Below are positions 1 through 64,000 of a stretch of 64,000 nt of DNA, piece after piece. The position numbers were made by a program, and so were the translations under genes. This DNA is from Fibrobacterales bacterium (GTDB taxonomy: Bacteria; Fibrobacterota; Fibrobacteria; Fibrobacterales; JAOPTW01): assembly GCA_051532055.1 (NCBI GenBank), contig JAOPTX010000034.1, positions 39,747 to 103,746 of the forward strand. The letters are read 5' to 3'. Within the stretch, counting starts at the first letter, position 1. Every line of letters begins with the position of its first letter. The notes under the pieces were generated by a model. The model saw only the letters and a list, made by a program, of their open reading frames with translations. It searched no databases and was not told the origin of the DNA.

Positions 1-24
1 ACGATGCATATCTTTTATAAAGTA

Positions 25-1491
25 TTAAATATTAAAATCAATCCTTGGATTCCAAAATTCATTAGGAGGGGTCTTGATATTATTTTTGCAACGCTCCACA
101 TAAATCGTCAGCACCTTATCCGAACCGCAATCATTTAAACACTTTTCGAAAATCGATAATGCCATATCCCATTTATGGTTTCGATACAACCCCAAACCGA
201 CATGAAATTCATCCAGTATGCGTAACAATTTATTTTGCCGCTCTACGGGATTACCTTCAATAACTTCAAAAATAATTTCCGGCTGCGACTTCCCCTTAAC
301 CACCACCATATCCAACTCTCTAAAGTGATATTCTGAGCCTGCACCCACTCCACCTTTTATTGCTGAAGAAACAATAATGCCCACGCCATAATAAGATGTT
401 AGTGACTCTAATCGAGCCCCTACATTTACAACATCCCCCAATACCGTTGAATCCATTCTATCACTACTCCCAACCGTACCAATTACAACTTCCCCTGTAT
501 GAAGCCCAACTCCCACATTAAAAAGCTCCGTCTCATGATGCTCCGCCCACTGATTATACCGCCATTGAGCCTTTTGAATCATTATTGCCGAATCAAGCGC
601 ATTTTTAATACCGCCGCCTGTATCCCCATCAAACAAAGCCATAATCTCATCCCCAATAAACTTGTCCACAAATCCATTATAATTATGAATAATTGAACTC
701 ATTTTTTGAAAGTGAATATTCAACTGGTCAAGAAGCTCTTGAGGAGGGTAACGCTCTGATATTGTTGTGAAGTTTCTGATATCTGAAAAGAGTACGGTAA
801 GAATCTCTGTCTTTGCTTTTCCAAATTCAATAGTTGAAATATCTCCATTAGCAATTTTTGAGATAAACTGCTTCGGCACAAATTTCTCGAAAATGATTGT
901 TAACTCCGATATTTTTTCAGACTCTGCAAGCCGTATCTTTGTCTGCTTCAACTCATTAAACGTGTATTTACTTATAGATTGCACCCCTGCTAATGCATAC
1001 ATCAAAAAATATGAAGCCAAATTAATAATTAATACCCTCTTCAAAAGTTCACCATCCAGATGCCCGAGCTCGAACAATACTCCTACTGCCACCCCTACGC
1101 CTAATGGATATAAAATAAGCGCCCATTTTGGCTGTGCAATCAGACCATATATCACTGTCGACAAAACTAAAGAGACCCCCCAATACACATTTGCGTTATT
1201 CATAATAAGAAAAATATTAAACATTATTGGGAGTGTTATCGCAAAAGAAAGCTCAAAGTAACGCTTCACAGCCGTTGAATAAAATCCTTTTTTCAATATA
1301 AAAACATAGGATCCATAAATTGCTATTGCAGCGAGACGCAGATATACATTTTCCCAATAATCAGTCAGATACTCAAGAATAAAATAAAAGCCAATATGCC
1401 CGAAAAACCCCGTAAGAAATATGAACTTCATTAAATGCTGATGAAGTGAATAATCTTCATAAGCCAAAATCAACTTTATCTTTTTAAACAT
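25..1491 (-). CDS. Membrane-bound class III adenylate cyclase (about 6 N-terminal TM helices, C-terminal helical tail)
   Basis: LFSDIRNFT, VDKFIGDEIMA, GVGLHTG and MDSTVLGDVVNVGARLE motifs; the Lys/Asp specificity pair indicates ATP. Start uncertain (ATG 1491, ATG 1539 or GTG 1545). Confidence 0.9.
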   Translation of the reverse strand: MFKKIKLILAYEDYSLHQHLMKFIFLTGFFGHIGFYFILEYLTDYWENVYLRLAAIAIYGSYVFILKKGFYSTAVKRYFELSFAITLPIMFNIFLIMNNANVYWGVSLVLSTVIYGLIAQPKWALILYPLGVGVAVGVLFELGHLDGELLKRVLIINLASYFLMYALAGVQSISKYTFNELKQTKIRLAESEKISELTIIFEKFVPKQFISKIANGDISTIEFGKAKTEILTVLFSDIRNFTTISERYPPQELLDQLNIHFQKMSSIIHNYNGFVDKFIGDEIMALFDGDTGGGIKNALDSAIMIQKAQWRYNQWAEHHETELFNVGVGLHTGEVVIGTVGSSDRMDSTVLGDVVNVGARLESLTSYYGVGIIVSSAIKGGVGAGSEYHFRELDMVVVKGKSQPEIIFEVIEGNPVERQNKLLRILDEFHVGLGLYRNHKWDMALSIFEKCLNDCGSDKVLTIYVERCKNNIKTPPNEFWNPRIDFNI

Positions 1492-1690
1492 TAGCACTAT
1501 TGAGCTAAATATTTTTTGAGTATTTCGGAATGCCACCATGTACACAACATCAAATTGTTTCTCTGACTATACCATAATAAATACCGAATTGCTAAAAATT
1601 GGTAGGAAGTTCCAACGGTAAGCCTAATGATGAAGGTGTGCGAAAAAAAAGCGCTTCTCGATTACTCATTATAATTCACGCAAGTCCAGA

Positions 1691-2419
1691 TTAACCTTCT
1701 GCATCTTCAGCCCCCTGATAGACCCCTTTGAGCATATGCCACTTAGGGCCAAATCCATCCACTCTCTTAAGCTTAAAATTATTTGACCGTAACGCACGCT
1801 TCACCACACCCGCCGCAGTAAACGTTGCAATTGTTGAACCTTTTTTAGATTTTTGACCAATAGCCTCATATACAGAGTCAGACCACATATCTGGATTTTT
1901 TTTAGGATCAAACCCATCAAGATACCACGCATCTACTTCATCGGGGATGTCCTCCAAGCAATCAGCAACATCAGAAAAGATCAGTGTTAATTTTACTTTC
2001 CCATCGTCAAAATACAGTTCATATTTACCCGGCGCACAATCTGGGTAGACTTTAAGAAATTCATTTGAGAGTTCTTTGAGTTCACCCCATCGTTCAAGAA
2101 TTGTGATTAAATCCTCTTTTCCAATGGGGAATTTTTCCATAGAAATAAAATGAAGTGGAGCAGTGGCTGTTTTACGCCATAAATCCCATGTTGCCAAAAA
2201 GTTGAGGCCCGTTCCAAAACCGAACTCAGTCACAACAAAGGGTTCAACACCAATCCACCTTTCAATAAGGTCATTATGTTTTAGGAAAACATACCGCGAC
2301 TCTTCGAGCCCATCTTTAATAGAATAGTATACATCATCAAAGGAATTTGAGATAAGTCGCCCCCCTTCTTCAAGGAGAAGATCAGGCTTTTCAATTGAAT
2401 ATTCTGAACGGTCAGTCAT
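1691..2419 (-). CDS. mnmD: Stand-alone tRNA mnm5s2U34 methyltransferase (MnmC N-terminal domain only)
   Basis: FDDVYYS, EFGFGTGLNFL, DAWYLDGFDPKKNPDMWS and ATFTAAGVV motifs; 242 aa with no FAD oxidase domain. Confidence 0.88.
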   Translation of the reverse strand: MTDRSEYSIEKPDLLLEEGGRLISNSFDDVYYSIKDGLEESRYVFLKHNDLIERWIGVEPFVVTEFGFGTGLNFLATWDLWRKTATAPLHFISMEKFPIGKEDLITILERWGELKELSNEFLKVYPDCAPGKYELYFDDGKVKLTLIFSDVADCLEDIPDEVDAWYLDGFDPKKNPDMWSDSVYEAIGQKSKKGSTIATFTAAGVVKRALRSNNFKLKRVDGFGPKWHMLKGVYQGAEDAEG

Positions 2420-2439
2420 ATTTTATCTTCCTTCGAGCA

Positions 2440-2500
2440 TGTGAACCTTATCACACTTGTGATAAACAACACACACAAATGGAATTGAATTTTGTATAAT
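2440..2500 (+). promoter_or_regulatory. Tandem CRP/FNR-family-like (or Rex-like) boxes plus TATAAT -10 in the divergent mnmD / small-ORF spacer
   Basis: TGTGA-ACCTTA-TCACA (2440-2455), TGTGA-TAAACA-ACACA (2458-2473), TATAAT (2495-2500). Confidence 0.55.
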
Positions 2501-2530
2501 CACTAGTATAGATTTAACAAGCGCCTCAGT

Positions 2531-2764
2531 ATGAAACCGCTCACGACTAAATATAAAAACATTGAGTATCTCAGCAAGAAGAGCTATCGCGATTTCAACA
2601 ACTTTAGCTCGACACTAAAAAAAGAGATCGACTTTCTTATCGAACACCCTAAAGGGCATGTCCATATAAAACAGAAAACGTCTGAGCCCACCTACTCACC
2701 CATGTGGGCTTTTGTTGTTGCCGCCATCCCACTCGTTGCGATTATCGTCTTATCACAACAATAA
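2531..2764 (+). CDS. Small hypothetical protein with C-terminal TM anchor
   Basis: 77-aa ORF filling the intergenic gap, with its own -10 and a downstream terminator; hydrophobic tail MWAFVVAAIPLVAIIVLS. Confidence 0.65.
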   Translation: MKPLTTKYKNIEYLSKKSYRDFNNFSSTLKKEIDFLIEHPKGHVHIKQKTSEPTYSPMWAFVVAAIPLVAIIVLSQQ

Positions 2765-2780
2765 CCTTTTGATTATATAA

Positions 2781-2819
2781 ATAGAAAGAGCCTCGTCCAA
2801 AAGACGAGGCTCTTTCTAT
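2781..2819. terminator. Bidirectional intrinsic terminator
   Basis: Perfect 17-bp stem ATAGAAAGAGCCTCGTC-caaaa-GACGAGGCTCTTTCTAT between convergent genes. Confidence 0.85.
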
Positions 2820-2849
2820 AAAAAAATGTGTATAGTTCTTTTTTTTAAA

Positions 2850-3344
2850 TCAGATATCACGTTCAAAGTTTACGAACGAATATTCACATTCATCTTTTTC
2901 ACTCTTGGGAAAGGGACCATCACGATACACCTCTTTCCACCCATCACCAAGGTTGGTTAAGAATATATCTGCTTCAAATGATTGATGTACTTCCGTCAGA
3001 TAGAGCTTTCCACAATAAGGAAGAGCCATATCATAGATCTGAGCCCCACCAATAATAAACGCTTCACTTTCACCATTATCTTTAGCAACCTGGATCGCCT
3101 CATCTAGGGAATGAACAACAACACACCCTTCAGCCCTATAATCCTTTTGTCGTGTTATAATAACCGTTGTTCTATTGGGGAGTGGTCGTCCAATATCCTC
3201 ATAATTTTTTCGACCAGTAATAATATGATGACCCGTCGTAATCTCTTTAAAGCGTTTCAAATCTTTAGAGAGGCGCCAAATGAGCGAATTATCTTTGCCA
3301 ATAGCTCCGTTCTCCGCTATTGCCACAATCGTTGAGAGAATCAT
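2850..3344 (-). CDS. folA: Dihydrofolate reductase
   Basis: [33 protein letters not shown] and IIGGAQIY motifs; overlaps the thyA stop by 4 nt. Confidence 0.96.
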
Positions 3345-4135
3345 ATAGCAACAGCACCTTTAATATGGGGGTGCGACTCATATCCGATGAGCTCAAAGTC
3401 ATCGAAAGTGAAATCAAAAATGTCCATAATTTCCGGGTTGATTTTCATTTGGGGCAGAGGCTTTAGGTCACGACTCAATTGAAGCTCCACCTGCTCAAAG
3501 TGGTTCGTATAAATATGCGCATCACCAATAGTATGCACAAAATCTCCCACTTCAAGTCCACATACCTGAGCTACCATCATAGTGAGAAGGGCATAGGATG
3601 CAATATTAAAGGGGACACCGAGAAAGGTATCTGCAGATCGTTGATAGAGCTGACATGAAAGTTTACCGCTTGCCACATAAAACTGAAAAAACATGTGACA
3701 CGGGGGGAGCGCCATATTGGGGATCTCAGCAACATTCCAAGCATTGACGATAAGACGACGAGAATCAGGATTGCTTTTAATCTGTTCAATCACATCAGAA
3801 ATCTGATCAATAGTTTCACCGTTGGCACCTTTCCATGAACGCCATTGCACTCCATAGACTGGACCCAGATCACCATTTTCATCCGCCCACTCATTCCAAA
3901 TACGTACCCCATTATCTTGGAGATACTTGATATTTGAATCACCCTTAAGAAACCAGAGCAGCTCATGCACAATTGATTTAAGGTGGAGCTTTTTAGTAGT
4001 CACCATTGGGAATCCTTGAGAGAGATCAAAACGCATTTGATGCCCAAAGACACTAACGGTTCCGGTACCGGTTCGGTCCTCTTTTTTCGCGCCTTCATCA
4101 AGAATTCTCTGAACTAAATCTAAATACTGTTTCAT
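3341..4135 (-). CDS. thyA: Thymidylate synthase
   Basis: MKQYL start, DRTGTGT, catalytic [25 protein letters not shown]; 264 aa from ATG 4135. Confidence 0.98.
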
Positions 4136-4248
4136 TTGGAGTCCTATTATTGATAAAATCGTAAACACGCTACGACTCATACATAATTTTACAGATTATT
4201 TGGAAATGTAAAAAAAATCAGATCCCTGAATTCAGAATTCTCAATTTT

Positions 4249-4704
4249 TTAAGGGGCACCCTCTACCGTTGGCACCACTAAAACTGGCCTATCAGCTTTT
4301 TCAACTACTGATTTATAGATCATGCCTTGAAAACCACTCCGTTTATGACATCCAACAATTATCAGATCTACATCCTGCTCACGAGCCTGTTTGAGTATTT
4401 CTACAACTGGCTCACCTCGAGTGAGCATCCCTGTGGCCATAAGACCCAGAGCCTTAAGGCGTTTAATTTCTGTATTAAGAAGTTCGCCCTGTTCTTCAAA
4501 GGCTCGTTCTTGTTGACGATACAGTTCAGTTTGATCAATGGCGACATTCCCTACACCTTCAGTGTCCCAGTAAAGAGTTTCAAACTCACTTCCCGAAACA
4601 TGAATTAAAAATAGTTCGGCCCCTTTTGACCGCGCCCACTTTTCGGCTTCTACTAGGGATTGACTTTTTGGTGTAATGCTGTTATAGGCTACCACTATTT
4701 TCAT
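4249..4704 (-). CDS. Universal stress protein (UspA family)
   Basis: MKIVVAY, LFLIHV, GEPVVEIL, DLIIVG and RPVLVVP motifs; GGAGGA RBS before ATG 4704. Confidence 0.88.
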   Translation of the reverse strand: MKIVVAYNSITPKSQSLVEAEKWARSKGAELFLIHVSGSEFETLYWDTEGVGNVAIDQTELYRQQERAFEEQGELLNTEIKRLKALGLMATGMLTRGEPVVEILKQAREQDVDLIIVGCHKRSGFQGMIYKSVVEKADRPVLVVPTVEGAP

Positions 4705-4824
4705 TGGGTCCTCCACAAACTAAGCCTTAGCTTAATTCTATTGTAACTTTGGTATTCTTTCAAGTAGTTCTTGATGATTAGAGAGAAGAAACTACCTTTC
4801 ATTTGACCTTCAAATGGAGACACC

Positions 4825-5280
4825 ATGCCTCAAAAAGATAAACTCGAAGAGCTTTTCCGCCTTCAAACAGCCCTCAATAACCATGTTTTTAAAAAACAGG
4901 GACTCAAATCGGACGATGGTACCGAAATGACTATGGAAAAACTGTTAAGTGAGGGTCAAAGTACTGAAAAAATTGGTCCTAATACCAATACCAATACTTG
5001 GCTTAGAAAATTTCTTGAGGCTATGGATGATGAATCTCGTGAACTGAAAGATGAACTTCTTTGGAAGTGGTGGTCTAAGGATAGCCTTGACATGCAGAAC
5101 ATTAGAGTTGAAATAGTAGATCAACTGCACTTTTGGATCTCCTTAGCCTTATCTTCAGGAATGGATGCCAATAAAGTATTCGACATCTATTATCAAAAAA
5201 ATCTCGTCAATATTGAACGCCAAGAGAAAGGGTACAATAAGACTGATAAAACAGAAGCTGACAACAAAATCATAGAATAA
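4825..5280 (+). CDS. Dimeric all-alpha dUTPase (MazG-like NTP-PPase superfamily)
   Basis: ExxELxDE..WKWW, EIVDQLHFWIS and YYQKNLVNIERQEKGY motifs; GGAG RBS. Confidence 0.85.
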   Translation: MPQKDKLEELFRLQTALNNHVFKKQGLKSDDGTEMTMEKLLSEGQSTEKIGPNTNTNTWLRKFLEAMDDESRELKDELLWKWWSKDSLDMQNIRVEIVDQLHFWISLALSSGMDANKVFDIYYQKNLVNIERQEKGYNKTDKTEADNKIIE

Positions 5281-5305
5281 CCGAGAGCTTCAGAAATATT
5301 AGCCC

Positions 5306-5340
5306 AAGGGTTTCCACTATATGAGAGGCAACCCTTTTTG
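5306..5340 (+). terminator. Probable terminator after dUTPase
   Basis: AAGGGTTtCC...GGcAACCCTT followed by a T-tract. Confidence 0.5.
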
Positions 5341-5435
5341 TTTACCCAAAAACTACCTCATAGCCACTAAATAATTACTTTAATGGTGTACGGTCACCTT
5401 TTATTTAATCTTTTTTTCATTTTTTTTGAGTTTGA

Positions 5436-5478
5436 TGTGACACCTATCACTTACATAATCGTTTAACTCATGTACATT
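5436..5478 (+). promoter_or_regulatory. CRP/FNR-family-like box with candidate -10
   Basis: TGTGA-CACCTA-TCACT (5436-5451), then TACATT (5473-5478) after 21 nt, the same spacing as at 2458-2500. Confidence 0.5.
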
Positions 5479-5509
5479 AACAGTAATTATCAATGAAAAC
5501 GAGGAAATA

Positions 5510-7525
5510 ATGAAATATTTATCCCTAATTGCCTTAACAGTCCCACTATTTTTTGGTGGCTGCTTACTCGATAAAGATGAACCGAGCTCAGCTACGGTAT
5601 CTTCTTCAACTATAAATGGAACAACTTCTTCGGCCGCAAGCGGAACACCCTCTTCATCTTCACAAACCGGTAATTCAAGCCATACTGGCAACAATTCTTC
5701 GGGCACAAATCTATCAAGCTCTGACATGAATGTAACAAGCTCTGGCGACATTATTGTTGATGTTGATACAGGTATTGATGGCACCCTCACCTGTGGCGAT
5801 GTTCCTGCTGATAAGCAATCAGCTGCTGATGCCCTAGTGGAAAAAGCAAACAATAAAGCAATCCGTGAGATGGAAGACATGTTTAATGCAGACAGTTGGG
5901 ATGAAGCAACTATCAACGCCCCAACAGGTGCATTATCACTTTACAACCAAGCCCTTGAAATTGCTCCCAGCCATTGCGGTGCACTCTTTGGCAAATCACT
6001 TGCTTCGATGATGGTATTAACCCAAGATGATGACCTCAACGACTTTATTGACAAAATGGAAGCAACTCCGGTAATTGAACGAGGAAACACACAATTACCC
6101 ACTATTACAGATGAAGTACAGATCAATTCTATTGGAAATCCTGCATTCAACATTACCCCAGAGCAGTCACCAACCTTTTTACTTAAAGCCTCTGCTCAAC
6201 TTTCAGAAGCTGACCCTGTGACAGTACAAGAGCTACAAAATGTTATTGCCCAGTCAATTCTCCCTGAAGTAAATGCTTCAATTTCACGTCTTTCGGCAAT
6301 CCTTGAAGCAGGCAACTTTGAATTCAATTTTACAATACGCCCCGATACAAGAGATGAAAAAACATTTCAAATTGATAATGGGGAAATAGGTCCAATGCTT
6401 GCGGGAATGAGAATTTTCAAATCATACCTTATAGTAGTTCTCGCTCATAACCTAGACTTTTCTGATAACGGTTCTTATGAATGGATCAATACCATCAGCG
6501 ACTTGGAAGATGAAGACTATGCAAACCTCAATAACGAAGAACGCGCTGCCCTTGATCATCTTACTGGCCTCTTTTCAAAAAGCTCTTCGTTTACTGCTAT
6601 TAAACCAGACTATGCCCAAGCATTTGCTGCTATTCCAGATGAGCTTCTCCAAGCACTTAGAGATGTAAAAACTGGACTTGAGTATGGGATCAAAGAAGCG
6701 CAGTCTTCTACAAACACTCAAGAGAACGACATCTATGTTGTTGGCACTGGCATTGATGCAGACGTTGATCCACAAGACCTTCAAACAGCCGTTGATCAAA
6801 TGAAACATTTCGAAAAATACTTTCTAGGAACGGTACCAATCACCTATGCAAGAGGAACTAAAACACTCGAAGTAAACTTCCCCGCACTCTTTACACGCAC
6901 CAGTAACATCCAGAGCTTTTTACCTTACTATGAGCTTAACCCATACGAAGAATGGAATGATGTCGTTGGCTCTGACACCATGTGGACAACCATTGAACTT
7001 GATAACTATACGTGGGATCAAGACGAACCATGTACTATTGAAGAAGATGATGGACGCTATAAAGTAATGTGTACCCGTGATGGCAATGAACGAAGCTACT
7101 CTTCTTACGAATTCTGCAGAGCATCTTCTATACAAAATGAATGGAAATGTTTATACGACTCTCGCTGGGATATTGATGAACTCACAAAAGGTCCTTTCTA
7201 TTTTACTGACGTTGCAGGAAACAAAACATACGGGCCCGGTGATGATGAACCAGATGACATCACAGATCTAACTGGTAAAATTGTATTTCCAGACCCTACC
7301 TTTGGTGGCATATTCCCCAACCTTACTAATGACAATATTTTTGAATACATAGAATCACTTGAAGATATCTCACCATACGACGCCCAAGATTGTGAAGATA
7401 TTGAAGTACGCGATGAAGTATATGGCGGAAGCTACTACCGCTGGGAGTGTCATACCAATCCTCTCCCTGCCAATCCTTCTGACCTCGACAGACTCCTCTT
7501 TATGTTTGCAAGCTTTGATGACTAA
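5510..7525 (+). CDS. Large acidic lipoprotein of unknown function
   Basis: Lipobox FFGG-C, Ser/Thr-rich linker, helical body, Cys-containing C-terminal region; GAGG RBS. Confidence 0.85.
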   Translation: MKYLSLIALTVPLFFGGCLLDKDEPSSATVSSSTINGTTSSAASGTPSSSSQTGNSSHTGNNSSGTNLSSSDMNVTSSGDIIVDVDTGIDGTLTCGDVPADKQSAADALVEKANNKAIREMEDMFNADSWDEATINAPTGALSLYNQALEIAPSHCGALFGKSLASMMVLTQDDDLNDFIDKMEATPVIERGNTQLPTITDEVQINSIGNPAFNITPEQSPTFLLKASAQLSEADPVTVQELQNVIAQSILPEVNASISRLSAILEAGNFEFNFTIRPDTRDEKTFQIDNGEIGPMLAGMRIFKSYLIVVLAHNLDFSDNGSYEWINTISDLEDEDYANLNNEERAALDHLTGLFSKSSSFTAIKPDYAQAFAAIPDELLQALRDVKTGLEYGIKEAQSSTNTQENDIYVVGTGIDADVDPQDLQTAVDQMKHFEKYFLGTVPITYARGTKTLEVNFPALFTRTSNIQSFLPYYELNPYEEWNDVVGSDTMWTTIELDNYTWDQDEPCTIEEDDGRYKVMCTRDGNERSYSSYEFCRASSIQNEWKCLYDSRWDIDELTKGPFYFTDVAGNKTYGPGDDEPDDITDLTGKIVFPDPTFGGIFPNLTNDNIFEYIESLEDISPYDAQDCEDIEVRDEVYGGSYYRWECHTNPLPANPSDLDRLLFMFASFDD

Positions 7526-7545
7526 CATTCAGGTTTTATAACAAT

Positions 7546-7575
7546 AAAGCTGGCTCTTTCTGAGTCAGCTTTTTT
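7546..7575 (+). terminator. Intrinsic terminator
   Basis: AAAGCTGGCTC-tttct-GAGTCAGCTTT followed by T-tract. Confidence 0.75.
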
Positions 7576-7594
7576 ATTTAACTAATTTTATCAT

Positions 7595-9124
7595 ATGAAG
7601 ACCTTAATCCTTTTACTCATACTGTTTAATAGCCACACACTCTTTGCTATTGTCCCCCTTTTGGAATCTCTGGCATTCCCTAAACAATTGATTCTCCCCC
7701 GCTATACTCTATCGTTAGATAACCCGCTCTATCATCTCTCTACATTTGATACTCTTCACTATGCATTTAAGTATCATGACGATAACATATTACACACAAA
7801 CACCAGTCATATCAGCTCAACCTCATCGAGTCATACACTCTTTTTAACCATTGGAAAAATCGGTACCATTTATGGAGGTCTCAACTCATATTCATCTCGG
7901 TTGAGTTCTAGCACCCCTGATGTCGACTCTCTCTCACTTACTCACTACTCACACAAAAAGTACATTGGGCTTTATCTGCAGGGATACACTCCATTTATTA
8001 CCAAATTTGAGTACCAAAGCAATGGAACAATTACCGGAGGGCTCGGAATTGCTCAACACCTTCTTATTGAAGGGAGCTATCATTCAGAAATCAAAGAGGA
8101 CTCTCTACACTTATGGACCGAAGCCTTTCGAACCAATAGCTATCCTGCGATAGATGGTACTTACAGAGCACACTATAGAAAAGCAACGATTCAAGCACAC
8201 GGAGCATATCATAGACATTTCATATCACTCATCTATGGTGAAACTCAATCAACCCCCTCTACAGCAACAATCGATTACAGCGCCCCTACACAGTCTCATT
8301 ATTGGCTTGCTGACTCATCTTCAGCCAACCACTATGGAGCTACATATCACTACGCTCCTTTAAACTCCACCCCACACTACCATGCTTCAATTGAAATAAA
8401 AACAGGTACCACCACCACCATGGGTTTTAGACAAAATACTACTCACTCTTTTGGTATTAATACTAAAAAATATCATAATGCAGATTTTTATCACAACCTC
8501 ATTGATAGTCGCCTGAGTGCAACATTTTTTTCCCCAACGGTTATTAACTCATTCTCCATCGGTGGAGAATACCTCTCATACCAAATTTCTACAAGCAATA
8601 ACAATAGAAATAACCGCCTCAATGATTTTTTGCGCTACAACACACTCTTTCCCTCGCAGCTCAGTACAATCCTTGTGAGCAGCTACTTTAATCAGAGTGA
8701 CTTTATTACCAGTTCCCTAAGAATACAGCGTTTAACACTGCCACTCTCAATTACTCACTTAAATAGATATGGCTCTGTAACTCTAACCAGCCCCTTAGCC
8801 TACCATTCTATCAAGACATCCCTTATCCATGAGACCTATACCATACCTACATTTTTTCTCAGCGCACCAACACTCAATAGCGCCATGACATATACTGTTA
8901 CTGGTAAACTCATTTCAATACCATTTCAAGTATCGTATACCTATTCAATGGGCACCATCACCATGTCGATTACCGCAAATCAGATTATTCCTTTATGGAA
9001 TTCAATAAAAGCCGTAAACACTCAAGAATCATCACCTCCTCAAAGCCTTAAAATAAAAGAAAAAAACTATTCCTTAGCTAAAAACGGCTTTTCAATAGCT
9101 TACTCTACAAAAATCTCTTTTTAA
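7595..9124 (+). CDS. Hypothetical protein, probable outer-membrane beta-barrel
   Basis: Signal peptide, Tyr/Ser/Thr-rich alternating strands, ends ...IAYSTKISF. Confidence 0.6.
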   Translation: MKTLILLLILFNSHTLFAIVPLLESLAFPKQLILPRYTLSLDNPLYHLSTFDTLHYAFKYHDDNILHTNTSHISSTSSSHTLFLTIGKIGTIYGGLNSYSSRLSSSTPDVDSLSLTHYSHKKYIGLYLQGYTPFITKFEYQSNGTITGGLGIAQHLLIEGSYHSEIKEDSLHLWTEAFRTNSYPAIDGTYRAHYRKATIQAHGAYHRHFISLIYGETQSTPSTATIDYSAPTQSHYWLADSSSANHYGATYHYAPLNSTPHYHASIEIKTGTTTTMGFRQNTTHSFGINTKKYHNADFYHNLIDSRLSATFFSPTVINSFSIGGEYLSYQISTSNNNRNNRLNDFLRYNTLFPSQLSTILVSSYFNQSDFITSSLRIQRLTLPLSITHLNRYGSVTLTSPLAYHSIKTSLIHETYTIPTFFLSAPTLNSAMTYTVTGKLISIPFQVSYTYSMGTITMSITANQIIPLWNSIKAVNTQESSPPQSLKIKEKNYSLAKNGFSIAYSTKISF

Positions 9125-9147
9125 ATGAACAATGAGTCATTATATTA

Positions 9148-9200
9148 TTGATCATCTTTAAATTCTATGATATATTTTAATTGACTGACTGGTTAATCAA
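9148..9200 (+). promoter_or_regulatory. Sigma70 promoter and TetR-type operator
   Basis: TTGATC-17nt-TATATT with extended TG (9148-9176), then imperfect palindrome TTGACTGACTGGTTAATCAA (9181-9200). Confidence 0.65.
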
Positions 9201-9225
9201 AAATATTTTTGAAAATGAGATGAGA

Positions 9226-9819
9226 ATGGCCCCCCGCACTGAAGATCAAAATGAAGAGATACGACAACACTCACGACGCAAAATTCTTGATGCCGCATTA
9301 GAAGTCTTTGCGCAAAAGGGGTATGTAAATAGTACCATGGCTTCAATCGCAAAACAGGCAGGCGTATCTAAAGGCCTTGCCTACAACTATTTTGAAAATA
9401 AAGAAGCCCTTCTTAAAGAGGTCTTCGAAGAGGGCTTTTCTGCTATTGAAGCAATAATGAATGACTCTATATCCACTGACCCCCTTCAGTCGCTCATAAA
9501 TGTCATTAATATTTCCTATTCCTCATTTAAAGAAAATCTCCCTTTTTGGATCCTCTACTTACAAACAACAATTCAACCTGATTCCCAGGCTATCATTTCG
9601 GAAGAAATTCAATCACGTATGCACACCGTAATGGGTAGTATTATCCAGCTTTTTACTGCACTTGGTTCACAAGACCCAGAAACAGAAGCTTTCCTCTTTG
9701 GAGCTCACTTTGATGGAGTACTCTGTGACTATATGATGATGCCTGATGCCTACCCCATTGACAAAGTCCAGAATTTATTCATACAACGATACACCGATCT
9801 TTTTAAAGATCGCGCATAA
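9226..9819 (+). CDS. TetR/AcrR family regulator
   Basis: ILDAALEVFAQKG...IAKQAGVSKGLAYNYFENKEALL helix-turn-helix; start at 9220 or 9226 rather than TTG 9181. Confidence 0.95.
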   Translation: MAPRTEDQNEEIRQHSRRKILDAALEVFAQKGYVNSTMASIAKQAGVSKGLAYNYFENKEALLKEVFEEGFSAIEAIMNDSISTDPLQSLINVINISYSSFKENLPFWILYLQTTIQPDSQAIISEEIQSRMHTVMGSIIQLFTALGSQDPETEAFLFGAHFDGVLCDYMMMPDAYPIDKVQNLFIQRYTDLFKDRA

Positions 9820-9830
9820 AAAGGAGCACC

Positions 9831-12734
9831 ATGCGCTACACCATTTATAAAAAGCTATCAGCCCTCATAGCACAGCACCCAGGTAAGATAATTCTGTCAG
9901 GAATAGTAATCACAATGATAAGTATTGTGTTAATGTCCCAAATTCAGATGAAGACCAATTTTGCAGACATGATGCCCGACAACATTCCGCAGATCAAAGA
10001 GTACAAACAACTCATCGACAACTACGCTTCTGCATCAACTATTATGATTGCCATTGAGAGCCCCGAAAAAGATGAGACCCTAATGAAGGCAGCTCTCCTC
10101 GAAATGGTCGGGAAATGGCAAACTATTCCATACGTAAGAAGGGATAAAGAACAGGAGCTCACCTTTAAACAAAACTGGGCCCTTGCGTCAGGCGAAACAC
10201 AGGTTCCTGGTGTAAAATGGGACACCCTTAATCTTGTCAAACGTATTGACTTTGAAATGGATCATGAGTTCATTGAAGAACACGCCTTCATGTCCATGAA
10301 GAAAAAGGATTTGAAAACCGTTCTTAAAATGTACACAGACCTCTCAATTCCAGGCATGCTCACCAGTATCAATGATAATTTCGAAACAGAATATATCGAT
10401 GACCAAGACAACATGGCCTCTCTTGACGGTGAAAACCAAGCAGTAAATGGCATTGATGGTGTGTTTGAATTTACGAAAAGCATCTCTACATGGATGCAAG
10501 AAGAAAACAGTAAGAAACTCGCCAATGCTGTTGATCGCATGATTATGGGTCCTCGGTATTTCTTTTCATCTGATAAAAAATTTCTCATGCTCATGATTCA
10601 ACCCACCGTCAGCATGAATGAATGGGACGAGCTAATGGCACTGGGTCATGCAGTAGTTGATACTCTTGATACCACTATTAAAAAGAACTATCCGACTCTT
10701 ACATTTCACCCAGCCGGTCTTGCTATCATGGCTGAATACGAAATGCAAATGCTCAAAGAGGACTTTGGATGGCCATCACTTGCAGCCCTAGCACTTATTC
10801 TCATCATACTCATTGGCTCTTTTCGCACATGGAAAAACCCATTTTACTCAGTAGTCAGTCTGGTCATAAGTATCATGTGGACTGGTGGTCTTCTCTTTCT
10901 TCTCCTCGACAACCTCAATCAAATGTCAGCAAGTTTTGGCATTATACTCATTGGACTCGGTATTGATTTTGCCATACATTATATGTCTGGTTTTAAAGAT
11001 GGAAGGGAGCAAGGCTTCTCAATTGAAGAGTCATTTTTTTACATGTATAGAAAAGTTGGCTCAGGGGTTGTCACTGGTGGACTCACCACTGCAGTGGTCT
11101 TCTTTACCCTTGCCGTCCCTCAATTTGACGCCCTAACCGAAATGGGTATCGCTGTCGGCTCTGGTATTATAGTCTGTCTCTTTGGCATTATGATACTCCT
11201 CCCCGCGATGATTGCCTGGGACCAAAAAGGATATTCACTCATTGGAAACACCTTAAGAAAAATGTCCCTCGCCGCTCTACCCAATACATGGAACAGTAGT
11301 ATTGCATCACTGAAAAATGCCCAATTGACTCGCCCCTTAAGACCCATTGGAAACTTCATGCAATTTTCTTGGATTGAAAGCCTCGGCACTGCGGTGCAAA
11401 AACCAGTAGTAACCGCTTCACTCCTTATCCTCACTGTAGTCACCCTCTACTTTTCTTATCTTGGGTTTTATTCAATTGAATTTGAATATGACATGACAAA
11501 ACAGTACCCCGATGACACCCCATCGGTTGTCGCACAAAATAAAATTATTGACGCATATGAGCTCTCACCCGATTACGCAATGTTTGCCTCTAATGACCTT
11601 GAAGAGGTACGCACTAAAACTGAAAAACTGAAAAAAATGGGAGAGCGAACCGGACTTATTGGCCGCGTAGATGCGATCACCGAATTTATCCCCCCAATGA
11701 AAGAGCAACTCAATTATAACCGACCAAAAATTGAAGCATTCTCTAAAAAAATTAATAGTATGAATGCAGAACCTCTTACCAAAGAAGACCTGGAAACAGT
11801 CTATACAGAGCTCAAGCGACTCCACCAAAACATTGTAGAGATGGGCGTTCTCTCGGTAATGGGTTCAGGAGAAAATAATAAAATCAAGCGTAAGGCCGAT
11901 CAAATAGTGGGCAATGCTGATTCACTCAGTCTTATTCTTGGATACATTGAAGAGCTTAAACAAGAGCCTGCTGCTCTTAAGAAGCTCAATCACTATAATA
12001 CGCTTCTGCATACACAGCTTAAAAATCGACTCGTAAAAATGTCAAACAGTGACAGTATTACGATTGAGACCCTACCCGAAAGCGTCTCTAAACGGTATCA
12101 CCATAAAGAGAGCGGCGGAAATCTAATTACTGTTTATCCAAAAGACAATGTATGGGATGGTATTAAAATTCGTAATTTTTCTGAAAAAACTGCAAGTATC
12201 GATTCATCCATTACGGGCACCCCCATTATTAACCTCCTCTTTATCGACCTTATCTCTAAGTATGGGTCTCAAGCGCTATTGTATGGGTTTATTGCAATTA
12301 TCATTTTCTTACTCATCGACTTTAAATCCATTAAATATACAATCATGGCTATCCTTCCACTTCTAGTTGGGTTCGCATGGATGGTGGGTATCATGGCACT
12401 CCTTGGAATGAAGTTTGATTATTCAAGTGTTATGGCACTCCCCCTCATTATCGGCATTGGCATTGATGACGGTGTCCACATTTTACATCGCTATAAAATA
12501 GAAGGGCGTGGAAACATTAAAACAGTGCTCCACTATACCGGTCGTGCAATTTTACTCACCTCATTTACTACTTCAATTGGCTTTGGCTCCATGGGCCTTG
12601 CACAGCACCAAGGCATTGCCGCCATGGGTCAGACACTGTTTATTGGAGTTTGGACCTGCTTCGTAAGCTCTGTTATTATCATGCCTGCACTCATCGCACT
12701 CGTTGAAAGGTTAACCCAAAAGAAAGGAGCATAA
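9831..12734 (+). CDS. MMPL/RND family transporter
   Basis: Two TM modules with GLGIDFAIH and GIGIDDGVH, two large periplasmic loops, 967 aa. Confidence 0.92.
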   Translation: MRYTIYKKLSALIAQHPGKIILSGIVITMISIVLMSQIQMKTNFADMMPDNIPQIKEYKQLIDNYASASTIMIAIESPEKDETLMKAALLEMVGKWQTIPYVRRDKEQELTFKQNWALASGETQVPGVKWDTLNLVKRIDFEMDHEFIEEHAFMSMKKKDLKTVLKMYTDLSIPGMLTSINDNFETEYIDDQDNMASLDGENQAVNGIDGVFEFTKSISTWMQEENSKKLANAVDRMIMGPRYFFSSDKKFLMLMIQPTVSMNEWDELMALGHAVVDTLDTTIKKNYPTLTFHPAGLAIMAEYEMQMLKEDFGWPSLAALALILIILIGSFRTWKNPFYSVVSLVISIMWTGGLLFLLLDNLNQMSASFGIILIGLGIDFAIHYMSGFKDGREQGFSIEESFFYMYRKVGSGVVTGGLTTAVVFFTLAVPQFDALTEMGIAVGSGIIVCLFGIMILLPAMIAWDQKGYSLIGNTLRKMSLAALPNTWNSSIASLKNAQLTRPLRPIGNFMQFSWIESLGTAVQKPVVTASLLILTVVTLYFSYLGFYSIEFEYDMTKQYPDDTPSVVAQNKIIDAYELSPDYAMFASNDLEEVRTKTEKLKKMGERTGLIGRVDAITEFIPPMKEQLNYNRPKIEAFSKKINSMNAEPLTKEDLETVYTELKRLHQNIVEMGVLSVMGSGENNKIKRKADQIVGNADSLSLILGYIEELKQEPAALKKLNHYNTLLHTQLKNRLVKMSNSDSITIETLPESVSKRYHHKESGGNLITVYPKDNVWDGIKIRNFSEKTASIDSSITGTPIINLLFIDLISKYGSQALLYGFIAIIIFLLIDFKSIKYTIMAILPLLVGFAWMVGIMALLGMKFDYSSVMALPLIIGIGIDDGVHILHRYKIEGRGNIKTVLHYTGRAILLTSFTTSIGFGSMGLAQHQGIAAMGQTLFIGVWTCFVSSVIIMPALIALVERLTQKKGA

Positions 12735-12735
12735 T

Positions 12736-13473
12736 ATGCGCATTCTCTTTATTCTACTAATACTCGCTATCCTCCCCAGTTTTGCTCTCACTGTTGATCA
12801 GATTCTTGACAAGGTTGAGGCAAATGAAGAACCACAAAGTGCCAAAAGTGATATGATACAAATCTCCTATCCATCAAGTGGAACTTCACGGGAATCAAAA
12901 CTGATAAGTTATAGTGCAGACAAAGGCGATAAAGGTTTTATGGAATATACGAGTCCAAAATCAGTCAAAGGAATGAAAATGCTTTCTTTGAATGATGGTG
13001 ATGAAATTTGGGTATACTTTCCACGCACAAACCGCAAACGGAAAATTGCTGGCTCTAGTCGTAAAGGCTCGATGAATGGATCTGATTTCTCCTATGAAGA
13101 CATGAGTCAGTCTGATAAGAGAAAGGATTATACCTATAAGATTATTGGAGAAGAGAATAAGCTCAATCGAGAGTGCTGGAAAATTGAGGCCATTGCAAAA
13201 GATGCAGATGACGAGACATACAGTAAGCTAGTACAATGGGTTGATAAAGAACGATTTATTGGACTCGTTGTCGAATTCTACGATGAAGATGGCGAGCTTT
13301 GGAAAGAGCTCACTATGAAAGGAGTGGCCAAACTTGGCAATTACTGGACTGCCTCCACCATAGAGATGAAAAATATTCAAAAAGGTTCTCGTACTGTGAT
13401 AAAGACAAGTAAACAAGAATTTGATATTTCAATTCCAAAATCAATATTCACACAACGTAATTTAGGTAAATAA
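12736..13473 (+). CDS. Outer-membrane lipoprotein-sorting (LolA-like) protein
   Basis: Signal peptide; IWVYFPRTNRKRKI and GSDFSYEDM motifs; lies next to MMPL. Confidence 0.88.
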   Translation: MRILFILLILAILPSFALTVDQILDKVEANEEPQSAKSDMIQISYPSSGTSRESKLISYSADKGDKGFMEYTSPKSVKGMKMLSLNDGDEIWVYFPRTNRKRKIAGSSRKGSMNGSDFSYEDMSQSDKRKDYTYKIIGEENKLNRECWKIEAIAKDADDETYSKLVQWVDKERFIGLVVEFYDEDGELWKELTMKGVAKLGNYWTASTIEMKNIQKGSRTVIKTSKQEFDISIPKSIFTQRNLGK

Positions 13474-14729
13474 TGAGACCATTACTCCTCTTCACTTCTG
13501 TTGTGCTCTCTACATCAATAAGCTTTGCACAAAACATCGAGTTTGGTGGATACCTCAATGCAAAAATGCAGGTAATCGATTTTGTCGATACTGCATTTGT
13601 TGGGCATACTGAAACTTTTAGACTCGAAGCCAAACGTGAAATTGAATCGACCGCATCGATCGAAGCACATCTTCTTTTTAGTAGTGCCTTTGAGGCAATC
13701 AACCCTTCTGCAAGCTTTAAAGAGGGTAGTTTTATGGCGAAGGCAAATAACGACCTCATGGCACCTCTTCTTGGAGGTATTGCCCTCCCCTTTGATACCG
13801 CTGGAGGAGCCCTTCTCACCGATGACCCTCGCATAACCAACCTCTATTATAGTAGTTTACTCCCTAAGGATGCCGTTACCCTTGATAGAGCTGTACTCAA
13901 ACTCTACTTTACACATGCCGACTTCTCTATCGGTAAACAAGTAATCTCATGGGGGACAGGCTACGCTTGGAACCCGACTGATTTTTGGAACATGAAAAGC
14001 CCTACAGACCCCGAAGCTGCCAAATTTGGCGTCACCGCACTCCGTACGGAAATCCCTATTGGTGATCTCAGCTCTATAGATCTCGTTGTAGCTCCCGGCC
14101 TGGGCTTTGATGAGGGTTCCGCAGGGGTACGTGTAAAATCAAATATTGCAGGCTTTGACTATTCACTCATGACGGCACGCCAAATGACCCCGGACAGAAC
14201 CGTTTACGGGCTTCCAGCCAAATGGATCACAGGATTTGATCTTGCAGGTGATATTTTCAATGGAATCGGTATATGGATAGAAGGCGCCTATAAGAACCGA
14301 ATATTTAGTGGGCAGAGCATGTTTACTACTGACTCTGCATATGTCGATCTTGATGCAGGCTTCAACTACACCTTTGATAATGGTATAATGGCAATGGTTG
14401 AATACTATTACAATGGACTTGGAAAGGAGAGCGCTTCAGAGTATAGCTCTGGTGATTTCATGAATATGTTTAGTGGCGAGATGACAGGCCTTGGGCAATC
14501 ATATACCCTTACATCATTCAGTTATGACTTTCTCGATTTTTACAAAGGGAGTATCAATAGTATAATGAACATAAATGATCAATCATTCACCCTACTCCCC
14601 ATGCTTAGTTACTCATGGAATAGTGATGTCACTTTATCTCTTGGAGCGAATATTTTTATTGGTGATCTTGATAGCGAATTTGGTTCATTAAAACCAACGC
14701 TCTATGGTGAAGCAAAAGGTTATTTTTAA
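13473..14729 (+). CDS. Outer-membrane beta-barrel partner of the MMPL/LolA module
   Basis: Signal peptide, IGKQVISWGTGYAWNPTD motif, C-terminal ...GEAKGYF; TAATG overlap with previous gene. Confidence 0.75.
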   Translation: MRPLLLFTSVVLSTSISFAQNIEFGGYLNAKMQVIDFVDTAFVGHTETFRLEAKREIESTASIEAHLLFSSAFEAINPSASFKEGSFMAKANNDLMAPLLGGIALPFDTAGGALLTDDPRITNLYYSSLLPKDAVTLDRAVLKLYFTHADFSIGKQVISWGTGYAWNPTDFWNMKSPTDPEAAKFGVTALRTEIPIGDLSSIDLVVAPGLGFDEGSAGVRVKSNIAGFDYSLMTARQMTPDRTVYGLPAKWITGFDLAGDIFNGIGIWIEGAYKNRIFSGQSMFTTDSAYVDLDAGFNYTFDNGIMAMVEYYYNGLGKESASEYSSGDFMNMFSGEMTGLGQSYTLTSFSYDFLDFYKGSINSIMNINDQSFTLLPMLSYSWNSDVTLSLGANIFIGDLDSEFGSLKPTLYGEAKGYF

Positions 14730-14751
14730 AACCAACTTTTTTAAATTTTAC

Positions 14752-14788
14752 ATAACAACGGTCCACTCATTGAACGGGCCGTTGTTAT
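14752..14788. terminator. Bidirectional terminator
   Basis: ATAACAACGGTCC...GGGCCGTTGTTAT between convergent genes. Confidence 0.75.
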
Positions 14789-14807
14789 TGAATTAAAATT
14801 TTAAAAC

Positions 14808-16325
14808 TTAATCTTCAGCCTCTTCACAGAAGAGCTTCCCTTCTGCATCAGTAAGACACAGCTTAGTTCTTTTCTGTGCATACCGCACATTATCAATATA
14901 GAAAACTGGAGTGACTGGAGGTGTCCACGATTCAGAGCGATTTTTACCTTCGTCAATATACTCTCCATCAGCTATTTTTACGAAATTCACTACAATCCTC
15001 ATCTCTTCAATTGATTTCTTTGTCATTAAATCACCGAAAGGAATTTCAATAGAATACCATTTATCATCTGGCTTCATACCATAATCATTGAGCCACATTA
15101 CCGCCGCCCCTGTTCCTGAAGCATTTGGCATTCCCCATTCCATTTTGAGTTGTACATTAAAATTAGATTTAATATCGAACATTAATTTTGCATCATGCCA
15201 GTAACTCATGTCTACTAAATCGGGCAGAGTAACTTCTTCTCCAAATTGATAGAATAACCCGCCCCAACTTGGTGTAGCTGTAATTTTAAATGCCTCATTT
15301 CCTTCTGAAGCTTCCGAACCAGTAACTGTTTCAAGTTCTACTTTCATCGGGTGCTTATCATCACTAAATACCCCCCAATCTCCTTCATACCCTGGTGACC
15401 CCGCAAACTGAGCAGAGTCAAGAGGAATACCCTCTTCTTTATATACTACAAACATAGAATCACTAATTATCGTATCAGCCTTATTATAATCATCAGAAAG
15501 TAATACAAACTCAATAACATCCATATCCGAATCAACTTTTAGTTCACCCACATAATTTTTGTACCCCTTTGCACGAAGCTCAATTTGACGAGTACCTCGT
15601 TGAATATTTCTGAGATTGAGTAACCCCTCATCTGTGGTTTCAATCTTTTGACCTGAGATATCACTTGCATCAGTAAGGTCATAAAATGAGACATCTTCTT
15701 CACTGAGTGGCAACGCATTAGCCCCCAATGTTTTACCAAGAATTTTAAGGGTTATATCTCTCGTAGTAATTTCTGGTGGTTCAGGTGGATCAATACAAAT
15801 ACTGAAACCATCACAATCACTATCTTCACAGTCAATATCGCCATCAGCATCATTATCGTTGTCATCATCACACTGACCTTCTGGAAGGCACACTGCAACA
15901 CTTTCGCAACTTGGGTCTTCACAGTCTACTTTACCATCTTCATCATTATCTTTATTATCAGCACAGGCTGCATTATTATCTTCTCTGTCAGTAACACATG
16001 GAAGAAAGTCACTACATGCAGAGTCATCACAATCTATGGCACCATCATTATTATTATCAAGTCCATCATCACATATAGACTCTGGCATACAAACAGCAAC
16101 AACACTACAATTTGGATCATCACAATCTGAAACGCCATTATTATCATTATCTCTTCCATCGGAGCAACGGAGGTTAGTATTTTCTCCATCAGGGTCTTCA
16201 CGTTTTACTAAGGTATGATCTGAAGCCATCTCCATATTGAGATAATCGCTATTTTCAGAAATACACCCCTGAATAAAGAACACCATTATGATCGCAACGA
16301 TTGCGCGAGTGATTTGAATAGCCAT
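14808..16325 (-). CDS. Lipoprotein with four Cys/Asp repeats, a PEGA/carboxypeptidase-regulatory-like segment and a putative glycan-binding beta-sandwich
   Basis: Lipobox FIQG-C; CxDxxDNxxxGxxDCxDxxC x4; PPEPPE linker; VDMSYW..LMFDIKS..WYSIEIPF..FYIDNVRY. Confidence 0.8.
   Translation of the reverse strand: MAIQITRAIVAIIMVFFIQGCISENSDYLNMEMASDHTLVKREDPDGENTNLRCSDGRDNDNNGVSDCDDPNCSVVAVCMPESICDDGLDNNNDGAIDCDDSACSDFLPCVTDREDNNAACADNKDNDEDGKVDCEDPSCESVAVCLPEGQCDDDNDNDADGDIDCEDSDCDGFSICIDPPEPPEITTRDITLKILGKTLGANALPLSEEDVSFYDLTDASDISGQKIETTDEGLLNLRNIQRGTRQIELRAKGYKNYVGELKVDSDMDVIEFVLLSDDYNKADTIISDSMFVVYKEEGIPLDSAQFAGSPGYEGDWGVFSDDKHPMKVELETVTGSEASEGNEAFKITATPSWGGLFYQFGEEVTLPDLVDMSYWHDAKLMFDIKSNFNVQLKMEWGMPNASGTGAAVMWLNDYGMKPDDKWYSIEIPFGDLMTKKSIEEMRIVVNFVKIADGEYIDEGKNRSESWTPPVTPVFYIDNVRYAQKRTKLCLTDAEGKLFCEEAED
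15796..16166 (-). repeat. Four tandem Cys/Asp (probably Ca2+-binding) peptide repeats
   Basis: CSDGRDNDNNGVSDCDDPNC, CDDGLDNNNDGAIDCDDSAC, CADNKDNDEDGKVDCEDPSC, CDDDNDNDADGDIDCEDSDC. Confidence 0.9.
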
Positions 16326-16442
16326 ACTATCCCCCCCAGGATAAAAAATCATTATTGCCTTATCATATGTATCGAATACACTTTAGGCTGCCCGTATAAA
16401 ATAGCTTTAAAGTAGGGGGTATGCAAAGTTAATTAGGAATTT

Positions 16443-16458
16443 ACAGTTTACAAACTGT
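16443..16458. promoter_or_regulatory. Palindromic operator candidate, copy 1
   Basis: ACAGTTT-AC-AAACTGT with perfect arms; near-identical copy at 40338-40353. Confidence 0.5.
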
Positions 16459-16633
16459 TCACAAAAAAGGCCCCTACTGCAGTTTAAACGGCATATTTTA
16501 TGGTTTCAGCAACAAAAAGCATCTATAATTCATTCGCAAAAAACCAAAAGTCACTCCTCATTTTTCCAGAATGTATCCCATTTAATTATCTACATTTGGT
16601 ACACTTATACAACTAATAACACTGACACTCTTT

Positions 16634-18328
16634 ATGTACTACCTTTTTATATTTGCCTGGATAGCCCTATTAACTCAATGTACTACTATTGAGTCATACT
16701 TCTCAAGAAGCGAACCCTGTCTCGAAACTCAAATTACCCCGACCCAATCAAAGGGAGATGGGGATATTGAGTTTAGTCATACACGAGGTTTGTATCATAG
16801 TTCATTTGATCTCTCTTTGAATAGTACTATTGAAGGCACTCTTTACTATACTCTCAATGGCGCCCTTCCGACACCTGAAAATGCAAACGTTTACACGCGC
16901 CCGATTCGAATACGAAACTCATCAAATATCCGTGCCGCAATTTACCATGATTGCGATAGGCTCTCAGACATTGTCACTCACTCTTTTATCTTCCCAAGAC
17001 ACGTGCTTGAACAAGATGACGACGATGCCCCTCCCCATGCACAATGGGGCAGAAAGGGCCCCGATTGGAGCATGGATAGCCGAGTGATCGACTCAGATAA
17101 ACTTCCTTCAAATAAAACTGACATCCTTCTTGTTAATCCAACAGTTTCCGTCACCATGAGCTGGGACTCCCTCTTTGGTGATAACGGAATCTATATATCA
17201 GGTGAAGGCGTAGAGCAAGAAGCTTCTATAGAATTTTTGTACCCCGATAAGCCATCTCACAGAACCCGGGCATCAATAGAGGTCTTTGGTGGATCAAGCA
17301 CGAGGCGTTGGAAAGTTGATAAGCTCTCCTTTAAGCTCACTTTCCGAAAAAAGACGGGTTACAAAAAATTTAAACATCAACTCTTTGACGATACACCGAT
17401 TAAAAAATTCAATCATATAATTTTAGATGCTGCACACAATAACACCTTTTTCTCAGTCAGTGAAAAACAACGGAGTAAAGCGAGTTATGCAAAAGACCAA
17501 TTTGCGGCCGATCTTCACAATGCAATAGGTGGATACGCTCCGCATGGCTATTACGCCCACCTCTATCTCAATGGCCTTTATTGGGGGCTTTACTATATTC
17601 ATGAACGACCTGACCACCATTTTGCCCAATCCTATTTAGGTAAGAAAAGCAAAAACTATAATGTTCTCAAGCATAAACGAAATCAACTTGTGCATGGTGA
17701 TTCTGTCAGTTATATAGAACTCTGGAGAAGGGCTCAAAAAGACTTGAGTATTGACTCTCACTACGAGAGTGTCAGTGAATTGTTAGATATACCTCAGTAT
17801 ATCAAATATATCCTTGTACATTTATACCTTGGCAACACAGACTGGGGAAACAATAACTGGTATGCAACCCAACATAGAAAAGGGAAATGGATATTTCACA
17901 CATGGGATGCGGAACACATAATGGAAAGCTATCTTTCCAATAGATTTAAAAAACTTAACAATTCTGAAATAGGTTTTCACAAGCACCTCATGGCAAATAA
18001 AAGCTATCGAGTACTTTTCCAAGAAGTGGTAACAAAAGAATTTTATAACGATGGTCTATTTACTGTTGACCGCGCTAAAGCGATGTATGAGACTCGACTC
18101 AACGAAGTAGAGAGTTCTATAATCGCAGAATCAGCACGATGGGGGGACAATAAAACACCAAAGCAACCTCAAACGAAATGGGACACTTGGGCTAAGAACC
18201 GCAGTTATGTCTTAAACCGTTGGTTCCCTAATAGAACAAAACAGGTCATTAAACAAATTAACACTCACTTTAATGAATGGCCTCAATACCTGTTGGAGCA
18301 AGATTCTACAGCAAGTGATTCCCTCTAA
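16634..18328 (+). CDS. CotH kinase family protein with N-terminal chitobiase/Fn3-associated domain, probable lipoprotein
   Basis: FSHTRGLY..YYTLNGALPT..YTRPI; GGSST, KLSFKL, LYLNGLYWGLYYIHERPD, NTDWGNNNW, WDAE. Confidence 0.85.
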   Translation: MYYLFIFAWIALLTQCTTIESYFSRSEPCLETQITPTQSKGDGDIEFSHTRGLYHSSFDLSLNSTIEGTLYYTLNGALPTPENANVYTRPIRIRNSSNIRAAIYHDCDRLSDIVTHSFIFPRHVLEQDDDDAPPHAQWGRKGPDWSMDSRVIDSDKLPSNKTDILLVNPTVSVTMSWDSLFGDNGIYISGEGVEQEASIEFLYPDKPSHRTRASIEVFGGSSTRRWKVDKLSFKLTFRKKTGYKKFKHQLFDDTPIKKFNHIILDAAHNNTFFSVSEKQRSKASYAKDQFAADLHNAIGGYAPHGYYAHLYLNGLYWGLYYIHERPDHHFAQSYLGKKSKNYNVLKHKRNQLVHGDSVSYIELWRRAQKDLSIDSHYESVSELLDIPQYIKYILVHLYLGNTDWGNNNWYATQHRKGKWIFHTWDAEHIMESYLSNRFKKLNNSEIGFHKHLMANKSYRVLFQEVVTKEFYNDGLFTVDRAKAMYETRLNEVESSIIAESARWGDNKTPKQPQTKWDTWAKNRSYVLNRWFPNRTKQVIKQINTHFNEWPQYLLEQDSTASDSL

Positions 18329-18416
18329 GCAAGTCCTTTGAAGCTCTCTCTCTACCCCACCGTCGCAAGTCAATTTACTACATTTTTCAATACATTAATT
18401 ATCATTCTATAAACCT

Positions 18417-20711
18417 ATGAAAACTATTATTTCTTTTTTCAAACAAGACCACAATCGATTTATTGCACTCCTTATCATTTTCGGTGCATTTATTAGGCTC
18501 ATTCAACTGGGAAACCACCCCGCCGGCCTCAACCAAGAAGAGGCTGCTCTTGGATATGACATTTGGGCTCTAATCCACTATGGAATTGATAGGAATAACA
18601 TCCCATGGCCTATTCATTTTATTAGCTGGGGAAGTGGACAAAATGCTCTTTTAGGATACATCGCCCTCCCCTTTATTTGGCTCTTTGACCTGAGCACCTT
18701 TTCACTGAGGCTACCAAATGCCTTAATAGGAATCGCCTCTTTTATCGCCGCCTATGGTATTGGCTGTAGGCTTCTCGACAAACGATTTGGAACACTCCTT
18801 CTTCTCCTAACGATAATCTCACCCTGGCATCTCATGATAAGTAGGTGGTCTCTTGAAGCCAATATCTATCCCTCAATAGTACTTGTTGCATTCTACTTTT
18901 TACTGCGCGCATCAGAGCACAAAAAATTCCTTTTCTTTTTTACAGCACTATTAGCTCTCTCTCTGTATGCATACGAAACCTCATATGCTTTTACTCCGCT
19001 CTTTTTGTTAGGGTTTGTAGTGTTTGCATTCCGAACAAAACAATTTTCTTTAAAGCCAGTGACAATCAGTGTTCTTATATTTTTGATCATTGCCACACCA
19101 ATCATTATTTTTATTCTCATCAACGCCTTTAGTCTCCCAGAGATTATTACTCCTTACTTCTCAATTCCTCGCTACACAGGTAACCCTCAACTCCTAAGTA
19201 TCACTGCTCTTCCGGCTAGTACTATTCTAAACACTCTACTCAAAAACATTGCAGACCTTATCCTTCTCATTTTTGGAAGCCAAAAAGATATTTTGAGACT
19301 GACCACTCTTGATTATGCAGGTATCATCTTCCCAGTAACAATCCCCTTTACACTTATCGGCATCTACACCGCTTGTAAAAACTGGATTATACAGCGTAAT
19401 AACATTGGATGGAGCATGCTTCTCTGTTGGGTCGTTGCCGGTTTTCTTACATCACTTATTACAACCCCCAATATGACCCGCATTAACATTCTCGCGTACC
19501 CAATCATTATTTTTACTGCCTACGGTCTCTACCTTACCTCTACTCAATGGTCCACTTTTTATAGACTCGCACTCTCTATGATTTTGATCTTTTTCTCAAT
19601 TTTTATCATCTATTATTTTACTGGCTACCATACAGAGACCCAAGAAGAATTTCACTATGGACTTGGAAATGCAATAATTGAGGCACAGGAGAAGTGTAAC
19701 CCCAATGACACTATTTTGGTCCTTACAAGAGATTCAGCTGCGTATATACAAGCCCTCTTTTTTACTGAAGCCGACCCAAATCAATACCACACTACACGAA
19801 TATTTGAAAAAATAAAAGTACCTTTCCAAGTTGTACGCTCATACAGTAATTACAAATTCAGCACAAACCAATCAGACTTTGTATTACCAAATATTTCAGT
19901 GGTAGAATCCTATAGGTTAGCCGACATCGACACTACGCACTACTATGTGAAACTATTGCATAACTACACCTTACTCCTCAAAAAATCTGAATACCCCCCT
20001 TTCAAACTACAGAAATCTGAAACACCCTATTTCCATATTTATCCTACTTCTATATCCTATCAAAATATGCTCACCATCCACACTAATCAAAATATAGGGC
20101 AAATTAAAGTCACTCTCTTTTCACCCTATATTAAAAAAAGGAGAAGAATCACTCTCTCTCCTTTTCAAACAGGAGTCTATCAGTTACCAATAGACTCTCT
20201 CTATCCAGGGTATAATAGACTTAATTTTTTCACCTTTGATAGTACTGCGAAGAAACGAATTCGTCACACTAAAGAACTCTTTAATAAAAATCATGGTACA
20301 ACCTTACCACTATCCTTTTCCTCACTTAACGGAACTCAAGACTGGCGAATACTCGTAGATAACTTGGCTGTAAATAGGTCGGCTATAACGGTTAATAACA
20401 AGATATACTCATTTGGCATGGGAACCCATGGTACCAGTCGCTATGCATTTACCCCTCCCAATAATGCCGACTCCCTCTTTGTAGCATTTGGAATGTCAGA
20501 TGAAAAAACTTGTGGTGACGGTGTTTCAGTTTCTATAGTAGGGGGAACAACTACTCTCTATCATCATAGCTCTGTGAGAAGGGGAAAGCTTTACACTACT
20601 AAAGTAGCTGTCCCCAAAGTCGACTCTCTCTTTCTTATATCAAAAAATAAAATAAATTCTCGTTGCGACCATCTCAACTGGATCTACCCCTATTTTTCTA
20701 TACAGCAATAG
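18417..20711 (+). CDS. GT-C (ArnT/PMT-like) membrane glycosyltransferase with C-terminal NPCBM/NEW2 domain
   Basis: About 12 TM helices, GLNQEEAALGYD, SPWHLMISRW; C-terminal YSFGMGTH...CGDG...CDHLNW. Confidence 0.82.
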   Translation: MKTIISFFKQDHNRFIALLIIFGAFIRLIQLGNHPAGLNQEEAALGYDIWALIHYGIDRNNIPWPIHFISWGSGQNALLGYIALPFIWLFDLSTFSLRLPNALIGIASFIAAYGIGCRLLDKRFGTLLLLLTIISPWHLMISRWSLEANIYPSIVLVAFYFLLRASEHKKFLFFFTALLALSLYAYETSYAFTPLFLLGFVVFAFRTKQFSLKPVTISVLIFLIIATPIIIFILINAFSLPEIITPYFSIPRYTGNPQLLSITALPASTILNTLLKNIADLILLIFGSQKDILRLTTLDYAGIIFPVTIPFTLIGIYTACKNWIIQRNNIGWSMLLCWVVAGFLTSLITTPNMTRINILAYPIIIFTAYGLYLTSTQWSTFYRLALSMILIFFSIFIIYYFTGYHTETQEEFHYGLGNAIIEAQEKCNPNDTILVLTRDSAAYIQALFFTEADPNQYHTTRIFEKIKVPFQVVRSYSNYKFSTNQSDFVLPNISVVESYRLADIDTTHYYVKLLHNYTLLLKKSEYPPFKLQKSETPYFHIYPTSISYQNMLTIHTNQNIGQIKVTLFSPYIKKRRRITLSPFQTGVYQLPIDSLYPGYNRLNFFTFDSTAKKRIRHTKELFNKNHGTTLPLSFSSLNGTQDWRILVDNLAVNRSAITVNNKIYSFGMGTHGTSRYAFTPPNNADSLFVAFGMSDEKTCGDGVSVSIVGGTTTLYHHSSVRRGKLYTTKVAVPKVDSLFLISKNKINSRCDHLNWIYPYFSIQQ

Positions 20712-20732
20712 CACAATGTAAAAACCTGGGCT

Positions 20733-23036
20733 TTACTGAACAAATCCCCAGGTGACAAAAAAGAGCAGTGAGCAAAAAGCAAAGAGAACAGGCACCCCTA
20801 AGAGTACTTTTTTAACACTGGTCTGTGTCTGTAGCTGAACCATCCTTCCATACAATAATACTGCACCAATAAGTACAGGATAGATATAACGAAAGTCGGT
20901 ATTGCATGATACTGGTGCTTTAATACGATATGCAAGAAGTGCACCCAGAGATGACAATACGAGAAGAAGCGCGGGTGCCTCTTTATAAATACGTGCAATG
21001 CTCAGTTTTCTAATACCCCAAAAAGGCATAAGGAGCATAATAAGAAGGAGTACCCCTAATACCCCACCCACTACCATATGAAAAGGACTTCTAAATTGGT
21101 ACTCTGAAAACAGCGATGATTTCAAAAAGAAGTTCCAAAAATACTGCCGCCCCCCCCAGTCAAACCATGTTGAAGTATACGGTTGGGATACAAACGTAGG
21201 AATATCAAGATAGATGTAATTTACTATGCCATTATCAACTTTCAATTTTTTATTGATTGAATTTCCAACATTCAGCAATAACCAATCGCTCTTCTCTTCT
21301 TGTGCAAAATAGATATTATCACCAATATTGACACCAGCCGCTATAATTACAACTACCAAACTTAAGAGTGCAGGTTTAATAAACTGTTTGCGATTTTTCC
21401 GAATAAGTTGAATGAGAAGGAGTCCTGCAAAAACACCACCAAGAATCACCCCACTTGATTTTGAAACCATACTCAAAAAGAGACAAACAAGCGCCCAATT
21501 GAAATAGATCTTTTTGTGAGACCTCCACCATCGTACAATCAAATAAAAACCTAATACGGTAAAAAGGTACATTGGCATGTCATTACCAATTCTAATGGAA
21601 TGAATAATTCCCGAAGGCCATAAAAGTATAACACACAGGAGTACTTTCCGAAGAAGTGGTGATTTTATAAGTTCTCTTACAGTAAGATACGATACCAATT
21701 GAAAAAGAACAAACATGAGAAGAGATATAAGTCGCATCGGTACATGCCAATCAACAGTAAAAAGGTGTGTACTGACAAAAGCAACTACTGCCCCAATCAA
21801 ATAATAAAGAGGTGGCTGATGATATTCCCAACCCTTAGCAGGATGTGGAAAAGCAAGGTTATCAATGAGATAAAAAATATAATCCCTGTGTCCCCCCCCT
21901 TCATATACATCAAATATACGAACTATAAGTGGTGTGTATATCAAATACCACACAAGTACCGCTATCCCAATTCCAAAAAGGATCATCTCGCTTTTAGAGA
22001 ATGCAAAATAACTAAGTGCTGCGTATATGAAAAGCCAGATCCCTATACTATATAGAGTAAATGCTGCTATACGTTCTATCACACTGTAATTAGGGTACAC
22101 CGTAACACCACCTTGGCCACCCTTATTTGTAATGACAATTTCAATACTGTTCACTTCAGAAGTAAGGTAAGGACCAAAGTCATATAAAAATCCATTATGC
22201 CAATCGTTAAGTTGCGCTTTATTGAGGTGAGTCAGGTCAACACTCTCTCCATTAACGCGCATCCCTACAAGCTTGTCATCAGGGATAATTTTAAAGAGAT
22301 CACTACTCAGCAAACTGGGACTATAATCAAAGGTTAGAACATACGTTCCTTTAACACTATGCTTTTGTACTGGCCACTGTTCTTCGACTTGTTTTCCATT
22401 GTAATTACTAAAAATATTGGTGATTTGGTTTCCTGATAATAGGCAGGTTATACCCAATAATATCAATCCGGCAGCCATAGTAAACGATTTTTTTCGTCCA
22501 ATAGATCGCCATACTGGAGCCAATATTACTGCACCTGCAAAGAAGAAGCAAAGTACCGCCATAAAAACAAGCAATGCTGATGTTCGATATTGATGTGTAG
22601 GAGGATTGTACCTAATATCCAAACCTCCTCTCCCCCCACTATTTACAACAACTATCTCAACAGCATTTGAACCGATTTCTAAATGATCAATGAGTGAAAT
22701 TCGAGCGCCATTTTTATAGTCTCGCAACTTCGATTTTTGAATAGTATCAAGCCTTACATCTGCCCCATTCACTTTCATTGAATACAAAAAATCATCGGGT
22801 ATTACTGTCAGCCAATTAGAACCCTCTCGATCTCTTACATAATTAAAAGAATAAGCCATTGTATCTGCGAGTGTATCATGAGTATAATGCGGAAGCTCCA
22901 CAACACTCGTAATGTCACCGTAAGTTACGGTCTGTGAATTAATTACTGGCTCTCTTAGAACAATACTGCTTATAAATAAAATGAGCGCTGAAATTAGTGC
23001 CAACGCCACAACAGCTATGCGTTGATTATTAGTCAT
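20733..23036 (-). CDS. GT-C (PMT-like) membrane glycosyltransferase with two duplicated extracytoplasmic beta-sandwich domains
   Basis: DVYEGGGHRDY..GWEYHQPPLYY, RIGND, DFRY motifs and many TM helices; internal repeat IPDD..VNG..N..EIV..N.GG.GG. Confidence 0.75.
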   Translation of the reverse strand: MTNNQRIAVVALALISALILFISSIVLREPVINSQTVTYGDITSVVELPHYTHDTLADTMAYSFNYVRDREGSNWLTVIPDDFLYSMKVNGADVRLDTIQKSKLRDYKNGARISLIDHLEIGSNAVEIVVVNSGGRGGLDIRYNPPTHQYRTSALLVFMAVLCFFFAGAVILAPVWRSIGRKKSFTMAAGLILLGITCLLSGNQITNIFSNYNGKQVEEQWPVQKHSVKGTYVLTFDYSPSLLSSDLFKIIPDDKLVGMRVNGESVDLTHLNKAQLNDWHNGFLYDFGPYLTSEVNSIEIVITNKGGQGGVTVYPNYSVIERIAAFTLYSIGIWLFIYAALSYFAFSKSEMILFGIGIAVLVWYLIYTPLIVRIFDVYEGGGHRDYIFYLIDNLAFPHPAKGWEYHQPPLYYLIGAVVAFVSTHLFTVDWHVPMRLISLLMFVLFQLVSYLTVRELIKSPLLRKVLLCVILLWPSGIIHSIRIGNDMPMYLFTVLGFYLIVRWWRSHKKIYFNWALVCLFLSMVSKSSGVILGGVFAGLLLIQLIRKNRKQFIKPALLSLVVVIIAAGVNIGDNIYFAQEEKSDWLLLNVGNSINKKLKVDNGIVNYIYLDIPTFVSQPYTSTWFDWGGRQYFWNFFLKSSLFSEYQFRSPFHMVVGGVLGVLLLIMLLMPFWGIRKLSIARIYKEAPALLLVLSSLGALLAYRIKAPVSCNTDFRYIYPVLIGAVLLYGRMVQLQTQTSVKKVLLGVPVLFAFCSLLFFVTWGFVQ

Positions 23037-23044
23037 AGGTATTC

Positions 23045-26000
23045 CTATTTAATTAAAAGTGGGTTCATCCAATTAGCATGATCACAATAGCTAGAACCCT
23101 CGCTATTAGATTTCAGGGCAAGTTTTTTAACCCCAGAAATATCTGTTTTAATAGTAATTGTTTTGCCTTGTTTAACAATGGACGACTTACTGAGCGACTT
23201 ACCATCACCCAGCACTTCGAATGAGATGCCATCAGAACAGCTTACTTCATCATCAATTCCAACAACGGCTTCAAATGTACTATATGAACTCTTTAACTGA
23301 TATCTCAGTTCACTAGGAGCATGAGTTCCGAGGCCTTCAGTATATTTTTTATCGCCAACAGTCAGTGGATGGTTATCAACACTCTTATTTATTTTGAGAG
23401 ATTTATACGTTTGAGTACTGCTACCTTTCAATGTCGTCAAACGCTTCACTCCATCTCCTTTACGAAAAATGGTATGCGTTTGAGTATCTATCAATATTTT
23501 TTGGTAGTATAGCGAAACGGAAATTTCGTTGTAGCCGACCTTTACTAATTCCCCTACAGAAGTTTTGACTTCATCTTTTTTGACTGTTATCTCTTTTTGC
23601 TTGCCGGTAAGAACATTTAAAATCGAGACACTAAATGAAACATCACTTTTTGACTTAACTTTTAAGGTAATGCTATCACTCAAAATATTGCCTTTGGTGC
23701 TGTTAAAAGTACTGCTATATATTGATTGTTCTTCTTTTGATACAGCAGTGTAGAGTACAGGATTGAGCCAATCAGTATGATCACATGAGCCCCCATTACC
23801 CACATGAGTTCTCAACTCAAGTTTTTTCACTGAGGTGACCGGTACAGAAACATGTTTTACCGTATTTTGTTTCATTTTTTTTGATTTAAAGAGCCGTTTC
23901 CCATCGCCTAAAATTTCAAACAGTGCACCATCACCACATTTTGCACCATCATCCATACCATACCATGTATGAAATACTCCATAATCCTTATCAAGAATAA
24001 TAGTATTGGTACTTGTTGCATGGGTTCCCACTCCCATATCATATAAACGGGCATCAATCTTTAAGTCAATCTCGCGTATAGATTTATTGATTTGGTATTT
24101 CTTATACCCTGCTTTACCAGTAATATTTAAATCAGTTATGAGCGTGGTATTCGGTGATTCAACATAAACACTCTTCCACTTTGTGAAAAGATACTCATCA
24201 CCAAAATAAACCTTAAATTCCAAATCATTTATCCCTGGTTTAAAAAATTCTGCGGCTATCGATAAGTTTGAACGGGGACTTAAGTGTAAACTATCAATCT
24301 GCTCCATTGTGCTATATGGGTGTACAGTATGATTCATAACTGTAAACCTGTGTTTTGGCCCATAGTTACCTTCGACTCTGTACTCCAGGTCCTCTCCTTG
24401 TTCTAACTTAAAAGTATCAATCTGTATACGAAAGTTATTTTTACCTAAGTCACTCGTATATATTCTATTCTCTTTTAATAAAACTTCATTATACCTCACT
24501 ACATCCAGATCTTCCCTCATTTGATTTATAAGCTTAATATCTTCAAAGTCGTCAAAGATATTTATTTTCTCTCCAGGGTCGTCTGCAATATTATAAAGTT
24601 CATCCTTATTACTCTTTAGATTGTGAATCAATTTAAAAGGGTAACGTATTGATGCGAGAAATGTTCCATCAAATGGTTGCACGAGTGGTACAAAGGCTCC
24701 GTGCTCTGGACGTTTAAAAACCGATGATCCAACAAAATGATTTGTAGTACGGATATCCAAGAGGTCCAATATCGTCGGTGCAATATCTAATTGAGAATAT
24801 GCAGTCTTATTTAAGACCGCGGGCGCCACCTTATCTTTCCACAATACAATAAGTGGCATTTTAAACATTTCATTATAAGCAGTTTTAGTATTGTGATAAT
24901 TATTCTTATGTTGCCCCATAGGGAAGCCATTATCACCTGTTACAATAACAATGCTATTATCAAATTCAGGGCGTCTCTCCAACTGTTTAAAGAACTCACG
25001 AAGATATTTATCAGTCAGGTGCATTGAGTTAGTATAATTTTCATGATTACTTTTTGCTTTCGGGTAGATATACTTTTGTTCTTTCGGTATAGAACGAAAC
25101 ATCATATGATTAGTAACACTCATGGTCATAACAAATAAAGGTTTATTTTCTTCTTGCTTTAATGAATCCAAAATATCAAAGGTCTTTTTATAGAATAGGT
25201 CATCTTGAATCCCCCAACCAATGGTATACTTTTTCTTTTCCTCTTTTGTAACATACCTTCTGTCCATTCCAGTTGCATGTTCAAAACCATTATTAAGAAC
25301 GAAAGTTCCTGTATTTTCGAACCCTAAATTTGAATAAGCTTTTAAGAAAACATTGGTGTACCCATTATCTTTCATTATGTGAGACAAACAACGATAATTA
25401 TTTTGGTAAAAACTTGTGAACACGTTTGTTCTATAACTCGGATACACAGAGCAAAGGGTGGCAAACTGCCCTTTACTCGTTTCAACTGAGGTACTGTAAA
25501 ATTCAGGTATATAGAGTCCGTGATTTTTTAGTGAATCAACAAATGGAGTAACCGCTTTACCATTTTCAATCCGGTCAGTATAAAACCCGCTAAATGATTC
25601 GAGCATCACAACAAATACATGAGGTTTATTTACAGAATCCTTAATAGTAATTTCAGACTCAGCATCAACAACATCCATATAAGGATATATCCCTTTAGAT
25701 CGCAACTTCTCGAATGAATCAATTTTTTTAGGATTCATATAATGGTAAACAGAGGTTATAAATTCTACATGATCAGCCGTAAAGCCCTTTGATGTTATAA
25801 CTATCAATACATTTACTATACATAACATCGAAAGAATCAGGAGCGGTCTTTTGAAGCGTTTATGATTAGTAAAAATGAAAAATTTTCGTTGTAATAGGAC
25901 TATGACTCCTATTAAGGCAACCAAAATTACCCAACCAACCCACGATATATTTTCGAGTATAAAAAGTATTGACTCTACATAAAAGATATCATGCCCATTC

Positions 26001-26314
26001 TTTATAATAGTAAGGTATGAGAGAGGTTCAAATCGTATAATATGGTATGCCTGTAACCCAATATAGATTATCAACACCAATAGATTTATTATGAGGCGCA
26101 CACTTCTTTTAAAATAAGCAAGCAAGCCACCCAACATCACGAAAAAAAGTATTAGAGCAAAAAATGAATGAGTAATATTGATAACAAAAAGGAACGTGTC
26201 CCAATTATCTATTGTTGATATTCTTGTACATATGATTGTTTGAAGAACCAAAACGAGTAACAAACTACTCTGATACTTTATCAAACTTTTAATAGTACTC
26301 ATTATCAATTTCAT
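23045..26314 (-). CDS. LTA-synthase/MdoB-like (sulfatase-fold) phosphoester transferase with two NPCBM domains
   Basis: 5 N-terminal TM helices; VVMLESF, SVETSKGQF (Thr nucleophile), SVTNH, VTGDNG, SQLDIAPTILD; two G.GTHA..C.DG..CDH.xW modules; AGGA RBS before ATG 26314. Confidence 0.85.
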   Translation of the reverse strand: MKLIMSTIKSLIKYQSSLLLVLVLQTIICTRISTIDNWDTFLFVINITHSFFALILFFVMLGGLLAYFKRSVRLIINLLVLIIYIGLQAYHIIRFEPLSYLTIIKNGHDIFYVESILFILENISWVGWVILVALIGVIVLLQRKFFIFTNHKRFKRPLLILSMLCIVNVLIVITSKGFTADHVEFITSVYHYMNPKKIDSFEKLRSKGIYPYMDVVDAESEITIKDSVNKPHVFVVMLESFSGFYTDRIENGKAVTPFVDSLKNHGLYIPEFYSTSVETSKGQFATLCSVYPSYRTNVFTSFYQNNYRCLSHIMKDNGYTNVFLKAYSNLGFENTGTFVLNNGFEHATGMDRRYVTKEEKKKYTIGWGIQDDLFYKKTFDILDSLKQEENKPLFVMTMSVTNHMMFRSIPKEQKYIYPKAKSNHENYTNSMHLTDKYLREFFKQLERRPEFDNSIVIVTGDNGFPMGQHKNNYHNTKTAYNEMFKMPLIVLWKDKVAPAVLNKTAYSQLDIAPTILDLLDIRTTNHFVGSSVFKRPEHGAFVPLVQPFDGTFLASIRYPFKLIHNLKSNKDELYNIADDPGEKINIFDDFEDIKLINQMREDLDVVRYNEVLLKENRIYTSDLGKNNFRIQIDTFKLEQGEDLEYRVEGNYGPKHRFTVMNHTVHPYSTMEQIDSLHLSPRSNLSIAAEFFKPGINDLEFKVYFGDEYLFTKWKSVYVESPNTTLITDLNITGKAGYKKYQINKSIREIDLKIDARLYDMGVGTHATSTNTIILDKDYGVFHTWYGMDDGAKCGDGALFEILGDGKRLFKSKKMKQNTVKHVSVPVTSVKKLELRTHVGNGGSCDHTDWLNPVLYTAVSKEEQSIYSSTFNSTKGNILSDSITLKVKSKSDVSFSVSILNVLTGKQKEITVKKDEVKTSVGELVKVGYNEISVSLYYQKILIDTQTHTIFRKGDGVKRLTTLKGSSTQTYKSLKINKSVDNHPLTVGDKKYTEGLGTHAPSELRYQLKSSYSTFEAVVGIDDEVSCSDGISFEVLGDGKSLSKSSIVKQGKTITIKTDISGVKKLALKSNSEGSSYCDHANWMNPLLIK

Positions 26315-26347
26315 ATAATTCCTAGCACTCAATATAAGTGCAAATAT

Positions 26348-26381
26348 AAAAAAAGCTTACCTATACAGGATAGGTAAGCTT
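26348..26381 (-). terminator. Intrinsic terminator after prs
   Basis: AAGCTTACCTAT-acagg-ATAGGTAAGCTT with a U-tract on the minus strand. Confidence 0.8.
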
Positions 26382-26415
26382 GAATTTTACATGACAAAGA
26401 AATTTGCCTTTTAAT

Positions 26416-27576
26416 TTATACGCTTGGGGGGGGCCAGCGTGGATTTTTACTCGACATGTCGATAGAGTAAAAATCTTTATCAAATCGATTCTCTTCCATT
26501 TCAAGCATTTGCAATATATGGCGACAAATCCATTTGCCTATTTTAAGTACAACAAGTTTTTTTCTGAGACGACCCTGACTATCACGATTCATAACTGTGT
26601 GTATCGTATTAGTGGTCATAATCTCATCAATTGCTTTATTATTAAGGTTTTCACGTGCTTCTTGTGATGGATAAAAGTGAGTTACTCCAAATGCAACTTT
26701 ATTTGGATTCCCCTTTTTAATAGCCGCACAGGATTCGACAATAGTATTACCAGTCCGAACCATGTCATCCATTACAATTACATCTTTTCCAGCAAGATCT
26801 GCTATTGTAACTTCTGATTCAGGGTGAACTTCTATTGATACTTTTCGTTCTCCTGAACGTTCTTTATTAAGCAATAATATTTTAGTATCAGGAAGTCCCA
26901 AATATTCGTGTACCATTTTAACAAAAGGAACAGCACCTTTATCTGGCGCACATAATATAAGGTTTTCACCATTCATTCCAGTATGTAATAAATCTGATTT
27001 CTTAAGATAATCAGCATACAGTTCAGCAGGAATTAAGTTATGAAAATTACCTTCAAACACTTCATTAAAAAGAGTTTGCACCTTAACCGAATGATTGTGT
27101 ACGGTAATTACAGAATCAACACCTGACTGTTTAAGCAGCTGAGCATAGAGGAGTGATGTAAATGCTTGTCCATCGAATTTTTTCAAATCCTTCATGGTAC
27201 GATCTTTTTCAAGGTCACCGTATACGTATGGACCACGGTCTTGAGCCGAGAAAAAGAGATCTGGCTCAACCAAAATAACATGCTTAGCACCATTCTCTTT
27301 AGCCGATCGAGCCAAAATAAAGTTGCGCATAGCAAGACTATTACGGCCGTGAGTATTTGAAGACGTTGAGCAAATGATTACTGTACGATCGACAAGTTGA
27401 GTCCCAATGTTTTCTAAATCAGATTCATCACTGATAAAACGGGGACAAAACTCGGAGTTCGCATAGCATCTCAGTGCCACTAGGTCAGAAATGTCAATTG
27501 GTATACCGAGTAACTGAGCAACATCAATCGCAAATGGATTGTCCGATGTGTTACCTGTTACAACTAATTTATCCAT
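26416..27576 (-). CDS. prs: Ribose-phosphate pyrophosphokinase family protein (divergent)
   Basis: YANSEF, AQDR, CAPDKGA, KER, VIVMDDMVRTGNT, GVTH and TNTI match the PRPP synthetase layout. Confidence 0.75.
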   Translation of the reverse strand: MDKLVVTGNTSDNPFAIDVAQLLGIPIDISDLVALRCYANSEFCPRFISDESDLENIGTQLVDRTVIICSTSSNTHGRNSLAMRNFILARSAKENGAKHVILVEPDLFFSAQDRGPYVYGDLEKDRTMKDLKKFDGQAFTSLLYAQLLKQSGVDSVITVHNHSVKVQTLFNEVFEGNFHNLIPAELYADYLKKSDLLHTGMNGENLILCAPDKGAVPFVKMVHEYLGLPDTKILLLNKERSGERKVSIEVHPESEVTIADLAGKDVIVMDDMVRTGNTIVESCAAIKKGNPNKVAFGVTHFYPSQEARENLNNKAIDEIMTTNTIHTVMNRDSQGRLRKKLVVLKIGKWICRHILQMLEMEENRFDKDFYSIDMSSKNPRWPPPSV

Positions 27577-27594
27577 GTATCCTCATAGGTTATT

Positions 27595-27614
27595 AAAAAA
27601 GCTCCCGTAGGAGC
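27595..27614 (-). terminator. Terminator after glgP
   Basis: GCTCC-cgta-GGAGC with A6 tract (U6 on the minus strand). Confidence 0.55.
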
Positions 27615-27620
27615 CCTTTT

Positions 27621-30122
27621 TTACATTTTTATTATGGGTGCTTTCCAAATTTCATCATTGTACTGCTTAATAGTACGATCTGACGAAAATTTACCAATAC
27701 GAGCAACATTCATGATAGACATAGTCGTCCACTCTTTTGGTTTTGTGTAGAGTTCAGAGACCTTCTCTTGACACTCAACAAATGAATCAAAGTCTGCAAA
27801 AAGCAAATATTGATCATGATTCATAAGATTACTGAGTATTGGTTCAAACAATCCAGATTCTTCGGGAGAGAAAAACCCAGATTGGATAAGATCAATAACT
27901 CGTTTGAGATTTGGGCTCTTATCGTAGTAATCACGGGGATTATAGCCACTTTTTTCAAGCTCTTGAACTTCTTCAATCTTTTTTCCAAAAATAAAGATGT
28001 TCTCGTCACCAACCTCTTCGGCAATCTCAACATTAGCACCATCAAGTGTACCAATGGTCAGAGCTCCATTAAGTGCAAATTTCATATTACCTGTCCCCGA
28101 TGCTTCGGTTCCTGCTGTAGAAATCTGCTCAGAAAGCTCTGATGCAGGGAATATTTTCTCTGCAAGTGAGACTCTATAGTTTTCGATAAAGACCACTTTG
28201 AGCATATCGCCTACATCTTTATCGTTATTAACTACTTCACCAACCGCAGTAACCAGCTTAATAATGAGCTTGGCCATATAATAGCCTGGTGCAGCTTTGC
28301 CACCAACAATTATAGTACGAGGCACAATTTTCTTGTTCTCATATTTAATCTCACAATAAAGATGTATTGCATGAAGAACATTTAATAGCTGACGTTTGTA
28401 TTCATGAATTCTTTTAACTTGAATATCAAAAATTGACTCAGGATTAATTGAAATATTCTGCTGCTCTTCGAGAATATCAGCGAGAATTTTTTTATTCTCT
28501 TTTTTAATCTCATTCCACACTTTCTGAAATGGCGCTTTAGACGCGTGCTTCTCAAGTTTCTTAAGATCATCGAGGTCTGTGATCCATGCATCACCTATTG
28601 TATCAGTAATTAACGAAGACAGTTTTGGATTTGACTTCAGCAACCAGCGTCTTTGTGTGATACCATTGGTCTTATTATTAAACTTTTCAGGATAAAAATC
28701 AAAAAAGTCTTTTACCAAAAAGTTTTTAAGGAGCTCGGTATGGAGAGCTGCAACACCATTTACTGAATGAGAACCAATGATTGAGAGGAACGCCATGCGA
28801 ATCATCTTAGTATCACCCTCTTCAACAATGGACATACGTGCTAGTCGGTCAGTATCTCCTGGCCATTTAAACGAAACATCTCTAAGGAAGTGATAGTTGA
28901 TTTCATAAATAATTTGAAGGTGACGAGGAAGAATTTTTTCGAATAGGAACACAGGCCATTTTTCGAGAGCTTCCGGCATCAATGTATGATTAGTATATGC
29001 AAAAGTAGCCTGGCATACTTTCCACGCTTCATCCCAATTCAGTCCTTCTTCATCAAGAAGAATTCTCATAAGCTCAGGGATTGAGACCGCTGGGTGAGTA
29101 TCATTGAGCTGTATAGCCACTTTTTCGTGAAACTTCGAGAAGTCATCACCATTGTTTACTTTAAAATTCTTTACAATATCTTGTAGACCTGCTGAACAGA
29201 GGAAGAACTGCTGCTTAAGGCGAAGTTCTTTACCATTCATTGAAGAGTCATTAGGATAGAGAACTTTTGAAATAGTCTCTGAAAGTTCTTGACTCTCAAT
29301 AGCTTTTATATAATCACCACTATTGAAGTAGTCCAGTCCAAAATCATCATTTGACTTTGCTGACCATAGTCTAAGATTATTCACAACACCATTTCTAAAC
29401 CCAGGTACAGGTGTATCATACGGAACTGCTAGAACGTAGTCTTTGGTCTCCCAGCGTTTACGCTCTACTCCATTTTGATCGATGTACGTATTTACTTCAC
29501 CATAAAATGGGACTTTAATTTCTTTTTCTGGACGTGCAAGCTCCCAAGGGTTTGCACGTTTAAGCCAGTGATCGGGTTTTTCTACCTGATGTCCATTTTC
29601 TATTCGTTGATGGAACATTCCATATTCATATCGAATACCCATTCCACATGCTGGAATTCCTAAAGTCGCCATTGAGTCAATAAAGCACGCAGCAAGTCTC
29701 CCAAGACCACCATTACCGAGGCCAGCATCAACTTCAGCTTCACGAAGTTCTTCCATTGAGAGTGACATTTCATCTAAAGCATCTTTGACTTCATTCTCAA
29801 TATCAATATTGATTATGCTGTTTCCAAAAGAACGTCCAATGAGGAATTCCAGTGAGAAGTAGTATACCATTTTTGATTTTTGTTCTTGATAGGCTACTTT
29901 TGTTTGCATCCATTTATCAATAAGTCGGTCTCTAACAGAATACGCTATTGATAAGTACTTCTCATAATCAGTCGATGGTGAATTATATCCAACACCAAGT
30001 GTATGGTGAAGATGTTGATTAAAAGACTTTTCAAAGGCTTCTTTAGTACAAGCAAGTGGCTCATATCCATCAATGCTTTCAGACACTTTTTTAGGTGCTT
30101 TTTTAGCTATTTTAGCTGCCAT
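27621..30122 (-). CDS. glgP: Glycogen/alpha-glucan phosphorylase (GT35)
   Basis: GLGNGGLGRLAACF, QLNDTHP, KRIHEYKRQ, EASGTGNMK (PLP lysine); GAGGA RBS before ATG 30122. Confidence 0.97.
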   Translation of the reverse strand: MAAKIAKKAPKKVSESIDGYEPLACTKEAFEKSFNQHLHHTLGVGYNSPSTDYEKYLSIAYSVRDRLIDKWMQTKVAYQEQKSKMVYYFSLEFLIGRSFGNSIINIDIENEVKDALDEMSLSMEELREAEVDAGLGNGGLGRLAACFIDSMATLGIPACGMGIRYEYGMFHQRIENGHQVEKPDHWLKRANPWELARPEKEIKVPFYGEVNTYIDQNGVERKRWETKDYVLAVPYDTPVPGFRNGVVNNLRLWSAKSNDDFGLDYFNSGDYIKAIESQELSETISKVLYPNDSSMNGKELRLKQQFFLCSAGLQDIVKNFKVNNGDDFSKFHEKVAIQLNDTHPAVSIPELMRILLDEEGLNWDEAWKVCQATFAYTNHTLMPEALEKWPVFLFEKILPRHLQIIYEINYHFLRDVSFKWPGDTDRLARMSIVEEGDTKMIRMAFLSIIGSHSVNGVAALHTELLKNFLVKDFFDFYPEKFNNKTNGITQRRWLLKSNPKLSSLITDTIGDAWITDLDDLKKLEKHASKAPFQKVWNEIKKENKKILADILEEQQNISINPESIFDIQVKRIHEYKRQLLNVLHAIHLYCEIKYENKKIVPRTIIVGGKAAPGYYMAKLIIKLVTAVGEVVNNDKDVGDMLKVVFIENYRVSLAEKIFPASELSEQISTAGTEASGTGNMKFALNGALTIGTLDGANVEIAEEVGDENIFIFGKKIEEVQELEKSGYNPRDYYDKSPNLKRVIDLIQSGFFSPEESGLFEPILSNLMNHDQYLLFADFDSFVECQEKVSELYTKPKEWTTMSIMNVARIGKFSSDRTIKQYNDEIWKAPIIKM

Positions 30123-30182
30123 ATTTTCCTCAGTTTTCCTGTGTAAACCCATTATCGTAATTTATTTCCTGAAAAACCATCT

Positions 30183-31871
30183 TTATTTTTTAACAATTGC
30201 CTTTTTATATTTACTCACATCTTTTAGGAGTTCAACAGCCTTTAACACCTGTAAGTCTGATTTTATTGTAAATGCAATACGCTCTCCTTCACCTTGGAAC
30301 GCACTGATAAACTCTCGTTTAAGGCCTTTTTCAATATACTCATTATTATTAGCAAATTCTGAATCTCGATTATGCTTAAGGGCATCATGTAAATTCGCTA
30401 TTGCTAATGCAAGCTTTTTGTCTTTAATTACTGCTGTCGTATCAAACTCACCAGGCGATTGGTCGATCTTAATGATCTTTTCTAACATATTTACTGAATT
30501 TTCAGCCGTTGTATGTTGACTATTAAAAACAGAATCCGCATCAAGGAATTTTTTAAATGCAGAGACTACTTTTTGTTCAGTCTTCCAATCTTGACCCACG
30601 ACTAATCCTCGACTATCGAGTTCAGGGCGATATTTAATTGCAAATTTAAAAAAGCTTGTTTGACGCTCTAATGTTTGTTGATACCAGCTTAATGCCTGTG
30701 CTTCAGTCACAACATCTGGAGAAATCCCACCTTCACCATACATTTTACGGCCCCCATTAGTGTAAAACACTTTTTTGGCAGTATCTGCTTTAGTAGTATC
30801 ATTTGCATGGGGTACAGAATTTTCTGGTTTATTAATACAACGTCCCATTGGGAGATAGTAAAAAGCAGTCGTCATTTTTATAGCACGACCTTCATTATCA
30901 AGGGGAAGAATTGATTGTACCGACCCCTTACCAAATGTTGTCTTACCCACTATGAGTCCTCTATCCCAATCCTGAATAGCACCTGATACGATTTCACTTG
31001 CAGAAGCAGACCCCTCATTAACCAACACAACCAATGGAAAAGTTCTTCCAAATACTGGATCATTATCACTCTGTGCTTCAGACTTTTGATAACGGCCTTT
31101 TGTAGATACAATGGTGCGGCCTTTCTTAAGGAAAAGATCACTCACTTCTATGGCCTGACTGAGAAGCCCACCAGGGTTGTATCTCAAGTCGAGAATCAGT
31201 TTTTTCATTCCTTTCTGCTTAAGGTCGAGTAACGCAGATTTTACATCACGAGAAGTACTTTGAGAAAATTGAATAATTTTAATATATCCAATCTCTTTAT
31301 TGATCATACCAAAGTAAGGAACCGATTTAATCTTAATATTTGCGCGTGTTATAGTGTACTCAATAAGATCAGGTACTCCTTCACGATACACATCAATTGT
31401 AACATCGGTACCTACAGGTCCACGAAGCTTATCAACGGCATCATTAATTGTAATGCCTTTGGTGTCGGAACCTTCAATTTTAACAATACGATCACCTGCC
31501 ATAAGGCCCATATTAAATGCTGGAGTTCCTGCTAATGGAGAAATGATTGTAAGGATTTCATCACGAATTGCAATAGTAATACCAAGTCCCCCAAACTCAC
31601 CTTCGGTACTTACTTTAAGGTTGCCATATTCTTTGGGAGTAAAGACCGTTGTATGCGGGTCAAGAACTTTTCTGATCCCATCGAAAGCAGCTTCCGTAAG
31701 CTCTTCAGGGTCTACTTCTTCAACATAACGATCATTGATATGCCCAAGTACCTCGTTTAATCGAGTAATACTTTCATAGTAGTCTTCTTTTGATTTTGAA
31801 AACCCAAGAGTTCCTACCCCAACAATAAGAAGCAGTCCGACAAATAGTAAAAATGAAACCAATTTTTTCAT
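30183..31871 (-). CDS. ctpA: C-terminal processing peptidase (S41A) with PDZ domain
   Basis: LDPHT, GEFGGLGI, DLRYNPGGLL, SASASEIVSGAIQD, GKGSVQ. Confidence 0.93.
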   Translation of the reverse strand: MKKLVSFLLFVGLLLIVGVGTLGFSKSKEDYYESITRLNEVLGHINDRYVEEVDPEELTEAAFDGIRKVLDPHTTVFTPKEYGNLKVSTEGEFGGLGITIAIRDEILTIISPLAGTPAFNMGLMAGDRIVKIEGSDTKGITINDAVDKLRGPVGTDVTIDVYREGVPDLIEYTITRANIKIKSVPYFGMINKEIGYIKIIQFSQSTSRDVKSALLDLKQKGMKKLILDLRYNPGGLLSQAIEVSDLFLKKGRTIVSTKGRYQKSEAQSDNDPVFGRTFPLVVLVNEGSASASEIVSGAIQDWDRGLIVGKTTFGKGSVQSILPLDNEGRAIKMTTAFYYLPMGRCINKPENSVPHANDTTKADTAKKVFYTNGGRKMYGEGGISPDVVTEAQALSWYQQTLERQTSFFKFAIKYRPELDSRGLVVGQDWKTEQKVVSAFKKFLDADSVFNSQHTTAENSVNMLEKIIKIDQSPGEFDTTAVIKDKKLALAIANLHDALKHNRDSEFANNNEYIEKGLKREFISAFQGEGERIAFTIKSDLQVLKAVELLKDVSKYKKAIVKK

Positions 31872-31927
31872 ACTTTCTCCTTTAAATCACAAAGTGCTCC
31901 TGCACTCCCCAATACTTTCTGCGCTCC

Positions 31928-32560
31928 TTAGAGGGAGGCGATAATTTTTTCTACAATAGCGTTATTCAATGCAAGCATATCTTGAGTGCCATCTAGTAAG
32001 GTAACATTTTCCGGATTTTTGCGGGCTACATCTTGATAACCATTTCTCACCCGTTCAAAAAACTCACCTGCTTCTTTTTCTATACGGTCTGGTACGCGAT
32101 TATCCTTATCACTCCGCGCACGAAACTCTTCTACAGGAATATCCAAAATAAAGGTCTGCTCCGGCCATATAGAACCACAGGTAATTTTCAACAATACTTC
32201 AATTTCAGTAGCATCAAGCCCACGGCCAAATCCTTGATATGCATACGTGGACCAGCCAAATCTATCCGCAAGTACAATAGATCCATTCTTAAGAGCGGGC
32301 TCTATAATTTCACCTATTAGCTGGGCACGAGATGCACTATAAAGAAACAGTTCACTTTTAGATGCCATATTTGAGCAATCGGGGTCAAGAATAAGCTCTC
32401 GTATCTTTTCTGATACCTTCGTCCCTCCTGGATCGCGAATAAGCGTTACAGTATGACCGAGTTCGATCAGTTTTTTTTCTATGAGTTTAATTTGGGTGCT
32501 TTTACCACACCCGTCTAACCCTTCTAATGAGAAAAATCGACTGCTAATACTATGCTCCAT
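31928..32560 (-). CDS. tmk: Thymidylate kinase
   Basis: [41 protein letters not shown] 32560 overlaps the secA end. Confidence 0.95.
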
Positions 32561-35315
32561 GACATTTTTTAAATTTCTTACCACTACCACACCAACAGGG
32601 ATCATTACGACCTACTTGTGGTCCGGTATTACGAACAGGTGCAGTCTTTTTCGGCTGCGGCCTCCGTTGTGGTGCTGGTCTTTGAAATGCCTCACCTGAT
32701 TCTTTGATATCTTCCCGGTTCTCAATACCCTGTGGCTTTTGCACCTCAGGTTCTGGAACGGGAACAGGTCCCTCTTCTACACGTACATTACAAAGACGTT
32801 CTGTTGATGACGTTGCAATTGACTCCATACAACTCTCGAACATTGTAAAGCCCTCTTTCTTATATACCATAAGCGGGTCTTTTTGTGCATAGCCATGAAA
32901 ACGAATTGCATCACGTAGATGATCCATTTGCTGTAGATGCTCTTTGTAGTGCTGATCAATTGTGAGAAGCAGTACACGGCGCTCTAAATTATGAAGATTC
33001 TCTTCATCAACCATATCAAGCAATTTAGTGTGCTTTTCTTTTGCAAGATCTATTACGTGTTCAACAACTCCTGCCCCACCTTTTGCCGCGACCATTTTAG
33101 AGTTGAGCTTTGCTTCTACACCATAGCTTCTACGAATATCTGCATCGATAGTGTCATAGTCGAGGTTCTCCGCAAATTCGCTATCGCCTAGATAATTACT
33201 GAGTTTAATATCAATTGCGTCTTCAAAGTTATTGAAAATTTCATCTTGGATATTTTCACCCTTAAGAATACGTCCACGAACACCATAGACAATTTTACGC
33301 TGTTCGTTCATGACATCGTCATATTCTAAAAGATGCTTACGCCCTTCAAAGTTTTGACCTTCAACCCGTTTTTGCGCATTGAGGATAGCTTTATTTACAA
33401 ATGGATGGGTAATTACTTCACCATCTTCTGCACCCAAACGATCCATAACTGATTTAATACGGTCAGAACCAAAAATCCTCATAAGGTTATCATCAAGGGA
33501 GAGATAATAACATGACTCACCAGGATCACCCTGACGTCCTCCTCGACCACGAAGCTGATTATCAATACGTCGACTTTCATGACGCTCTGTTGCAAGAACG
33601 TAGAGACCGCCCACCTCTTTTACCCCTGTGCCAAGTGCAATATCGGTACCACGACCCGCCATATTTGTTGCGATAGTTACTCGTCCCGGCTGCCCTGCAG
33701 AAAGAATTATTTCCGCTTCACGCCCATGATTTTTTGCGTTGAGTACATCATGTTGAACCCCTTCACGCTTCAGGCGTTTATGTAATTCTTCTGAACGTTC
33801 AACACTAATAGTACCCACAAGTATTGGTTGCCCTTTCTCGTGTCGTTCTTTGATGTCTGATACAATAGCAGCTAATTTCTCTTCATGAGTTTTAAAGATT
33901 TTATCATTATGATCTTCTCTGACACACGGTTTATGAGTCGGCACCGTTATCACGCCAAGACTATAAATCTGCATAAACTCTGTTGCTTCAGTCGCAGCAG
34001 TACCAGTCATACCAGAAAGTTTGTCATACATTCTAAAAAAGTTCTGAAAGGTTATTTGTGCAAGAGTTTGATTTTCACGCGCAATTTTAACTTGTTCTTT
34101 AGCTTCAATAGCCTGATGAAGACCTTCAGAGTACCGACGGCCTTCCATGAGACGACCAGTGTTTTCATCTACAATGACCACCTGACCATCTTTGACGAGA
34201 TAGTCAACATCATTTTGAAAGACAAACCACGCTTTAAGAGCCTGTGAAATGTGATGGACCCACTCAGCATTCATATTACCGTATAGGTTTTCTACACCAA
34301 GAATTTTCTCGCAAAGCTGTACTCCGCTATCAGTAAGAAGTACATTTCTCGACTTCTCATCAACAATAAAATCTTTATCTCTTGTAAGCTGAGGAATAAC
34401 TGCATTTACCCGCGTGTATTTCTCTGTTGACTGTTCCGCTGGTCCACTAATAATAAGCGGTGTACGAGCCTCGTCTACAAGAATAGAGTCAATTTCATCC
34501 ACGATGCAATAGTTAAAGCCTCGTTGTACAAGATCTTCTGGGTCAGTAGCCATATTATCACGAAGATAATCAAAGCCAAATTCATTGTTTGTTCCGTAGG
34601 TTACGTCTGCTCCATAGCCTTCACGACGCTGTTGTGAATTCAGTCCATGTACAATAAGACCTACGCTCAAGCCAAGAAAGTGGTACGCTTTACCCATAAG
34701 TTCAGCATCACGACTTGCAAGATAGTCATTCACCGTGACAACATGCACCCCTTTACCCGTAAGAGCATTCAGGTATACCGGACAAGTTGCCGCAAGTGTT
34801 TTACCTTCACCGGTCTGCATTTCTGCAATATTACCATCGTTAAGAGCAAGACCACCAATAAGCTGTACCTCAAAACTCTGCATCCTAAAAGGCTTCACAG
34901 ACTCGGGGTATATTTCACGAATTCTTTGATAAAAGGCTGCCGGAAGAAATATTTCGTGTTCTGGAGTGTGATTTTCGAGAGCTTCACGCGCTTCTTTTAC
35001 CACATTTTGAAGAGTGTCATCAAGAAGAGATAGATCAAACTCAAACTTTTCATGGATGACATTAAACATACCGAGTCGACGGTCTGCAGCTTCTCGGGCA
35101 ATAGCATATGCCTCGGCTTGTATTTCATCAAGTGCTGCGCCGCCACGAGCGCGCTCTTTAAGGGCCATACCTCGTGCAACCAATTCTGCATCATCTAAGG
35201 TATCAAGTTTTACGAATTGCGTATAGATATCTTCAAGAACAGGTTTGAGCTTTTTTATATAGCGATCACTCGGTGTTCCCAAGACTTTATAAATAATATT
35301 ATGGAGAAGTTTCAT
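32550..35315 (-). CDS. secA: Preprotein translocase ATPase SecA
   Basis: [56 protein letters not shown] motif [13 protein letters not shown]. Confidence 0.99.
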
Positions 35316-38300
35316 TTTTTATTTTCGTCTCAAAGTTTTTAAACCGCACTTCTATATCTTTTTGATAGAGATAGTGCATTTTTTGCGTTAACCTCTTCTG
35401 AATCAGAGGAAGCTGCATTTTGTCTTTGGAAGTAAAATAAAAAATATTTTGGGTAATGGCTTTGATATTGTCCGACGATCTCTTTATTTCATATTTTAAT
35501 TTTTTGTCAAAAAAGAGCAATTCTAAGTCAAATTCAGCATATACTTTACTTGCAACCCCAAAGTCACACTTAAAGTTTTTCAGAACGTACCGGTACCGTT
35601 TATTCAACTTCTTGCCCTGCTTCTCAACCACTTGTTTCGACTCTTTTTCACCTGCACCATTTTTCTTCTGCTCAACTTCTTCTGTTTTCATTTTTTTATC
35701 TACATGTGATTTATGAGTATTTTCATCGATCACCTCAAGTAACTCTCCCTGACCCGACTCATCATCAGAATCCGTAGTAATGACATTTTCACCATTTTCA
35801 GCCTTGTTTTTATCAATTTTAAGCAATTTCTTACTTGTTTCAACCCAAAAACTCACAGAATCAGCGATGGCACGTTTTACAAACTGCAATATACTATCAG
35901 CACGCAAGGCAACAGAGTCTTGAAATATCATCAAAGAATCAACAGCTGAATGCAATGTAACTCCCACCGATATCGCCTCATCTTCAATGTCTCGTTCGCC
36001 CTTTTTTACCCCATAATCACTCGAAATGTGCACTGCCTCATTTACTGAAGGCCCTCTATAAACCGCTCCTCCATCACTACTCAACAAAACAATTGACGCT
36101 GATGATCGAGTCTTCACCGACTGAAGTTGAACTCGCTTCACTTGATCCAATGAATCCTCCACTCTTTTCTCCTCCACCTTCTTCGCTATCGAATCTACAT
36201 ACGCCCTCTGTAATGCTTCTTTTTCAACGCGTAAAGAATCCGCTACTTGAGCAAGCTGAGCAGTACGCTCTCTCTCAATCCGGTCTTTTTCTGCTTGAGC
36301 CAAAACTCGAACTTTTTCACGGGCTCGCTCTTCCTCAGCTACTTTGAGAGCCGCTACCTGTTTTTGAGCCTCATGATCTTTGAGCGCTTTTATCCGAGCG
36401 CGTTCTTTTGCTTTTTCTTGAGTACGTTCTACTATTCGCTCTTTTTCTACACGCTCCTTCTCCGCCAAAGCTAATACCAATGCGAGTTCCTGCTCGCGAG
36501 CCCGCTCTTCCTCTGCTGCTTTAAGAACTGCCACTTGTTTACGGGCTTCACGCTCCTCGAATATTCTAACACTTTCAAGCTCCTTCGCCTCTTCTTCTAA
36601 ACGCTCCAACTCTTTTACTGAATCACTTCTCATTTGCGTAATCTGCTGCATATGCAGCTGTAGCGAATCCTTAAAGGCCTGAATAGAGTCTGCCACCACT
36701 TGTAACGAATCCAACCGTATTTGTTCACGTATGTCGATACGAACCCAACGGGCGACTGAATCAGCTATTGAACCTTTTACATAATTGAGTAAACTATCAG
36801 CCTCATAGGCACGTTTCAGTGCATTAAGCTCTTCTTGCGTAGGCTGTAGTGGTACTATCTCTAAAGAGGTCACCTGGTCATGAGCTTCATCCTCATCCAA
36901 ATCATATGTTTCGACTACCTCAATGAGATCCTCGTCACTCGCTTCAATAAGCTCTACAGGCATTTCGCTTACAACTTCATCTTGTATCTCAACCCCTTCA
37001 ACATCTACGACTCTTTGATTGCCAACACCTTTCTCTTTCTCTTCCACCACATCAAGTTCAAATAATTCTTCATTAGTACTTTGATCAATCCATTCAATTG
37101 CTCTGTTTTCATCAGACACATTTTCACTAGAACTGCCTTTTAGTAAACCATTTTCTGACTGAATATCATGGCCAACAACAAAGTACTCCACATTAACTTG
37201 CCTCTTATCACCTCCAACACTCTCCTCTGTCATCAATACAGCCTCGCTCGACAACATCATACTATCATTGTTTTGGCCGCTTCGCTGTCCTATTTCACCT
37301 CCAAATTCAAGCGGCTCAATAAAAGATTTTTTCCGTGGCTTCAAAGCCCCATCCTTCATCTGCTGAGTAATAAATCCCAACACACTATCAATTGCCGACA
37401 GTCGATCCTGAGCCTTTATCCTTATCTCACTTGATAGGCTAAAATATGATGCACTCACCCTATCCCCTATCGGTTTTATAGCGATTGCTTTAGAGCTACT
37501 CGATGTAACTATTTCATCTATGATCCCATCGATTACCCTTCCTTCATCGCTCATCTCAGCACCATCATCAAAATCACTATCAATACCCTCAAAATCATCG
37601 CTGTGCACGGACCTATCTTCCACAGGTTTTTCAATGTTACTCACAGCTGTCGACTTAACTGAAGCAACTATTGTTCTAACGCCATTTATAAAATTATCAT
37701 ATAGGCCTGAACGTCCTTCAGCTGTGTCAAGTGTACTCAGTTCTTTACTTTGAGAGGCTTGAATAACCTGTGCGGCAGAGTCCATTCGGGAAAACTCATT
37801 TATTAAGAACTGCTCTAGAGAATCATGTTGACGAACAAGTGAATCAAGTTGAACCTCATAGGCTATTGCTTGTCGTTGTGCCCGCTTCAAAGCAGCCACA
37901 GCAACCGAATCCTGATACAGGGAATCACTATAAAGAGAGTCAGTTATAAATGTTAACCGTTTTTGTCTCATCTCTTCCCGGCTCCGCACTACCAATTGAC
38001 GAAGACGAGATCGTTTTCTTTCCTGCAGAATTTCCCGAGCTTCAGCGCCCTGATTTATCACTTCTTGAGATGAAACCCCCAGTGCTGAGCTAGACAAAAT
38101 CACATGATCATAGAGTGCACGCACCAGAGTATCTCTCTTTTTTTCTCTGGTGATTTGTGACGAGTCAGACATTTCAGTTTTTCCAAAGGTAAATATTGAT
38201 CGCAACTCAATAACAAGGTCATCGACACTAAGAATGGCAGTATTCCACCAACGGGTCGTGTCAATTACAACAAATGAATCCTTACTTTCTTGAACATAAG

Positions 38301-39978
38301 AGGATATCTCTATCTCAACAATTCCTGTAAAATGATCAACAGAACTCAACACTATAAGAGTAGAAGAGCTGCTCAAAGCTTCACTCACACTACTCACATC
38401 AACTTTTTGCGTATCACTCAAAGAGCTAAGCGGTCGCACTAGTAGCAATTCAATAGGTATTGTTGCCACTTCAAACACACTATCTCTCTCATGCAAATCT
38501 TGTGCAACCTCTATACTCGATGATGCAGCTAAAGAGCGCTCTACACTACTCATTACAAATAACTCACCCGATGACTCTATTATTAGTGAATAAGAAGAAA
38601 TATAAACCGCCTCCCTCGATATTTCAGGTATTTCAGGTATTTCAATTTTCCACAAAAAATATCTCAGCCAATCAGCAAACTCAGAAATCCATTCACGCGC
38701 AAGCGGCTTATAGTAGAAGATCTTGGATCTACGAGAAAAACTTGGGAGCGAGACCGCTTCATTTGACTCTATAGAATCCTGAAAGTATGCCACCTCAACC
38801 GAACTCAACACCCCAATACTGCTACTCAATTCACTACTCATTACTGATGGTTCAGATGAAGTCAAACTACTCGATATGAACAATTGGTGACTTGATTCTA
38901 TTATCCTCGATGATGAAGATGATGAAGAAGATGATGATTGAATCCCTAACTGTTGGACCGTATCAATTGCAAAGCGCCATAGAGGTACGACTTCTATAAC
39001 TTCTGACTGCTGTACTCCTGAAGAGACTTCTTCATTTTTTTCAGGCCGCTCAAATACTGTTACAGATGCATTCTCTGCTGATGAAATTAACTGAACTGAC
39101 AATGAGGCTGCTTGATAGGAAGAATAACCACCTCTAGAAGAAAGACCTCTCACCTCACTACTACTTAACAGCCCTATGAGAGAATCACTCACAATTCGTT
39201 CTAGTAATTCTTCATGTAATGTTATTGCATACATTCGGGCATTATGAAGCACCAAAGAATCAATTTCATCTACACTCATTACTCGGTATTCATTTGACAG
39301 ACGTGGTACAGAGCCCTCTGATGAATTCGAGGATTTAGAGGAGACCTCTTCAATGTCCACTTCAAGAATCACTTCACCATTTAATACAGCTTTCTCTTTA
39401 ACCAATGCCTCGCTGTCAATCACCTCAAATTGGTCCCAGGCGGGAATTTCAAAGGGGAGCTCATTAGGTTCTTGACTTTGTGAGGTCATTAATAACACAC
39501 TACTGAGGGCGTCAGATGAAGTATCTAGTTGAGAATATTTTTGAGCTGCACTCGACAATACAACCAATAACTCACCTGCTGAAAGGGGTATTTCGACACT
39601 ACTCTCATTCTGAGCTTCTAGTGCCGTTGTATCACTAAAAAATTGCCCTATCGCAACAACCGGTGCTACAACAAATTCAGATATCCGAGAACCCAATGCC
39701 ATCTCTTCATACTCAATAAGATCTACTGGGTAATCGGTGGAGTCACCCACATAGATCAACTCCATAGTTTTTAGACTATCATTTGCAACCCACTTATAAT
39801 CAGTCGTACGGTGCTTTTCTACAAATTCATGATACCTATTATAATTTGACCAATAGATGCCCCATAATACATAGAGTAGCACGACAAAAAGAAAGATGCC
39901 AAATCCGACAACTCTCTCTTTCAAAAACGATATAAATGCGTTTTTGATCTCCACTCTATTCTCACTGTTAAGTTCCAA
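35299..39978 (-). CDS. 1559-aa single-pass membrane protein: Ser-rich/acidic low-complexity stalk, coiled coil, C-terminal FliL-like domain
   Basis: Uninterrupted 4.7-kb ORF (TTG start, uncertain), one N-terminal TM, E/R/A-rich helix; overlaps the secA start by 17 nt. Confidence 0.7.
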
Positions 39979-40337
39979 TCACTTATGTACGCACTTTGCG
40001 CACATCACCGTTTTATATATCGAATATTCCTTTGAGACTATTTAGATTTTAATGGCATTTTCGCCTTTTTCACTCAAATTAACCCATTTTAGAGTTGTTC
40101 AAATTACAGAGAACGCCACAATACTCTAATTATCACTCGAGAGACTACCTTAAGCTCCGCTCTTAGTTAGGTTATAGCGCTTACTGTTCATAAAAAATGC
40201 TATAATAGCTGGAAACACCCCAAAAATGTGACACGAATTGCTCTTTATATGTCAATTTTACATAAAGGTAACTTATCTTAGCAGTAGAGGCTTTAAAAGA
40301 GAACATACTGAATTTAGAGCGTCGTGAACACATTGAA

Positions 40338-40353
40338 ACAGTTTGTAAACAGC
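40338..40353. promoter_or_regulatory. Palindromic operator candidate, copy 2
   Basis: ACAGTTT-GT-AAACAGC, 14/16 identical to the reverse complement of 16443-16458. Confidence 0.5.
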
Positions 40354-40463
40354 AATTATGAATTAGCCTAAGGCTCACTTACTTAAAGAGAGCATATCAC
40401 CCAAATTTAGATAGATTAACCACACGTTCAAGAGAGTTAGACACACACCAAAAGGACACCTGT

Positions 40464-43400
40464 ATGATTTCACACATAGCTCGCACAACTATTATGTGTA
40501 TTGCAATCACCCTACTGTTATCACACACAATTTTTGCACGAGCAAATACTATTACCGTGCATCAAGACAGTTTAGGATTCAAAATTCAGGTTGATCAACG
40601 AGACCTCTTTATCAACGCAATACGTTGGAGCCATAAACCTGTAGGAGTCAATTATAATTATGACTTGTGGGCAAAATCAGACAACTACATTCGCAAAGTT
40701 TTAACCCATGACATGCGATTACTTCAAGAGTCAGGGGCAACTGCTATAGTCACTTCTCCTGGTATCCCATCCAAATGGGTTACCTATGTATATAAGAAAT
40801 TTAAAATCATGACCATTGTTCATTGGGAGATGGGCCGCTGGGGCATGACTTACAATAGCACCTGGAATGCAAATCCAGATTTCGAATCCCTACTGGTTCA
40901 AAACATCCTCACCAAAGAGATCACCACTATAATAGAGGAATACAAAGACACACAGGGGTTTTTGAGTTACGCCATAGGAAGCTCACACAACTGGGGGTGG
41001 GGCTGGAGTAACCCACGTATTGACAAACTTTCACAAGATGCTGCACAAGCAGCAAAAGCAGAAGTTATTTATGGACTCTTTGGCACTTTTACAAACCTCA
41101 TTAAACTAAATGACACCCATCACCCCGTCACTCTTGTTAATGGAGACGTTGCCTTTACCGACTATATTGAACGCCTCTGCCCCACAATTGATATCTATGG
41201 AGTCAATTCAACACGTGGTGCAATTTCAGGTGGTATTTTTGATCAGTTTAAAAATGAGATGCCAACTAAGCCCTTTCTTTACTTTACACTCGGCGGTAAT
41301 GGCGCATGGGATGACAAACTCAAAAGCGAAAACCCGCTCAAGCAAGCAAAAATTGTAAAAAGTCAACTTCATGAACTCTATACAGAAACCTATGGCAAAA
41401 AAACAGGCGTCGCTGTTGGTGCTGTAATGGGGTGGCAGGATGACTGGTCTATGGACCCTACCAACTGGCAACAGTGGGAATTAGACATTCATAATAACCA
41501 TATGATGGAGTGGCAGGGACTTGTTGCTATCGCTCCTTCGGATGATGAAGACCCACGTCCGCTCATTCCTCGCCCTGCTTTTTATGTAATGAAAGAAGCG
41601 TGGACCCGACTGAACCCTTATTCTGAAACAACAACAGAAACTTCCATTGATCAACTCTTTGACGGCATGCGTGAGGAGATGTATCTAGCACTCTATGATG
41701 TGAAACGTGTTGAGTATGAACTTAAAGAAAGTAACAAAGTACAGATGAATCATATGAACATTTCACTTGCCTCTGTTGGATACACCAATAATAAGCGTGC
41801 TGATTCCACCGGACACTTTACAAGCTCCATGCGATTTGATACAGAAGAGTCAGTTACCTTTGGATTTAAAGGAATTGTGGGGAGCCAATTAACTGCCAAT
41901 GCGCAACTTAAATATACTGGTAATGTATCTGAATTCAAGCTCGACCAATTTGATTATAACACTTTAAACAAACCCATGAAATTCGAAATGATGGACACTG
42001 TTGATTATGAGCCGGCAATGCTCAATAATGCAGAAATTCCTAGACAATCATTAAGACTGTACCGAGCGTCTTTTAATTATAGCGGGGACTATATTGATAT
42101 AGATGGCTACTATCGTCAAGGCCATACTCACTGGGGACATTTTGGAGATTTATTTAACCTCTACACAGAAGCTTATGACTACCCAACGTTTGACCAATGG
42201 GATATGACCGTACCCTATGGCCTTGAAATTACTGGTAAGAAATTCCTCAAAGGAATGCGTGTAGCAATTGGCCCTAAGCCCGTTGATGGTGGCAATCCAG
42301 CAATATACGCACTCTATCAAAAAACCATTGGTGACCTTAAAGTTTCTCCTATGTTAAAAATCGACCTCGGTCAGCTAGAAGAAACTGGGAGAGGAGCAAG
42401 CACCTTTAGAACATCCCAATTCACTGTCTCAGCAGAACAAAACACCTCAAATCTGACATTTAAAGCTGGTGCAATGATATCAGACCTTTCTCTCTCTTTA
42501 TTAAGTAAAAAGTATCAACTCAATGAAAAAATTGGCAAAAAATATGAAACCCAAAAGGGGTATACTGTAGGCTCCGGATTTGATTCTGAAACTATCCCTC
42601 CTGATTCAGTTACCCTTACCACTCTTGATGGGCTTGGTGGTAAAGTTGAAGTAATGGGGGACTATGGCCAAACTAAGTTTCTTGCCCTCGGACAATACAT
42701 GGGCCCTATCGCATACAGTGGCTGGGATCGAGAACACAAATTTGCAGATTGGACCATGAAAGACATCGGTGGAACGAATAAAATTCTGGGAACTTTTGGC
42801 TTTTCTCACGACATTGGTTCATTTAGAATATCTCCAAATTTTATGTATCAAAAACCTGTCGTTGACCCTCTTGAACGAGCAGAATATGAAAGTGTATACG
42901 ATGGATTCCCGGTGAACACTGATCCTACCACACCAAAGGAAGACCGATACACCCCATCACCAGTTTTGGTACAAAACCCCAAAACAATTGGTGGTGAACT
43001 TATAGTAACCTATGATCCTACCCCGAATACACAACTGTGGTTCTATGATTCAGACAACCAAGAAGATGCAGAACTCGCCGCACACCTCCACTTAGAATAC
43101 CGAAAACTTGGCCGCACTGATAGAATAACGTATGTAAACAAACGCGGTTATACAGTAAGCTTTGCAGAAGGTCAAAGTCCCTATGATAAATTTGGAACCA
43201 AGCTTCGCCTCATTTTTAACCCATCGCCCCTCTTTAAGATTATTGCGCGTGGTTATTATGACATCAAACGCGGACCTAATGGACAAATGAAAGCAACAAT
43301 TAATGCATTTGGAGGAAGTTTTGACCTCGCCTATTTTCAATGGCGTGTGAGTAGTGAAATCAAGATTGACGACTGGGGACCTTATGACTACATGGATGAA

Positions 43401-43631
43401 TGGAATATCGTCTATCCACTTCAAGCAAAGCTTGGCGTCAGTTATGGACTCTCTCGTATCGCACTCTTTGATTTCACGAAATCCTCATCTATTGGCGCAC
43501 GTATCTATTACCGAACTATACAATATGCTGATGATGCAACACAATTTTCAGATTCAGAAATACTTGATAGGATACATACCGTACTCAATTATGAACTTGA
43601 ACTCCGCACCTTCATAACCATAAATATTTAG
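40464..43631 (+). CDS. GH-A clan (GH2-TIM-barrel-like) domain, apparently non-catalytic, fused to a probable outer-membrane beta-barrel
   Basis: Signal peptide; PVGVNYNYDLW, HPVTLVNGD, DIYGVN, PRPAFYVMKEAW; C-terminal ~620 aa of amphipathic strands including GHTHWGHFGDLFNLYTEA and DDWGPYDY. Confidence 0.72.
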   Translation: MISHIARTTIMCIAITLLLSHTIFARANTITVHQDSLGFKIQVDQRDLFINAIRWSHKPVGVNYNYDLWAKSDNYIRKVLTHDMRLLQESGATAIVTSPGIPSKWVTYVYKKFKIMTIVHWEMGRWGMTYNSTWNANPDFESLLVQNILTKEITTIIEEYKDTQGFLSYAIGSSHNWGWGWSNPRIDKLSQDAAQAAKAEVIYGLFGTFTNLIKLNDTHHPVTLVNGDVAFTDYIERLCPTIDIYGVNSTRGAISGGIFDQFKNEMPTKPFLYFTLGGNGAWDDKLKSENPLKQAKIVKSQLHELYTETYGKKTGVAVGAVMGWQDDWSMDPTNWQQWELDIHNNHMMEWQGLVAIAPSDDEDPRPLIPRPAFYVMKEAWTRLNPYSETTTETSIDQLFDGMREEMYLALYDVKRVEYELKESNKVQMNHMNISLASVGYTNNKRADSTGHFTSSMRFDTEESVTFGFKGIVGSQLTANAQLKYTGNVSEFKLDQFDYNTLNKPMKFEMMDTVDYEPAMLNNAEIPRQSLRLYRASFNYSGDYIDIDGYYRQGHTHWGHFGDLFNLYTEAYDYPTFDQWDMTVPYGLEITGKKFLKGMRVAIGPKPVDGGNPAIYALYQKTIGDLKVSPMLKIDLGQLEETGRGASTFRTSQFTVSAEQNTSNLTFKAGAMISDLSLSLLSKKYQLNEKIGKKYETQKGYTVGSGFDSETIPPDSVTLTTLDGLGGKVEVMGDYGQTKFLALGQYMGPIAYSGWDREHKFADWTMKDIGGTNKILGTFGFSHDIGSFRISPNFMYQKPVVDPLERAEYESVYDGFPVNTDPTTPKEDRYTPSPVLVQNPKTIGGELIVTYDPTPNTQLWFYDSDNQEDAELAAHLHLEYRKLGRTDRITYVNKRGYTVSFAEGQSPYDKFGTKLRLIFNPSPLFKIIARGYYDIKRGPNGQMKATINAFGGSFDLAYFQWRVSSEIKIDDWGPYDYMDEWNIVYPLQAKLGVSYGLSRIALFDFTKSSSIGARIYYRTIQYADDATQFSDSEILDRIHTVLNYELELRTFITINI

Positions 43632-43638
43632 GAACATC

Positions 43639-44511
43639 ATGATAAAAAGAACCCTATTCTTAGCATCATGGAGCCTTATACTCATAACCTGTGCCCCCAA
43701 TAATGATTTAACACTTGGGGCAGTAAGTGACGATATTGCGGATATTGGTTCAGAATGGGAACTTATCTGGACTGATGATTTTGAAGACCCTTCACTCGAC
43801 ACCGACAAGTGGAAAATAAAAACGGGCAACGGTGAATGGGGCTGGGGGAACGGCGAACTCCAAAACTATCGAGAAGAGAATCTCTCTTTTCGTGATGGAG
43901 CTCTCGTGATTACTGCCAAAAAAGAACGTATCGGTATGTGCCATAATGGTTCCTGTAACTACACTTCAGCTAAAATTGAAACGTCTGACAAATTTTCTTT
44001 TAAATATGGCAAGATCGAAGCTCGTATGAAGTTACCACCAGGCCAAGCTATGTGGCCCGCCTTTTGGCTCATAGGTGATAATATCAGTTCATGGCGATGG
44101 CCCAAATGTGGTGAAATCGACATTATGGAATTTAAAGGACGCCTCCCTACAGTCACTCAAGGAACCATACACTGGGGAGATGACTCAGACCACAAAATAT
44201 CTATCGGGCATGATGCAAATGCAAATATCGATCTCACCGAAGACTTCCATGTGTATGGTCTCATATGGGAAGAATCTAAATTTACTTTTACTTTAGATGG
44301 CACAAGTTTTGGTACTGTAGCAATTAGTGGCAGCAACACTACTGATGTAATGAACCCCTTTGGCAGTGACTCACGAAATGACGATCAAGAATTTTTCATA
44401 ATATTAAACCTTGCTGTTGGAGGAATATTTGATGAGTGGATTGAACCAGAACAAAGCTTTAGCACCAGTGAATTTTTAATAGATTGGGTCCGAGTTTCCC
44501 AATTAAAATAG
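43639..44511 (+). CDS. GH16 laminarinase-type endo-beta-1,3-glucanase, probable lipoprotein
   Basis: GWGNGELQNY, YTSAKI, YGKIEAR, MWPAFW, catalytic EIDIME, ILNLAVGG; signal peptide ending LILIT-C. Confidence 0.92.
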   Translation: MIKRTLFLASWSLILITCAPNNDLTLGAVSDDIADIGSEWELIWTDDFEDPSLDTDKWKIKTGNGEWGWGNGELQNYREENLSFRDGALVITAKKERIGMCHNGSCNYTSAKIETSDKFSFKYGKIEARMKLPPGQAMWPAFWLIGDNISSWRWPKCGEIDIMEFKGRLPTVTQGTIHWGDDSDHKISIGHDANANIDLTEDFHVYGLIWEESKFTFTLDGTSFGTVAISGSNTTDVMNPFGSDSRNDDQEFFIILNLAVGGIFDEWIEPEQSFSTSEFLIDWVRVSQLK

Positions 44512-44641
44512 CCCAAATAACCTTACATATAAACGAAATTAGAACAATAAACAGAAAACAAATGAGCAATTAACTAAACAAAGTATACCCACCAATATGA
44601 TGAGGGTATATTTAACACAAACATACATAATGGGGATCGAC

Positions 44642-45289
44642 ATGAAGAAGCTAATAACGATATCGATTGTAGCGCTATTTACAATAATCGGATGTGCTGC
44701 AGAAACAATAACACCAACTGAGAATGGCAGTTCTGATGACGCAAGTCAAAGTTCTGATGAAGGTTCTGAGATTGCTGATGATGCATTTATAATTTTTAAT
44801 GAAACAATGTCTGAGGGATATGACCTTGGTGCATTCCCCGCTAAAGGCCCCACGATTGATGGGGAAAATGAAGTCCTTTCTATGATCTTTGAAAAAGGAC
44901 AATCGGTTTGGATATTTCCAGATGAAGAGTTTGTAGATATCTCAGAACATTCATCAATGAAATTCACATACACCTCTGATGAAGTATTTTCTGTTCGTGT
45001 TATGTGGGGTGAATTACCTGATGGCCACAATTCTGAAGGGGCTCCTTACTGGGAAGGTAACTATGATGATAAAGAGGGCGGATTTATTATTGCAGACTCA
45101 ATCTCTGCTTCAAGTTCACCAAAAGATTTTAGCATAGATTTTGACGACATGCTTGACCCCGCACATCAGTTTCATGTTGAAGAAAGTGACTTTGAAGGCG
45201 ACAAATCTAATGACCTTTCAAAAGTGCATCAGATTGTTTTTCTCTCAGAAAACAGCACTCTTCTTATCAATAAACTGAGATTCGAATAG
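44642..45289 (+). CDS. Acidic lipoprotein with putative carbohydrate-binding beta-sandwich
   Basis: MKKL..IIG-C lipobox, Ser/Asp linker, VDISEHSSMKF..FSIDFDDM..DLSKVHQIVF..INKLRFE. Confidence 0.7.
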   Translation: MKKLITISIVALFTIIGCAAETITPTENGSSDDASQSSDEGSEIADDAFIIFNETMSEGYDLGAFPAKGPTIDGENEVLSMIFEKGQSVWIFPDEEFVDISEHSSMKFTYTSDEVFSVRVMWGELPDGHNSEGAPYWEGNYDDKEGGFIIADSISASSSPKDFSIDFDDMLDPAHQFHVEESDFEGDKSNDLSKVHQIVFLSENSTLLINKLRFE

Positions 45290-45341
45290 CACTCAGTAAC
45301 TATTTATAGGCCTGTAGTGATACAGACCTTTATTATATACC

Positions 45342-45376
45342 CAAAGAAGGAGTGTCACAATGGCACTCCTTCTTTG
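45342..45376. terminator. Bidirectional terminator
   Basis: CAAAGAAGGAGTGTCA-caa-TGGCACTCCTTCTTTG between convergent operons. Confidence 0.85.
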
Positions 45377-45396
45377 TTCAATACTATAATGAATCG

Positions 45397-47256
45397 TTAT
45401 AGTACATCTGTTCCCCGTTCAGTATAATGGGTATGGAGTAATGAGTGGGCCTTATGCCCCAAAATACCATCAGTGAGAAACTCCGCATATATTCTATGTA
45501 CAGCAGGATTCTCATGTGACTTACGTATTGCATACGATTCATCTTCTGCATAGATCGCTTTCATACGCTCCTTCCGAACAGCTTCAGTCGTTGGAATTGG
45601 CTGACCACCTCCTCCAATACACCCTCCAGGGCAAGCCATGAACTCAATAAAGTGACACTCACTAAACTTACCACCCTCTTTAATATCCTCCAACACCTTT
45701 TTAGCATTGGCAGTACCATGAGCAATAGCCACTTTAAGAGTCGCCCCTTTGAGCCAGTCCCAGTTATCAAGATACTGATTTAGAATATCAGGTACTGGTC
45801 CTACTGTTGCAATAGGGAGCTCCACATACTTGATCCCTTCAAAACCTCTCAGTGGAACAATGTTTGTCTTTTCAAAAAGGTCTTCAATTTTTTCACCCGT
45901 AACCAGTTCGTACACCGTTCTGATTGCGGCTTCCATCACACCACCTGTCGTACCAAATATCACACCAGACCCTGTCGCATCACCAAATGGATCATCAAAA
46001 TCAGATTTTTCCTCATCAGGAAGGTGGATACCATGCTCTTTAATCATCTTGCCCATTTCGCGGGTAGTAAGTACATAGTCAACATCTTTGTGACCACTAT
46101 CGTTCATCTCAGGCCTATCACACTCATATTTCTTTGCAGAACAAGGCATAAGTGAAACTGATACAATCTCCTCTGGCTTAAGATTATTACATTCAGCAAA
46201 ATAGGTCTTCATCACGGTACCAAACATCTGCTGTGGTGATTTTGCTGATGAGAGATTGGGGATCATTTCAGGATAGAAGTGCTCAAGATACTTTACCCAC
46301 CCTGGTGAGCACGAGGTAAACTGTGGTAACGCCACATCATCTTTTTTTGCAACAAGTGCATTAAACAACCTCAATATCAGCTCTGTACCCTCTTCAAAAA
46401 TAGTGAGATCAGCTGAAAAGTTTGTATCAAATACTTTGTCAAACCCCATTTTCCGAATAGCAGTATTCATTTGATAGGTCATTGAAGTCCCAGGCGTTAG
46501 CCCAAAAATCTCACCTATACCTGCCCTTGGTGCAGGAGCGGTCTGAATCACCACAGTCTTACTTGGGTCGGCAATCTCATCCCACACATTTCGTTTAGCA
46601 TTCTTAACTGTCAGAGCCGCAGTCGGACACCGATTGACACATTGTCCACAATTAATACAGACGACATCATCCATAGGCATATCATTGAAAGTCCCTATAT
46701 ATGACTCTGACCCTTTATCAAATGCTTCATATGCCCCAACTTCTTGAAGGTCGACACAGGTACGAATACAACGTCTACACAGCACACACTTGTCCATATC
46801 CCGGACAATTGAGTAGGCCGTATCATCAACGACAAAATCTCGCTCTACTTTTTTACCAAAAGTGAACTCTTTGATATCATGTATATCTGCAAGCTCTCTT
46901 AATTCACAATTACCATTACGCTCACAGGCATAGCATTCCCCAACATGCTTAGATAGAAGGAGTTCAACAACATGTTTCCTAGCTTCTCGTACTTTTTGCG
47001 TCTGAGTCCGAATGGTCATCTCTTGATTAATTGGAAAAGCACATGATGCCTGCAGTGTACGCATACCTTCTATTTCAACGACACAGACCCGACATACACC
47101 ACCAAGCTCAAGGTCATCATGCTGACACAGTGTTGGGATCTTAATACCTACTTCTCGAGCAGCCATTAAGATAGTTGTCCCTGTAGGCACGCGAACTTCT
47201 TTACCATCTATGGTCACTTTTATCAGACCACCAATTTGGTTTTGTGGAGCACTCAT
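45397..47256 (-). CDS. hydA: [FeFe]-hydrogenase group A catalytic subunit (second enzyme)
   Basis: N-terminal 2Fe-2S, His-ligated 4Fe-4S and 2x4Fe-4S; H-cluster motifs FTSCSPGW, MPCSAKKYE, EFMACPGGCIGGGGQP. Confidence 0.96.
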   Translation of the reverse strand: MSAPQNQIGGLIKVTIDGKEVRVPTGTTILMAAREVGIKIPTLCQHDDLELGGVCRVCVVEIEGMRTLQASCAFPINQEMTIRTQTQKVREARKHVVELLLSKHVGECYACERNGNCELRELADIHDIKEFTFGKKVERDFVVDDTAYSIVRDMDKCVLCRRCIRTCVDLQEVGAYEAFDKGSESYIGTFNDMPMDDVVCINCGQCVNRCPTAALTVKNAKRNVWDEIADPSKTVVIQTAPAPRAGIGEIFGLTPGTSMTYQMNTAIRKMGFDKVFDTNFSADLTIFEEGTELILRLFNALVAKKDDVALPQFTSCSPGWVKYLEHFYPEMIPNLSSAKSPQQMFGTVMKTYFAECNNLKPEEIVSVSLMPCSAKKYECDRPEMNDSGHKDVDYVLTTREMGKMIKEHGIHLPDEEKSDFDDPFGDATGSGVIFGTTGGVMEAAIRTVYELVTGEKIEDLFEKTNIVPLRGFEGIKYVELPIATVGPVPDILNQYLDNWDWLKGATLKVAIAHGTANAKKVLEDIKEGGKFSECHFIEFMACPGGCIGGGGQPIPTTEAVRKERMKAIYAEDESYAIRKSHENPAVHRIYAEFLTDGILGHKAHSLLHTHYTERGTDVL

Positions 47257-48938
47257 TATTTACCCTCCTCATATCTCAATAGTTCACCTCTAAAGTGCTC
47301 TGCAATGTTCGCGAAAGCACTACTACTAGTCTGACCGAGCCCACATTTTGATGCAACAGTCATTGAATTACTGAGCTTCAATAATTCTTCTAAATACTCC
47401 TCTTCACAGTCTCCATCAACCATCTGATCGAGGCCTTCAAGTATTACCTCATTACCTTCTCGACAGGGAGTACACTGTCCACATGACTCCTCAGCAAAAA
47501 ATTCCATAAAATTAATTGCTACTTGTCTCATATCTGTTTTCTGTCCAAAAACCATTATCGAGCCTCCCGTAGGTATATCTTCAAATGCAATGGATCGGTC
47601 AAAATCCTTCGCAGGGATACACAACCCTGAAGCACCGCCCACCTGTACCGCTTTAGCATCACTACCACCGCACTCTGCCAACATCTCTTTAACCGTAATA
47701 CCATATTGATATTCATAAATTCCCGGTTTATCACAGTGCCCTGATATACTCAATATCTTTGTGCCTTTCGATTGCTCAGTACCTAGAGCGTTAAACCATT
47801 CTCCACCTTTAACAGTGATAAATGCCACACTTATAAAAGTCTCTACATTATTTACGGATGTGGGTTTACCCATAAACCCGGTATCAACAGGAAAGGGCGG
47901 ACGATTACGAGGCTCACCACGCTTTCCTTCCATAGACTCAATAAGTGCAGTCTCTTCACCACAGATGTACGCCCCTGCACCCATTCTAATTTGTAGTTCA
48001 AAATTAAATCCATCTTTTCCACAAATATCTTTACCTAAAAGATTTGCGGCTACCCGTTCAGCAATTACTTCTTCAAGCTGATCCTTCATGTAGTAATACT
48101 CTGCTCGTAGATAAATTAAACCATATCGAGCCCCAATTGCATAAGCACCAATAGTCATTCCTTCCAGTAATTCATGGGCTCGCTCAACAAGAAGCAACCG
48201 ATCTTTAAATGTCCCCGGCTCACCCTCATCTGCATTGCAAACAATATATTTTTCATTACTTTGTGCAGCGCCAGCCAGTTGCCACTTCATCGCAGTTGGG
48301 AACCCAGCCCCACCTCGCCCTCGAATACCAGAAGCCCTTATCTCTGCAATAAGGTCTGGGCGACTCATAGAGAGAGCCTTCTGTATTGCCTCCCCCTTAT
48401 CAATACTCGCCTCTAATATGGCATCTTTTTTATGAATATTAAAGGGAACATCTACAGCACCCACACCTGACGCCTCAATAATTTCCGGAACCATTGTTGT
48501 AGTCACTTTTGCATAGAGTTTTTCATTGACGAGCACTCCAGGACCTTGATCACAAAGTCCCATACAGTTTGCATATTCAAGCGTCCATTCTCCATTCTCA
48601 CTTGTTTCACCTATAGCTATCCCAAGAGCTTCTTCAAAGGCCTCAACTATTTCTGCTTTCCCTGAAAGGTCACAGGATATAGTTTGGCATATGCTCACCA
48701 CATTTTTTCCCGCCGCCTCTTGCGTTCTGAAAAATGAATAAAATGATGCGACTCCCTCTACCTCTGCTTTATGTATATCTAAAGCCGTTGCCACCTCTTG
48801 CAAAACCAAAGGAGGTAACCACCCATATTCATTCTGCATATCATGGAGTATTGGCATGAGTGCGGACCGCGCCACTCCATGCTGTCCAGAGAGTTTCTTA
48901 ACTTTTAGCTGGACTTTCATACGATCTAAATCTGGCAT
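47256..48938 (-). CDS. Fused NuoE-NuoF-like (HydC-HydB) diaphorase subunit without C-terminal ferredoxin domain
   Basis: CQTISC..CMGLC 2Fe-2S; GRGGAGFPT, NADEGEPGTFKDR, GAGAYICGEET, GGASG, SCGQCTPCREG..CGLG, then ends. Confidence 0.93.
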   Translation of the reverse strand: MPDLDRMKVQLKVKKLSGQHGVARSALMPILHDMQNEYGWLPPLVLQEVATALDIHKAEVEGVASFYSFFRTQEAAGKNVVSICQTISCDLSGKAEIVEAFEEALGIAIGETSENGEWTLEYANCMGLCDQGPGVLVNEKLYAKVTTTMVPEIIEASGVGAVDVPFNIHKKDAILEASIDKGEAIQKALSMSRPDLIAEIRASGIRGRGGAGFPTAMKWQLAGAAQSNEKYIVCNADEGEPGTFKDRLLLVERAHELLEGMTIGAYAIGARYGLIYLRAEYYYMKDQLEEVIAERVAANLLGKDICGKDGFNFELQIRMGAGAYICGEETALIESMEGKRGEPRNRPPFPVDTGFMGKPTSVNNVETFISVAFITVKGGEWFNALGTEQSKGTKILSISGHCDKPGIYEYQYGITVKEMLAECGGSDAKAVQVGGASGLCIPAKDFDRSIAFEDIPTGGSIMVFGQKTDMRQVAINFMEFFAEESCGQCTPCREGNEVILEGLDQMVDGDCEEEYLEELLKLSNSMTVASKCGLGQTSSSAFANIAEHFRGELLRYEEGK

Positions 48939-48946
48939 AAATCCCC

Positions 48947-49315
48947 CTACCCTAATAACTCTGAAACTTTTTCTATCAATGTCTCAGGCTTTGCAGGTTT
49001 ATGAATGAAAATATCACATGGAATCATCTCATCATCCCGCTCATATGAGAAACCTGTCACTTCATTTATTGAGCTCAACATAATAATTGGTTTCTTAAAA
49101 CCATTTCGCTTAAGATCCTGTACCATAGTTATACCATCATCAGGGTCAGTCATCATAACATCTTGAATCAACAGGTCAGGAGATTCCGACTCAACTGCAG
49201 CCATTCCATCTAATCTATTATGCGCCGAAACAACGGTGTGACCCTTTGCCTCAAGAGTTACTCTTATCATCTCAACCATATCGAGATCATCATCTACTAC
49301 CAATATTTTTGACAT
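48947..49315 (-). CDS. Single-domain response regulator
   Basis: VVDDD, IQDVMM, MLSS and HKP receiver motifs; GAGGAG RBS. Confidence 0.92.
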   Translation of the reverse strand: MSKILVVDDDLDMVEMIRVTLEAKGHTVVSAHNRLDGMAAVESESPDLLIQDVMMTDPDDGITMVQDLKRNGFKKPIIMLSSINEVTGFSYERDDEMIPCDIFIHKPAKPETLIEKVSELLG

Positions 49316-49373
49316 ATCTACTCCTCGCCTCATTAATCATTAGAACACAAAAATTACAACTTTGTATTTTAAT

Positions 49374-49403
49374 AATATACTCACTGTGTGAATTTGATAA
49401 CAG
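49374..49403 (-). promoter_or_regulatory. Rex-like box next to a -10 element for the receiver / hydB' / hydA' unit
   Basis: GTGTGAA-TTTG-ATAACAG (49386-49403); TATATT on the minus strand at 49374-49379. Confidence 0.6.
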
Positions 49404-49541
49404 AAAAATTCTGATTCTAAGATAACTTTACTATAAATAACTGCTCATTTAATTGAGAGTAAGCTAAAAAAAGTAAAAATGAGACTTTTTAGTAATTAAT
49501 AGGGCATTCAGGATAGTATTGAGATATGTACAGCTATATTA

Positions 49542-50669
49542 TCAATCGTCAGCATTAAATAGAGTAAGCGAGAAAGTAGTCCCCACATCCTCTGCACTCG
49601 TGACATCAATTGATCCATTATAGAGATCTGATATTTTTTGAAGTATTGAGAGACCAAGACCGCTCCCTAATACATTTTTCGTCTTTTCGTTTTTAACCCG
49701 AGAGAACTCTTTAAATAACCCTTTCAAATCTTGTTCAGACATACCAATACCACTATCTTTACAGATTATCTGCACACCATTTTCAAGCGGGCTCAAATAA
49801 AGATCAACGGTTCCACCATCTTTATTGTATTTAACTGAGTTAGTCACTAAGTTATTTAATACAATTTGCATTTCAACCGAATCTGCACGAAAGGGAAGCG
49901 CATCAGGCACATGAAGAGTTATAGTTATTTTTCTCTCACGACAATCAAGGGCAACACTATCAAGAGAGCCTTGCGCTTGTTCGACCATATCAATATCTTC
50001 AAAGGTACGCACTTTATTGCCCGATTCGAGCCGTGTCAAGTCGAGTAGATCAAGAATCATTTTACGCATGCCAGTGAGGCGTATAATTGATCGATCAATC
50101 ATAGTTTCATAGCTCGCAATATCCTCACCCACGGCACGACTCTTCATGATATCAAGATACCCTTCAACAGCAGCAAGTGGAGCTTTGAGTTCATGACCAA
50201 GCACCGAGATAAATTGAAATCTCACTTGTCGTTTTTCTTGCTCTAACTGTTTGGCCTTTCTTAGGAGAATAATACTTTTCGCGGCCTTTGTAATTCTACT
50301 CCGTAATTCTTCAGGAGTAAAAGGCTTTGAAATAAAGTCAAATGCACCATTCTTAGTTGCACTTATCGCTGCATCAATAGTTGCAAACGCAGTAGCAATT
50401 ATTGTTAACGGCTTATTTTCTAATTCATTTGCGATATGCAATACTTCTATTCCCTGAATACCAGGTAATTTATGGTCGAGAATAAGTATATCGAATGGTT
50501 GATATTTAAGTTTCTCAACGGCCTCTTCACCAGAAGCAACAGTAGTAATAGAGAAACCGACATCAGAAGATAGTTCTTTTAAAGGTAGTGTAAAATTTCG
50601 TAAAGATCTTTCGATACCAATACGCATTCCGAATTCATCATCACATACAAGAACTTGAAGATTAATCAC
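49542..50669 (-). CDS. Hybrid kinase: N-terminal receiver + HisKA + HATPase
   Basis: VCDDE, ILDHKL, SKP; GHELKAPL; NLVTNSVKYN, DSGIG, GSGLGL; GTG start. Confidence 0.93.
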   Translation of the reverse strand: MINLQVLVCDDEFGMRIGIERSLRNFTLPLKELSSDVGFSITTVASGEEAVEKLKYQPFDILILDHKLPGIQGIEVLHIANELENKPLTIIATAFATIDAAISATKNGAFDFISKPFTPEELRSRITKAAKSIILLRKAKQLEQEKRQVRFQFISVLGHELKAPLAAVEGYLDIMKSRAVGEDIASYETMIDRSIIRLTGMRKMILDLLDLTRLESGNKVRTFEDIDMVEQAQGSLDSVALDCRERKITITLHVPDALPFRADSVEMQIVLNNLVTNSVKYNKDGGTVDLYLSPLENGVQIICKDSGIGMSEQDLKGLFKEFSRVKNEKTKNVLGSGLGLSILQKISDLYNGSIDVTSAEDVGTTFSLTLFNADD

Positions 50670-50700
50670 ACACTACCTATACTAATATACTTCCAAACAA

Positions 50701-50730
50701 CTACCCAACAATGATACCATTATTGGGTAG
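50701..50730 (-). terminator. Hairpin between receiver and hybrid kinase genes (terminator or attenuator)
   Basis: Minus strand CTACCCAATAATG-gtat-CATTGTTGGGTAG followed by TTGTTT. Confidence 0.55.
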
Positions 50731-50739
50731 GATTTAAAA

Positions 50740-51135
50740 CTATTTATCTAACAATATGGTCACTTCACGAAGAAGTTGCTCTTTACGGATTTTTTTCTCG
50801 AGAAATGAGTCGACTTTGATCCATTCTTTCTCTTGACGGGTTGTTGCATCAAAATGAATGCTCGTCTCACTAGTCACTGCAGTAACCATAATTACCGGAA
50901 TCTCAGGATTAAGTTTTTTAACTCTATGTGCAAGAATAAAACCACTGTCCTTATTCTCCATCATAAGATCAAGAACTGCGAGATCAAACCCACCCTTCTC
51001 AATAACGTCCAATGCCTCAACTTCAGATGTTGCCTCAATAACGGTGTATCCTTCTGATTCGAGGTACATCCGTGCTTGAATTCTTACATCTTCATCATCA
51101 TCTACAACAAGTATGGTTGCATTTATATCTGCCAT
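50740..51135 (-). CDS. Single-domain response regulator
   Basis: VVDDD, VLDLMM, MVTAV, LEKK. Confidence 0.92.
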   Translation of the reverse strand: MADINATILVVDDDEDVRIQARMYLESEGYTVIEATSEVEALDVIEKGGFDLAVLDLMMENKDSGFILAHRVKKLNPEIPVIMVTAVTSETSIHFDATTRQEKEWIKVDSFLEKKIRKEQLLREVTILLDK

Positions 51136-51150
51136 GGTTTCTCCATCTAT

Positions 51151-53175
51151 TTAAGGTAAATCATTTTGCTTCACTGGAATGGTTATCACAAATGTAGTTC
51201 CAGTTCGGCCTTTTGTAAAATCAGTATTGCTCTCAAAGGAAATTGTTCCTTTGTGGTTTTTAACTATCCCATAAGAGACTGCAAGTCCAAGACCAGTGCC
51301 TTGCCCTATAGTTTTAGTCGTAAAAAACGGTTCAAATATTCGCGAACTTATACTTGACTCGATTCCCGGGCCAGAATCTATGATCTCTATACGTACATTT
51401 TCTTCACCCGGTAGTACTTTCAACCCAATTTCGCCACCGTCGGGCATCACTTCCATTGCGTTATTAATAATATTTGTTATTACTTGAGACATTTGTAACG
51501 TATCGACTTCAACCATCGCATCTGTCTCAGGGAATTGTTTAACAAAAAATATGTCATTTGGTTTTAGTAATGAGCGGGAGGCCTTTTCGACTACCGACAC
51601 AACATTAACTTCTTCGAATCTTATTCTATCTTTATGTGAAAAGTTGAGAAGTCCTCCAACAATTTTTTGACACACCTGAGTCTGTTCAATAATCATTTCA
51701 AGATCGTCTTGAAACCCAGGGTATTTTCCACACTCTTCAAGCAATAGATTTGAGTAAAGAAGAATAACGCCTAGAGGGTTATTGATCTCATGGGCAATTC
51801 CAGCTGACAACCGCCCCATACTCGCCATCTTCTCGCTATGCTGTAGTGCTTCTTGAGTTTCTTTGAGTTGAACATTTGAGCTACTCAACTCATCTGCTGT
51901 CTTCCTCAGCTTATCTATAGTATAAGGAAGGCACATAGCATCTTCGGCCAGATCTTTATGAATCGCAATCGCATGATCAACACACGTTGCATACCCACAC
52001 GCTCCACAATTAAGCTCATCGAGTGGATCAAACTTACCCATATCATTAAGGATTTTCTTCAACACTTCTGCCGAAGGGATCTCAATCCGTTGATCATTTA
52101 CAGAAAAGGAAGTCTTCAGAGATATATCTATAAACTCTTTCATTTCTTTTTTATGTTCAGTAAAATGCTTGTTCGAAATACGCCGTTTAGCATATTTCGA
52201 TATAAGACCAGTACGCTTTGTCTTGGAACTCTTTGATGTCATTCCAGGACCCATCATACACCCTTCACAACAGAGCGCATCAACATACTGAATATCTTCT
52301 ATTGTTGACTCTGTAAGCTCTTTAAAAAATTGTGCTAAATTATTTTTCCCATCTATAGAGACAATGCCACTATCAATCATGTTTAAAGATGAAGCCCGTG
52401 GAAGGCCACGTGTAATAGGAAAAAGTGCACCCTTGTAGGAGAACGGAGGGTCAAAATCTTGTTCGTCAATATCCTCTGGCTCTAACTTTGATTTATCAAA
52501 GAGCTCACGAAGCTCTTTAAAGGTAAGTACCGCTTTAACTGCATGTGAATCATCAAACATCGCTTCAGCTTTTTTGGCAATACATGGCCCAACAAATACA
52601 ATCTGTGCTTTTTCTCCATAAATCTTTTGAGCTACATGAGCAGTAGCGACCATAGGAGATACAATCTTTGCCAAATTTTCTACAAGCTCTGGCACATATT
52701 TTTCAACATATGATACCACTGCAGGGCACGAAGTAGAAATAAGAATCTCGTTCTTATTAGTTGATTCAGCATTAACTTTTTTAACCCGTTCATACTCTTT
52801 GCGATACTCTTCTGCAACGAGATCTGCACCAAAGGCAGTTTCGACTACATAGTCAAATCCAATTGCTTTAAGGGAGCCAACAAATTGTTCGAGAGAAAGT
52901 TCTTCAAATTCAGCAGGAAAGCTTGGCGCTACGATAGCGATAACTTTTTGTTTTGTATCAAGAATATCTCCGAGATGATCGGAGATACTCTGAAATTGTT
53001 TGGCGTTTTGACTGCAAACCATAACACAATTTCCACACAAAATACATCGATCCGATACAATCTGTGCTTGGCCATCTTCAACTTTGATCGCCTTAACCGG
53101 ACATTCCCGCACGCATGTAAAGCAGACTCTACATGCGTCGGGGACCGTATATATTATACTTTGCGGTTTCGCCAT
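51151..53175 (-). CDS. Sensory [FeFe]-hydrogenase-like domain (group C) fused to a histidine kinase
   Basis: 2x4Fe-4S; variant H-cluster motifs STSCPAVV, GPCIAKKAE, DALCCEGCMMGPG; CGACGYATC..C cluster; AHEINNPL, DSGPG, FFTTK..GTGLGL. Confidence 0.92.
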   Translation of the reverse strand: MAKPQSIIYTVPDACRVCFTCVRECPVKAIKVEDGQAQIVSDRCILCGNCVMVCSQNAKQFQSISDHLGDILDTKQKVIAIVAPSFPAEFEELSLEQFVGSLKAIGFDYVVETAFGADLVAEEYRKEYERVKKVNAESTNKNEILISTSCPAVVSYVEKYVPELVENLAKIVSPMVATAHVAQKIYGEKAQIVFVGPCIAKKAEAMFDDSHAVKAVLTFKELRELFDKSKLEPEDIDEQDFDPPFSYKGALFPITRGLPRASSLNMIDSGIVSIDGKNNLAQFFKELTESTIEDIQYVDALCCEGCMMGPGMTSKSSKTKRTGLISKYAKRRISNKHFTEHKKEMKEFIDISLKTSFSVNDQRIEIPSAEVLKKILNDMGKFDPLDELNCGACGYATCVDHAIAIHKDLAEDAMCLPYTIDKLRKTADELSSSNVQLKETQEALQHSEKMASMGRLSAGIAHEINNPLGVILLYSNLLLEECGKYPGFQDDLEMIIEQTQVCQKIVGGLLNFSHKDRIRFEEVNVVSVVEKASRSLLKPNDIFFVKQFPETDAMVEVDTLQMSQVITNIINNAMEVMPDGGEIGLKVLPGEENVRIEIIDSGPGIESSISSRIFEPFFTTKTIGQGTGLGLAVSYGIVKNHKGTISFESNTDFTKGRTGTTFVITIPVKQNDLP

Positions 53176-53193
53176 GGGTTCAATGAAATAGTG

Positions 53194-54918
53194 CTATTTC
53201 AACACTTCTCTTTTATTATATGACGTATGCAAAAGCTCATGAGATTTATGACTCAAAGGCTTCTCAAGATAATCTTCGTACAGTTTCTGAATCGACTCAT
53301 TATTGTGTGAACAACGTACTTTACTCTCTTTATCAATTTTATAAAGTGCACCCATACGTTCAACAACTTTATCCTTATCAAGGTCAAAAATCTGTCCGCC
53401 ACCGTTAATGCATCCACCATGACACGTCATCACTTCCATAAAGTGAATTTCTTCTTCACCTTTACGAATCTTGTCAAGAAGGTCACGTGCATTATTAGTA
53501 CCACTTACTACAGCTACATTAAGTGAAAGATCACCAATTTTTACTGTTGCTCTTTTGATTCCATCAAATCCACGGACAGCCTCAACCTCAGGTTCAACCA
53601 TTTCTTCACCAGTAATGAGAAAATGCGCAGAACGAATTGCCGCTTCCATAACACCACCAGTAGCTCCAAAGAGTTTACCTGCAGATGAACGTTCTCCAAA
53701 AGGTAGATCTGGTTCAGATGAAGGCATATCTTCGAAGTTGATACCTTTCATTTTAATAAGATCTGCAAGTTCGCGTGTTGTGAGTACCGCATCGAGATCA
53801 GGATTATGTTTTGCATCCATAAGCTCTGGACGTTCAGACTCAAATTTCTTCGCTGTACATGGCATAACCGATACACTGAATATTTTTTCAGGAGGTATGT
53901 TATTCTTTTCAGCAAAATATGATTTGATGATCGCACCCATCATCTCTTGTGGAGATTTACAGGTAGAGAGGTTATCAATCATATCTGGATAGAACTGCTC
54001 TACAAATTTAATCCACCCTGGTGAACACGATGTCATCATTGGTAGTTTTCCACCATTTTTAATACGATGTACCAGTTCAGATCCTTCTTCCATAATGGTA
54101 AGGTCAGCACTAAACGATGTGTCAAATACTTGATCAAATCCCATTTGACGAAGCGTTGCAACAAGTTGCCCACTTACATCAGTACCAGGTTTTGCATTAA
54201 ATGCTTCAGCGATAGTAACTGAAATTGCAGGCGCGTGCTGTATGACAACATATTTATCTGGGTCATACAGTGCTTCCATAACACGTTTTGTATGTGACTT
54301 CTCTGAGAGAGCACCTGTTGGACAAACCATGATACATTGACCACAGTTAATACAACTAGAGGTATTAAGGTTTTCACCAAAAGCACATCCAACAATCGTT
54401 TCTGATCCACGATTAATAAAATCAAGAGCCGAAACAGCTTGATCTTCTTCACACACGCGTACACATTTACCACAGAGAACACATTTGTCTGGTTCACGAG
54501 TGATTGATGCAGATGATTGATCGATATGGTTACCCATTGGTTTACCAGCGAATGATTTCTCACGCACGCCATACTCAACGGCAAGACTCTGAAGATCACA
54601 GTTACCTGAACGAACACAATAAAGACAGTCATTCGGGTGACGAGATAATAGAAGCTCAACAATAGTTTTACGCGCTTGCTCTGCTTTTGGGGTATGAGTT
54701 TTAACTTTCATACCTTCATTTACAGGGTATGAGCAACTTGGAATAAGTCCACGTGCACCCTCTACTTCAACAACACACATTCTACATGCACCTGTTGGTG
54801 TTTTATCTTTCATGTGGCAAAGAGTTGGCACATCGTAGCCCGCTTCGCGTATAGCATCGATGAGTAGTCCGCCTTCTTCAACTTTAGCTGGTTTTCCGTT
54901 TATTTCTAAATTTACCAT
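53194..54918 (-). CDS. hydA: [FeFe]-hydrogenase group A3 catalytic subunit
   Basis: F-clusters plus MTSCSPGW, MPCTAKKFE, EVMTCHGGCINGGGQ. Confidence 0.96.
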   Translation of the reverse strand: MVNLEINGKPAKVEEGGLLIDAIREAGYDVPTLCHMKDKTPTGACRMCVVEVEGARGLIPSCSYPVNEGMKVKTHTPKAEQARKTIVELLLSRHPNDCLYCVRSGNCDLQSLAVEYGVREKSFAGKPMGNHIDQSSASITREPDKCVLCGKCVRVCEEDQAVSALDFINRGSETIVGCAFGENLNTSSCINCGQCIMVCPTGALSEKSHTKRVMEALYDPDKYVVIQHAPAISVTIAEAFNAKPGTDVSGQLVATLRQMGFDQVFDTSFSADLTIMEEGSELVHRIKNGGKLPMMTSCSPGWIKFVEQFYPDMIDNLSTCKSPQEMMGAIIKSYFAEKNNIPPEKIFSVSVMPCTAKKFESERPELMDAKHNPDLDAVLTTRELADLIKMKGINFEDMPSSEPDLPFGERSSAGKLFGATGGVMEAAIRSAHFLITGEEMVEPEVEAVRGFDGIKRATVKIGDLSLNVAVVSGTNNARDLLDKIRKGEEEIHFMEVMTCHGGCINGGGQIFDLDKDKVVERMGALYKIDKESKVRCSHNNESIQKLYEDYLEKPLSHKSHELLHTSYNKREVLK

Positions 54919-54934
54919 GATTTCCTCACTAATC

Positions 54935-56920
54935 CTAATACGCTTTTATCGCGTCAAATGCACATACATCCATACATGCACCACAACTGATACAATCTTC
55001 TTGATTTATTATATGAATGCCTTTTTTCTCACCATCAATACACTGAGTCGGACATTTTTTTGCACATATCGTACAACCAGTACATGCATCATCAATAATT
55101 TCAAATGTCAATAACTCTGTACATGCTCCAGCAGGGCAGCGACGTTCATAAATGTGCGCTTCAAATTCATCTCTGAAAAACTTCATTGCAGATTTAATTG
55201 GATTCGGCGCTGTTTGTCCAAGTCCACACAGACTTGATGCACTAATTACTTCAGTAAGTCGTTCAAGATTCATAACACCTTTGAAGCGCTCCAAACTTTG
55301 GTTTTCAGCATCTGCACCGCGACCTTTAGTCATGCCTTCTAGAATTTCGAGCATTACTCGAGTACCTTCACGACACGGAATACATTTACCACAACTTTCA
55401 CGCTGGATAAAGCCCATAAAGAATTTTGCTACGTCAACCATACAGGTATCTTCATCCATAACAACCATTCCACCAGAACCGATCATAGCACCGACTTCAA
55501 TGAGTGATTCATAATCGATGTTGATATCAAGGTGTTGAGTTGGGATACAGCCACCAGATGGGCCCCCAAACTGAACTGCTTTAAATTCTTTGTCATGCTC
55601 AATACCACCAGCAACATCAAAGATCACTGTGCGAATTGAAGTACCCATAGGAATTTCAACAAGACCAGCACGTTTAACTTTTCCAGAAACTGCAAATACT
55701 TTTGTTCCTTTAGAAGTTGCAGAACCCATGGAAGCATACCACTCGGCACCATTAGTAACGATTGCTGGTATATTTGCAAGGGTCTCTACATTATTAATAA
55801 TCGTTGGGTTTTGGAAAAGTCCGCTTTTCGCTGGGAATGGTGGACGAGGGCGTGGCATACCACGTTTACCTTCGATTGAGTGAATCAGTGCAGTCTCTTC
55901 ACCACACACAAATGCTCCCGCACCAACTTTGATGATGACATCGAGATCAAATCCACTATTATAAATATTGTTTCCAATAAGCTTATACTCTTTAGCTTGA
56001 GCAATAGCATCTTTAAGGTTTGCAATAGCAAGAGGATACTCTGCACGAATATACACATATGCTTTATTGGCGCCAATTGCATATGCTGCAATTGCAAGAC
56101 CTTCAACAAGTTTATGAGGGTCACCCTCAATAACTGCACGGTCCATAAACGCACCTGGGTCACCTTCATCCGCATTACAGATAAAATATTTTTGTTCAGA
56201 CTCTTCGCCCAGTGCAAATTTCCACTTTCGACCCGTAGGGAACCCTCCCCCACCTCGACCACGAAGGCCTGATTTTTCAACTTCATCACAAAGCTCTTCA
56301 CGAGTCATGTTGTTTATTACTTTTAGAAGCCCGCTATATCCACCACGTGCAATGTATTCATCAACATTTATGGGGTCAGCAATACCGCAATTTTTAAGAA
56401 CAACACGTTCTTGAATTTTGAAAAATGGGTGTTCATGCATATAAGGCAGGTTATCCCAATTTTCTTCTTCATTTGCAGATTGAAACTGTCCAAGAAGTTT
56501 ATTAACACTCACCTGACTAGAAAAAATGTCACCCATGAGATCATCAACTTTATCTTCTGTGATCTGTTGGAATGAGAGACGACTTTTACCGGGGAGCTTC
56601 ACATCAACCATTGGCTCTGAAGTACAGAGACCAATACAACCAACGCGTACTACATCGGCATCGAGATTCTTATCAGCAAGATATGCAGTTATTTTCTCTA
56701 ATGCTTTGCCAGCACCAGCCGCCATACCACATGTTCCCGCACCAATATAGATAATTGGTTTTACATTTTTTTCACCGCGGAGTTCTGAAAACCTTATATC
56801 AAGTTCATCTTTAGAAAGTTTTGCTTCTTTTGAAGAAAACACGGTTCCAATAAACTGTTCTTTAGTATCAACTGGAATAAGATCCAAGTTCTTATGAATA
56901 TCGTACGTTACAACAGCCAT
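54935..56920 (-). CDS. hydB: NuoF-like flavoprotein subunit of bifurcating-type hydrogenase
   Basis: N-terminal thioredoxin-like domain, NADEGDPGAFMDR, GGPSGG, SCGKCIPCREG, C-terminal 2x4Fe-4S (CTGCTIC, CISCGAC). Confidence 0.95.
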   Translation of the reverse strand: MAVVTYDIHKNLDLIPVDTKEQFIGTVFSSKEAKLSKDELDIRFSELRGEKNVKPIIYIGAGTCGMAAGAGKALEKITAYLADKNLDADVVRVGCIGLCTSEPMVDVKLPGKSRLSFQQITEDKVDDLMGDIFSSQVSVNKLLGQFQSANEEENWDNLPYMHEHPFFKIQERVVLKNCGIADPINVDEYIARGGYSGLLKVINNMTREELCDEVEKSGLRGRGGGGFPTGRKWKFALGEESEQKYFICNADEGDPGAFMDRAVIEGDPHKLVEGLAIAAYAIGANKAYVYIRAEYPLAIANLKDAIAQAKEYKLIGNNIYNSGFDLDVIIKVGAGAFVCGEETALIHSIEGKRGMPRPRPPFPAKSGLFQNPTIINNVETLANIPAIVTNGAEWYASMGSATSKGTKVFAVSGKVKRAGLVEIPMGTSIRTVIFDVAGGIEHDKEFKAVQFGGPSGGCIPTQHLDINIDYESLIEVGAMIGSGGMVVMDEDTCMVDVAKFFMGFIQRESCGKCIPCREGTRVMLEILEGMTKGRGADAENQSLERFKGVMNLERLTEVISASSLCGLGQTAPNPIKSAMKFFRDEFEAHIYERRCPAGACTELLTFEIIDDACTGCTICAKKCPTQCIDGEKKGIHIINQEDCISCGACMDVCAFDAIKAY

Positions 56921-57399
56921 TATTTTTCCTTCTTTTTATACGTTCTGATGATTTTTTTAACATTACTTGAATCAACATACGCATGAAATTCATTATTGAT
57001 TGCGATAATGGGCGCAAGTCCACATGCACCAATACACGCTACAACTTCAGTACTGAAGAGTCCATCTTTAGAAGTATCTCCTGTTGGAACTTCAAGAAGG
57101 TTTTCAAGAGCAGTAACAATTGACTCTGACCCCTTAACGTGACACGCAGTTCCACGGCAAATCTGAATGTGATATTTCCCAAGAGGCTTAAAACGGAATT
57201 GGTTATAGAAGGTTGCAACGCCATAAATCTTGCTCACTGGCAAGTTAAGGGTTTCACCAACTTGAACCACCGCTTCTTTAGACAAAAACCCTAATTCTTC
57301 TTGGACCTCTTGAAGAATTGGAATCAGCTTATCTCTACCCGCATTTGCATACTGGGCAAGAATGTTGTCTACTCCTGTTGTCTGAATAGTACTAACCAT
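56920..57399 (-). CDS. hydC: NuoE-like 2Fe-2S subunit
   Basis: GVATFYNQF, CRGTACH, CIGACGLAP; AAGGAG RBS before ATG 57399. Confidence 0.95.
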   Translation of the reverse strand: MVSTIQTTGVDNILAQYANAGRDKLIPILQEVQEELGFLSKEAVVQVGETLNLPVSKIYGVATFYNQFRFKPLGKYHIQICRGTACHVKGSESIVTALENLLEVPTGDTSKDGLFSTEVVACIGACGLAPIIAINNEFHAYVDSSNVKKIIRTYKKKEK

Positions 57400-58039
57400 C
57401 TGCTTTTTCTCCTTTAGACATTTGATTATATGCAAAGAATGCTGTTTTTTCAATTGTCATTGTGATATCAATATTTTCTAGGTAAATTTCTTTAGGGACG
57501 ATTAATTGAACTGGAGCGAAGTTAACAATACCCTTAACCCCTGCTGCAATTAAATCATCAGCAATTGCCTGAGCATCACACCCTGGAACCGCTATAATCC
57601 CCACATTAATCGCTTCTCGTTTTACAATTGCTTGTAGTTGAGAAATATGATAACTGTTACATCCAGCTATCACTCTATCAATTTTCGTTTCATCATCATC
57701 AAAGGCCGCTTCAATAGTAATATTCATGCGAACCCGTGAGAAATAGGAGAGTATCGCTCTTCCTAAATTACCCACACCAATAATGCCTGCTCTTTGTGCA
57801 GTACTCGAATTGAGTACTGCATTGATCTCTTTTAAGAACTCCTCAACTAAGTACCCTTTTTTTGATGAGCCCCTTACACTGAGGTCCATCAAATCACGTC
57901 GTACTTGTGCAGATGAATTATTTACCCCAACTGCCAAATCGTGGGAAAAGATATAGAGCTTGTCACTATTCTTATAGTTCTGAAGCACTTTTCTATATCT
58001 GCAAAGTCTCTCGATACTTTTGGGTGATATGTCTGCCAT
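57392..58039 (-). CDS. rex: Redox-sensing transcriptional repressor Rex
   Basis: IERLCRY, SAQVRRDL..GY winged helix; GVGNLGRAIL Rossmann motif; GIVNFAP. Confidence 0.93.
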   Translation of the reverse strand: MADISPKSIERLCRYRKVLQNYKNSDKLYIFSHDLAVGVNNSSAQVRRDLMDLSVRGSSKKGYLVEEFLKEINAVLNSSTAQRAGIIGVGNLGRAILSYFSRVRMNITIEAAFDDDETKIDRVIAGCNSYHISQLQAIVKREAINVGIIAVPGCDAQAIADDLIAAGVKGIVNFAPVQLIVPKEIYLENIDITMTIEKTAFFAYNQMSKGEKADG

Positions 58040-58066
58040 AATTCTCACACTTTGTTGGTTATTCTT

Positions 58067-58321
58067 TCGTTATCAAATTAACGTTCTAGTAGTAACACTC
58101 ATACAGCCTTCATTTTCACTGCTGTTACCTTGATAACGTAACTTCACATAATATACCATTTTCATGTGATAAAAGAAACGTTTAGATTACAATTTGTTCT
58201 CAAAGTTGTAATTTTTTTCACGCTCTATTGTTACATTGATAACGATGATATGGCTCTAACGATCTAAAAATGGGTATTATTTTAACAAAAACCGATTATT
58301 TTGTTGTGAATTATCTAACGA
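58067..58321 (-). promoter_or_regulatory. rex-hyd promoter with multiple Rex-like boxes
   Basis: 18-mers at 58067, 58122, 58206, 58228 and 58304 resembling TTGT(G/T)A-N6-T(C/A)ACAA; extended -10 TGGTATATT on the minus strand at 58150-58158. Confidence 0.65.
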
Positions 58322-61300
58322 TGGCTAATTTGCCTTTAGCAAGAACACCGTCATCTCTTGTGCCAATTGTGTACATATAGACCCCGGTAACCACCTCTCG
58401 CCCTGCATTATTTCGCATATTCCAGCAAAAACTAGGAAGTGCACCAGAGTCAGGGTCAGCATTAAAGCTTGGGCTTACATTCAGCTTTCTTGTGCTGTAT
58501 ATAAGCTGACCAAGCACTGAGTAGATTCTAACATCTATATCTTCATCAGTATCAATCTTAGAACTAATAGTGTTGAGGTTTTTAAATTCAATACAGGGAT
58601 CACCGTCTTCATTGATCTTATCTGTGTGTTGGCTATTTTCAAAAACAAATGGATTAGGGAAGATGTAAAAGCTGGTTGGTGTCACTACAAACCTAAACGA
58701 ATATGAATCATTTAAAACCGCAGTATCTTTACACCCAAAGCTATATCGCTTATATAAATATGAGCCATCACCGGAACCATTACCATCTAAAGATCGTCCC
58801 CAGGAATCAATAATACTATCAGCAAGGATAACCAAAATCGTATCTTTTGAATAAAACTTTCTAAGTGGCTTTAAGATTAGTGAACTATCACCACGGGTCC
58901 CTTTAACAAACTTCAAATCCACCTCTTCCCAATTATTATAGGCAGTACGTACTTCGACCGTCCCATTTGTTCCAGCTTTTAAACTATCAGAGTCGATCGG
59001 CCGCAAAGTATCTGCTTGGGCAGTATCAAACCCTATAATGTACTGTCGTACAATACGATTATTAAAATTAATTCGAATCTCAGAGTCTGGTGAAATGCTA
59101 TTTAAAGGTGTTCCAGCAGACACATCAGATACTTCAACTGTTGCTGGAACAGTAGAAGCAACCTTAAATGGTGCTGCACTTATTTTTGTTGAATATATTA
59201 AGGATTTCTCTGTGGTGTCCTTTATAAAGTCCTTTTCAAGATTGAGCCTCGTACCCACGCTATCCCGAATATTATTTGAGACAAATATTCTAATATCGTC
59301 TCCTTTTATAAAGCTAAAAGGAGCGGGTGTAATACCTTCAAAACTACACACATTATAATACGGAGTAAAAACAACAGTATCTGTATACAATGGGACAGGC
59401 TGACCACGATAGTCATACGCTAAATTTGTTGAATACAAACTACCGCCCCCATCATAGAGCGCCTTTGAGTACATCTGCGCCCTTTCGGGAATCGCCCCAA
59501 TAAGACACGCTGAGTCAGTAGGAACAATAGTACAATATGCAATACTATCCCTTAAGGAATACACTTTTAAGTATTCATCAAGGCCCACTTTAGAAACCGG
59601 CTCAGAAAAATGAATTCTCAGTTGAGAAAATGCAGGTATCACTGGAGCTGCTCCCTGCGTTATAGGTATCACTAATGTAGTATCAAGAGGATCTGGTGAA
59701 AACCGTTCAATTGAGATGGTGGGAAGGTCATTGAACTCGACGCGAAAGGGAATCTTTAATAGTGGTTGAAAAAAGTCATTCGATTGGATAAGCAAGGTAT
59801 CTTCTAATACACGATCACCGACCTCATTCGATACATCCCAGAAAAAGTCAAATAAAAGACTATCACCATCCGAGAGGCGTATTGGGTTTTTGAGGTGATT
59901 ACTATCAGTTCGAATGATTACAGGTTTCGATTGGTCTTGCCACTTCATTTCGTAATTGAGCCACGGTGAATAATCAATCCCATTCATATTAAACACCGAG
60001 AAGACTTCTAAATCCCGTGTACCTTTTGAAAAAAGACTCATATGTACCGTATCTCTCATAATATCAGTATTAAGAATAAGTTCAATATCCCCAAGGCTCG
60101 CTTTAGCATCCGAGAAGTCCCCTTCTGCAGCTCGCTGAGTATCAAGCCTCGGATACTTAATTTTAAGAGTATCTGAAACACATCCGCCACCAATATCACA
60201 GGTTGTAATTTCCACATCAGGTGGATTCAATTCAAAAAGATGCGTCAATCCATCACCACGATATACTTCATCACGAACAACTGTATCTCCCGTTGAGGGT
60301 TGTACCGTATATATACTATCAAAGGTACAGCAAATATTATTTGAATCATACCGCAAAAACCGCCAATCCAAAGTAGAGCTATCTCCATTAATTCCATCAA
60401 TATCAAAAGCAATACCTTCTAAGTTCATGCTAATAAAAGGATGAATATCTATTTCAGGGTCTTCACGGTCGGGGTTCGTTAAATCATTCCAGAATAGCGT
60501 CCCAGGGTTACTGTTAATATCTATGGTATCATCCACCGTGGCTCCCGTAATATCCCAAGGTAATATTGAAATAACTGAATCAAGTTGGGGGAAATGATTG
60601 GGAATAAGCCGAAACCATAAAGAGATAGTATCATCGACATCACTGAGAGAAACAGTAACCGTATCGGGTATTGTATCAACCCCTATCAATGGTATCATCC
60701 GCGGGTCACTATCAATAGGGCCTGGGAGCGCCGGAAAGAGATAGGTCGAATCAGAAGGAACATCAATTATCGTATCTGAATAAAGAAGATCACTATTATG
60801 CCACCACACAGAAACAACTGCATCATTTGAGTCTTTGGTCATGAGGGTCACCCATGCAGTATCACCTACATTTATTGATAAAGTAGCACCCGAGACAATA
60901 GTGTCCCGAATCGAATCATTACCATTAATACGAGGTACTACAATCGAAACAATAGCCTCAGGAACAATGTTATAATAATCAAATACTAAAGAATCCATAT
61001 TCATTTGCAGCCCCCCAGTACTCTCCCAACCAAGAGGGTCACGAGACATAAACTTTAAGGTATAGGCGCTATTCACAATATTCTTTGGAGCAATTTTTAT
61101 TACTCCTTTATAGGAACCTGTAGTCGGTGTTAAGTTGATAAGAGAGTCGGTGGTGACGGAGCCATTTTTTGCGTAAATATTTAACCCATTGGTATTATCA
61201 TGATCATAGGCTGAGACGGCTACATACACGGTATCTAGCCGATTCACCACTCGACGAGTACTATTATTAAATACCGCACCGAGAATCCATGAGCTATTTT

Positions 61301-63218
61301 CACCAATTTTTACGGAGTCAACCCTCGGTATCTGTGGTTTAATATTCCACGTAAATCTCAAAGAGTCGAGAGTCGGTGTTTTTTTATATTCAAAATATGA
61401 TTTTAAGCCAAATAAATATCGGTAGTAATCACCATCAAAAAACTGATTTGTTATCACAGCATTAGTAAGTGGATCTGTAGTCAGTGACACGGGAGCGGTA
61501 AAGCCTGGCACCTGTGCCATATCAAACTGCATCGTAATATTGGTATCACAAGGGGGGCACCCATACTCTATCAACTGCATATTGACTGAGTCTTCTCCAT
61601 TGATAAAATCTTTAATCCCCACATCAAAATTATCAGAGAGACGCATCACCCCTGACTGATAGAGTGTCGATTCTTTATAAATTGCAACATCTTTATAGAC
61701 TAGAATTTTTGCATTATGCTCATCATTATACACAAATACCGCATTTTTATGTTCATCAATTGCATTATCAACTCTTGACCAAAAAAAGAGGGGCAACCAA
61801 TCACTATCAACTCTGTTGAAGGTAACTCGATCATTAGTGAGTTGACCTTTAAAAACTGTCCCTGTCCCAGGGTCAATATCTTTACTCGGTTCTAGATCAT
61901 AGACCGCACCGTAAGGGTACATTTCATACAGCGTAAAATCAGGATTAGATTTTTTCCACCCAAATGCATCAAAATCTAAACCACTCACTTTTTTAAGAGC
62001 ACTAATCACAATGTGACTTTTTGTCGGATCTACACTGATTGATGGATAAATAGCATCACTAAAAATATGCACTTCAGGTGACAATGCATCCGTTGTAGGA
62101 TTATAGGTCCTATAATAAACATTACGATTATTGACCCCTTGGTATTTACTGTACACCATTCCAATAACCCCATTTCCAAGGTCAACAATTTCGAAGCCTT
62201 TAATCTTTGGGCCAAGTGCCCCATTTCGTGGAGTAGCCTGTACTTCTCCGACAATATCACGCTGAGCACGTACCTCGTTAAGATCAGAATCAAAGACCCT
62301 AAACTTTAACTCCGTGCGGGGATCGACTAAACTAATGGCAGACATGCCGTAGGCGACTACTAAATTCCCGGTCGACCCATCAATAGTCATATCAAGAGAA
62401 TTCAGATATGTGGCTCCTGTCGTGGGATACACCTTAGAAATTTCTGTAGAATTTTCAGCAGCAAGTCCTAATCGAAGAATATTTTTAGAAAGAATCAGAT
62501 TATTATCAGATGCAGGTGATATGATATTTTGAACATATCCAATATAGAGAGCGGTATCAGCGGCATCAGTATAAGTCGAAGCAATATTCACCCGCTGCGA
62601 AGTATTATAGACTCTATTAAGGGTGTCAATATACTCACCTCGATCTTTTTCAAGAAAAGGCATTCGGGATTCCCATGTTTTTCTTGCGTGGGTTCCAGTT
62701 GAATTCCAGAGGCCATACCATTTATCCCCTCCAGCATTAATACCAAAATCGAGAGTAACTATTGGAGAGACAGTATTGTCCATCAATTTATACTCTTGCC
62801 CCGCAACTGACTTTAGTGAATCCGTAAACACATCAACTTGATCGATACTATAATCTTTGAGAAAAATCGACTGAATAATTCCAGTTATATAAGACTCTGA
62901 AGAAGGACGATCTGTCTTAGCCATGTACAGTACTGAAAATTTATTATCCCCTCTCGTTTCAACCAAAGGATAGACTTCAGAAGATTTCCCACCGGCTGCT
63001 GAAGTATCACCAATGATAGTATCTATCAAAGAAGTATAGTCCGAACTATCAGTTAATATTGAAAGGTCGGCAGGCCACCCAACACCAATAGAATCAGGGG
63101 CAACGCCATCATCCAAAAAAGTACTACCCGTAGCACCACCAATCACACGCTCACCACCAAAGGCGAGCAGAGTGGTAAACCCAATCACACATGCTACCGA
63201 CAATACTCTATTTTTCAT
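58311..63218 (-). CDS. Large secreted Ig-like multi-domain protein with FlgD-Ig/T9SS-like C-terminal domain
   Basis: Signal peptide; IHFSEPV and IRINFNN (Big_5-like); FYIFPNPF..IYSVLGQLI..WNMRNNAGREVVTGVYMY..GKLAIVR. Confidence 0.8.
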   Translation of the reverse strand: MKNRVLSVACVIGFTTLLAFGGERVIGGATGSTFLDDGVAPDSIGVGWPADLSILTDSSDYTSLIDTIIGDTSAAGGKSSEVYPLVETRGDNKFSVLYMAKTDRPSSESYITGIIQSIFLKDYSIDQVDVFTDSLKSVAGQEYKLMDNTVSPIVTLDFGINAGGDKWYGLWNSTGTHARKTWESRMPFLEKDRGEYIDTLNRVYNTSQRVNIASTYTDAADTALYIGYVQNIISPASDNNLILSKNILRLGLAAENSTEISKVYPTTGATYLNSLDMTIDGSTGNLVVAYGMSAISLVDPRTELKFRVFDSDLNEVRAQRDIVGEVQATPRNGALGPKIKGFEIVDLGNGVIGMVYSKYQGVNNRNVYYRTYNPTTDALSPEVHIFSDAIYPSISVDPTKSHIVISALKKVSGLDFDAFGWKKSNPDFTLYEMYPYGAVYDLEPSKDIDPGTGTVFKGQLTNDRVTFNRVDSDWLPLFFWSRVDNAIDEHKNAVFVYNDEHNAKILVYKDVAIYKESTLYQSGVMRLSDNFDVGIKDFINGEDSVNMQLIEYGCPPCDTNITMQFDMAQVPGFTAPVSLTTDPLTNAVITNQFFDGDYYRYLFGLKSYFEYKKTPTLDSLRFTWNIKPQIPRVDSVKIGENSSWILGAVFNNSTRRVVNRLDTVYVAVSAYDHDNTNGLNIYAKNGSVTTDSLINLTPTTGSYKGVIKIAPKNIVNSAYTLKFMSRDPLGWESTGGLQMNMDSLVFDYYNIVPEAIVSIVVPRINGNDSIRDTIVSGATLSINVGDTAWVTLMTKDSNDAVVSVWWHNSDLLYSDTIIDVPSDSTYLFPALPGPIDSDPRMIPLIGVDTIPDTVTVSLSDVDDTISLWFRLIPNHFPQLDSVISILPWDITGATVDDTIDINSNPGTLFWNDLTNPDREDPEIDIHPFISMNLEGIAFDIDGINGDSSTLDWRFLRYDSNNICCTFDSIYTVQPSTGDTVVRDEVYRGDGLTHLFELNPPDVEITTCDIGGGCVSDTLKIKYPRLDTQRAAEGDFSDAKASLGDIELILNTDIMRDTVHMSLFSKGTRDLEVFSVFNMNGIDYSPWLNYEMKWQDQSKPVIIRTDSNHLKNPIRLSDGDSLLFDFFWDVSNEVGDRVLEDTLLIQSNDFFQPLLKIPFRVEFNDLPTISIERFSPDPLDTTLVIPITQGAAPVIPAFSQLRIHFSEPVSKVGLDEYLKVYSLRDSIAYCTIVPTDSACLIGAIPERAQMYSKALYDGGGSLYSTNLAYDYRGQPVPLYTDTVVFTPYYNVCSFEGITPAPFSFIKGDDIRIFVSNNIRDSVGTRLNLEKDFIKDTTEKSLIYSTKISAAPFKVASTVPATVEVSDVSAGTPLNSISPDSEIRINFNNRIVRQYIIGFDTAQADTLRPIDSDSLKAGTNGTVEVRTAYNNWEEVDLKFVKGTRGDSSLILKPLRKFYSKDTILVILADSIIDSWGRSLDGNGSGDGSYLYKRYSFGCKDTAVLNDSYSFRFVVTPTSFYIFPNPFVFENSQHTDKINEDGDPCIEFKNLNTISSKIDTDEDIDVRIYSVLGQLIYSTRKLNVSPSFNADPDSGALPSFCWNMRNNAGREVVTGVYMYTIGTRDDGVLAKGKLAIVR

Positions 63219-63229
63219 ACTTCCATCAT

Positions 63230-63670
63230 CTATTCGAGAAATCGTTTTCTTTGACTTATATCATCCAAAAATTTTGTTTCTATAACATTCTGTTCTTTTT
63301 TAAATTCAGCTTTTTTCTTATCACGTATTATTTCTAATGCTTTTTTATTCTGTGTCGCTCGTATGAGAAGTCCTCTCTTTGCCTCGACTACAGTATGCTG
63401 CTGTTGAATATCTCCAATTTTTTGTTCTATTCTCCTAAAAAGGTCCTGTTGATAATTAATGAACTGCATATACTGTTCACCCCCTACGTTCATATTCAGC
63501 AACGCCCCCTGCTGCTGGGCAATTTCGTGACGCTCTTCATCCATACTATCGAGCTCTCGTTTCATTGTAGCTTCAAGTTGCACCGCTTCACCAAGAACCA
63601 TTTTGGCATCTTCTTCCAATTTTTCACGATAACTGAGCAATGCTTGAAGCTTAAACCGAAATCTTTTCAT
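63230..63670 (-). CDS. fliJ: Flagellar export protein FliJ
   Basis: MKRFRFKLQALLSYREKLEE, coiled coil, EQ..LDD; downstream of fliI. Confidence 0.9.
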   Translation of the reverse strand: MKRFRFKLQALLSYREKLEEDAKMVLGEAVQLEATMKRELDSMDEERHEIAQQQGALLNMNVGGEQYMQFINYQQDLFRRIEQKIGDIQQQHTVVEAKRGLLIRATQNKKALEIIRDKKKAEFKKEQNVIETKFLDDISQRKRFLE

Positions 63671-63743
63671 AGCGCTACTTTATAGTACATCCATTGTTAA
63701 CATCCCTTTTCTATCATCTTAAAACACCGGTCGACCAGTATCA

Positions 63744-64000
63744 TTAAATTTGAATACCTGCAAGCTCATTTATTCTTTCTTCAATTTCAACGGGACCAAA
63801 TTTCTCACCCATCCCTTGTCGCAAAAAGTCATTGATAGGACCCATACGTTGTATCGCAAGGTCCACATCAGGGTCTGACCCAGTAACATAGGCGCCAATA
63901 TTGATCAAATCCTCTGATCTACTATATGCCGCCATTGAACGTATCAACTCCGTTGTCTTCCCTGTCATTTCTTCACTAACTACATCGGGACGACACCGAC
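63744..64000 (-). CDS. fliI: Flagellar export ATPase FliI, C-terminal part (truncated by the window edge)
   Basis: AYSRSEDLINIGAYVTGSDPDVDLAI..INDFLRQ; frame open to the window end. Confidence 0.9.
   Translation of the reverse strand, partial: RCRPDVVSEEMTGKTTELIRSMAAYSRSEDLINIGAYVTGSDPDVDLAIQRMGPINDFLRQGMGEKFGPVEIEERINELAGIQI

Follow-up and report, generated by a model that had tools for sequence, protein, structure and literature searches.

A glucanase-like domain without catalytic residues fused to a predicted outer-membrane β-barrel in a probable β-1,3-glucan operon of a Fibrobacterales bacterium

In a window of 64,000 nucleotides from a marine Fibrobacterales bacterium (contig JAOPTX010000034.1), the whole stretch of DNA analysed here, a gene on the forward strand (40464..43631, +) encodes a 1055-residue protein, P0001, in which a glucanase-like domain devoid of catalytic residues precedes a predicted outer-membrane β-barrel. 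We propose, with a probability of about one half, that P0001 is the outer-membrane part of a three-gene laminarin uptake operon, that its barrel forms a plug-less channel, and that its dead domain binds glucan uncut on the periplasmic side and feeds an ABC importer and a GH149 enzyme.

Results

The P0001 gene is present as a single copy in its own genome. Its frame is intact, as stated by a sequence-only reading of the same DNA, which also pointed out the Trp-rich motifs WGWGW and WQQWE found in the protein. The full-length AF2 model reached a mean pLDDT of 84.1 and a pTM of 0.71. Residues 1–27 (40464..40544, +) form a putative Sec signal peptide recognised by eye from its h-region and its A-x-A motif, A-R-A, in front of N28; it is of type I and not a lipoprotein signal, and P0001 is thus presumably secreted. 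A25 and N28 are invariant among P0001 and its three closest relatives, P0002, P0003 and P0004, which together constitute the query clade. The mature protein consists of a GH158-like clan GH-A domain (residues 28–390; 40545..41633, +), two linker helices defined by DSSP of the AF2 models (residues 392–401 and 404–422; 41637..41729, +) and a barrel of about 24 strands, which extends from residue 426 to about residue 1055 (41739..43628, +).

A comparison of the N-terminal domain with known structures using VIA-align revealed GH158 structure 9p26 as the best match (Z 28.1, rmsd 2.8 Å over 288 residues), besides GH157 (Z 27.1) and GH2 glucuronidases (Z about 26). Z-scores of 25–28 to GH158, GH157, GH2 and GH5 structures show that the (β/α)8 fold of clan GH-A is present, in agreement with the glycoside hydrolase barrel recognised from the sequence alone, and Foldseek likewise matched the domain to 9p26 (E 2.6e-12). 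Residues 30–390 were modelled mostly with pLDDT values above 90, a level also reached in the cleft regions around residues 160–180 and 270–280. At the sequence level, the family profile matched GH158 chains in the PDB (9oro, E 6.1e-11, positions 138–277 only; BuGH158 6pal, E 1.7e-9); the query sequence alone reached E 0.04 over 94 residues. Identity to the GH158 enzymes is only 12–17%. Pfam Glyco_hydro_2_C matched 24 of 52 family members but not the query. P0001 shares its fold with the GH158 enzymes BuGH158 (PDB 6PAL) and GH158(Pro) (PDB 9ORO/9P26), including the N-terminal β-hairpin, which makes up the mature N-terminus of P0001 and aligns to residues 4–28 of 6pal. The C-terminal Ig-like domain of GH158, which in BuGH158 packs on helices α7 and α8 (PMC7157763), is absent; in P0001 the TIM barrel is followed instead by the two helices (392–422) and the 630-residue membrane barrel.

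Alignment to homologues demonstrated that both catalytic glutamates are lost. The Asn-Glu acid/base columns after β4 are occupied by S173-S174 (40980..40985, +), which lie in the motif AIGSSHNWG starting at residue 170 and are followed by H175, and the β7 nucleophile column by T275 (41286..41288, +) in the motif KPFLYFTLGG. The β2 arginine column contains V96 (40749..40751, +) in the motif AIVTS. These replacements had been correctly located by the sequence-only reading, and its statement that homologues of about 1050 residues near laminarinase genes keep GNE and TEFG proved right. It overlooked the loss of the β6 tyrosine, now T250 (41211..41213, +), and of the otherwise family-invariant D279, W329 and E348. 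Each of the columns V96, S173, S174, T250 and T275 carries the canonical residue (RNEYE) in 68 of the 69 full-length unbroken genome homologues; the single exception, from the congeneric locus L001 (71% identical), has the query pattern VSSTT. Within the query clade, Val and Ser-Ser are accompanied by T/T/N/N in the β6 column and T/T/S/S in the nucleophile column, while the β6 tyrosine is kept in all 38 active family members of the cleft-residue alignment. Representative proteins of at least 900 residues (n = 41) comprised 32 with RNEYE, one with NEYE lacking the N-terminus, one garbled sequence and seven without the residues, namely P0001–P0004, P0046, P0085 and P0072; replacements in the lineages outside the query clade read REATS, RDGGS and CNDYG. 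HMMER aligned N-E and T-E-F-G of the family with N-E and T-E-[FW]-G of the GH158 chains 9oro and 6pal. The Asn-Glu pair of the family aligns to N136-E137 of BuGH158, an enzyme inactivated by each of the alanine substitutions of N136, E137 and E220 (PMC7157763), and the residues corresponding to these three in P0001 are S, S and T.

Three acids are invariant in the query clade and specific to it and might conceivably rebuild a catalytic pair: E141, E308 and E122, the last of which follows β3 directly and adjoins the former acid/base position. The family alignment showed no carboxylate at β4 or β7 of the domains of this clade. In the cleft, the family-invariant Y126, Y140, Y177 and L179 are changed to W, F, W and W/F/M, and H175, F274, W338, Y130 and F262 appear as new clade-invariant aromatic residues. 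A loop of 19 residues after β8 is deleted; together with the loss of W329 and D279, this deletion could harm the binding cleft too.

The family comprises 243 genome loci and 462 representative hits from at least seven phyla, among them Bacteroidota, Calditrichota, Myxococcota, Gemmatimonadota and Fibrobacterota. The GH domain of P0001 is 90.9, 66.4 and 56.1% identical to those of P0002, P0003 and P0004, respectively, compared with 61.9, 52.3 and 38.5% for the barrel; at 91% against 62% identity to the nearest relative, conservation of the dead domain exceeds that of the barrel. Its dN/dS value calculated by the Nei-Gojobori method was 0.048 at a dS of 1.04. Because of this strong purifying selection, the N-terminal domain is regarded as a pseudo-enzyme and not as part of a decaying gene, and the earlier suggestion of a pseudo-enzyme is upheld by a retained fold, missing catalytic residues and an intact gene. 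A domain whose catalytic centre has been erased and which is nevertheless more tightly conserved than the barrel must have a role beyond hydrolysis. At least two lineages besides the query clade lost the catalytic residues independently. On the tree, loss occurred at least three times and always on long stems; the label 'dead' requires three changes, and the starred branches force three. With at least three losses, the barrel-linked role of the domain does not need hydrolysis.

The C-terminal part was modelled without the GH domain with a pLDDT of 78.4 and a pTM of 0.77. Comparison with 48,161 chains by VIA-align identified FimD (Z 15.1), PapC (14.2), MtrB (13.6) and AlgE (12.9), and furthermore TonB-dependent transporters and porins (Z 10–12 each), and Foldseek matched the P0001 barrel to BtuB3 (E 1.2e-9). 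All of the 50 best VIA-align matches listed are membrane β-barrels, mostly from bacterial outer membranes and seven from mitochondria (Tom40, VDAC, SAM); no autotransporter occurs among these 50. In the AF2 model, 24 strands were counted, with turns of two to three residues after strands 2, 4, 8, 10, 12, 14, 18 and 20, and most strands alternate hydrophobic and polar residues in a dyad repeat. A signal peptide, a closed antiparallel barrel with an even number of strands, short turns alternating with long loops and dyad strands are in line with an outer-membrane β-barrel. The prediction from sequence of about 620 residues of amphipathic strands forming a membrane barrel therefore holds, with about 630 residues of alternating strands following the GH domain. 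The last residue of P0001 is Ile and not the usual Phe, in which family members from Pseudomonadota end. The Plug, TonB_dep_Rec and CarboxypepD_reg domains were matched neither in the query nor in 52 family members, and P0001 contains no TonB box. Without a recognised plug, a 24-stranded pore would be expected to leak if it were sealed neither by loops nor by the GH domain.

Starting 8 nt beyond the end of the barrel gene, the next gene (43639..44511, +) encodes P0158, a laminarinase-type GH16 lipoprotein (Pfam Glyco_hydro_16, E 2e-21), in which an intact E-I-D-I-M-E motif and the lipobox L-I-T-C were identified by eye. It is followed by the gene of P0159 (44597..45289, +), a lipoprotein with the lipobox I-I-G-C and an acidic Ser-rich linker; its true start is probably M16 at 44642. 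P0159, which has no Pfam or NCBIfam match, shares 54% identity with its syntenic counterpart at L001, and ESM Atlas gave weak leads to CBM30 and galactose-binding-like clusters, so that it is possibly CBM-like. RNA-library contigs (run X2, metatranscriptomic, from the sample that also yielded the probable source assembly) cover the 5′ leader just upstream of the P0001 start codon without differences (40308..40458, +) as well as 43844–44077 in P0158 and 44644–45075 in P0159. This coverage of parts of all three operon genes and the leader at a depth of 2–8 is a weak hint of transcription and could be explained by DNA carry-over.

The setting near laminarinase genes stated earlier for homologues was borne out: of 80 loci of relatives, 75 contain GH16 at a distance of up to 6 kb, 76 a lipoprotein partner, 46 GH149 and 43 a BguR-like regulator. 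Their neighbours are catabolic, comprising GH16, GH149 phosphorylase, GH3, GH17, GH30, MFS or ABC importers and BguR-like regulators, and their lipoprotein partners include some with CBM or PKD domains. SusC, SusD, Plug and TonB-receptor domains were found in none of 97 neighbour proteins (68 from 14 loci plus 29 of the 49 remaining large ORFs), and no glycosyltransferase or synthase lies beside the family gene in any locus scanned. The operon and the family neighbourhoods point to β-1,3-glucan. The genome of the query encodes one GH149 (1734 bits, cut-off 1150), which adjoins an Opp-type ABC importer with an SBP_bac_5 component. As GH149 and importer are located on a contig other than that of the P0001 operon, the link is circumstantial.

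Discussion

Barrel fusion, GH16 lipoprotein and small lipoprotein would together serve the uptake of β-1,3-glucan (laminarin), and the common design of the family would be a GH158-like endo-glucanase domain, two helices and a barrel of about 24 strands without plug or TonB box. No SusC/SusD pair was found among the neighbours scanned in the laminarin loci, so that β-1,3-gluco-oligosaccharides most likely enter through the barrel as a TonB-independent channel. GH16 would cut the glucan at the cell surface and the resulting oligosaccharides would cross the outer membrane by way of the barrel. At the periplasmic mouth, its most likely position, the dead domain would capture them and make diffusion one-directional, and they would then pass uncut to the Opp-type ABC importer and, in the cytoplasm, to the GH149 β-1,3-glucan phosphorylase. 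That the domain most likely binds glucan without cutting it is suggested by the remaining fold and purifying selection and by aromatic cleft residues, both retained and added.

The same pseudo-enzyme and channel could be arranged differently, with the dead domain on the cell surface, the linker helix threaded through the pore in the manner of type V autotransporters, and a function as glucan-capturing lid or lectin, as pictured in the sequence-only reading. Helix 404–422, with 19 residues and a length of about 28 Å, ends three residues before strand 1; this length fits a pore-spanning helix as in autotransporters and counts against a periplasmic placement, and so does the N-terminal CBM4_9 of the family member P0034, a module more typical of enzymes at the cell surface. 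In the model lacking the GH domain, barrel loop 1 lost its helices, was modelled differently and with lower confidence, a possible sign that domain and loop touch each other on the outer face. The closest relative with a solved structure, BuGH158, is predicted to be a surface enzyme (PMC7157763). However, the tight turns follow even-numbered strands, and by the usual topology rule for outer-membrane proteins the start of strand 1 and thus the domain junction would be periplasmic. The GH domain, being N-terminal to strand 1, could be a lid only with the linker helix running through the pore. The pLDDT of the linker helices drops from 77–96 in the full-length model to 50–61 without the GH domain; such a drop is unexpected for a pore-filling helix, and the helices apparently pack on the GH domain and not in the barrel. 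N-terminal soluble domains of barrel proteins, such as BamA, LptD, PgaA and BcsC, are usually periplasmic, and we know of no autotransporter with as many as 24 strands; the structures that match the barrel best are those of ushers, MtrB and TonB-dependent transporters. Surface lipoproteins for capture outside the cell (GH16 and the partners with CBM or PKD domains) are already encoded in the operon and in the loci of the relatives. The models thus favour a periplasmic attachment point; an outside position of the domain is doubtful though by no means far-fetched, and we consider the complete surface arrangement unlikely.

We regard it as improbable that the domain is still active as a glycosidase, transglycosylase or lyase-like enzyme through relocated residues (E122, E141, E308, H120/H175 and the conserved D326/D327). 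Three clade-specific invariant acids, one of them next to the former acid/base site, very strong selection and a well-modelled cleft would fit such an activity. It is opposed by the joint loss of five canonical clan GH-A active-site residues including the nucleophile, since single alanine substitutions at three of these positions already abolish BuGH158 activity (PMC7157763), and by the different replacements in at least two other lineages, which fit release from catalysis better than a new mechanism. Equally improbable in our view is a domain that no longer touches glucan and serves as structural plug, gate, assembly module or docking platform for GH16, the lipoprotein or a periplasmic binding protein. 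The losses of W329, D279, E348 and the β8 loop, the need to close a wide plug-less barrel and a whole-model pTM that seems higher than expected for two freely moving domains speak for this role, but the cleft aromatics were conservatively kept or added and not randomised, and a long stem branch followed by tight conservation within the clade is the usual picture of a new ligand-binding role. The resemblance of an N-terminal soluble domain plus C-terminal barrel to exopolysaccharide porins, and AlgE-, PelB-, BcsC- and PgaA-type barrels among the fold matches (Z 9–13), would agree with export of glucan past a periplasmic hydrolase-like domain; with catabolic neighbours and no adjoining glycosyltransferase or synthase in the loci scanned, this is very improbable.

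Among known systems, SusC/SusD of Bacteroidota likewise combine a large outer-membrane barrel with a glycan-recognising module, and the P0001 family occupies their slot in laminarin loci (regulator, outer-membrane protein of about 1050 residues, lipoprotein of 450–650 residues, GH16). The designation as a one-chain analogue of SusCD is nevertheless doubtful: P0001 has no plug, TonB box or TonB_dep_Rec signature, about 24 instead of 22 strands, and an N-terminally fused TIM barrel behind a type I signal peptide, unrelated to the TPR-like α-helical lipoprotein lid SusD; transport would be passive. The sugar porins LamB, ChiP, OprB and CymA are TonB-independent oligosaccharide channels, as proposed for P0001, whose barrel matches LamB, ChiP and OprB in fold (Z 10–12); however, these porins have 14–18 strands, no fused soluble domain and no detected sequence relationship to P0001. 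The periplasmic capture proposed here resembles the maltose-binding protein, which drives flux through LamB. FimD/PapC and MtrB, the top structural matches, have similar strand numbers (24–26), but the P0001 barrel has neither the plug nor the N- or C-terminal domains of ushers and is only 6–10% identical, so that the likeness probably concerns barrel size only. Type Va autotransporters have a 12-stranded barrel, a pore-spanning helix and an N-terminal passenger; P0001 has an enzyme-like N-terminal domain, a 19-residue helix directly before strand 1 that might be a counterpart of theirs, and about 24 strands. Glycosidase-fold lectins, such as the GH16-derived β-glucan recognition proteins of insects and the GH18-derived chitinase-like lectins, retain fold and aromatic cleft and bind polysaccharide with their catalytic carboxylates replaced; they are soluble immune proteins of eukaryotes, whereas the P0001 domain is bacterial, belongs to clan GH-A, is fused to a barrel and is encoded in a catabolic operon.

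Laminarin ranks among the ocean's largest carbon fluxes, and present accounts of its uptake by bacteria rely, to our knowledge, almost exclusively on SusCD systems and TonB-dependent transporters. The P0001 family, in which a glucanase-like domain is joined to a plug-less barrel, occupies the centre of laminarin loci across several phyla and stands in the place of SusC in marine Flavobacteriia; the query clade represents a natural experiment on the role of the domain without catalysis. One can tentatively speculate, with rather low confidence, that the whole family is an unrecognised device for β-1,3-glucan import without TonB or SusCD, a GH158-like domain on a 24-stranded channel in at least seven phyla, most members of which cut the chain on entry. 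Dead versions of at least three origins (the Fibrobacterales genus, a lineage including a Treponema MAG and a marine Tara lineage) would replace 'cut and import' by 'bind and import' and deliver long oligosaccharides intact to GH149, saving ATP for fermenting anaerobes. If true, this would define a new class of glycan importer, provide a clean bacterial case of a glycosidase turned lectin and put right an annotation error that recurs in PUL catalogues.

GH158 enzymes share with P0001 the laminarin-locus setting beside GH16. In laminarin PULs of Muricauda/Flagellimonas, a 'GH2' was described after a LuxR-type regulator and before GH16 and GH149 (PMC13188888); the text covered from that study refers to it only as a GH2-type glycosidase and mentions no membrane barrel. 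Locus L057 originates from a genome listed there and L004 shows the gene order described, and this 'GH2 β-glycosidase' is probably an active member of the P0001 family. Unlike P0001, the Muricauda/Flagellimonas members keep all catalytic residues.

Domain structure of P0001

The unbroken open reading frame at 40464-43631 (+) encodes a protein of 1055 residues, P0001, with an N-terminus that reads by eye as a type I signal peptide and no significant match in Pfam or NCBIfam. P0001 is a secreted two-domain protein in which a GH158-like fold without its catalytic residues is joined to a barrel of outer-membrane type with about 24 strands and no signature of a plug or of TonB interaction; it is under purifying selection, and the gene neighbourhood of its family is one of beta-1,3-glucan.

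The sole PDB sequence match of P0001 was a GH158 endo-beta-1,3-glucanase (E 0.04), whereas a profile of 52 family members matched the GH158 chains 9oro (E 6.1e-11) and 6pal (BuGH158, E 1.7e-9) and then GH2 beta-galactosidases. Pfam recognised Glyco_hydro_2_C in only 24 of these 52 members. In a full-length AlphaFold2 model (mean pLDDT 84.1, pTM 0.71), residues 25-418 superposed on the GH158(Pro) structure 9p26 with a Z-score of 28.1 and an RMSD of 2.8 Å over 288 residues; the same region gave Z 27.1 with GH157 and about Z 26 with GH2 glucuronidases, and Foldseek also matched 9p26 (E 2.6e-12). The glycoside hydrolase barrel recognised in the sequence-only reading is thus borne out on the predicted structure as a GH158-like domain, which has the fold of clan GH-A but not the clan's catalytic residues.

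The C-terminal part, modelled alone, reached a pLDDT of 78.4 and a pTM of 0.77. When this model was compared with 48,161 PDB representatives, every match listed was a membrane beta-barrel, and most by far came from bacterial outer membranes, among them FimD (Z 15.1), PapC (Z 14.2), MtrB (Z 13.6), AlgE (Z 12.9) and TonB-dependent transporters and porins (Z 10-12); Foldseek matched BtuB3 (E 1.2e-9). We counted 24 long strands, most of them with alternating hydrophobic and polar residues. As all fold matches listed are membrane barrels and the strands mostly alternate, the predicted barrel, already suspected from the sequence, is considered real, with no close relative among solved structures. 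Pfam found nothing in the C-terminal 630 residues of the 52 family members. Assignment to DUF6029, to which ESM Atlas gave 0.94 beside unnamed clusters, was rejected since Pfam did not confirm it at E values up to 1. At least one homologue stands alone (P0155, 588 residues, with its own signal peptide).

The barrel resembles ushers in size only and belongs to no known porin family. It has neither the plug nor the TonB box of SusC and other TonB-dependent transporters and is therefore not one of them, which weakens the idea of a one-chain analogue of SusCD. No description of a glycosidase-barrel fusion was found in the openly accessible articles searched by full text. P0001 itself varies two known themes, the pseudo-enzyme and, putatively, the glycan channel; more of the novelty lies in the architecture at the level of the family.

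Loss of the catalytic centre

In the alignment P0001 has V96 where the beta2 Arg is expected, S173-S174 in place of Asn-Glu on beta4, T250 in place of Tyr on beta6 and T275 in place of Glu on beta7. These five columns read R-N-E-Y-E in 68 of the 69 full-length, unbroken genome homologues taken from the best 80 of 243 loci, and among these 69 the V-S-S-T-T of P0001 is shared only with its 71%-identical congener at locus L001. The loss of both catalytic glutamates and of the beta2 Arg, as noticed from the sequence, is therefore real, and it goes further than the sequence-only reading had stated. In HMMER alignments, N-E and E of the family fall on N-E and T-E-F/W-G of GH158 chains; these residues are N136, E137 and E220 in BuGH158, and the alanine mutant of each is reported to be inactive (PMC7157763). 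Compared with 38 active members, P0001 and its clade relatives P0002-P0004 also replaced the family-invariant residues G52, D279, F322, W329 and E348, put W in place of Y126 and Y177, F in place of Y140 and W, F or M in place of L179, and deleted a 19-residue loop after beta8. Residues H175, F274, W338, Y130 and F262 became invariant in this clade, which also acquired three acidic residues: E122, immediately following beta3, E141 and E308. We liken the dead domain to the non-catalytic lectins of glycosidase fold, as a putative binder.

Of the 41 representative proteins with 900 residues or more, 32 carry R-N-E-Y-E, one without an N-terminus carries N-E-Y-E, one is garbled and seven have lost residues, namely P0001-P0004 (VSSTT or VSSNS), P0046 (REATS), P0085 (RDGGS) and P0072 (CNDYG). 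In a quick FastTree phylogeny of 52 rows, with SH-like support only, the dead sequences fell into three separate, long-branched groups: P0001-P0004 (support 100, stem 0.98), P0046 with P0085 (support 100, stem 1.16) and P0072 (terminal branch 1.95). A Treponema MAG is the source of P0085, and P0072 includes members from Tara Oceans. In these two further lineages the catalytic residues were lost independently.

The GH-like domain is the most conserved portion of the protein within the query clade, its identity between P0001 and P0002, P0003 and P0004 being 90.9%, 66.4% and 56.1%, compared to 61.9%, 52.3% and 38.5% for the barrel. The Nei-Gojobori dN/dS ratio against L001, a check proposed together with the pseudo-enzyme claim, was 0.048 at dS 1.04 for the GH domain, indicating purifying selection; the value of 0.087 for the barrel is unreliable since dS is saturated. 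A decaying pseudogene is ruled out by the unbroken frame and the dN/dS of 0.05. That the residues were lost several times and the domain was conserved thereafter suggests that the protein does not need hydrolysis for its main job.

The operon and the neighbourhoods of the family

A GH16 gene, whose product has a lipobox and an E-I-D-I-M-E motif that is intact, lies 8 bases 3' of the P0001 gene and is followed by the gene of P0159, a 230-residue lipoprotein of no known family in Pfam or NCBIfam. ESM Atlas gave weak CBM-like leads for P0159; hhalign probabilities of 22% and 3% showed no relationship to partner lipoproteins of other phyla. With the genes on either side on the opposite strand, the three make up a compact unit. 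In a promoter and terminator scan of 39900-45500, sites were no commoner than in shuffled sequences. In a metatranscriptomic library made from the sample of the probable source assembly, contigs match 40308-40669, 42578-43102, 43844-44077 and 44644-45075 with zero differences at a depth of 2-8, a weak hint at expression of the operon in which stretches without contigs do not count as evidence of absence.

Searching 1.84 billion representatives yielded 462 relatives at E ≤ 0.001, of which 84 also passed E ≤ 1e-30; many are full-length, with 1000-1100 residues. In addition, 243 loci were found in species-representative genomes; a metagenome scan with P0001 as query returned no loci. The best 80 of the 243 loci belong to Flavobacteriaceae, Saprospiraceae, Chitinophagales, Bacteroidales, Calditrichota, Myxococcota, Gemmatimonadota, Eisenbacteria and one Fibrobacteraceae MAG. 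Within at most 6 kb per side of the family gene (several loci being shorter), blastp at E ≤ 1e-6 detected GH16 in 75 of these 80 loci, GH149 in 46, a BguR-like Y_Y_Y regulator in 43 and a lipoprotein partner in 76, comprising 74 of a conserved type with 450-650 residues, two of a Myxococcota type and one of the P0159 type, with two types present at one locus. The neighbours of about 1150 residues are GH149 beta-1,3-glucan phosphorylases (NCBIfam, 1290-1674 bits; cut-off 1150). SusC, SusD, Plug and TonB-receptor domains were absent from 68 neighbour proteins of 14 loci and from 29 of another 49 large neighbour ORFs that had stayed unexplained, the other 20 being mostly near-duplicates or scanned before. 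The usual order in Bacteroidota of regulator, family gene, lipoprotein and GH16 mirrors the order regulator, SusC, SusD and GH16 of SusC loci.

The 450-650-residue lipoprotein lies directly 3' of the barrel gene in 74 of the 80 loci, the slot of SusD in a classical PUL (examples from L002-L080 are L008:9135-11093, L004:9132-10586 and L051:9245-11110). It has an internal repeat of about 160 residues, a C-E-R-D-type lipobox region and no Pfam or NCBIfam match, and is probably a surface glucan-binding partner. Large multidomain proteins with PKD and CBM4_9 domains, with or without Bact_surface_Ig-like, follow GH16 in many Flavobacteriaceae loci (L009, L010, L022, L030, L037, L039, L042, L047 and others, around 11450-15100); they are probably surface glycan-binding proteins of these loci, in which no SusCD pair was found. 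N-terminal extensions of 190-480 residues occur in P0034, P0010, L025:5071-9078 and L074:4447-9057; that of P0034 is a CBM4_9 and the other three have no Pfam match.

Section 5 of a study of laminarin PULs in Muricauda, published in 2026 (PMC13188888), lists a 'GH2 beta-glycosidase' at the position of the family gene and mentions no barrel for it. Locus L057 comes from one of the genomes of that study, and we infer that its 'GH2' is a family member.

Source genome

The P0001 gene is single-copy in its 5.2-Mb source genome; compensation by a paralogue was discarded, the other matches being two weak clan GH-A ones (E about 1e-6). Of 151 genomes sampled across the order and 296 across the phylum, the same two in each case, the source genome and its congener, carried the gene. 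It was probably acquired laterally. The genome has 17 GH16 matches, three of which lie within about 6 kb on contig C10 (143.6-150.2 kb); a weak clan GH-A match interrupted by one TAA is found about 5 kb past them (C10:155078). Its sole GH149 (1734 bits) divergently adjoins a five-gene SBP_bac_5 Opp-type ABC importer on contig C25 (L093:9229-12693 and 13009-18629). The opposite flank of this GH149 is occupied by a capsule-export cluster (Wzi, Wzz, Poly_export).

Proposed function and sidedness

We propose that the GH16 lipoprotein would make laminari-oligosaccharides, for which the barrel would be a passive channel, and that the dead domain would bind the glucan chain. Placed in the periplasm, this domain may serve as a 'receiver' which captures the incoming chain and hands it on, without cleavage, to GH149 by way of the ABC importer, a reading to which we assign a probability of about 0.5.

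The side on which the domain lies was judged from the model. Tight turns of 2-3 residues follow strands 2, 4, 8, 10, 12, 14, 18 and 20 of the predicted barrel. In known outer-membrane proteins the short-turn side is periplasmic, which would place the start of strand 1, and with it the attachment of the domain, on the periplasmic side. The linker helices (residues 392-401 and 404-422) were modelled confidently only when the GH domain was included, which suggests that they pack on this domain rather than in the pore. Both features favour the periplasmic receiver and argue against the lid over the pore, outside the cell, which the sequence-only reading had pictured. Such a lid would agree with a 19-residue helix directly before strand 1 that could span the pore, with the N-terminal CBM4_9 of one member and with a barrel loop 1 that is modelled differently without the GH domain; given the position of strand 1 and the suggested packing of the helices, we consider it less likely. 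If the periplasmic receiver kept chains long for phosphorolysis, it might save ATP in a fermenter, a speculation prompted by the presence of GH149 and the parallel with the anaerobic Treponema; [FeFe]-hydrogenase clusters are present in the window.

Other features of the window

The 1559-residue protein encoded upstream (35299-39978, -), a very large ORF without Pfam or NCBIfam match, shares 49% identity with a syntenic gene of the congener at L001 and is absent at L046 and L043; it was accordingly not counted in the conserved neighbourhood of the family. Another very large ORF (58311-63218, -; 1635 residues) has no Pfam match. A 1095-residue protein (23045-26332, -) combines a sulfatase domain with two carbohydrate-binding domains of the NPCBM/NEW2 type, which points to sulfated algal glycans as substrates. 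A gene for a 674-residue protein (51151-53175, -) is flanked by two HydABC-like hydrogenase clusters (45397-48938 and 53194-56920). This protein joins HisKA/HATPase histidine-kinase domains to Fe-S motifs and a [FeFe]-hydrogenase large-subunit-like domain and has the look of a kinase that senses hydrogen or redox state; a response-regulator/kinase hybrid is encoded at 49542-50669.

Follow-up and report, generated by a model that had tools for sequence, protein, structure and literature searches.

The new point of this analysis is the pairing of a stand-alone receiver, REC2, with an NADH-only [FeFe] hydrogenase, both encoded in a ten-gene cluster of the window (the whole 64,000-nucleotide stretch of Fibrobacterales DNA that was analysed). 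The genes, their motifs and their co-occurrence point to a reading, held at a little under even chances, in which REC2 would bind the beta subunit of this enzyme beside the NADH site, as a docking model predicts, and, switched through phosphorylation by the cluster's kinases, would turn the enzyme on or off, while Rex would set transcription and a hydrogenase-kinase sensor would feed in; the ligand, the phosphotransfer path and the direction of control are proposals. Slightly more tentatively, a widespread family of CheY-like receivers may gate non-bifurcating [FeFe] hydrogenases at their NADH site under the control of phosphorylation, receiver and enzyme forming a mobile unit that plugs into varied kinases and is here wired to an H2 sensor as a seconds-scale feedback valve without transcription. 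If true, such a gate would account for the coexistence of the two enzyme types in fermenters with no short circuit between them, and would bear on syntrophy and biohydrogen engineering; switching of the enzyme directly, and not via gene expression, would follow from REC2 docking. The cluster is a small, complete set of soluble parts (sensor kinase, relay kinase, receiver and target enzyme) with a residue-level prediction, and Melioribacter roseus is a cultured host with a matching gene order by labels.

Two predicted hydrogenase types in one cluster

All ten ORFs are minus-strand genes, in the order rex-hydC-hydB-hydA-[hydrogenase-kinase]-REC1-[REC-kinase]-REC2-[hydC-B fusion]-hydA', and the domain identities of the cluster genes were backed by Pfam and NCBIfam. 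The gene set, same-strand order and motifs claimed in a sequence-only reading of this DNA were, by these searches and the ORF coordinates, real.

57392..58039, minus strand: rex, NADH/NAD+-sensing repressor, 215 aa (above cut-off for NF003994-6, NCBIfam)
56920..57399, minus strand: hydC, gamma subunit, 2Fe-2S (Pfam/NCBIfam)
54935..56920, minus strand: hydB, bifurcating-type beta subunit, 661 aa (domains and motifs)
53194..54918, minus strand: hydA, catalytic subunit, 574 aa, with TSCSP, MPCTAKK and MTCHGGC (domains and motifs)
51151..53175, minus strand: histidine kinase with a fused hydrogenase domain of the group C type, 674 aa, H462 (domains, alignment and structure model)
50740..51135, minus strand: REC1, stand-alone receiver, paralogue of REC2 (32%; domains and comparison)
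50701..50730, minus strand: terminator-like hairpin of 13 pairs between REC1 and the REC-kinase (pattern match alone)
49542..50669, minus strand: REC-histidine kinase without a sensor domain, 375 aa, GHELK (domains and motif)
48947..49315, minus strand: REC2, stand-alone receiver, 122 aa, D52 and K106, predicted to pair with the beta subunit of the NADH-only enzyme
47256..48938, minus strand: hydC-B fusion, non-bifurcating-type gamma-beta subunit, 560 aa (domains and motifs)
45397..47256, minus strand: hydA', catalytic subunit, 619 aa, with TSCSP, MPCSAKK and MACPGGC, 44% identical to hydA

Intergenic gaps range from -8 to 18 bp, save for those between REC1 and the REC-kinase (70 bp) and between the REC-kinase and REC2 (226 bp). 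By Pfam, none of the relay genes encodes a DNA-binding output domain; Rex is the sole protein of the cluster with one. Both this feature of the relay and the 226-bp gap with a promoter-like site ahead of REC2 had been passed over in the earlier reading.

The two beta subunits had been assigned to different types on the basis of DPGAFM, GGPSG and a C-terminal 2x4Fe-4S domain in HydB and of EPGTFK, GGASG and the absence of a ferredoxin domain in the fused protein. The available text of PMC7311640 gives A/E232 and M234, F367 and GGPSG (T. maritima numbering) as marks of bifurcating enzymes and T/S232, K/S/A234, Y367 and no GGPSG as marks of non-bifurcating ones, and both assignments were borne out: HydB has A257, M259, F337 and GGPSG at 452-456, while HydC-B has T243, K245, Y324 and GGASG at 434-438. 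The third of these positions (F337 and Y324), absent from the earlier reading, also fits. In HydB, PGAFM starts at 255, GGPSG at 452 and the two C-terminal 4Fe-4S motifs (B3/B4) at 613 and 643; the B2-site ligands C493, H589, C595 and C600 align with 7t2r_B, with Thr at the variable position, and the N-terminal 2Fe-2S motif (B5) has three of the four cysteines, the first one missing, as in 8oh5_B and 9bov_B. A bifurcating HydABC is predicted.

HydC-B, with PGTFK at 241 and GGASG at 434, ends after a single 4Fe-4S domain and by domain comparison lacks clusters B2 to B5. In a quick tree of 57 rows it fell inside a 42-row group (support, 99), apart from 13 bifurcating rows (100). Its partner alpha subunit, HydA', has intact H-cluster motifs, the L1 motif TSCSP being a common variant, and the maturase genes hydG, hydF and hydE, whose absence would have counted against the earlier reading, all scored above cut-off in the genome. 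The cluster is predicted from these features to encode an NADH-only HydC-B/HydA'; according to PMC7311640, in the portion available, NADH-only enzymes reach 2-40 Pa H2 and bifurcating ones ~1000 Pa.

Association of REC2 with the NADH-only enzyme

A REC2-family gene was located directly before the gamma region in 16 of 25 loci with a beta subunit of the orthologous type, while the sensor was within the fetched flank in just 5 of the 25. Reciprocally, 10 of the best 11 REC2-family loci out of 80 had this gamma directly downstream, the 11th stopping at a contig edge, and EPGTFKD was present in all six betas visible in those 11 loci. REC2 accompanies the NADH-only enzyme across phyla, whichever kinase lies near; GAF or membrane kinases adjoin many copies, and no full-length hydrogenase-kinase was found in Holophaga foetida or in one Phycisphaerae genome, both of which have REC2 with the enzyme. 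H2 is, therefore, not a universal input of REC2. In the host phylum the family was detected in 2 of 296 genomes, with up to 14 candidates scored per genome. Fusions of REC2 to HydC/B were absent from a single-protein search, a weak test in which 10 longer proteins matched, none with a hydrogenase subunit domain.

The sequence-only reading had described two enzymes bracketing the sensor phosphorelay. In congener G001, REC2-hydC-B-hydA' is missing at the cluster site and a divergent REC-hydC-B-hydA' unit (41/54/64%) occurs at another site, indicating that bracketing is not essential.

A model of REC2 in complex with the HydC-B beta subunit had a score of 0.67, while the best of three controls had 0.00; of 157 solved complexes, 116 come up to the docking mark, as do 2 of 215 mismatched pairs, rates that are only rough with our own alignments. 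The runs agreed in at least 87% of contacts, with a partner pLDDT of at least 85, and placed REC2 against the beta subunit, next to the NADH site. Modelled beta contacts include L221 and F349, the latter aligning by offset with F205 of Nqo1, a residue that stacks the NADH adenine (PMC11677225, accessible part). A contact patch of R193 and a small residue at 224 occurred in 32 of 33 REC-adjacent betas, in none of 8 orthologous betas without an adjacent REC and in 2 of 30 bifurcating betas, although these betas are related, the 8 amount to ~5 independent types and the patch was picked after the model had been seen. Within REC2 itself, conservation at the contact residues does not exceed that elsewhere in the protein (mean, 0.59 versus 0.64). 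A literature search that left most subscription papers outside its range yielded no description of a receiver binding a hydrogenase; the HydDB, Hydrogenedentota and Losey supplements may show the cluster.

Putative sensor, candidate transcription signals and proposed direction of control

The hydrogenase-kinase has an N-terminal 2x4Fe-4S region, a hydrogenase domain, a regulatory C-terminus and a histidine kinase. An alignment showed the H-cluster cysteines C150, C198, C303 and C306, and K201, to be invariant in 40 of 40 sequences, as were C390, C393, C398 and C415 (Cx2Cx4Cx16C) and the kinase H462, while second-shell positions were altered (S149 for C299, G196 for M353 and no Met at the M497 position). 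The AlphaFold model (pLDDT, 84.8; pTM, 0.64) agreed in Foldseek with a hydrogenase fold, which says nothing of cofactor binding. The earlier claim of a sensor kinase was upheld insofar as the protein looks intact, and it likely reads H2 or low-potential electrons. A survey of the literature on group C enzymes found no biochemical test of a fused-kinase sensory hydrogenase, and the cluster bears on the signal output of such enzymes, an open question according to the part of PMC8163306 available. At other loci hydA' is followed by a GAF or membrane kinase; a host orthologue of that kinase was rejected, the best matches being generic and at 25-32%.

The following candidate sites were detected in the upstream regions.

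58304..58321, unstranded: Rex-type operator-like box 1 (matrix training site; similar sequence in congener G001)
58228..58245, unstranded: Rex-type operator-like box 2 (matrix search; similar sequence in congener G001)
58186..58217, unstranded: ATTACAA-N13-TTGTAAT inverted repeat, a candidate site holding a 16-mer common only to the region before REC2
58143..58158, minus strand: presumed promoter-like stretch that differs by two changes from the sigma-54-type site in locus L168 (without the -12 GC), or an extended -10
58122..58139, unstranded: Rex-type operator-like box 3 (matrix search)
58067..58084, unstranded: Rex-type operator-like box 4 (matrix search)
49386..49403, unstranded: weaker box of the Rex type that overlaps the -35 element of a sigma-70-like site (49400-49372); scores this high occur at 144 of 5.17 million positions
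49349..49364, unstranded: second copy of the 16-mer, opposite orientation (sequence match)

The operator-like boxes resemble what we take to be the Rex consensus, and their spacing also fits a sigma-54 activator site. With Rex above the NCBIfam cut-offs and these predicted boxes upstream, the proposed Rex input looked likely. A matrix built from the four boxes gave a top 45 that included sites before the C53 hydrogenase/rex genes (two sites), PFOR and rex-hydG, together with many unrelated matches. The inverted repeat was rejected as a genome-wide regulatory motif, its 10 occurrences at ≤1 mismatch following no pattern. A sigma-70 scan gave 36 sites versus 37.8 expected, indicating no enrichment, and a canonical sigma-54 promoter had no match in three upstream regions of the window. 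One RNA run matched part of the stretch (17% of words), but its 20 thin contigs covered the cluster and flanking genes alike and hence say nothing on expression or habitat.

The relay could instead signal in trans to a DNA-binding regulator elsewhere, such as a receiver-bearing sigma-54 activator, moving the whole cluster, with the receivers as shuttles or phosphate sinks. We consider this unlikely. It would fit the Ignavibacteria clusters, 8 of 9 of which have a sigma-54-type site before hydC and, upstream, a conserved TTC[CT]...GGAA site seen by eye, as well as the RpoN and 14 activator domains of the host genome, and the restriction of the 16-mer to two upstream regions among 911 intergenic regions. 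It would also fit three Ignavibacteria loci, which weigh against the gating reading as well: next to the sensor they retain a gene resembling REC2 (128-130 bits), yet no hydA' orthologue was found in their genomes (best, 44-46%). However, the matching site in the window lacks the -12 GC and is accompanied by Rex-type boxes instead, and the trans route leaves unexplained the retention of REC2 with the enzyme despite changes of kinase, the docking model and the contact patch.

In its expression form, the either/or switch of the earlier reading would have signals from H2 and NADH act on transcription, favouring HydABC at high H2 and the NADH-only enzyme at low H2. The 226-bp gap with a sigma-70-like site and Rex-type box before REC2, and the hairpin after REC1, make separate transcriptional control possible in the window, and hydA2 transcripts of Ruminococcus albus vary 90-fold with H2 (PMC10838669, available sections). 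A switch in expression ratio nevertheless seems rather improbable: kinase-REC2 gaps are 12-28 bp in 8 of 14 related loci, where the genes look like one operon; both upstream regions, before rex and before REC2, hold the same kinds of sites; and both enzymes plus MROS_2486 were co-detected at similar emPAI in fermenting M. roseus (one condition, H2 not varied; PMC3534657 and PMC5492636, in part). The lack of a DNA-binding output in the cluster, Rex apart, also speaks against the expression switch and for gating of the enzyme.

In the preferred gating reading, Rex would likely permit both units when NADH rises, as in anoxia in a facultative anaerobe, and the hydrogenase-kinase would likely signal via the sensor-less REC-kinase to REC2, which would likely turn the docked enzyme on or off. 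The most economical direction would have the NADH-only enzyme open at very low H2, where NADH would make H2 and reduced ferredoxin would be freed for Rnf (RnfC and PFOR are present in the genome); at high H2 it would be shut, as otherwise it would run backwards and undo the NADH oxidation of the bifurcating enzyme. A gate of opposite sense, opened at high H2 for uptake so that NADH is supplied to respiration or to the formation of reduced end products (hydrogen cycling), or a sensor reading redox and not H2, is an unlikely variant. The host genome (94% complete) encodes two subunits of haem-copper oxidases and gave no match to NiFe hydrogenases, so the NADH-only enzyme could be an uptake route; cycling between two FeFe enzymes has been proposed (PMC11837493, in part), the paper on I. 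album considers uptake for the second enzyme of that organism, and HydAB of Syntrophus aciditrophicus is far faster in uptake in vitro (4.8 versus 0.027 U/mg). Against uptake, the M. roseus enzyme was not made in aerobic respiration (PMC3534657 and PMC5492636, in part).

Comparison with known systems

Use of both enzyme types according to H2 was already proposed by Losey in 2020 (PMC7311640, in the part available); the H2-dependent switch of the sequence-only reading is, hence, not novel as a general idea. Its predicted enzyme types, Rex, the putative sensor and the maturases are present. By signature features, HydC-B/HydA' resembles S. aciditrophicus HydAB (PMC7311640, same part) in its gamma-beta fusion plus alpha, its T/K, Y and non-GGPSG signature and its lack of a C-terminal ferredoxin domain. 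The available text mentions no receiver or kinase for HydAB, whereas HydC-B/HydA' is encoded with a dedicated receiver and has a bifurcating-type enzyme as its neighbour, the host being a probable facultative fermenter. HydB is alike over ~600 residues, with all signature residues, to HydABC/BfuABC of T. maritima (7P5H), A. woodii (7Q4V) and T. kivui (8A6T), but lacks the first Cys of the N-terminal 2Fe-2S motif, and HydA lacks, by Pfam, the additional 2Fe-2S domain that T. maritima HydA carries at its C-terminus.

The putative sensor shares its 2x4Fe-4S region, Cx2Cx4Cx16C motif and regulatory C-terminus with HydDB [FeFe] group C1, "histidine kinase-linked (putative)", and with TmHydS/TamHydS, and its hydrogenase domain is likewise altered at the C299, M353 and M497 positions (PMC5037454 and PMC8163306, available parts). 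Unlike TmHydS/TamHydS, its kinase is fused directly, with no PAS domain, and its L3 motif is one residue shorter (CCxGC). A kinase-bearing HydDB entry is placed under C3 in PMC11406978, making the C1 versus C3 label unsettled. The R. albus HydABC/HydA2/HydS system also pairs two hydrogenases with Rex and a putative H2 sensor, but its second enzyme is ferredoxin-only, its sensor is of the PAS type and control is at the transcript level (PMC10838669 and PMC10084766, in part).

A synteny comparison, as suggested earlier, met the gene order again among Ignavibacteria and Actinomycetes loci; by gene labels it also matches M. roseus MROS_2480-2488. In the portions of PMC3534657 and PMC5492636 available, MROS_2480-2489 are labelled gamma, beta, alpha, regulator, receiver, PAS kinase, receiver, fused beta-gamma, alpha and kinase, with no rex among them; MROS_2483, labelled a sigma-54 regulator, is presumably the hydrogenase-kinase, judging from the similar loci L057 and L060. 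The same portions take all three M. roseus enzymes as bifurcating and contain no discussion of the relay.

Gene cluster, host and enzyme types

The order of ten genes proposed in a sequence-only reading was borne out, with all ten lying on the minus strand. Intergenic spacing is tight throughout, apart from 70 bp between REC1 and the REC-kinase gene and 226 bp upstream of REC2. The features of this region are as follows.

45397-58039 (minus strand): the cluster, in the order rex, hydC, hydB, hydA, hydrogenase-kinase (sensor), REC1, REC-kinase, REC2, hydC-B fusion, hydA'
40464-45289 (plus strand), convergent on the cluster: genes for a 1055-aa protein without a Pfam match, a GH16 glucanase and a lipoprotein-like ORF, 65-79% identical to the congener and diverging faster than the cluster
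58311-63670 (minus strand): fliJ, then a gene for a 1635-aa exported-looking protein without a Pfam match
50701-50730: a hairpin of 13 pairs in the REC1/REC-kinase interval

Pfam and NCBIfam confirmed Rex, the gamma subunit (HydC), two stand-alone receivers (REC1 and its paralogue REC2), the gamma-beta fusion (HydC-B), a hydrogenase-histidine kinase fusion, a receiver-kinase without a sensor domain, and a 661-aa beta subunit (HydB) with a C-terminal 2x4Fe-4S domain; hydA and hydA' encode two group A alpha subunits with 44% identity. The hydG, hydE and hydF genes, on which the sequence-only reading depended, are encoded behind a second rex. This rex (contig C10, L021:1401-7475; 62% identical) heads hydG-hydE-(482-aa ORF)-hydF; the genome has three Rex paralogues in total and a second hydE match on contig C61. 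The host also encodes PFOR, RnfC and two haem-copper oxidase subunits, no NiFe hydrogenase was matched in its genome (94% complete), and this gene set would fit a facultative anaerobe.

Under the beta-subunit criteria taken from PMC7311640, HydB (A257/M259, F337 and GGPSG) was assigned to the bifurcating type, whereas HydC-B (T243/K245, Y324 and GGASG) was assigned to the non-bifurcating type, predicted to be NADH-only, both as the earlier reading had it. The B2-site ligands described in PMC9304861 are retained in HydB, as aligned with 7t2r_B, and missing from HydC-B, and the two types separated when 57 beta domains were placed in a quick tree. Residues 26-553 of HydC-B match the HoxF chain 5xf9_A, and HydB of S. 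aciditrophicus is likewise a gamma-beta fusion (PMC7311640). The same paper already suggests H2-dependent use of both types in genomes holding both. Bifurcating-type betas with long C-terminal extensions at three other loci (L053/L078, 1030-1172 aa; L042, 1045 aa) are perhaps of the DPD/FAD type described for Hydrogenedentota.

Sensor and distribution of the cluster

In the sensor, C150, C198, C303, C306, K201, the Cx2Cx4Cx16C motif and the kinase H462 were invariant in 40/40 aligned homologues, and a structure model predicted a hydrogenase fold. The positions matching C299, M353 and M497 carry replacements, as described for TmHydS/TamHydS (PMC8163306). Hydrogenase-kinase fusions are common, since 7,992 of 8,000 scored candidates passed E 1e-50, partial matches possibly among them; the full architecture was present in the best 120 candidates listed. 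The HydDB table enters kinase-linked sensors as putative. The host genome additionally encodes phosphatase-linked and chemoreceptor-fused sensory hydrogenases (C53, L019:3291-11484; C14, L020:4778-6712) and so has all three designs; the phosphatase-linked sensor lies behind a third rex-hydCBA set and the chemoreceptor-fused one near a sigma-54 activator gene.

A search with HydC-B gave 46 genome loci, 25 of them carrying a beta of orthologous type (identity of 47% or more plus EPG[TM]FKD). Three loci (L053, L057 and L060) show the complete gene order; in L065 it is broken and in L038 cut. The sensor occurs in 19 of the 101 genomes of the L060 class, accompanied by the full order (7 genomes), the order with one interrupting gene (1), the receiver and NADH-only enzyme without HydABC (4), HydABC only (2, one at a contig end) or neither (5). 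The REC2 family was found in 2/296 genomes of the host phylum, with up to 14 candidates scored in each. Identity with the congener is 88.6% over the locus from the end of the window up to and including the REC-kinase, beyond which the congener has a direct junction with the downstream genes; a divergent REC-hydC-B-hydA' unit lies at another site (identities of 41/54/64%). This displaced cassette begins beside a 128-bp stretch (L016:1-128), 99% identical to the start of host contig C104 and possibly a mobile element end. A sensor kinase (P0088, 67% identical) and a close REC2 relative (P0217) are both listed on a 21,584-base contig, which may represent a third relative that has the entire cluster.

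Linkage and predicted docking of REC2

Of the 25 loci with an orthologous-type beta, 16 have a REC2-family gene directly 5' of gamma; among the other nine, two have fewer than 400 bases upstream and one is without a recognised gamma. The sensor is nearby in only 5/25. In the reverse search from REC2, which covered the best 80 of 405 confirmed matches, receivers scoring at least 142 bits occurred in 11 loci, with this gamma next in 10 and the sequence ending 89 bases past the receiver in the 11th; in 4 loci, weaker receivers lay close to other EPGTFKD modules. The adjoining kinases vary (GAF kinases, membrane kinases or a receiver-kinase). A full-length sensor kinase was not found in 2/5 genomes checked, both with receiver and enzyme, and no hydA' orthologue was found in the genomes of three loci that keep REC2-like genes. 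At L155, L159 and L163, hydrogenase genes are missing between the sensor kinase/REC-kinase pair and a REC2-like gene with a kinase (of membrane type where scanned), the first pair facing away from the second. In a quick tree, receiver-less betas were sister to receiver-linked ones in two places. One weak search found no fusion of REC2 to a hydrogenase subunit.

A model of the REC2/beta complex scored 0.67 (0.00 for the best control); this mark was attained by 116/157 solved and 2/215 mismatched pairs, counts that are only approximate with these alignments. Contact agreement between runs was at least 87% and partner pLDDT at least 85, and the model thus supports a predicted binding of REC2 to beta. 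Modelled contacts involve beta residues 192-201, 217-226 and 347-353 and REC2 residues 57-70 and 87-98, with L221 and F349 among those of beta. By offset, beta F349 corresponds to Nqo1 F205, which together with F70 stacks the NADH adenine (PMC11677225). Within this patch, selected after modelling and compared among related sequences, R193 with A/G/S at 224 was present in 32/33 receiver-adjacent betas and 0/8 receiver-less orthologues, in 2/30 bifurcating betas (2 more unaligned), and in 2/14 other betas, both belonging to this clade and with an unscorable upstream context. Conservation of the REC2 contact residues was not above average (0.59 versus 0.64), and all 24 PDB entries matched by the REC2 profile are ordinary receivers. 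To our knowledge, no complex like this one has been described.

Transcription, a proposed gate and known systems

The earlier reading had proposed a switch, with HydABC at high H2 and the NADH-only enzyme at low H2. Three observations argue against a switch through the expression ratio: Rex is the sole protein of the cluster with a DNA-binding domain; only 12-28 bp separate the kinase from REC2 in 8/14 loci (66-322 bp in the remaining 6); and M. roseus makes both enzymes in all fermenting replicates, in data comparing fermenting with aerobic cells without varying H2. HydABC, the fused beta-gamma, its alpha and the receiver MROS_2486 were detected in 3/3 fermenting and 0/3 aerobic replicates (PMC5492636). 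By emPAI, a crude abundance measure, Table S2 of that study gives 0.36-0.52 for HydABC subunits, 0.43-0.47 for beta-gamma, 0.55-0.67 for its alpha and 0.33-0.43 for MROS_2486; MROS_2484 was detected in one replicate. In the window, four operator-like boxes lie upstream of rex and a weaker fifth upstream of REC2, and an identical 16-mer (58201-58216 and 49349-49364, opposite orientation) is common to both upstream regions and in 0 others of 911 intergenic regions. As boxes and 16-mer occur in both places, the two units seem to share transcriptional inputs. Separate transcription of REC2 would be possible from the 226-bp gap. Sites upstream of the C53 hydrogenase, PFOR and rex-hydG are also ranked by a matrix built from the four boxes, amid many unrelated matches. 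In Ignavibacteria, a sigma-54-type site replaces the boxes in 8/9 clusters. Upstream of hydC at L057, L060, L161, L166-L169 and L171, this promoter type is accompanied by a conserved TTC[CT]...GGAA further upstream.

In the mechanism we propose, Rex would likely permit enzyme synthesis once NADH rises. Phosphate from the sensor kinase, which is of the HEINNP type, would probably pass to REC1 or to the receiver of the REC-kinase. The REC-kinase, with an H[ED][LI]KxP box similar to those of the other kinases beside REC2, would then likely phosphorylate REC2, which would probably gate NADH access to the NADH-only enzyme. Counting against this proposal are the average conservation of the REC2 contact residues, the choice of the beta patch after modelling among related sequences, the REC2-like genes in genomes that gave no hydA' orthologue, the two genomes with receiver and enzyme that gave no full-length sensor kinase, the failure to find a fusion, and the 226-bp gap. 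H2 production by an NADH-only enzyme is possible only up to tens of Pa (PMC7311640); at higher H2 it would therefore re-reduce NAD+, and closing it would be the simplest purpose of a gate. The opposite direction, with the enzyme in H2 uptake, is possible. With a gate that closes at higher H2, opening at low H2 would free ferredoxin for Rnf.

Every part of the cluster belongs to known kinds, and its gene order, including the fused beta-gamma, already exists in the cultured M. roseus (MROS_2480-2489), as compared by gene labels. A literature search, covering few subscription papers, found no description of a receiver binding a hydrogenase. What is added here is the predicted docking of a receiver on a beta subunit at its NADH site, together with a matching sequence patch.
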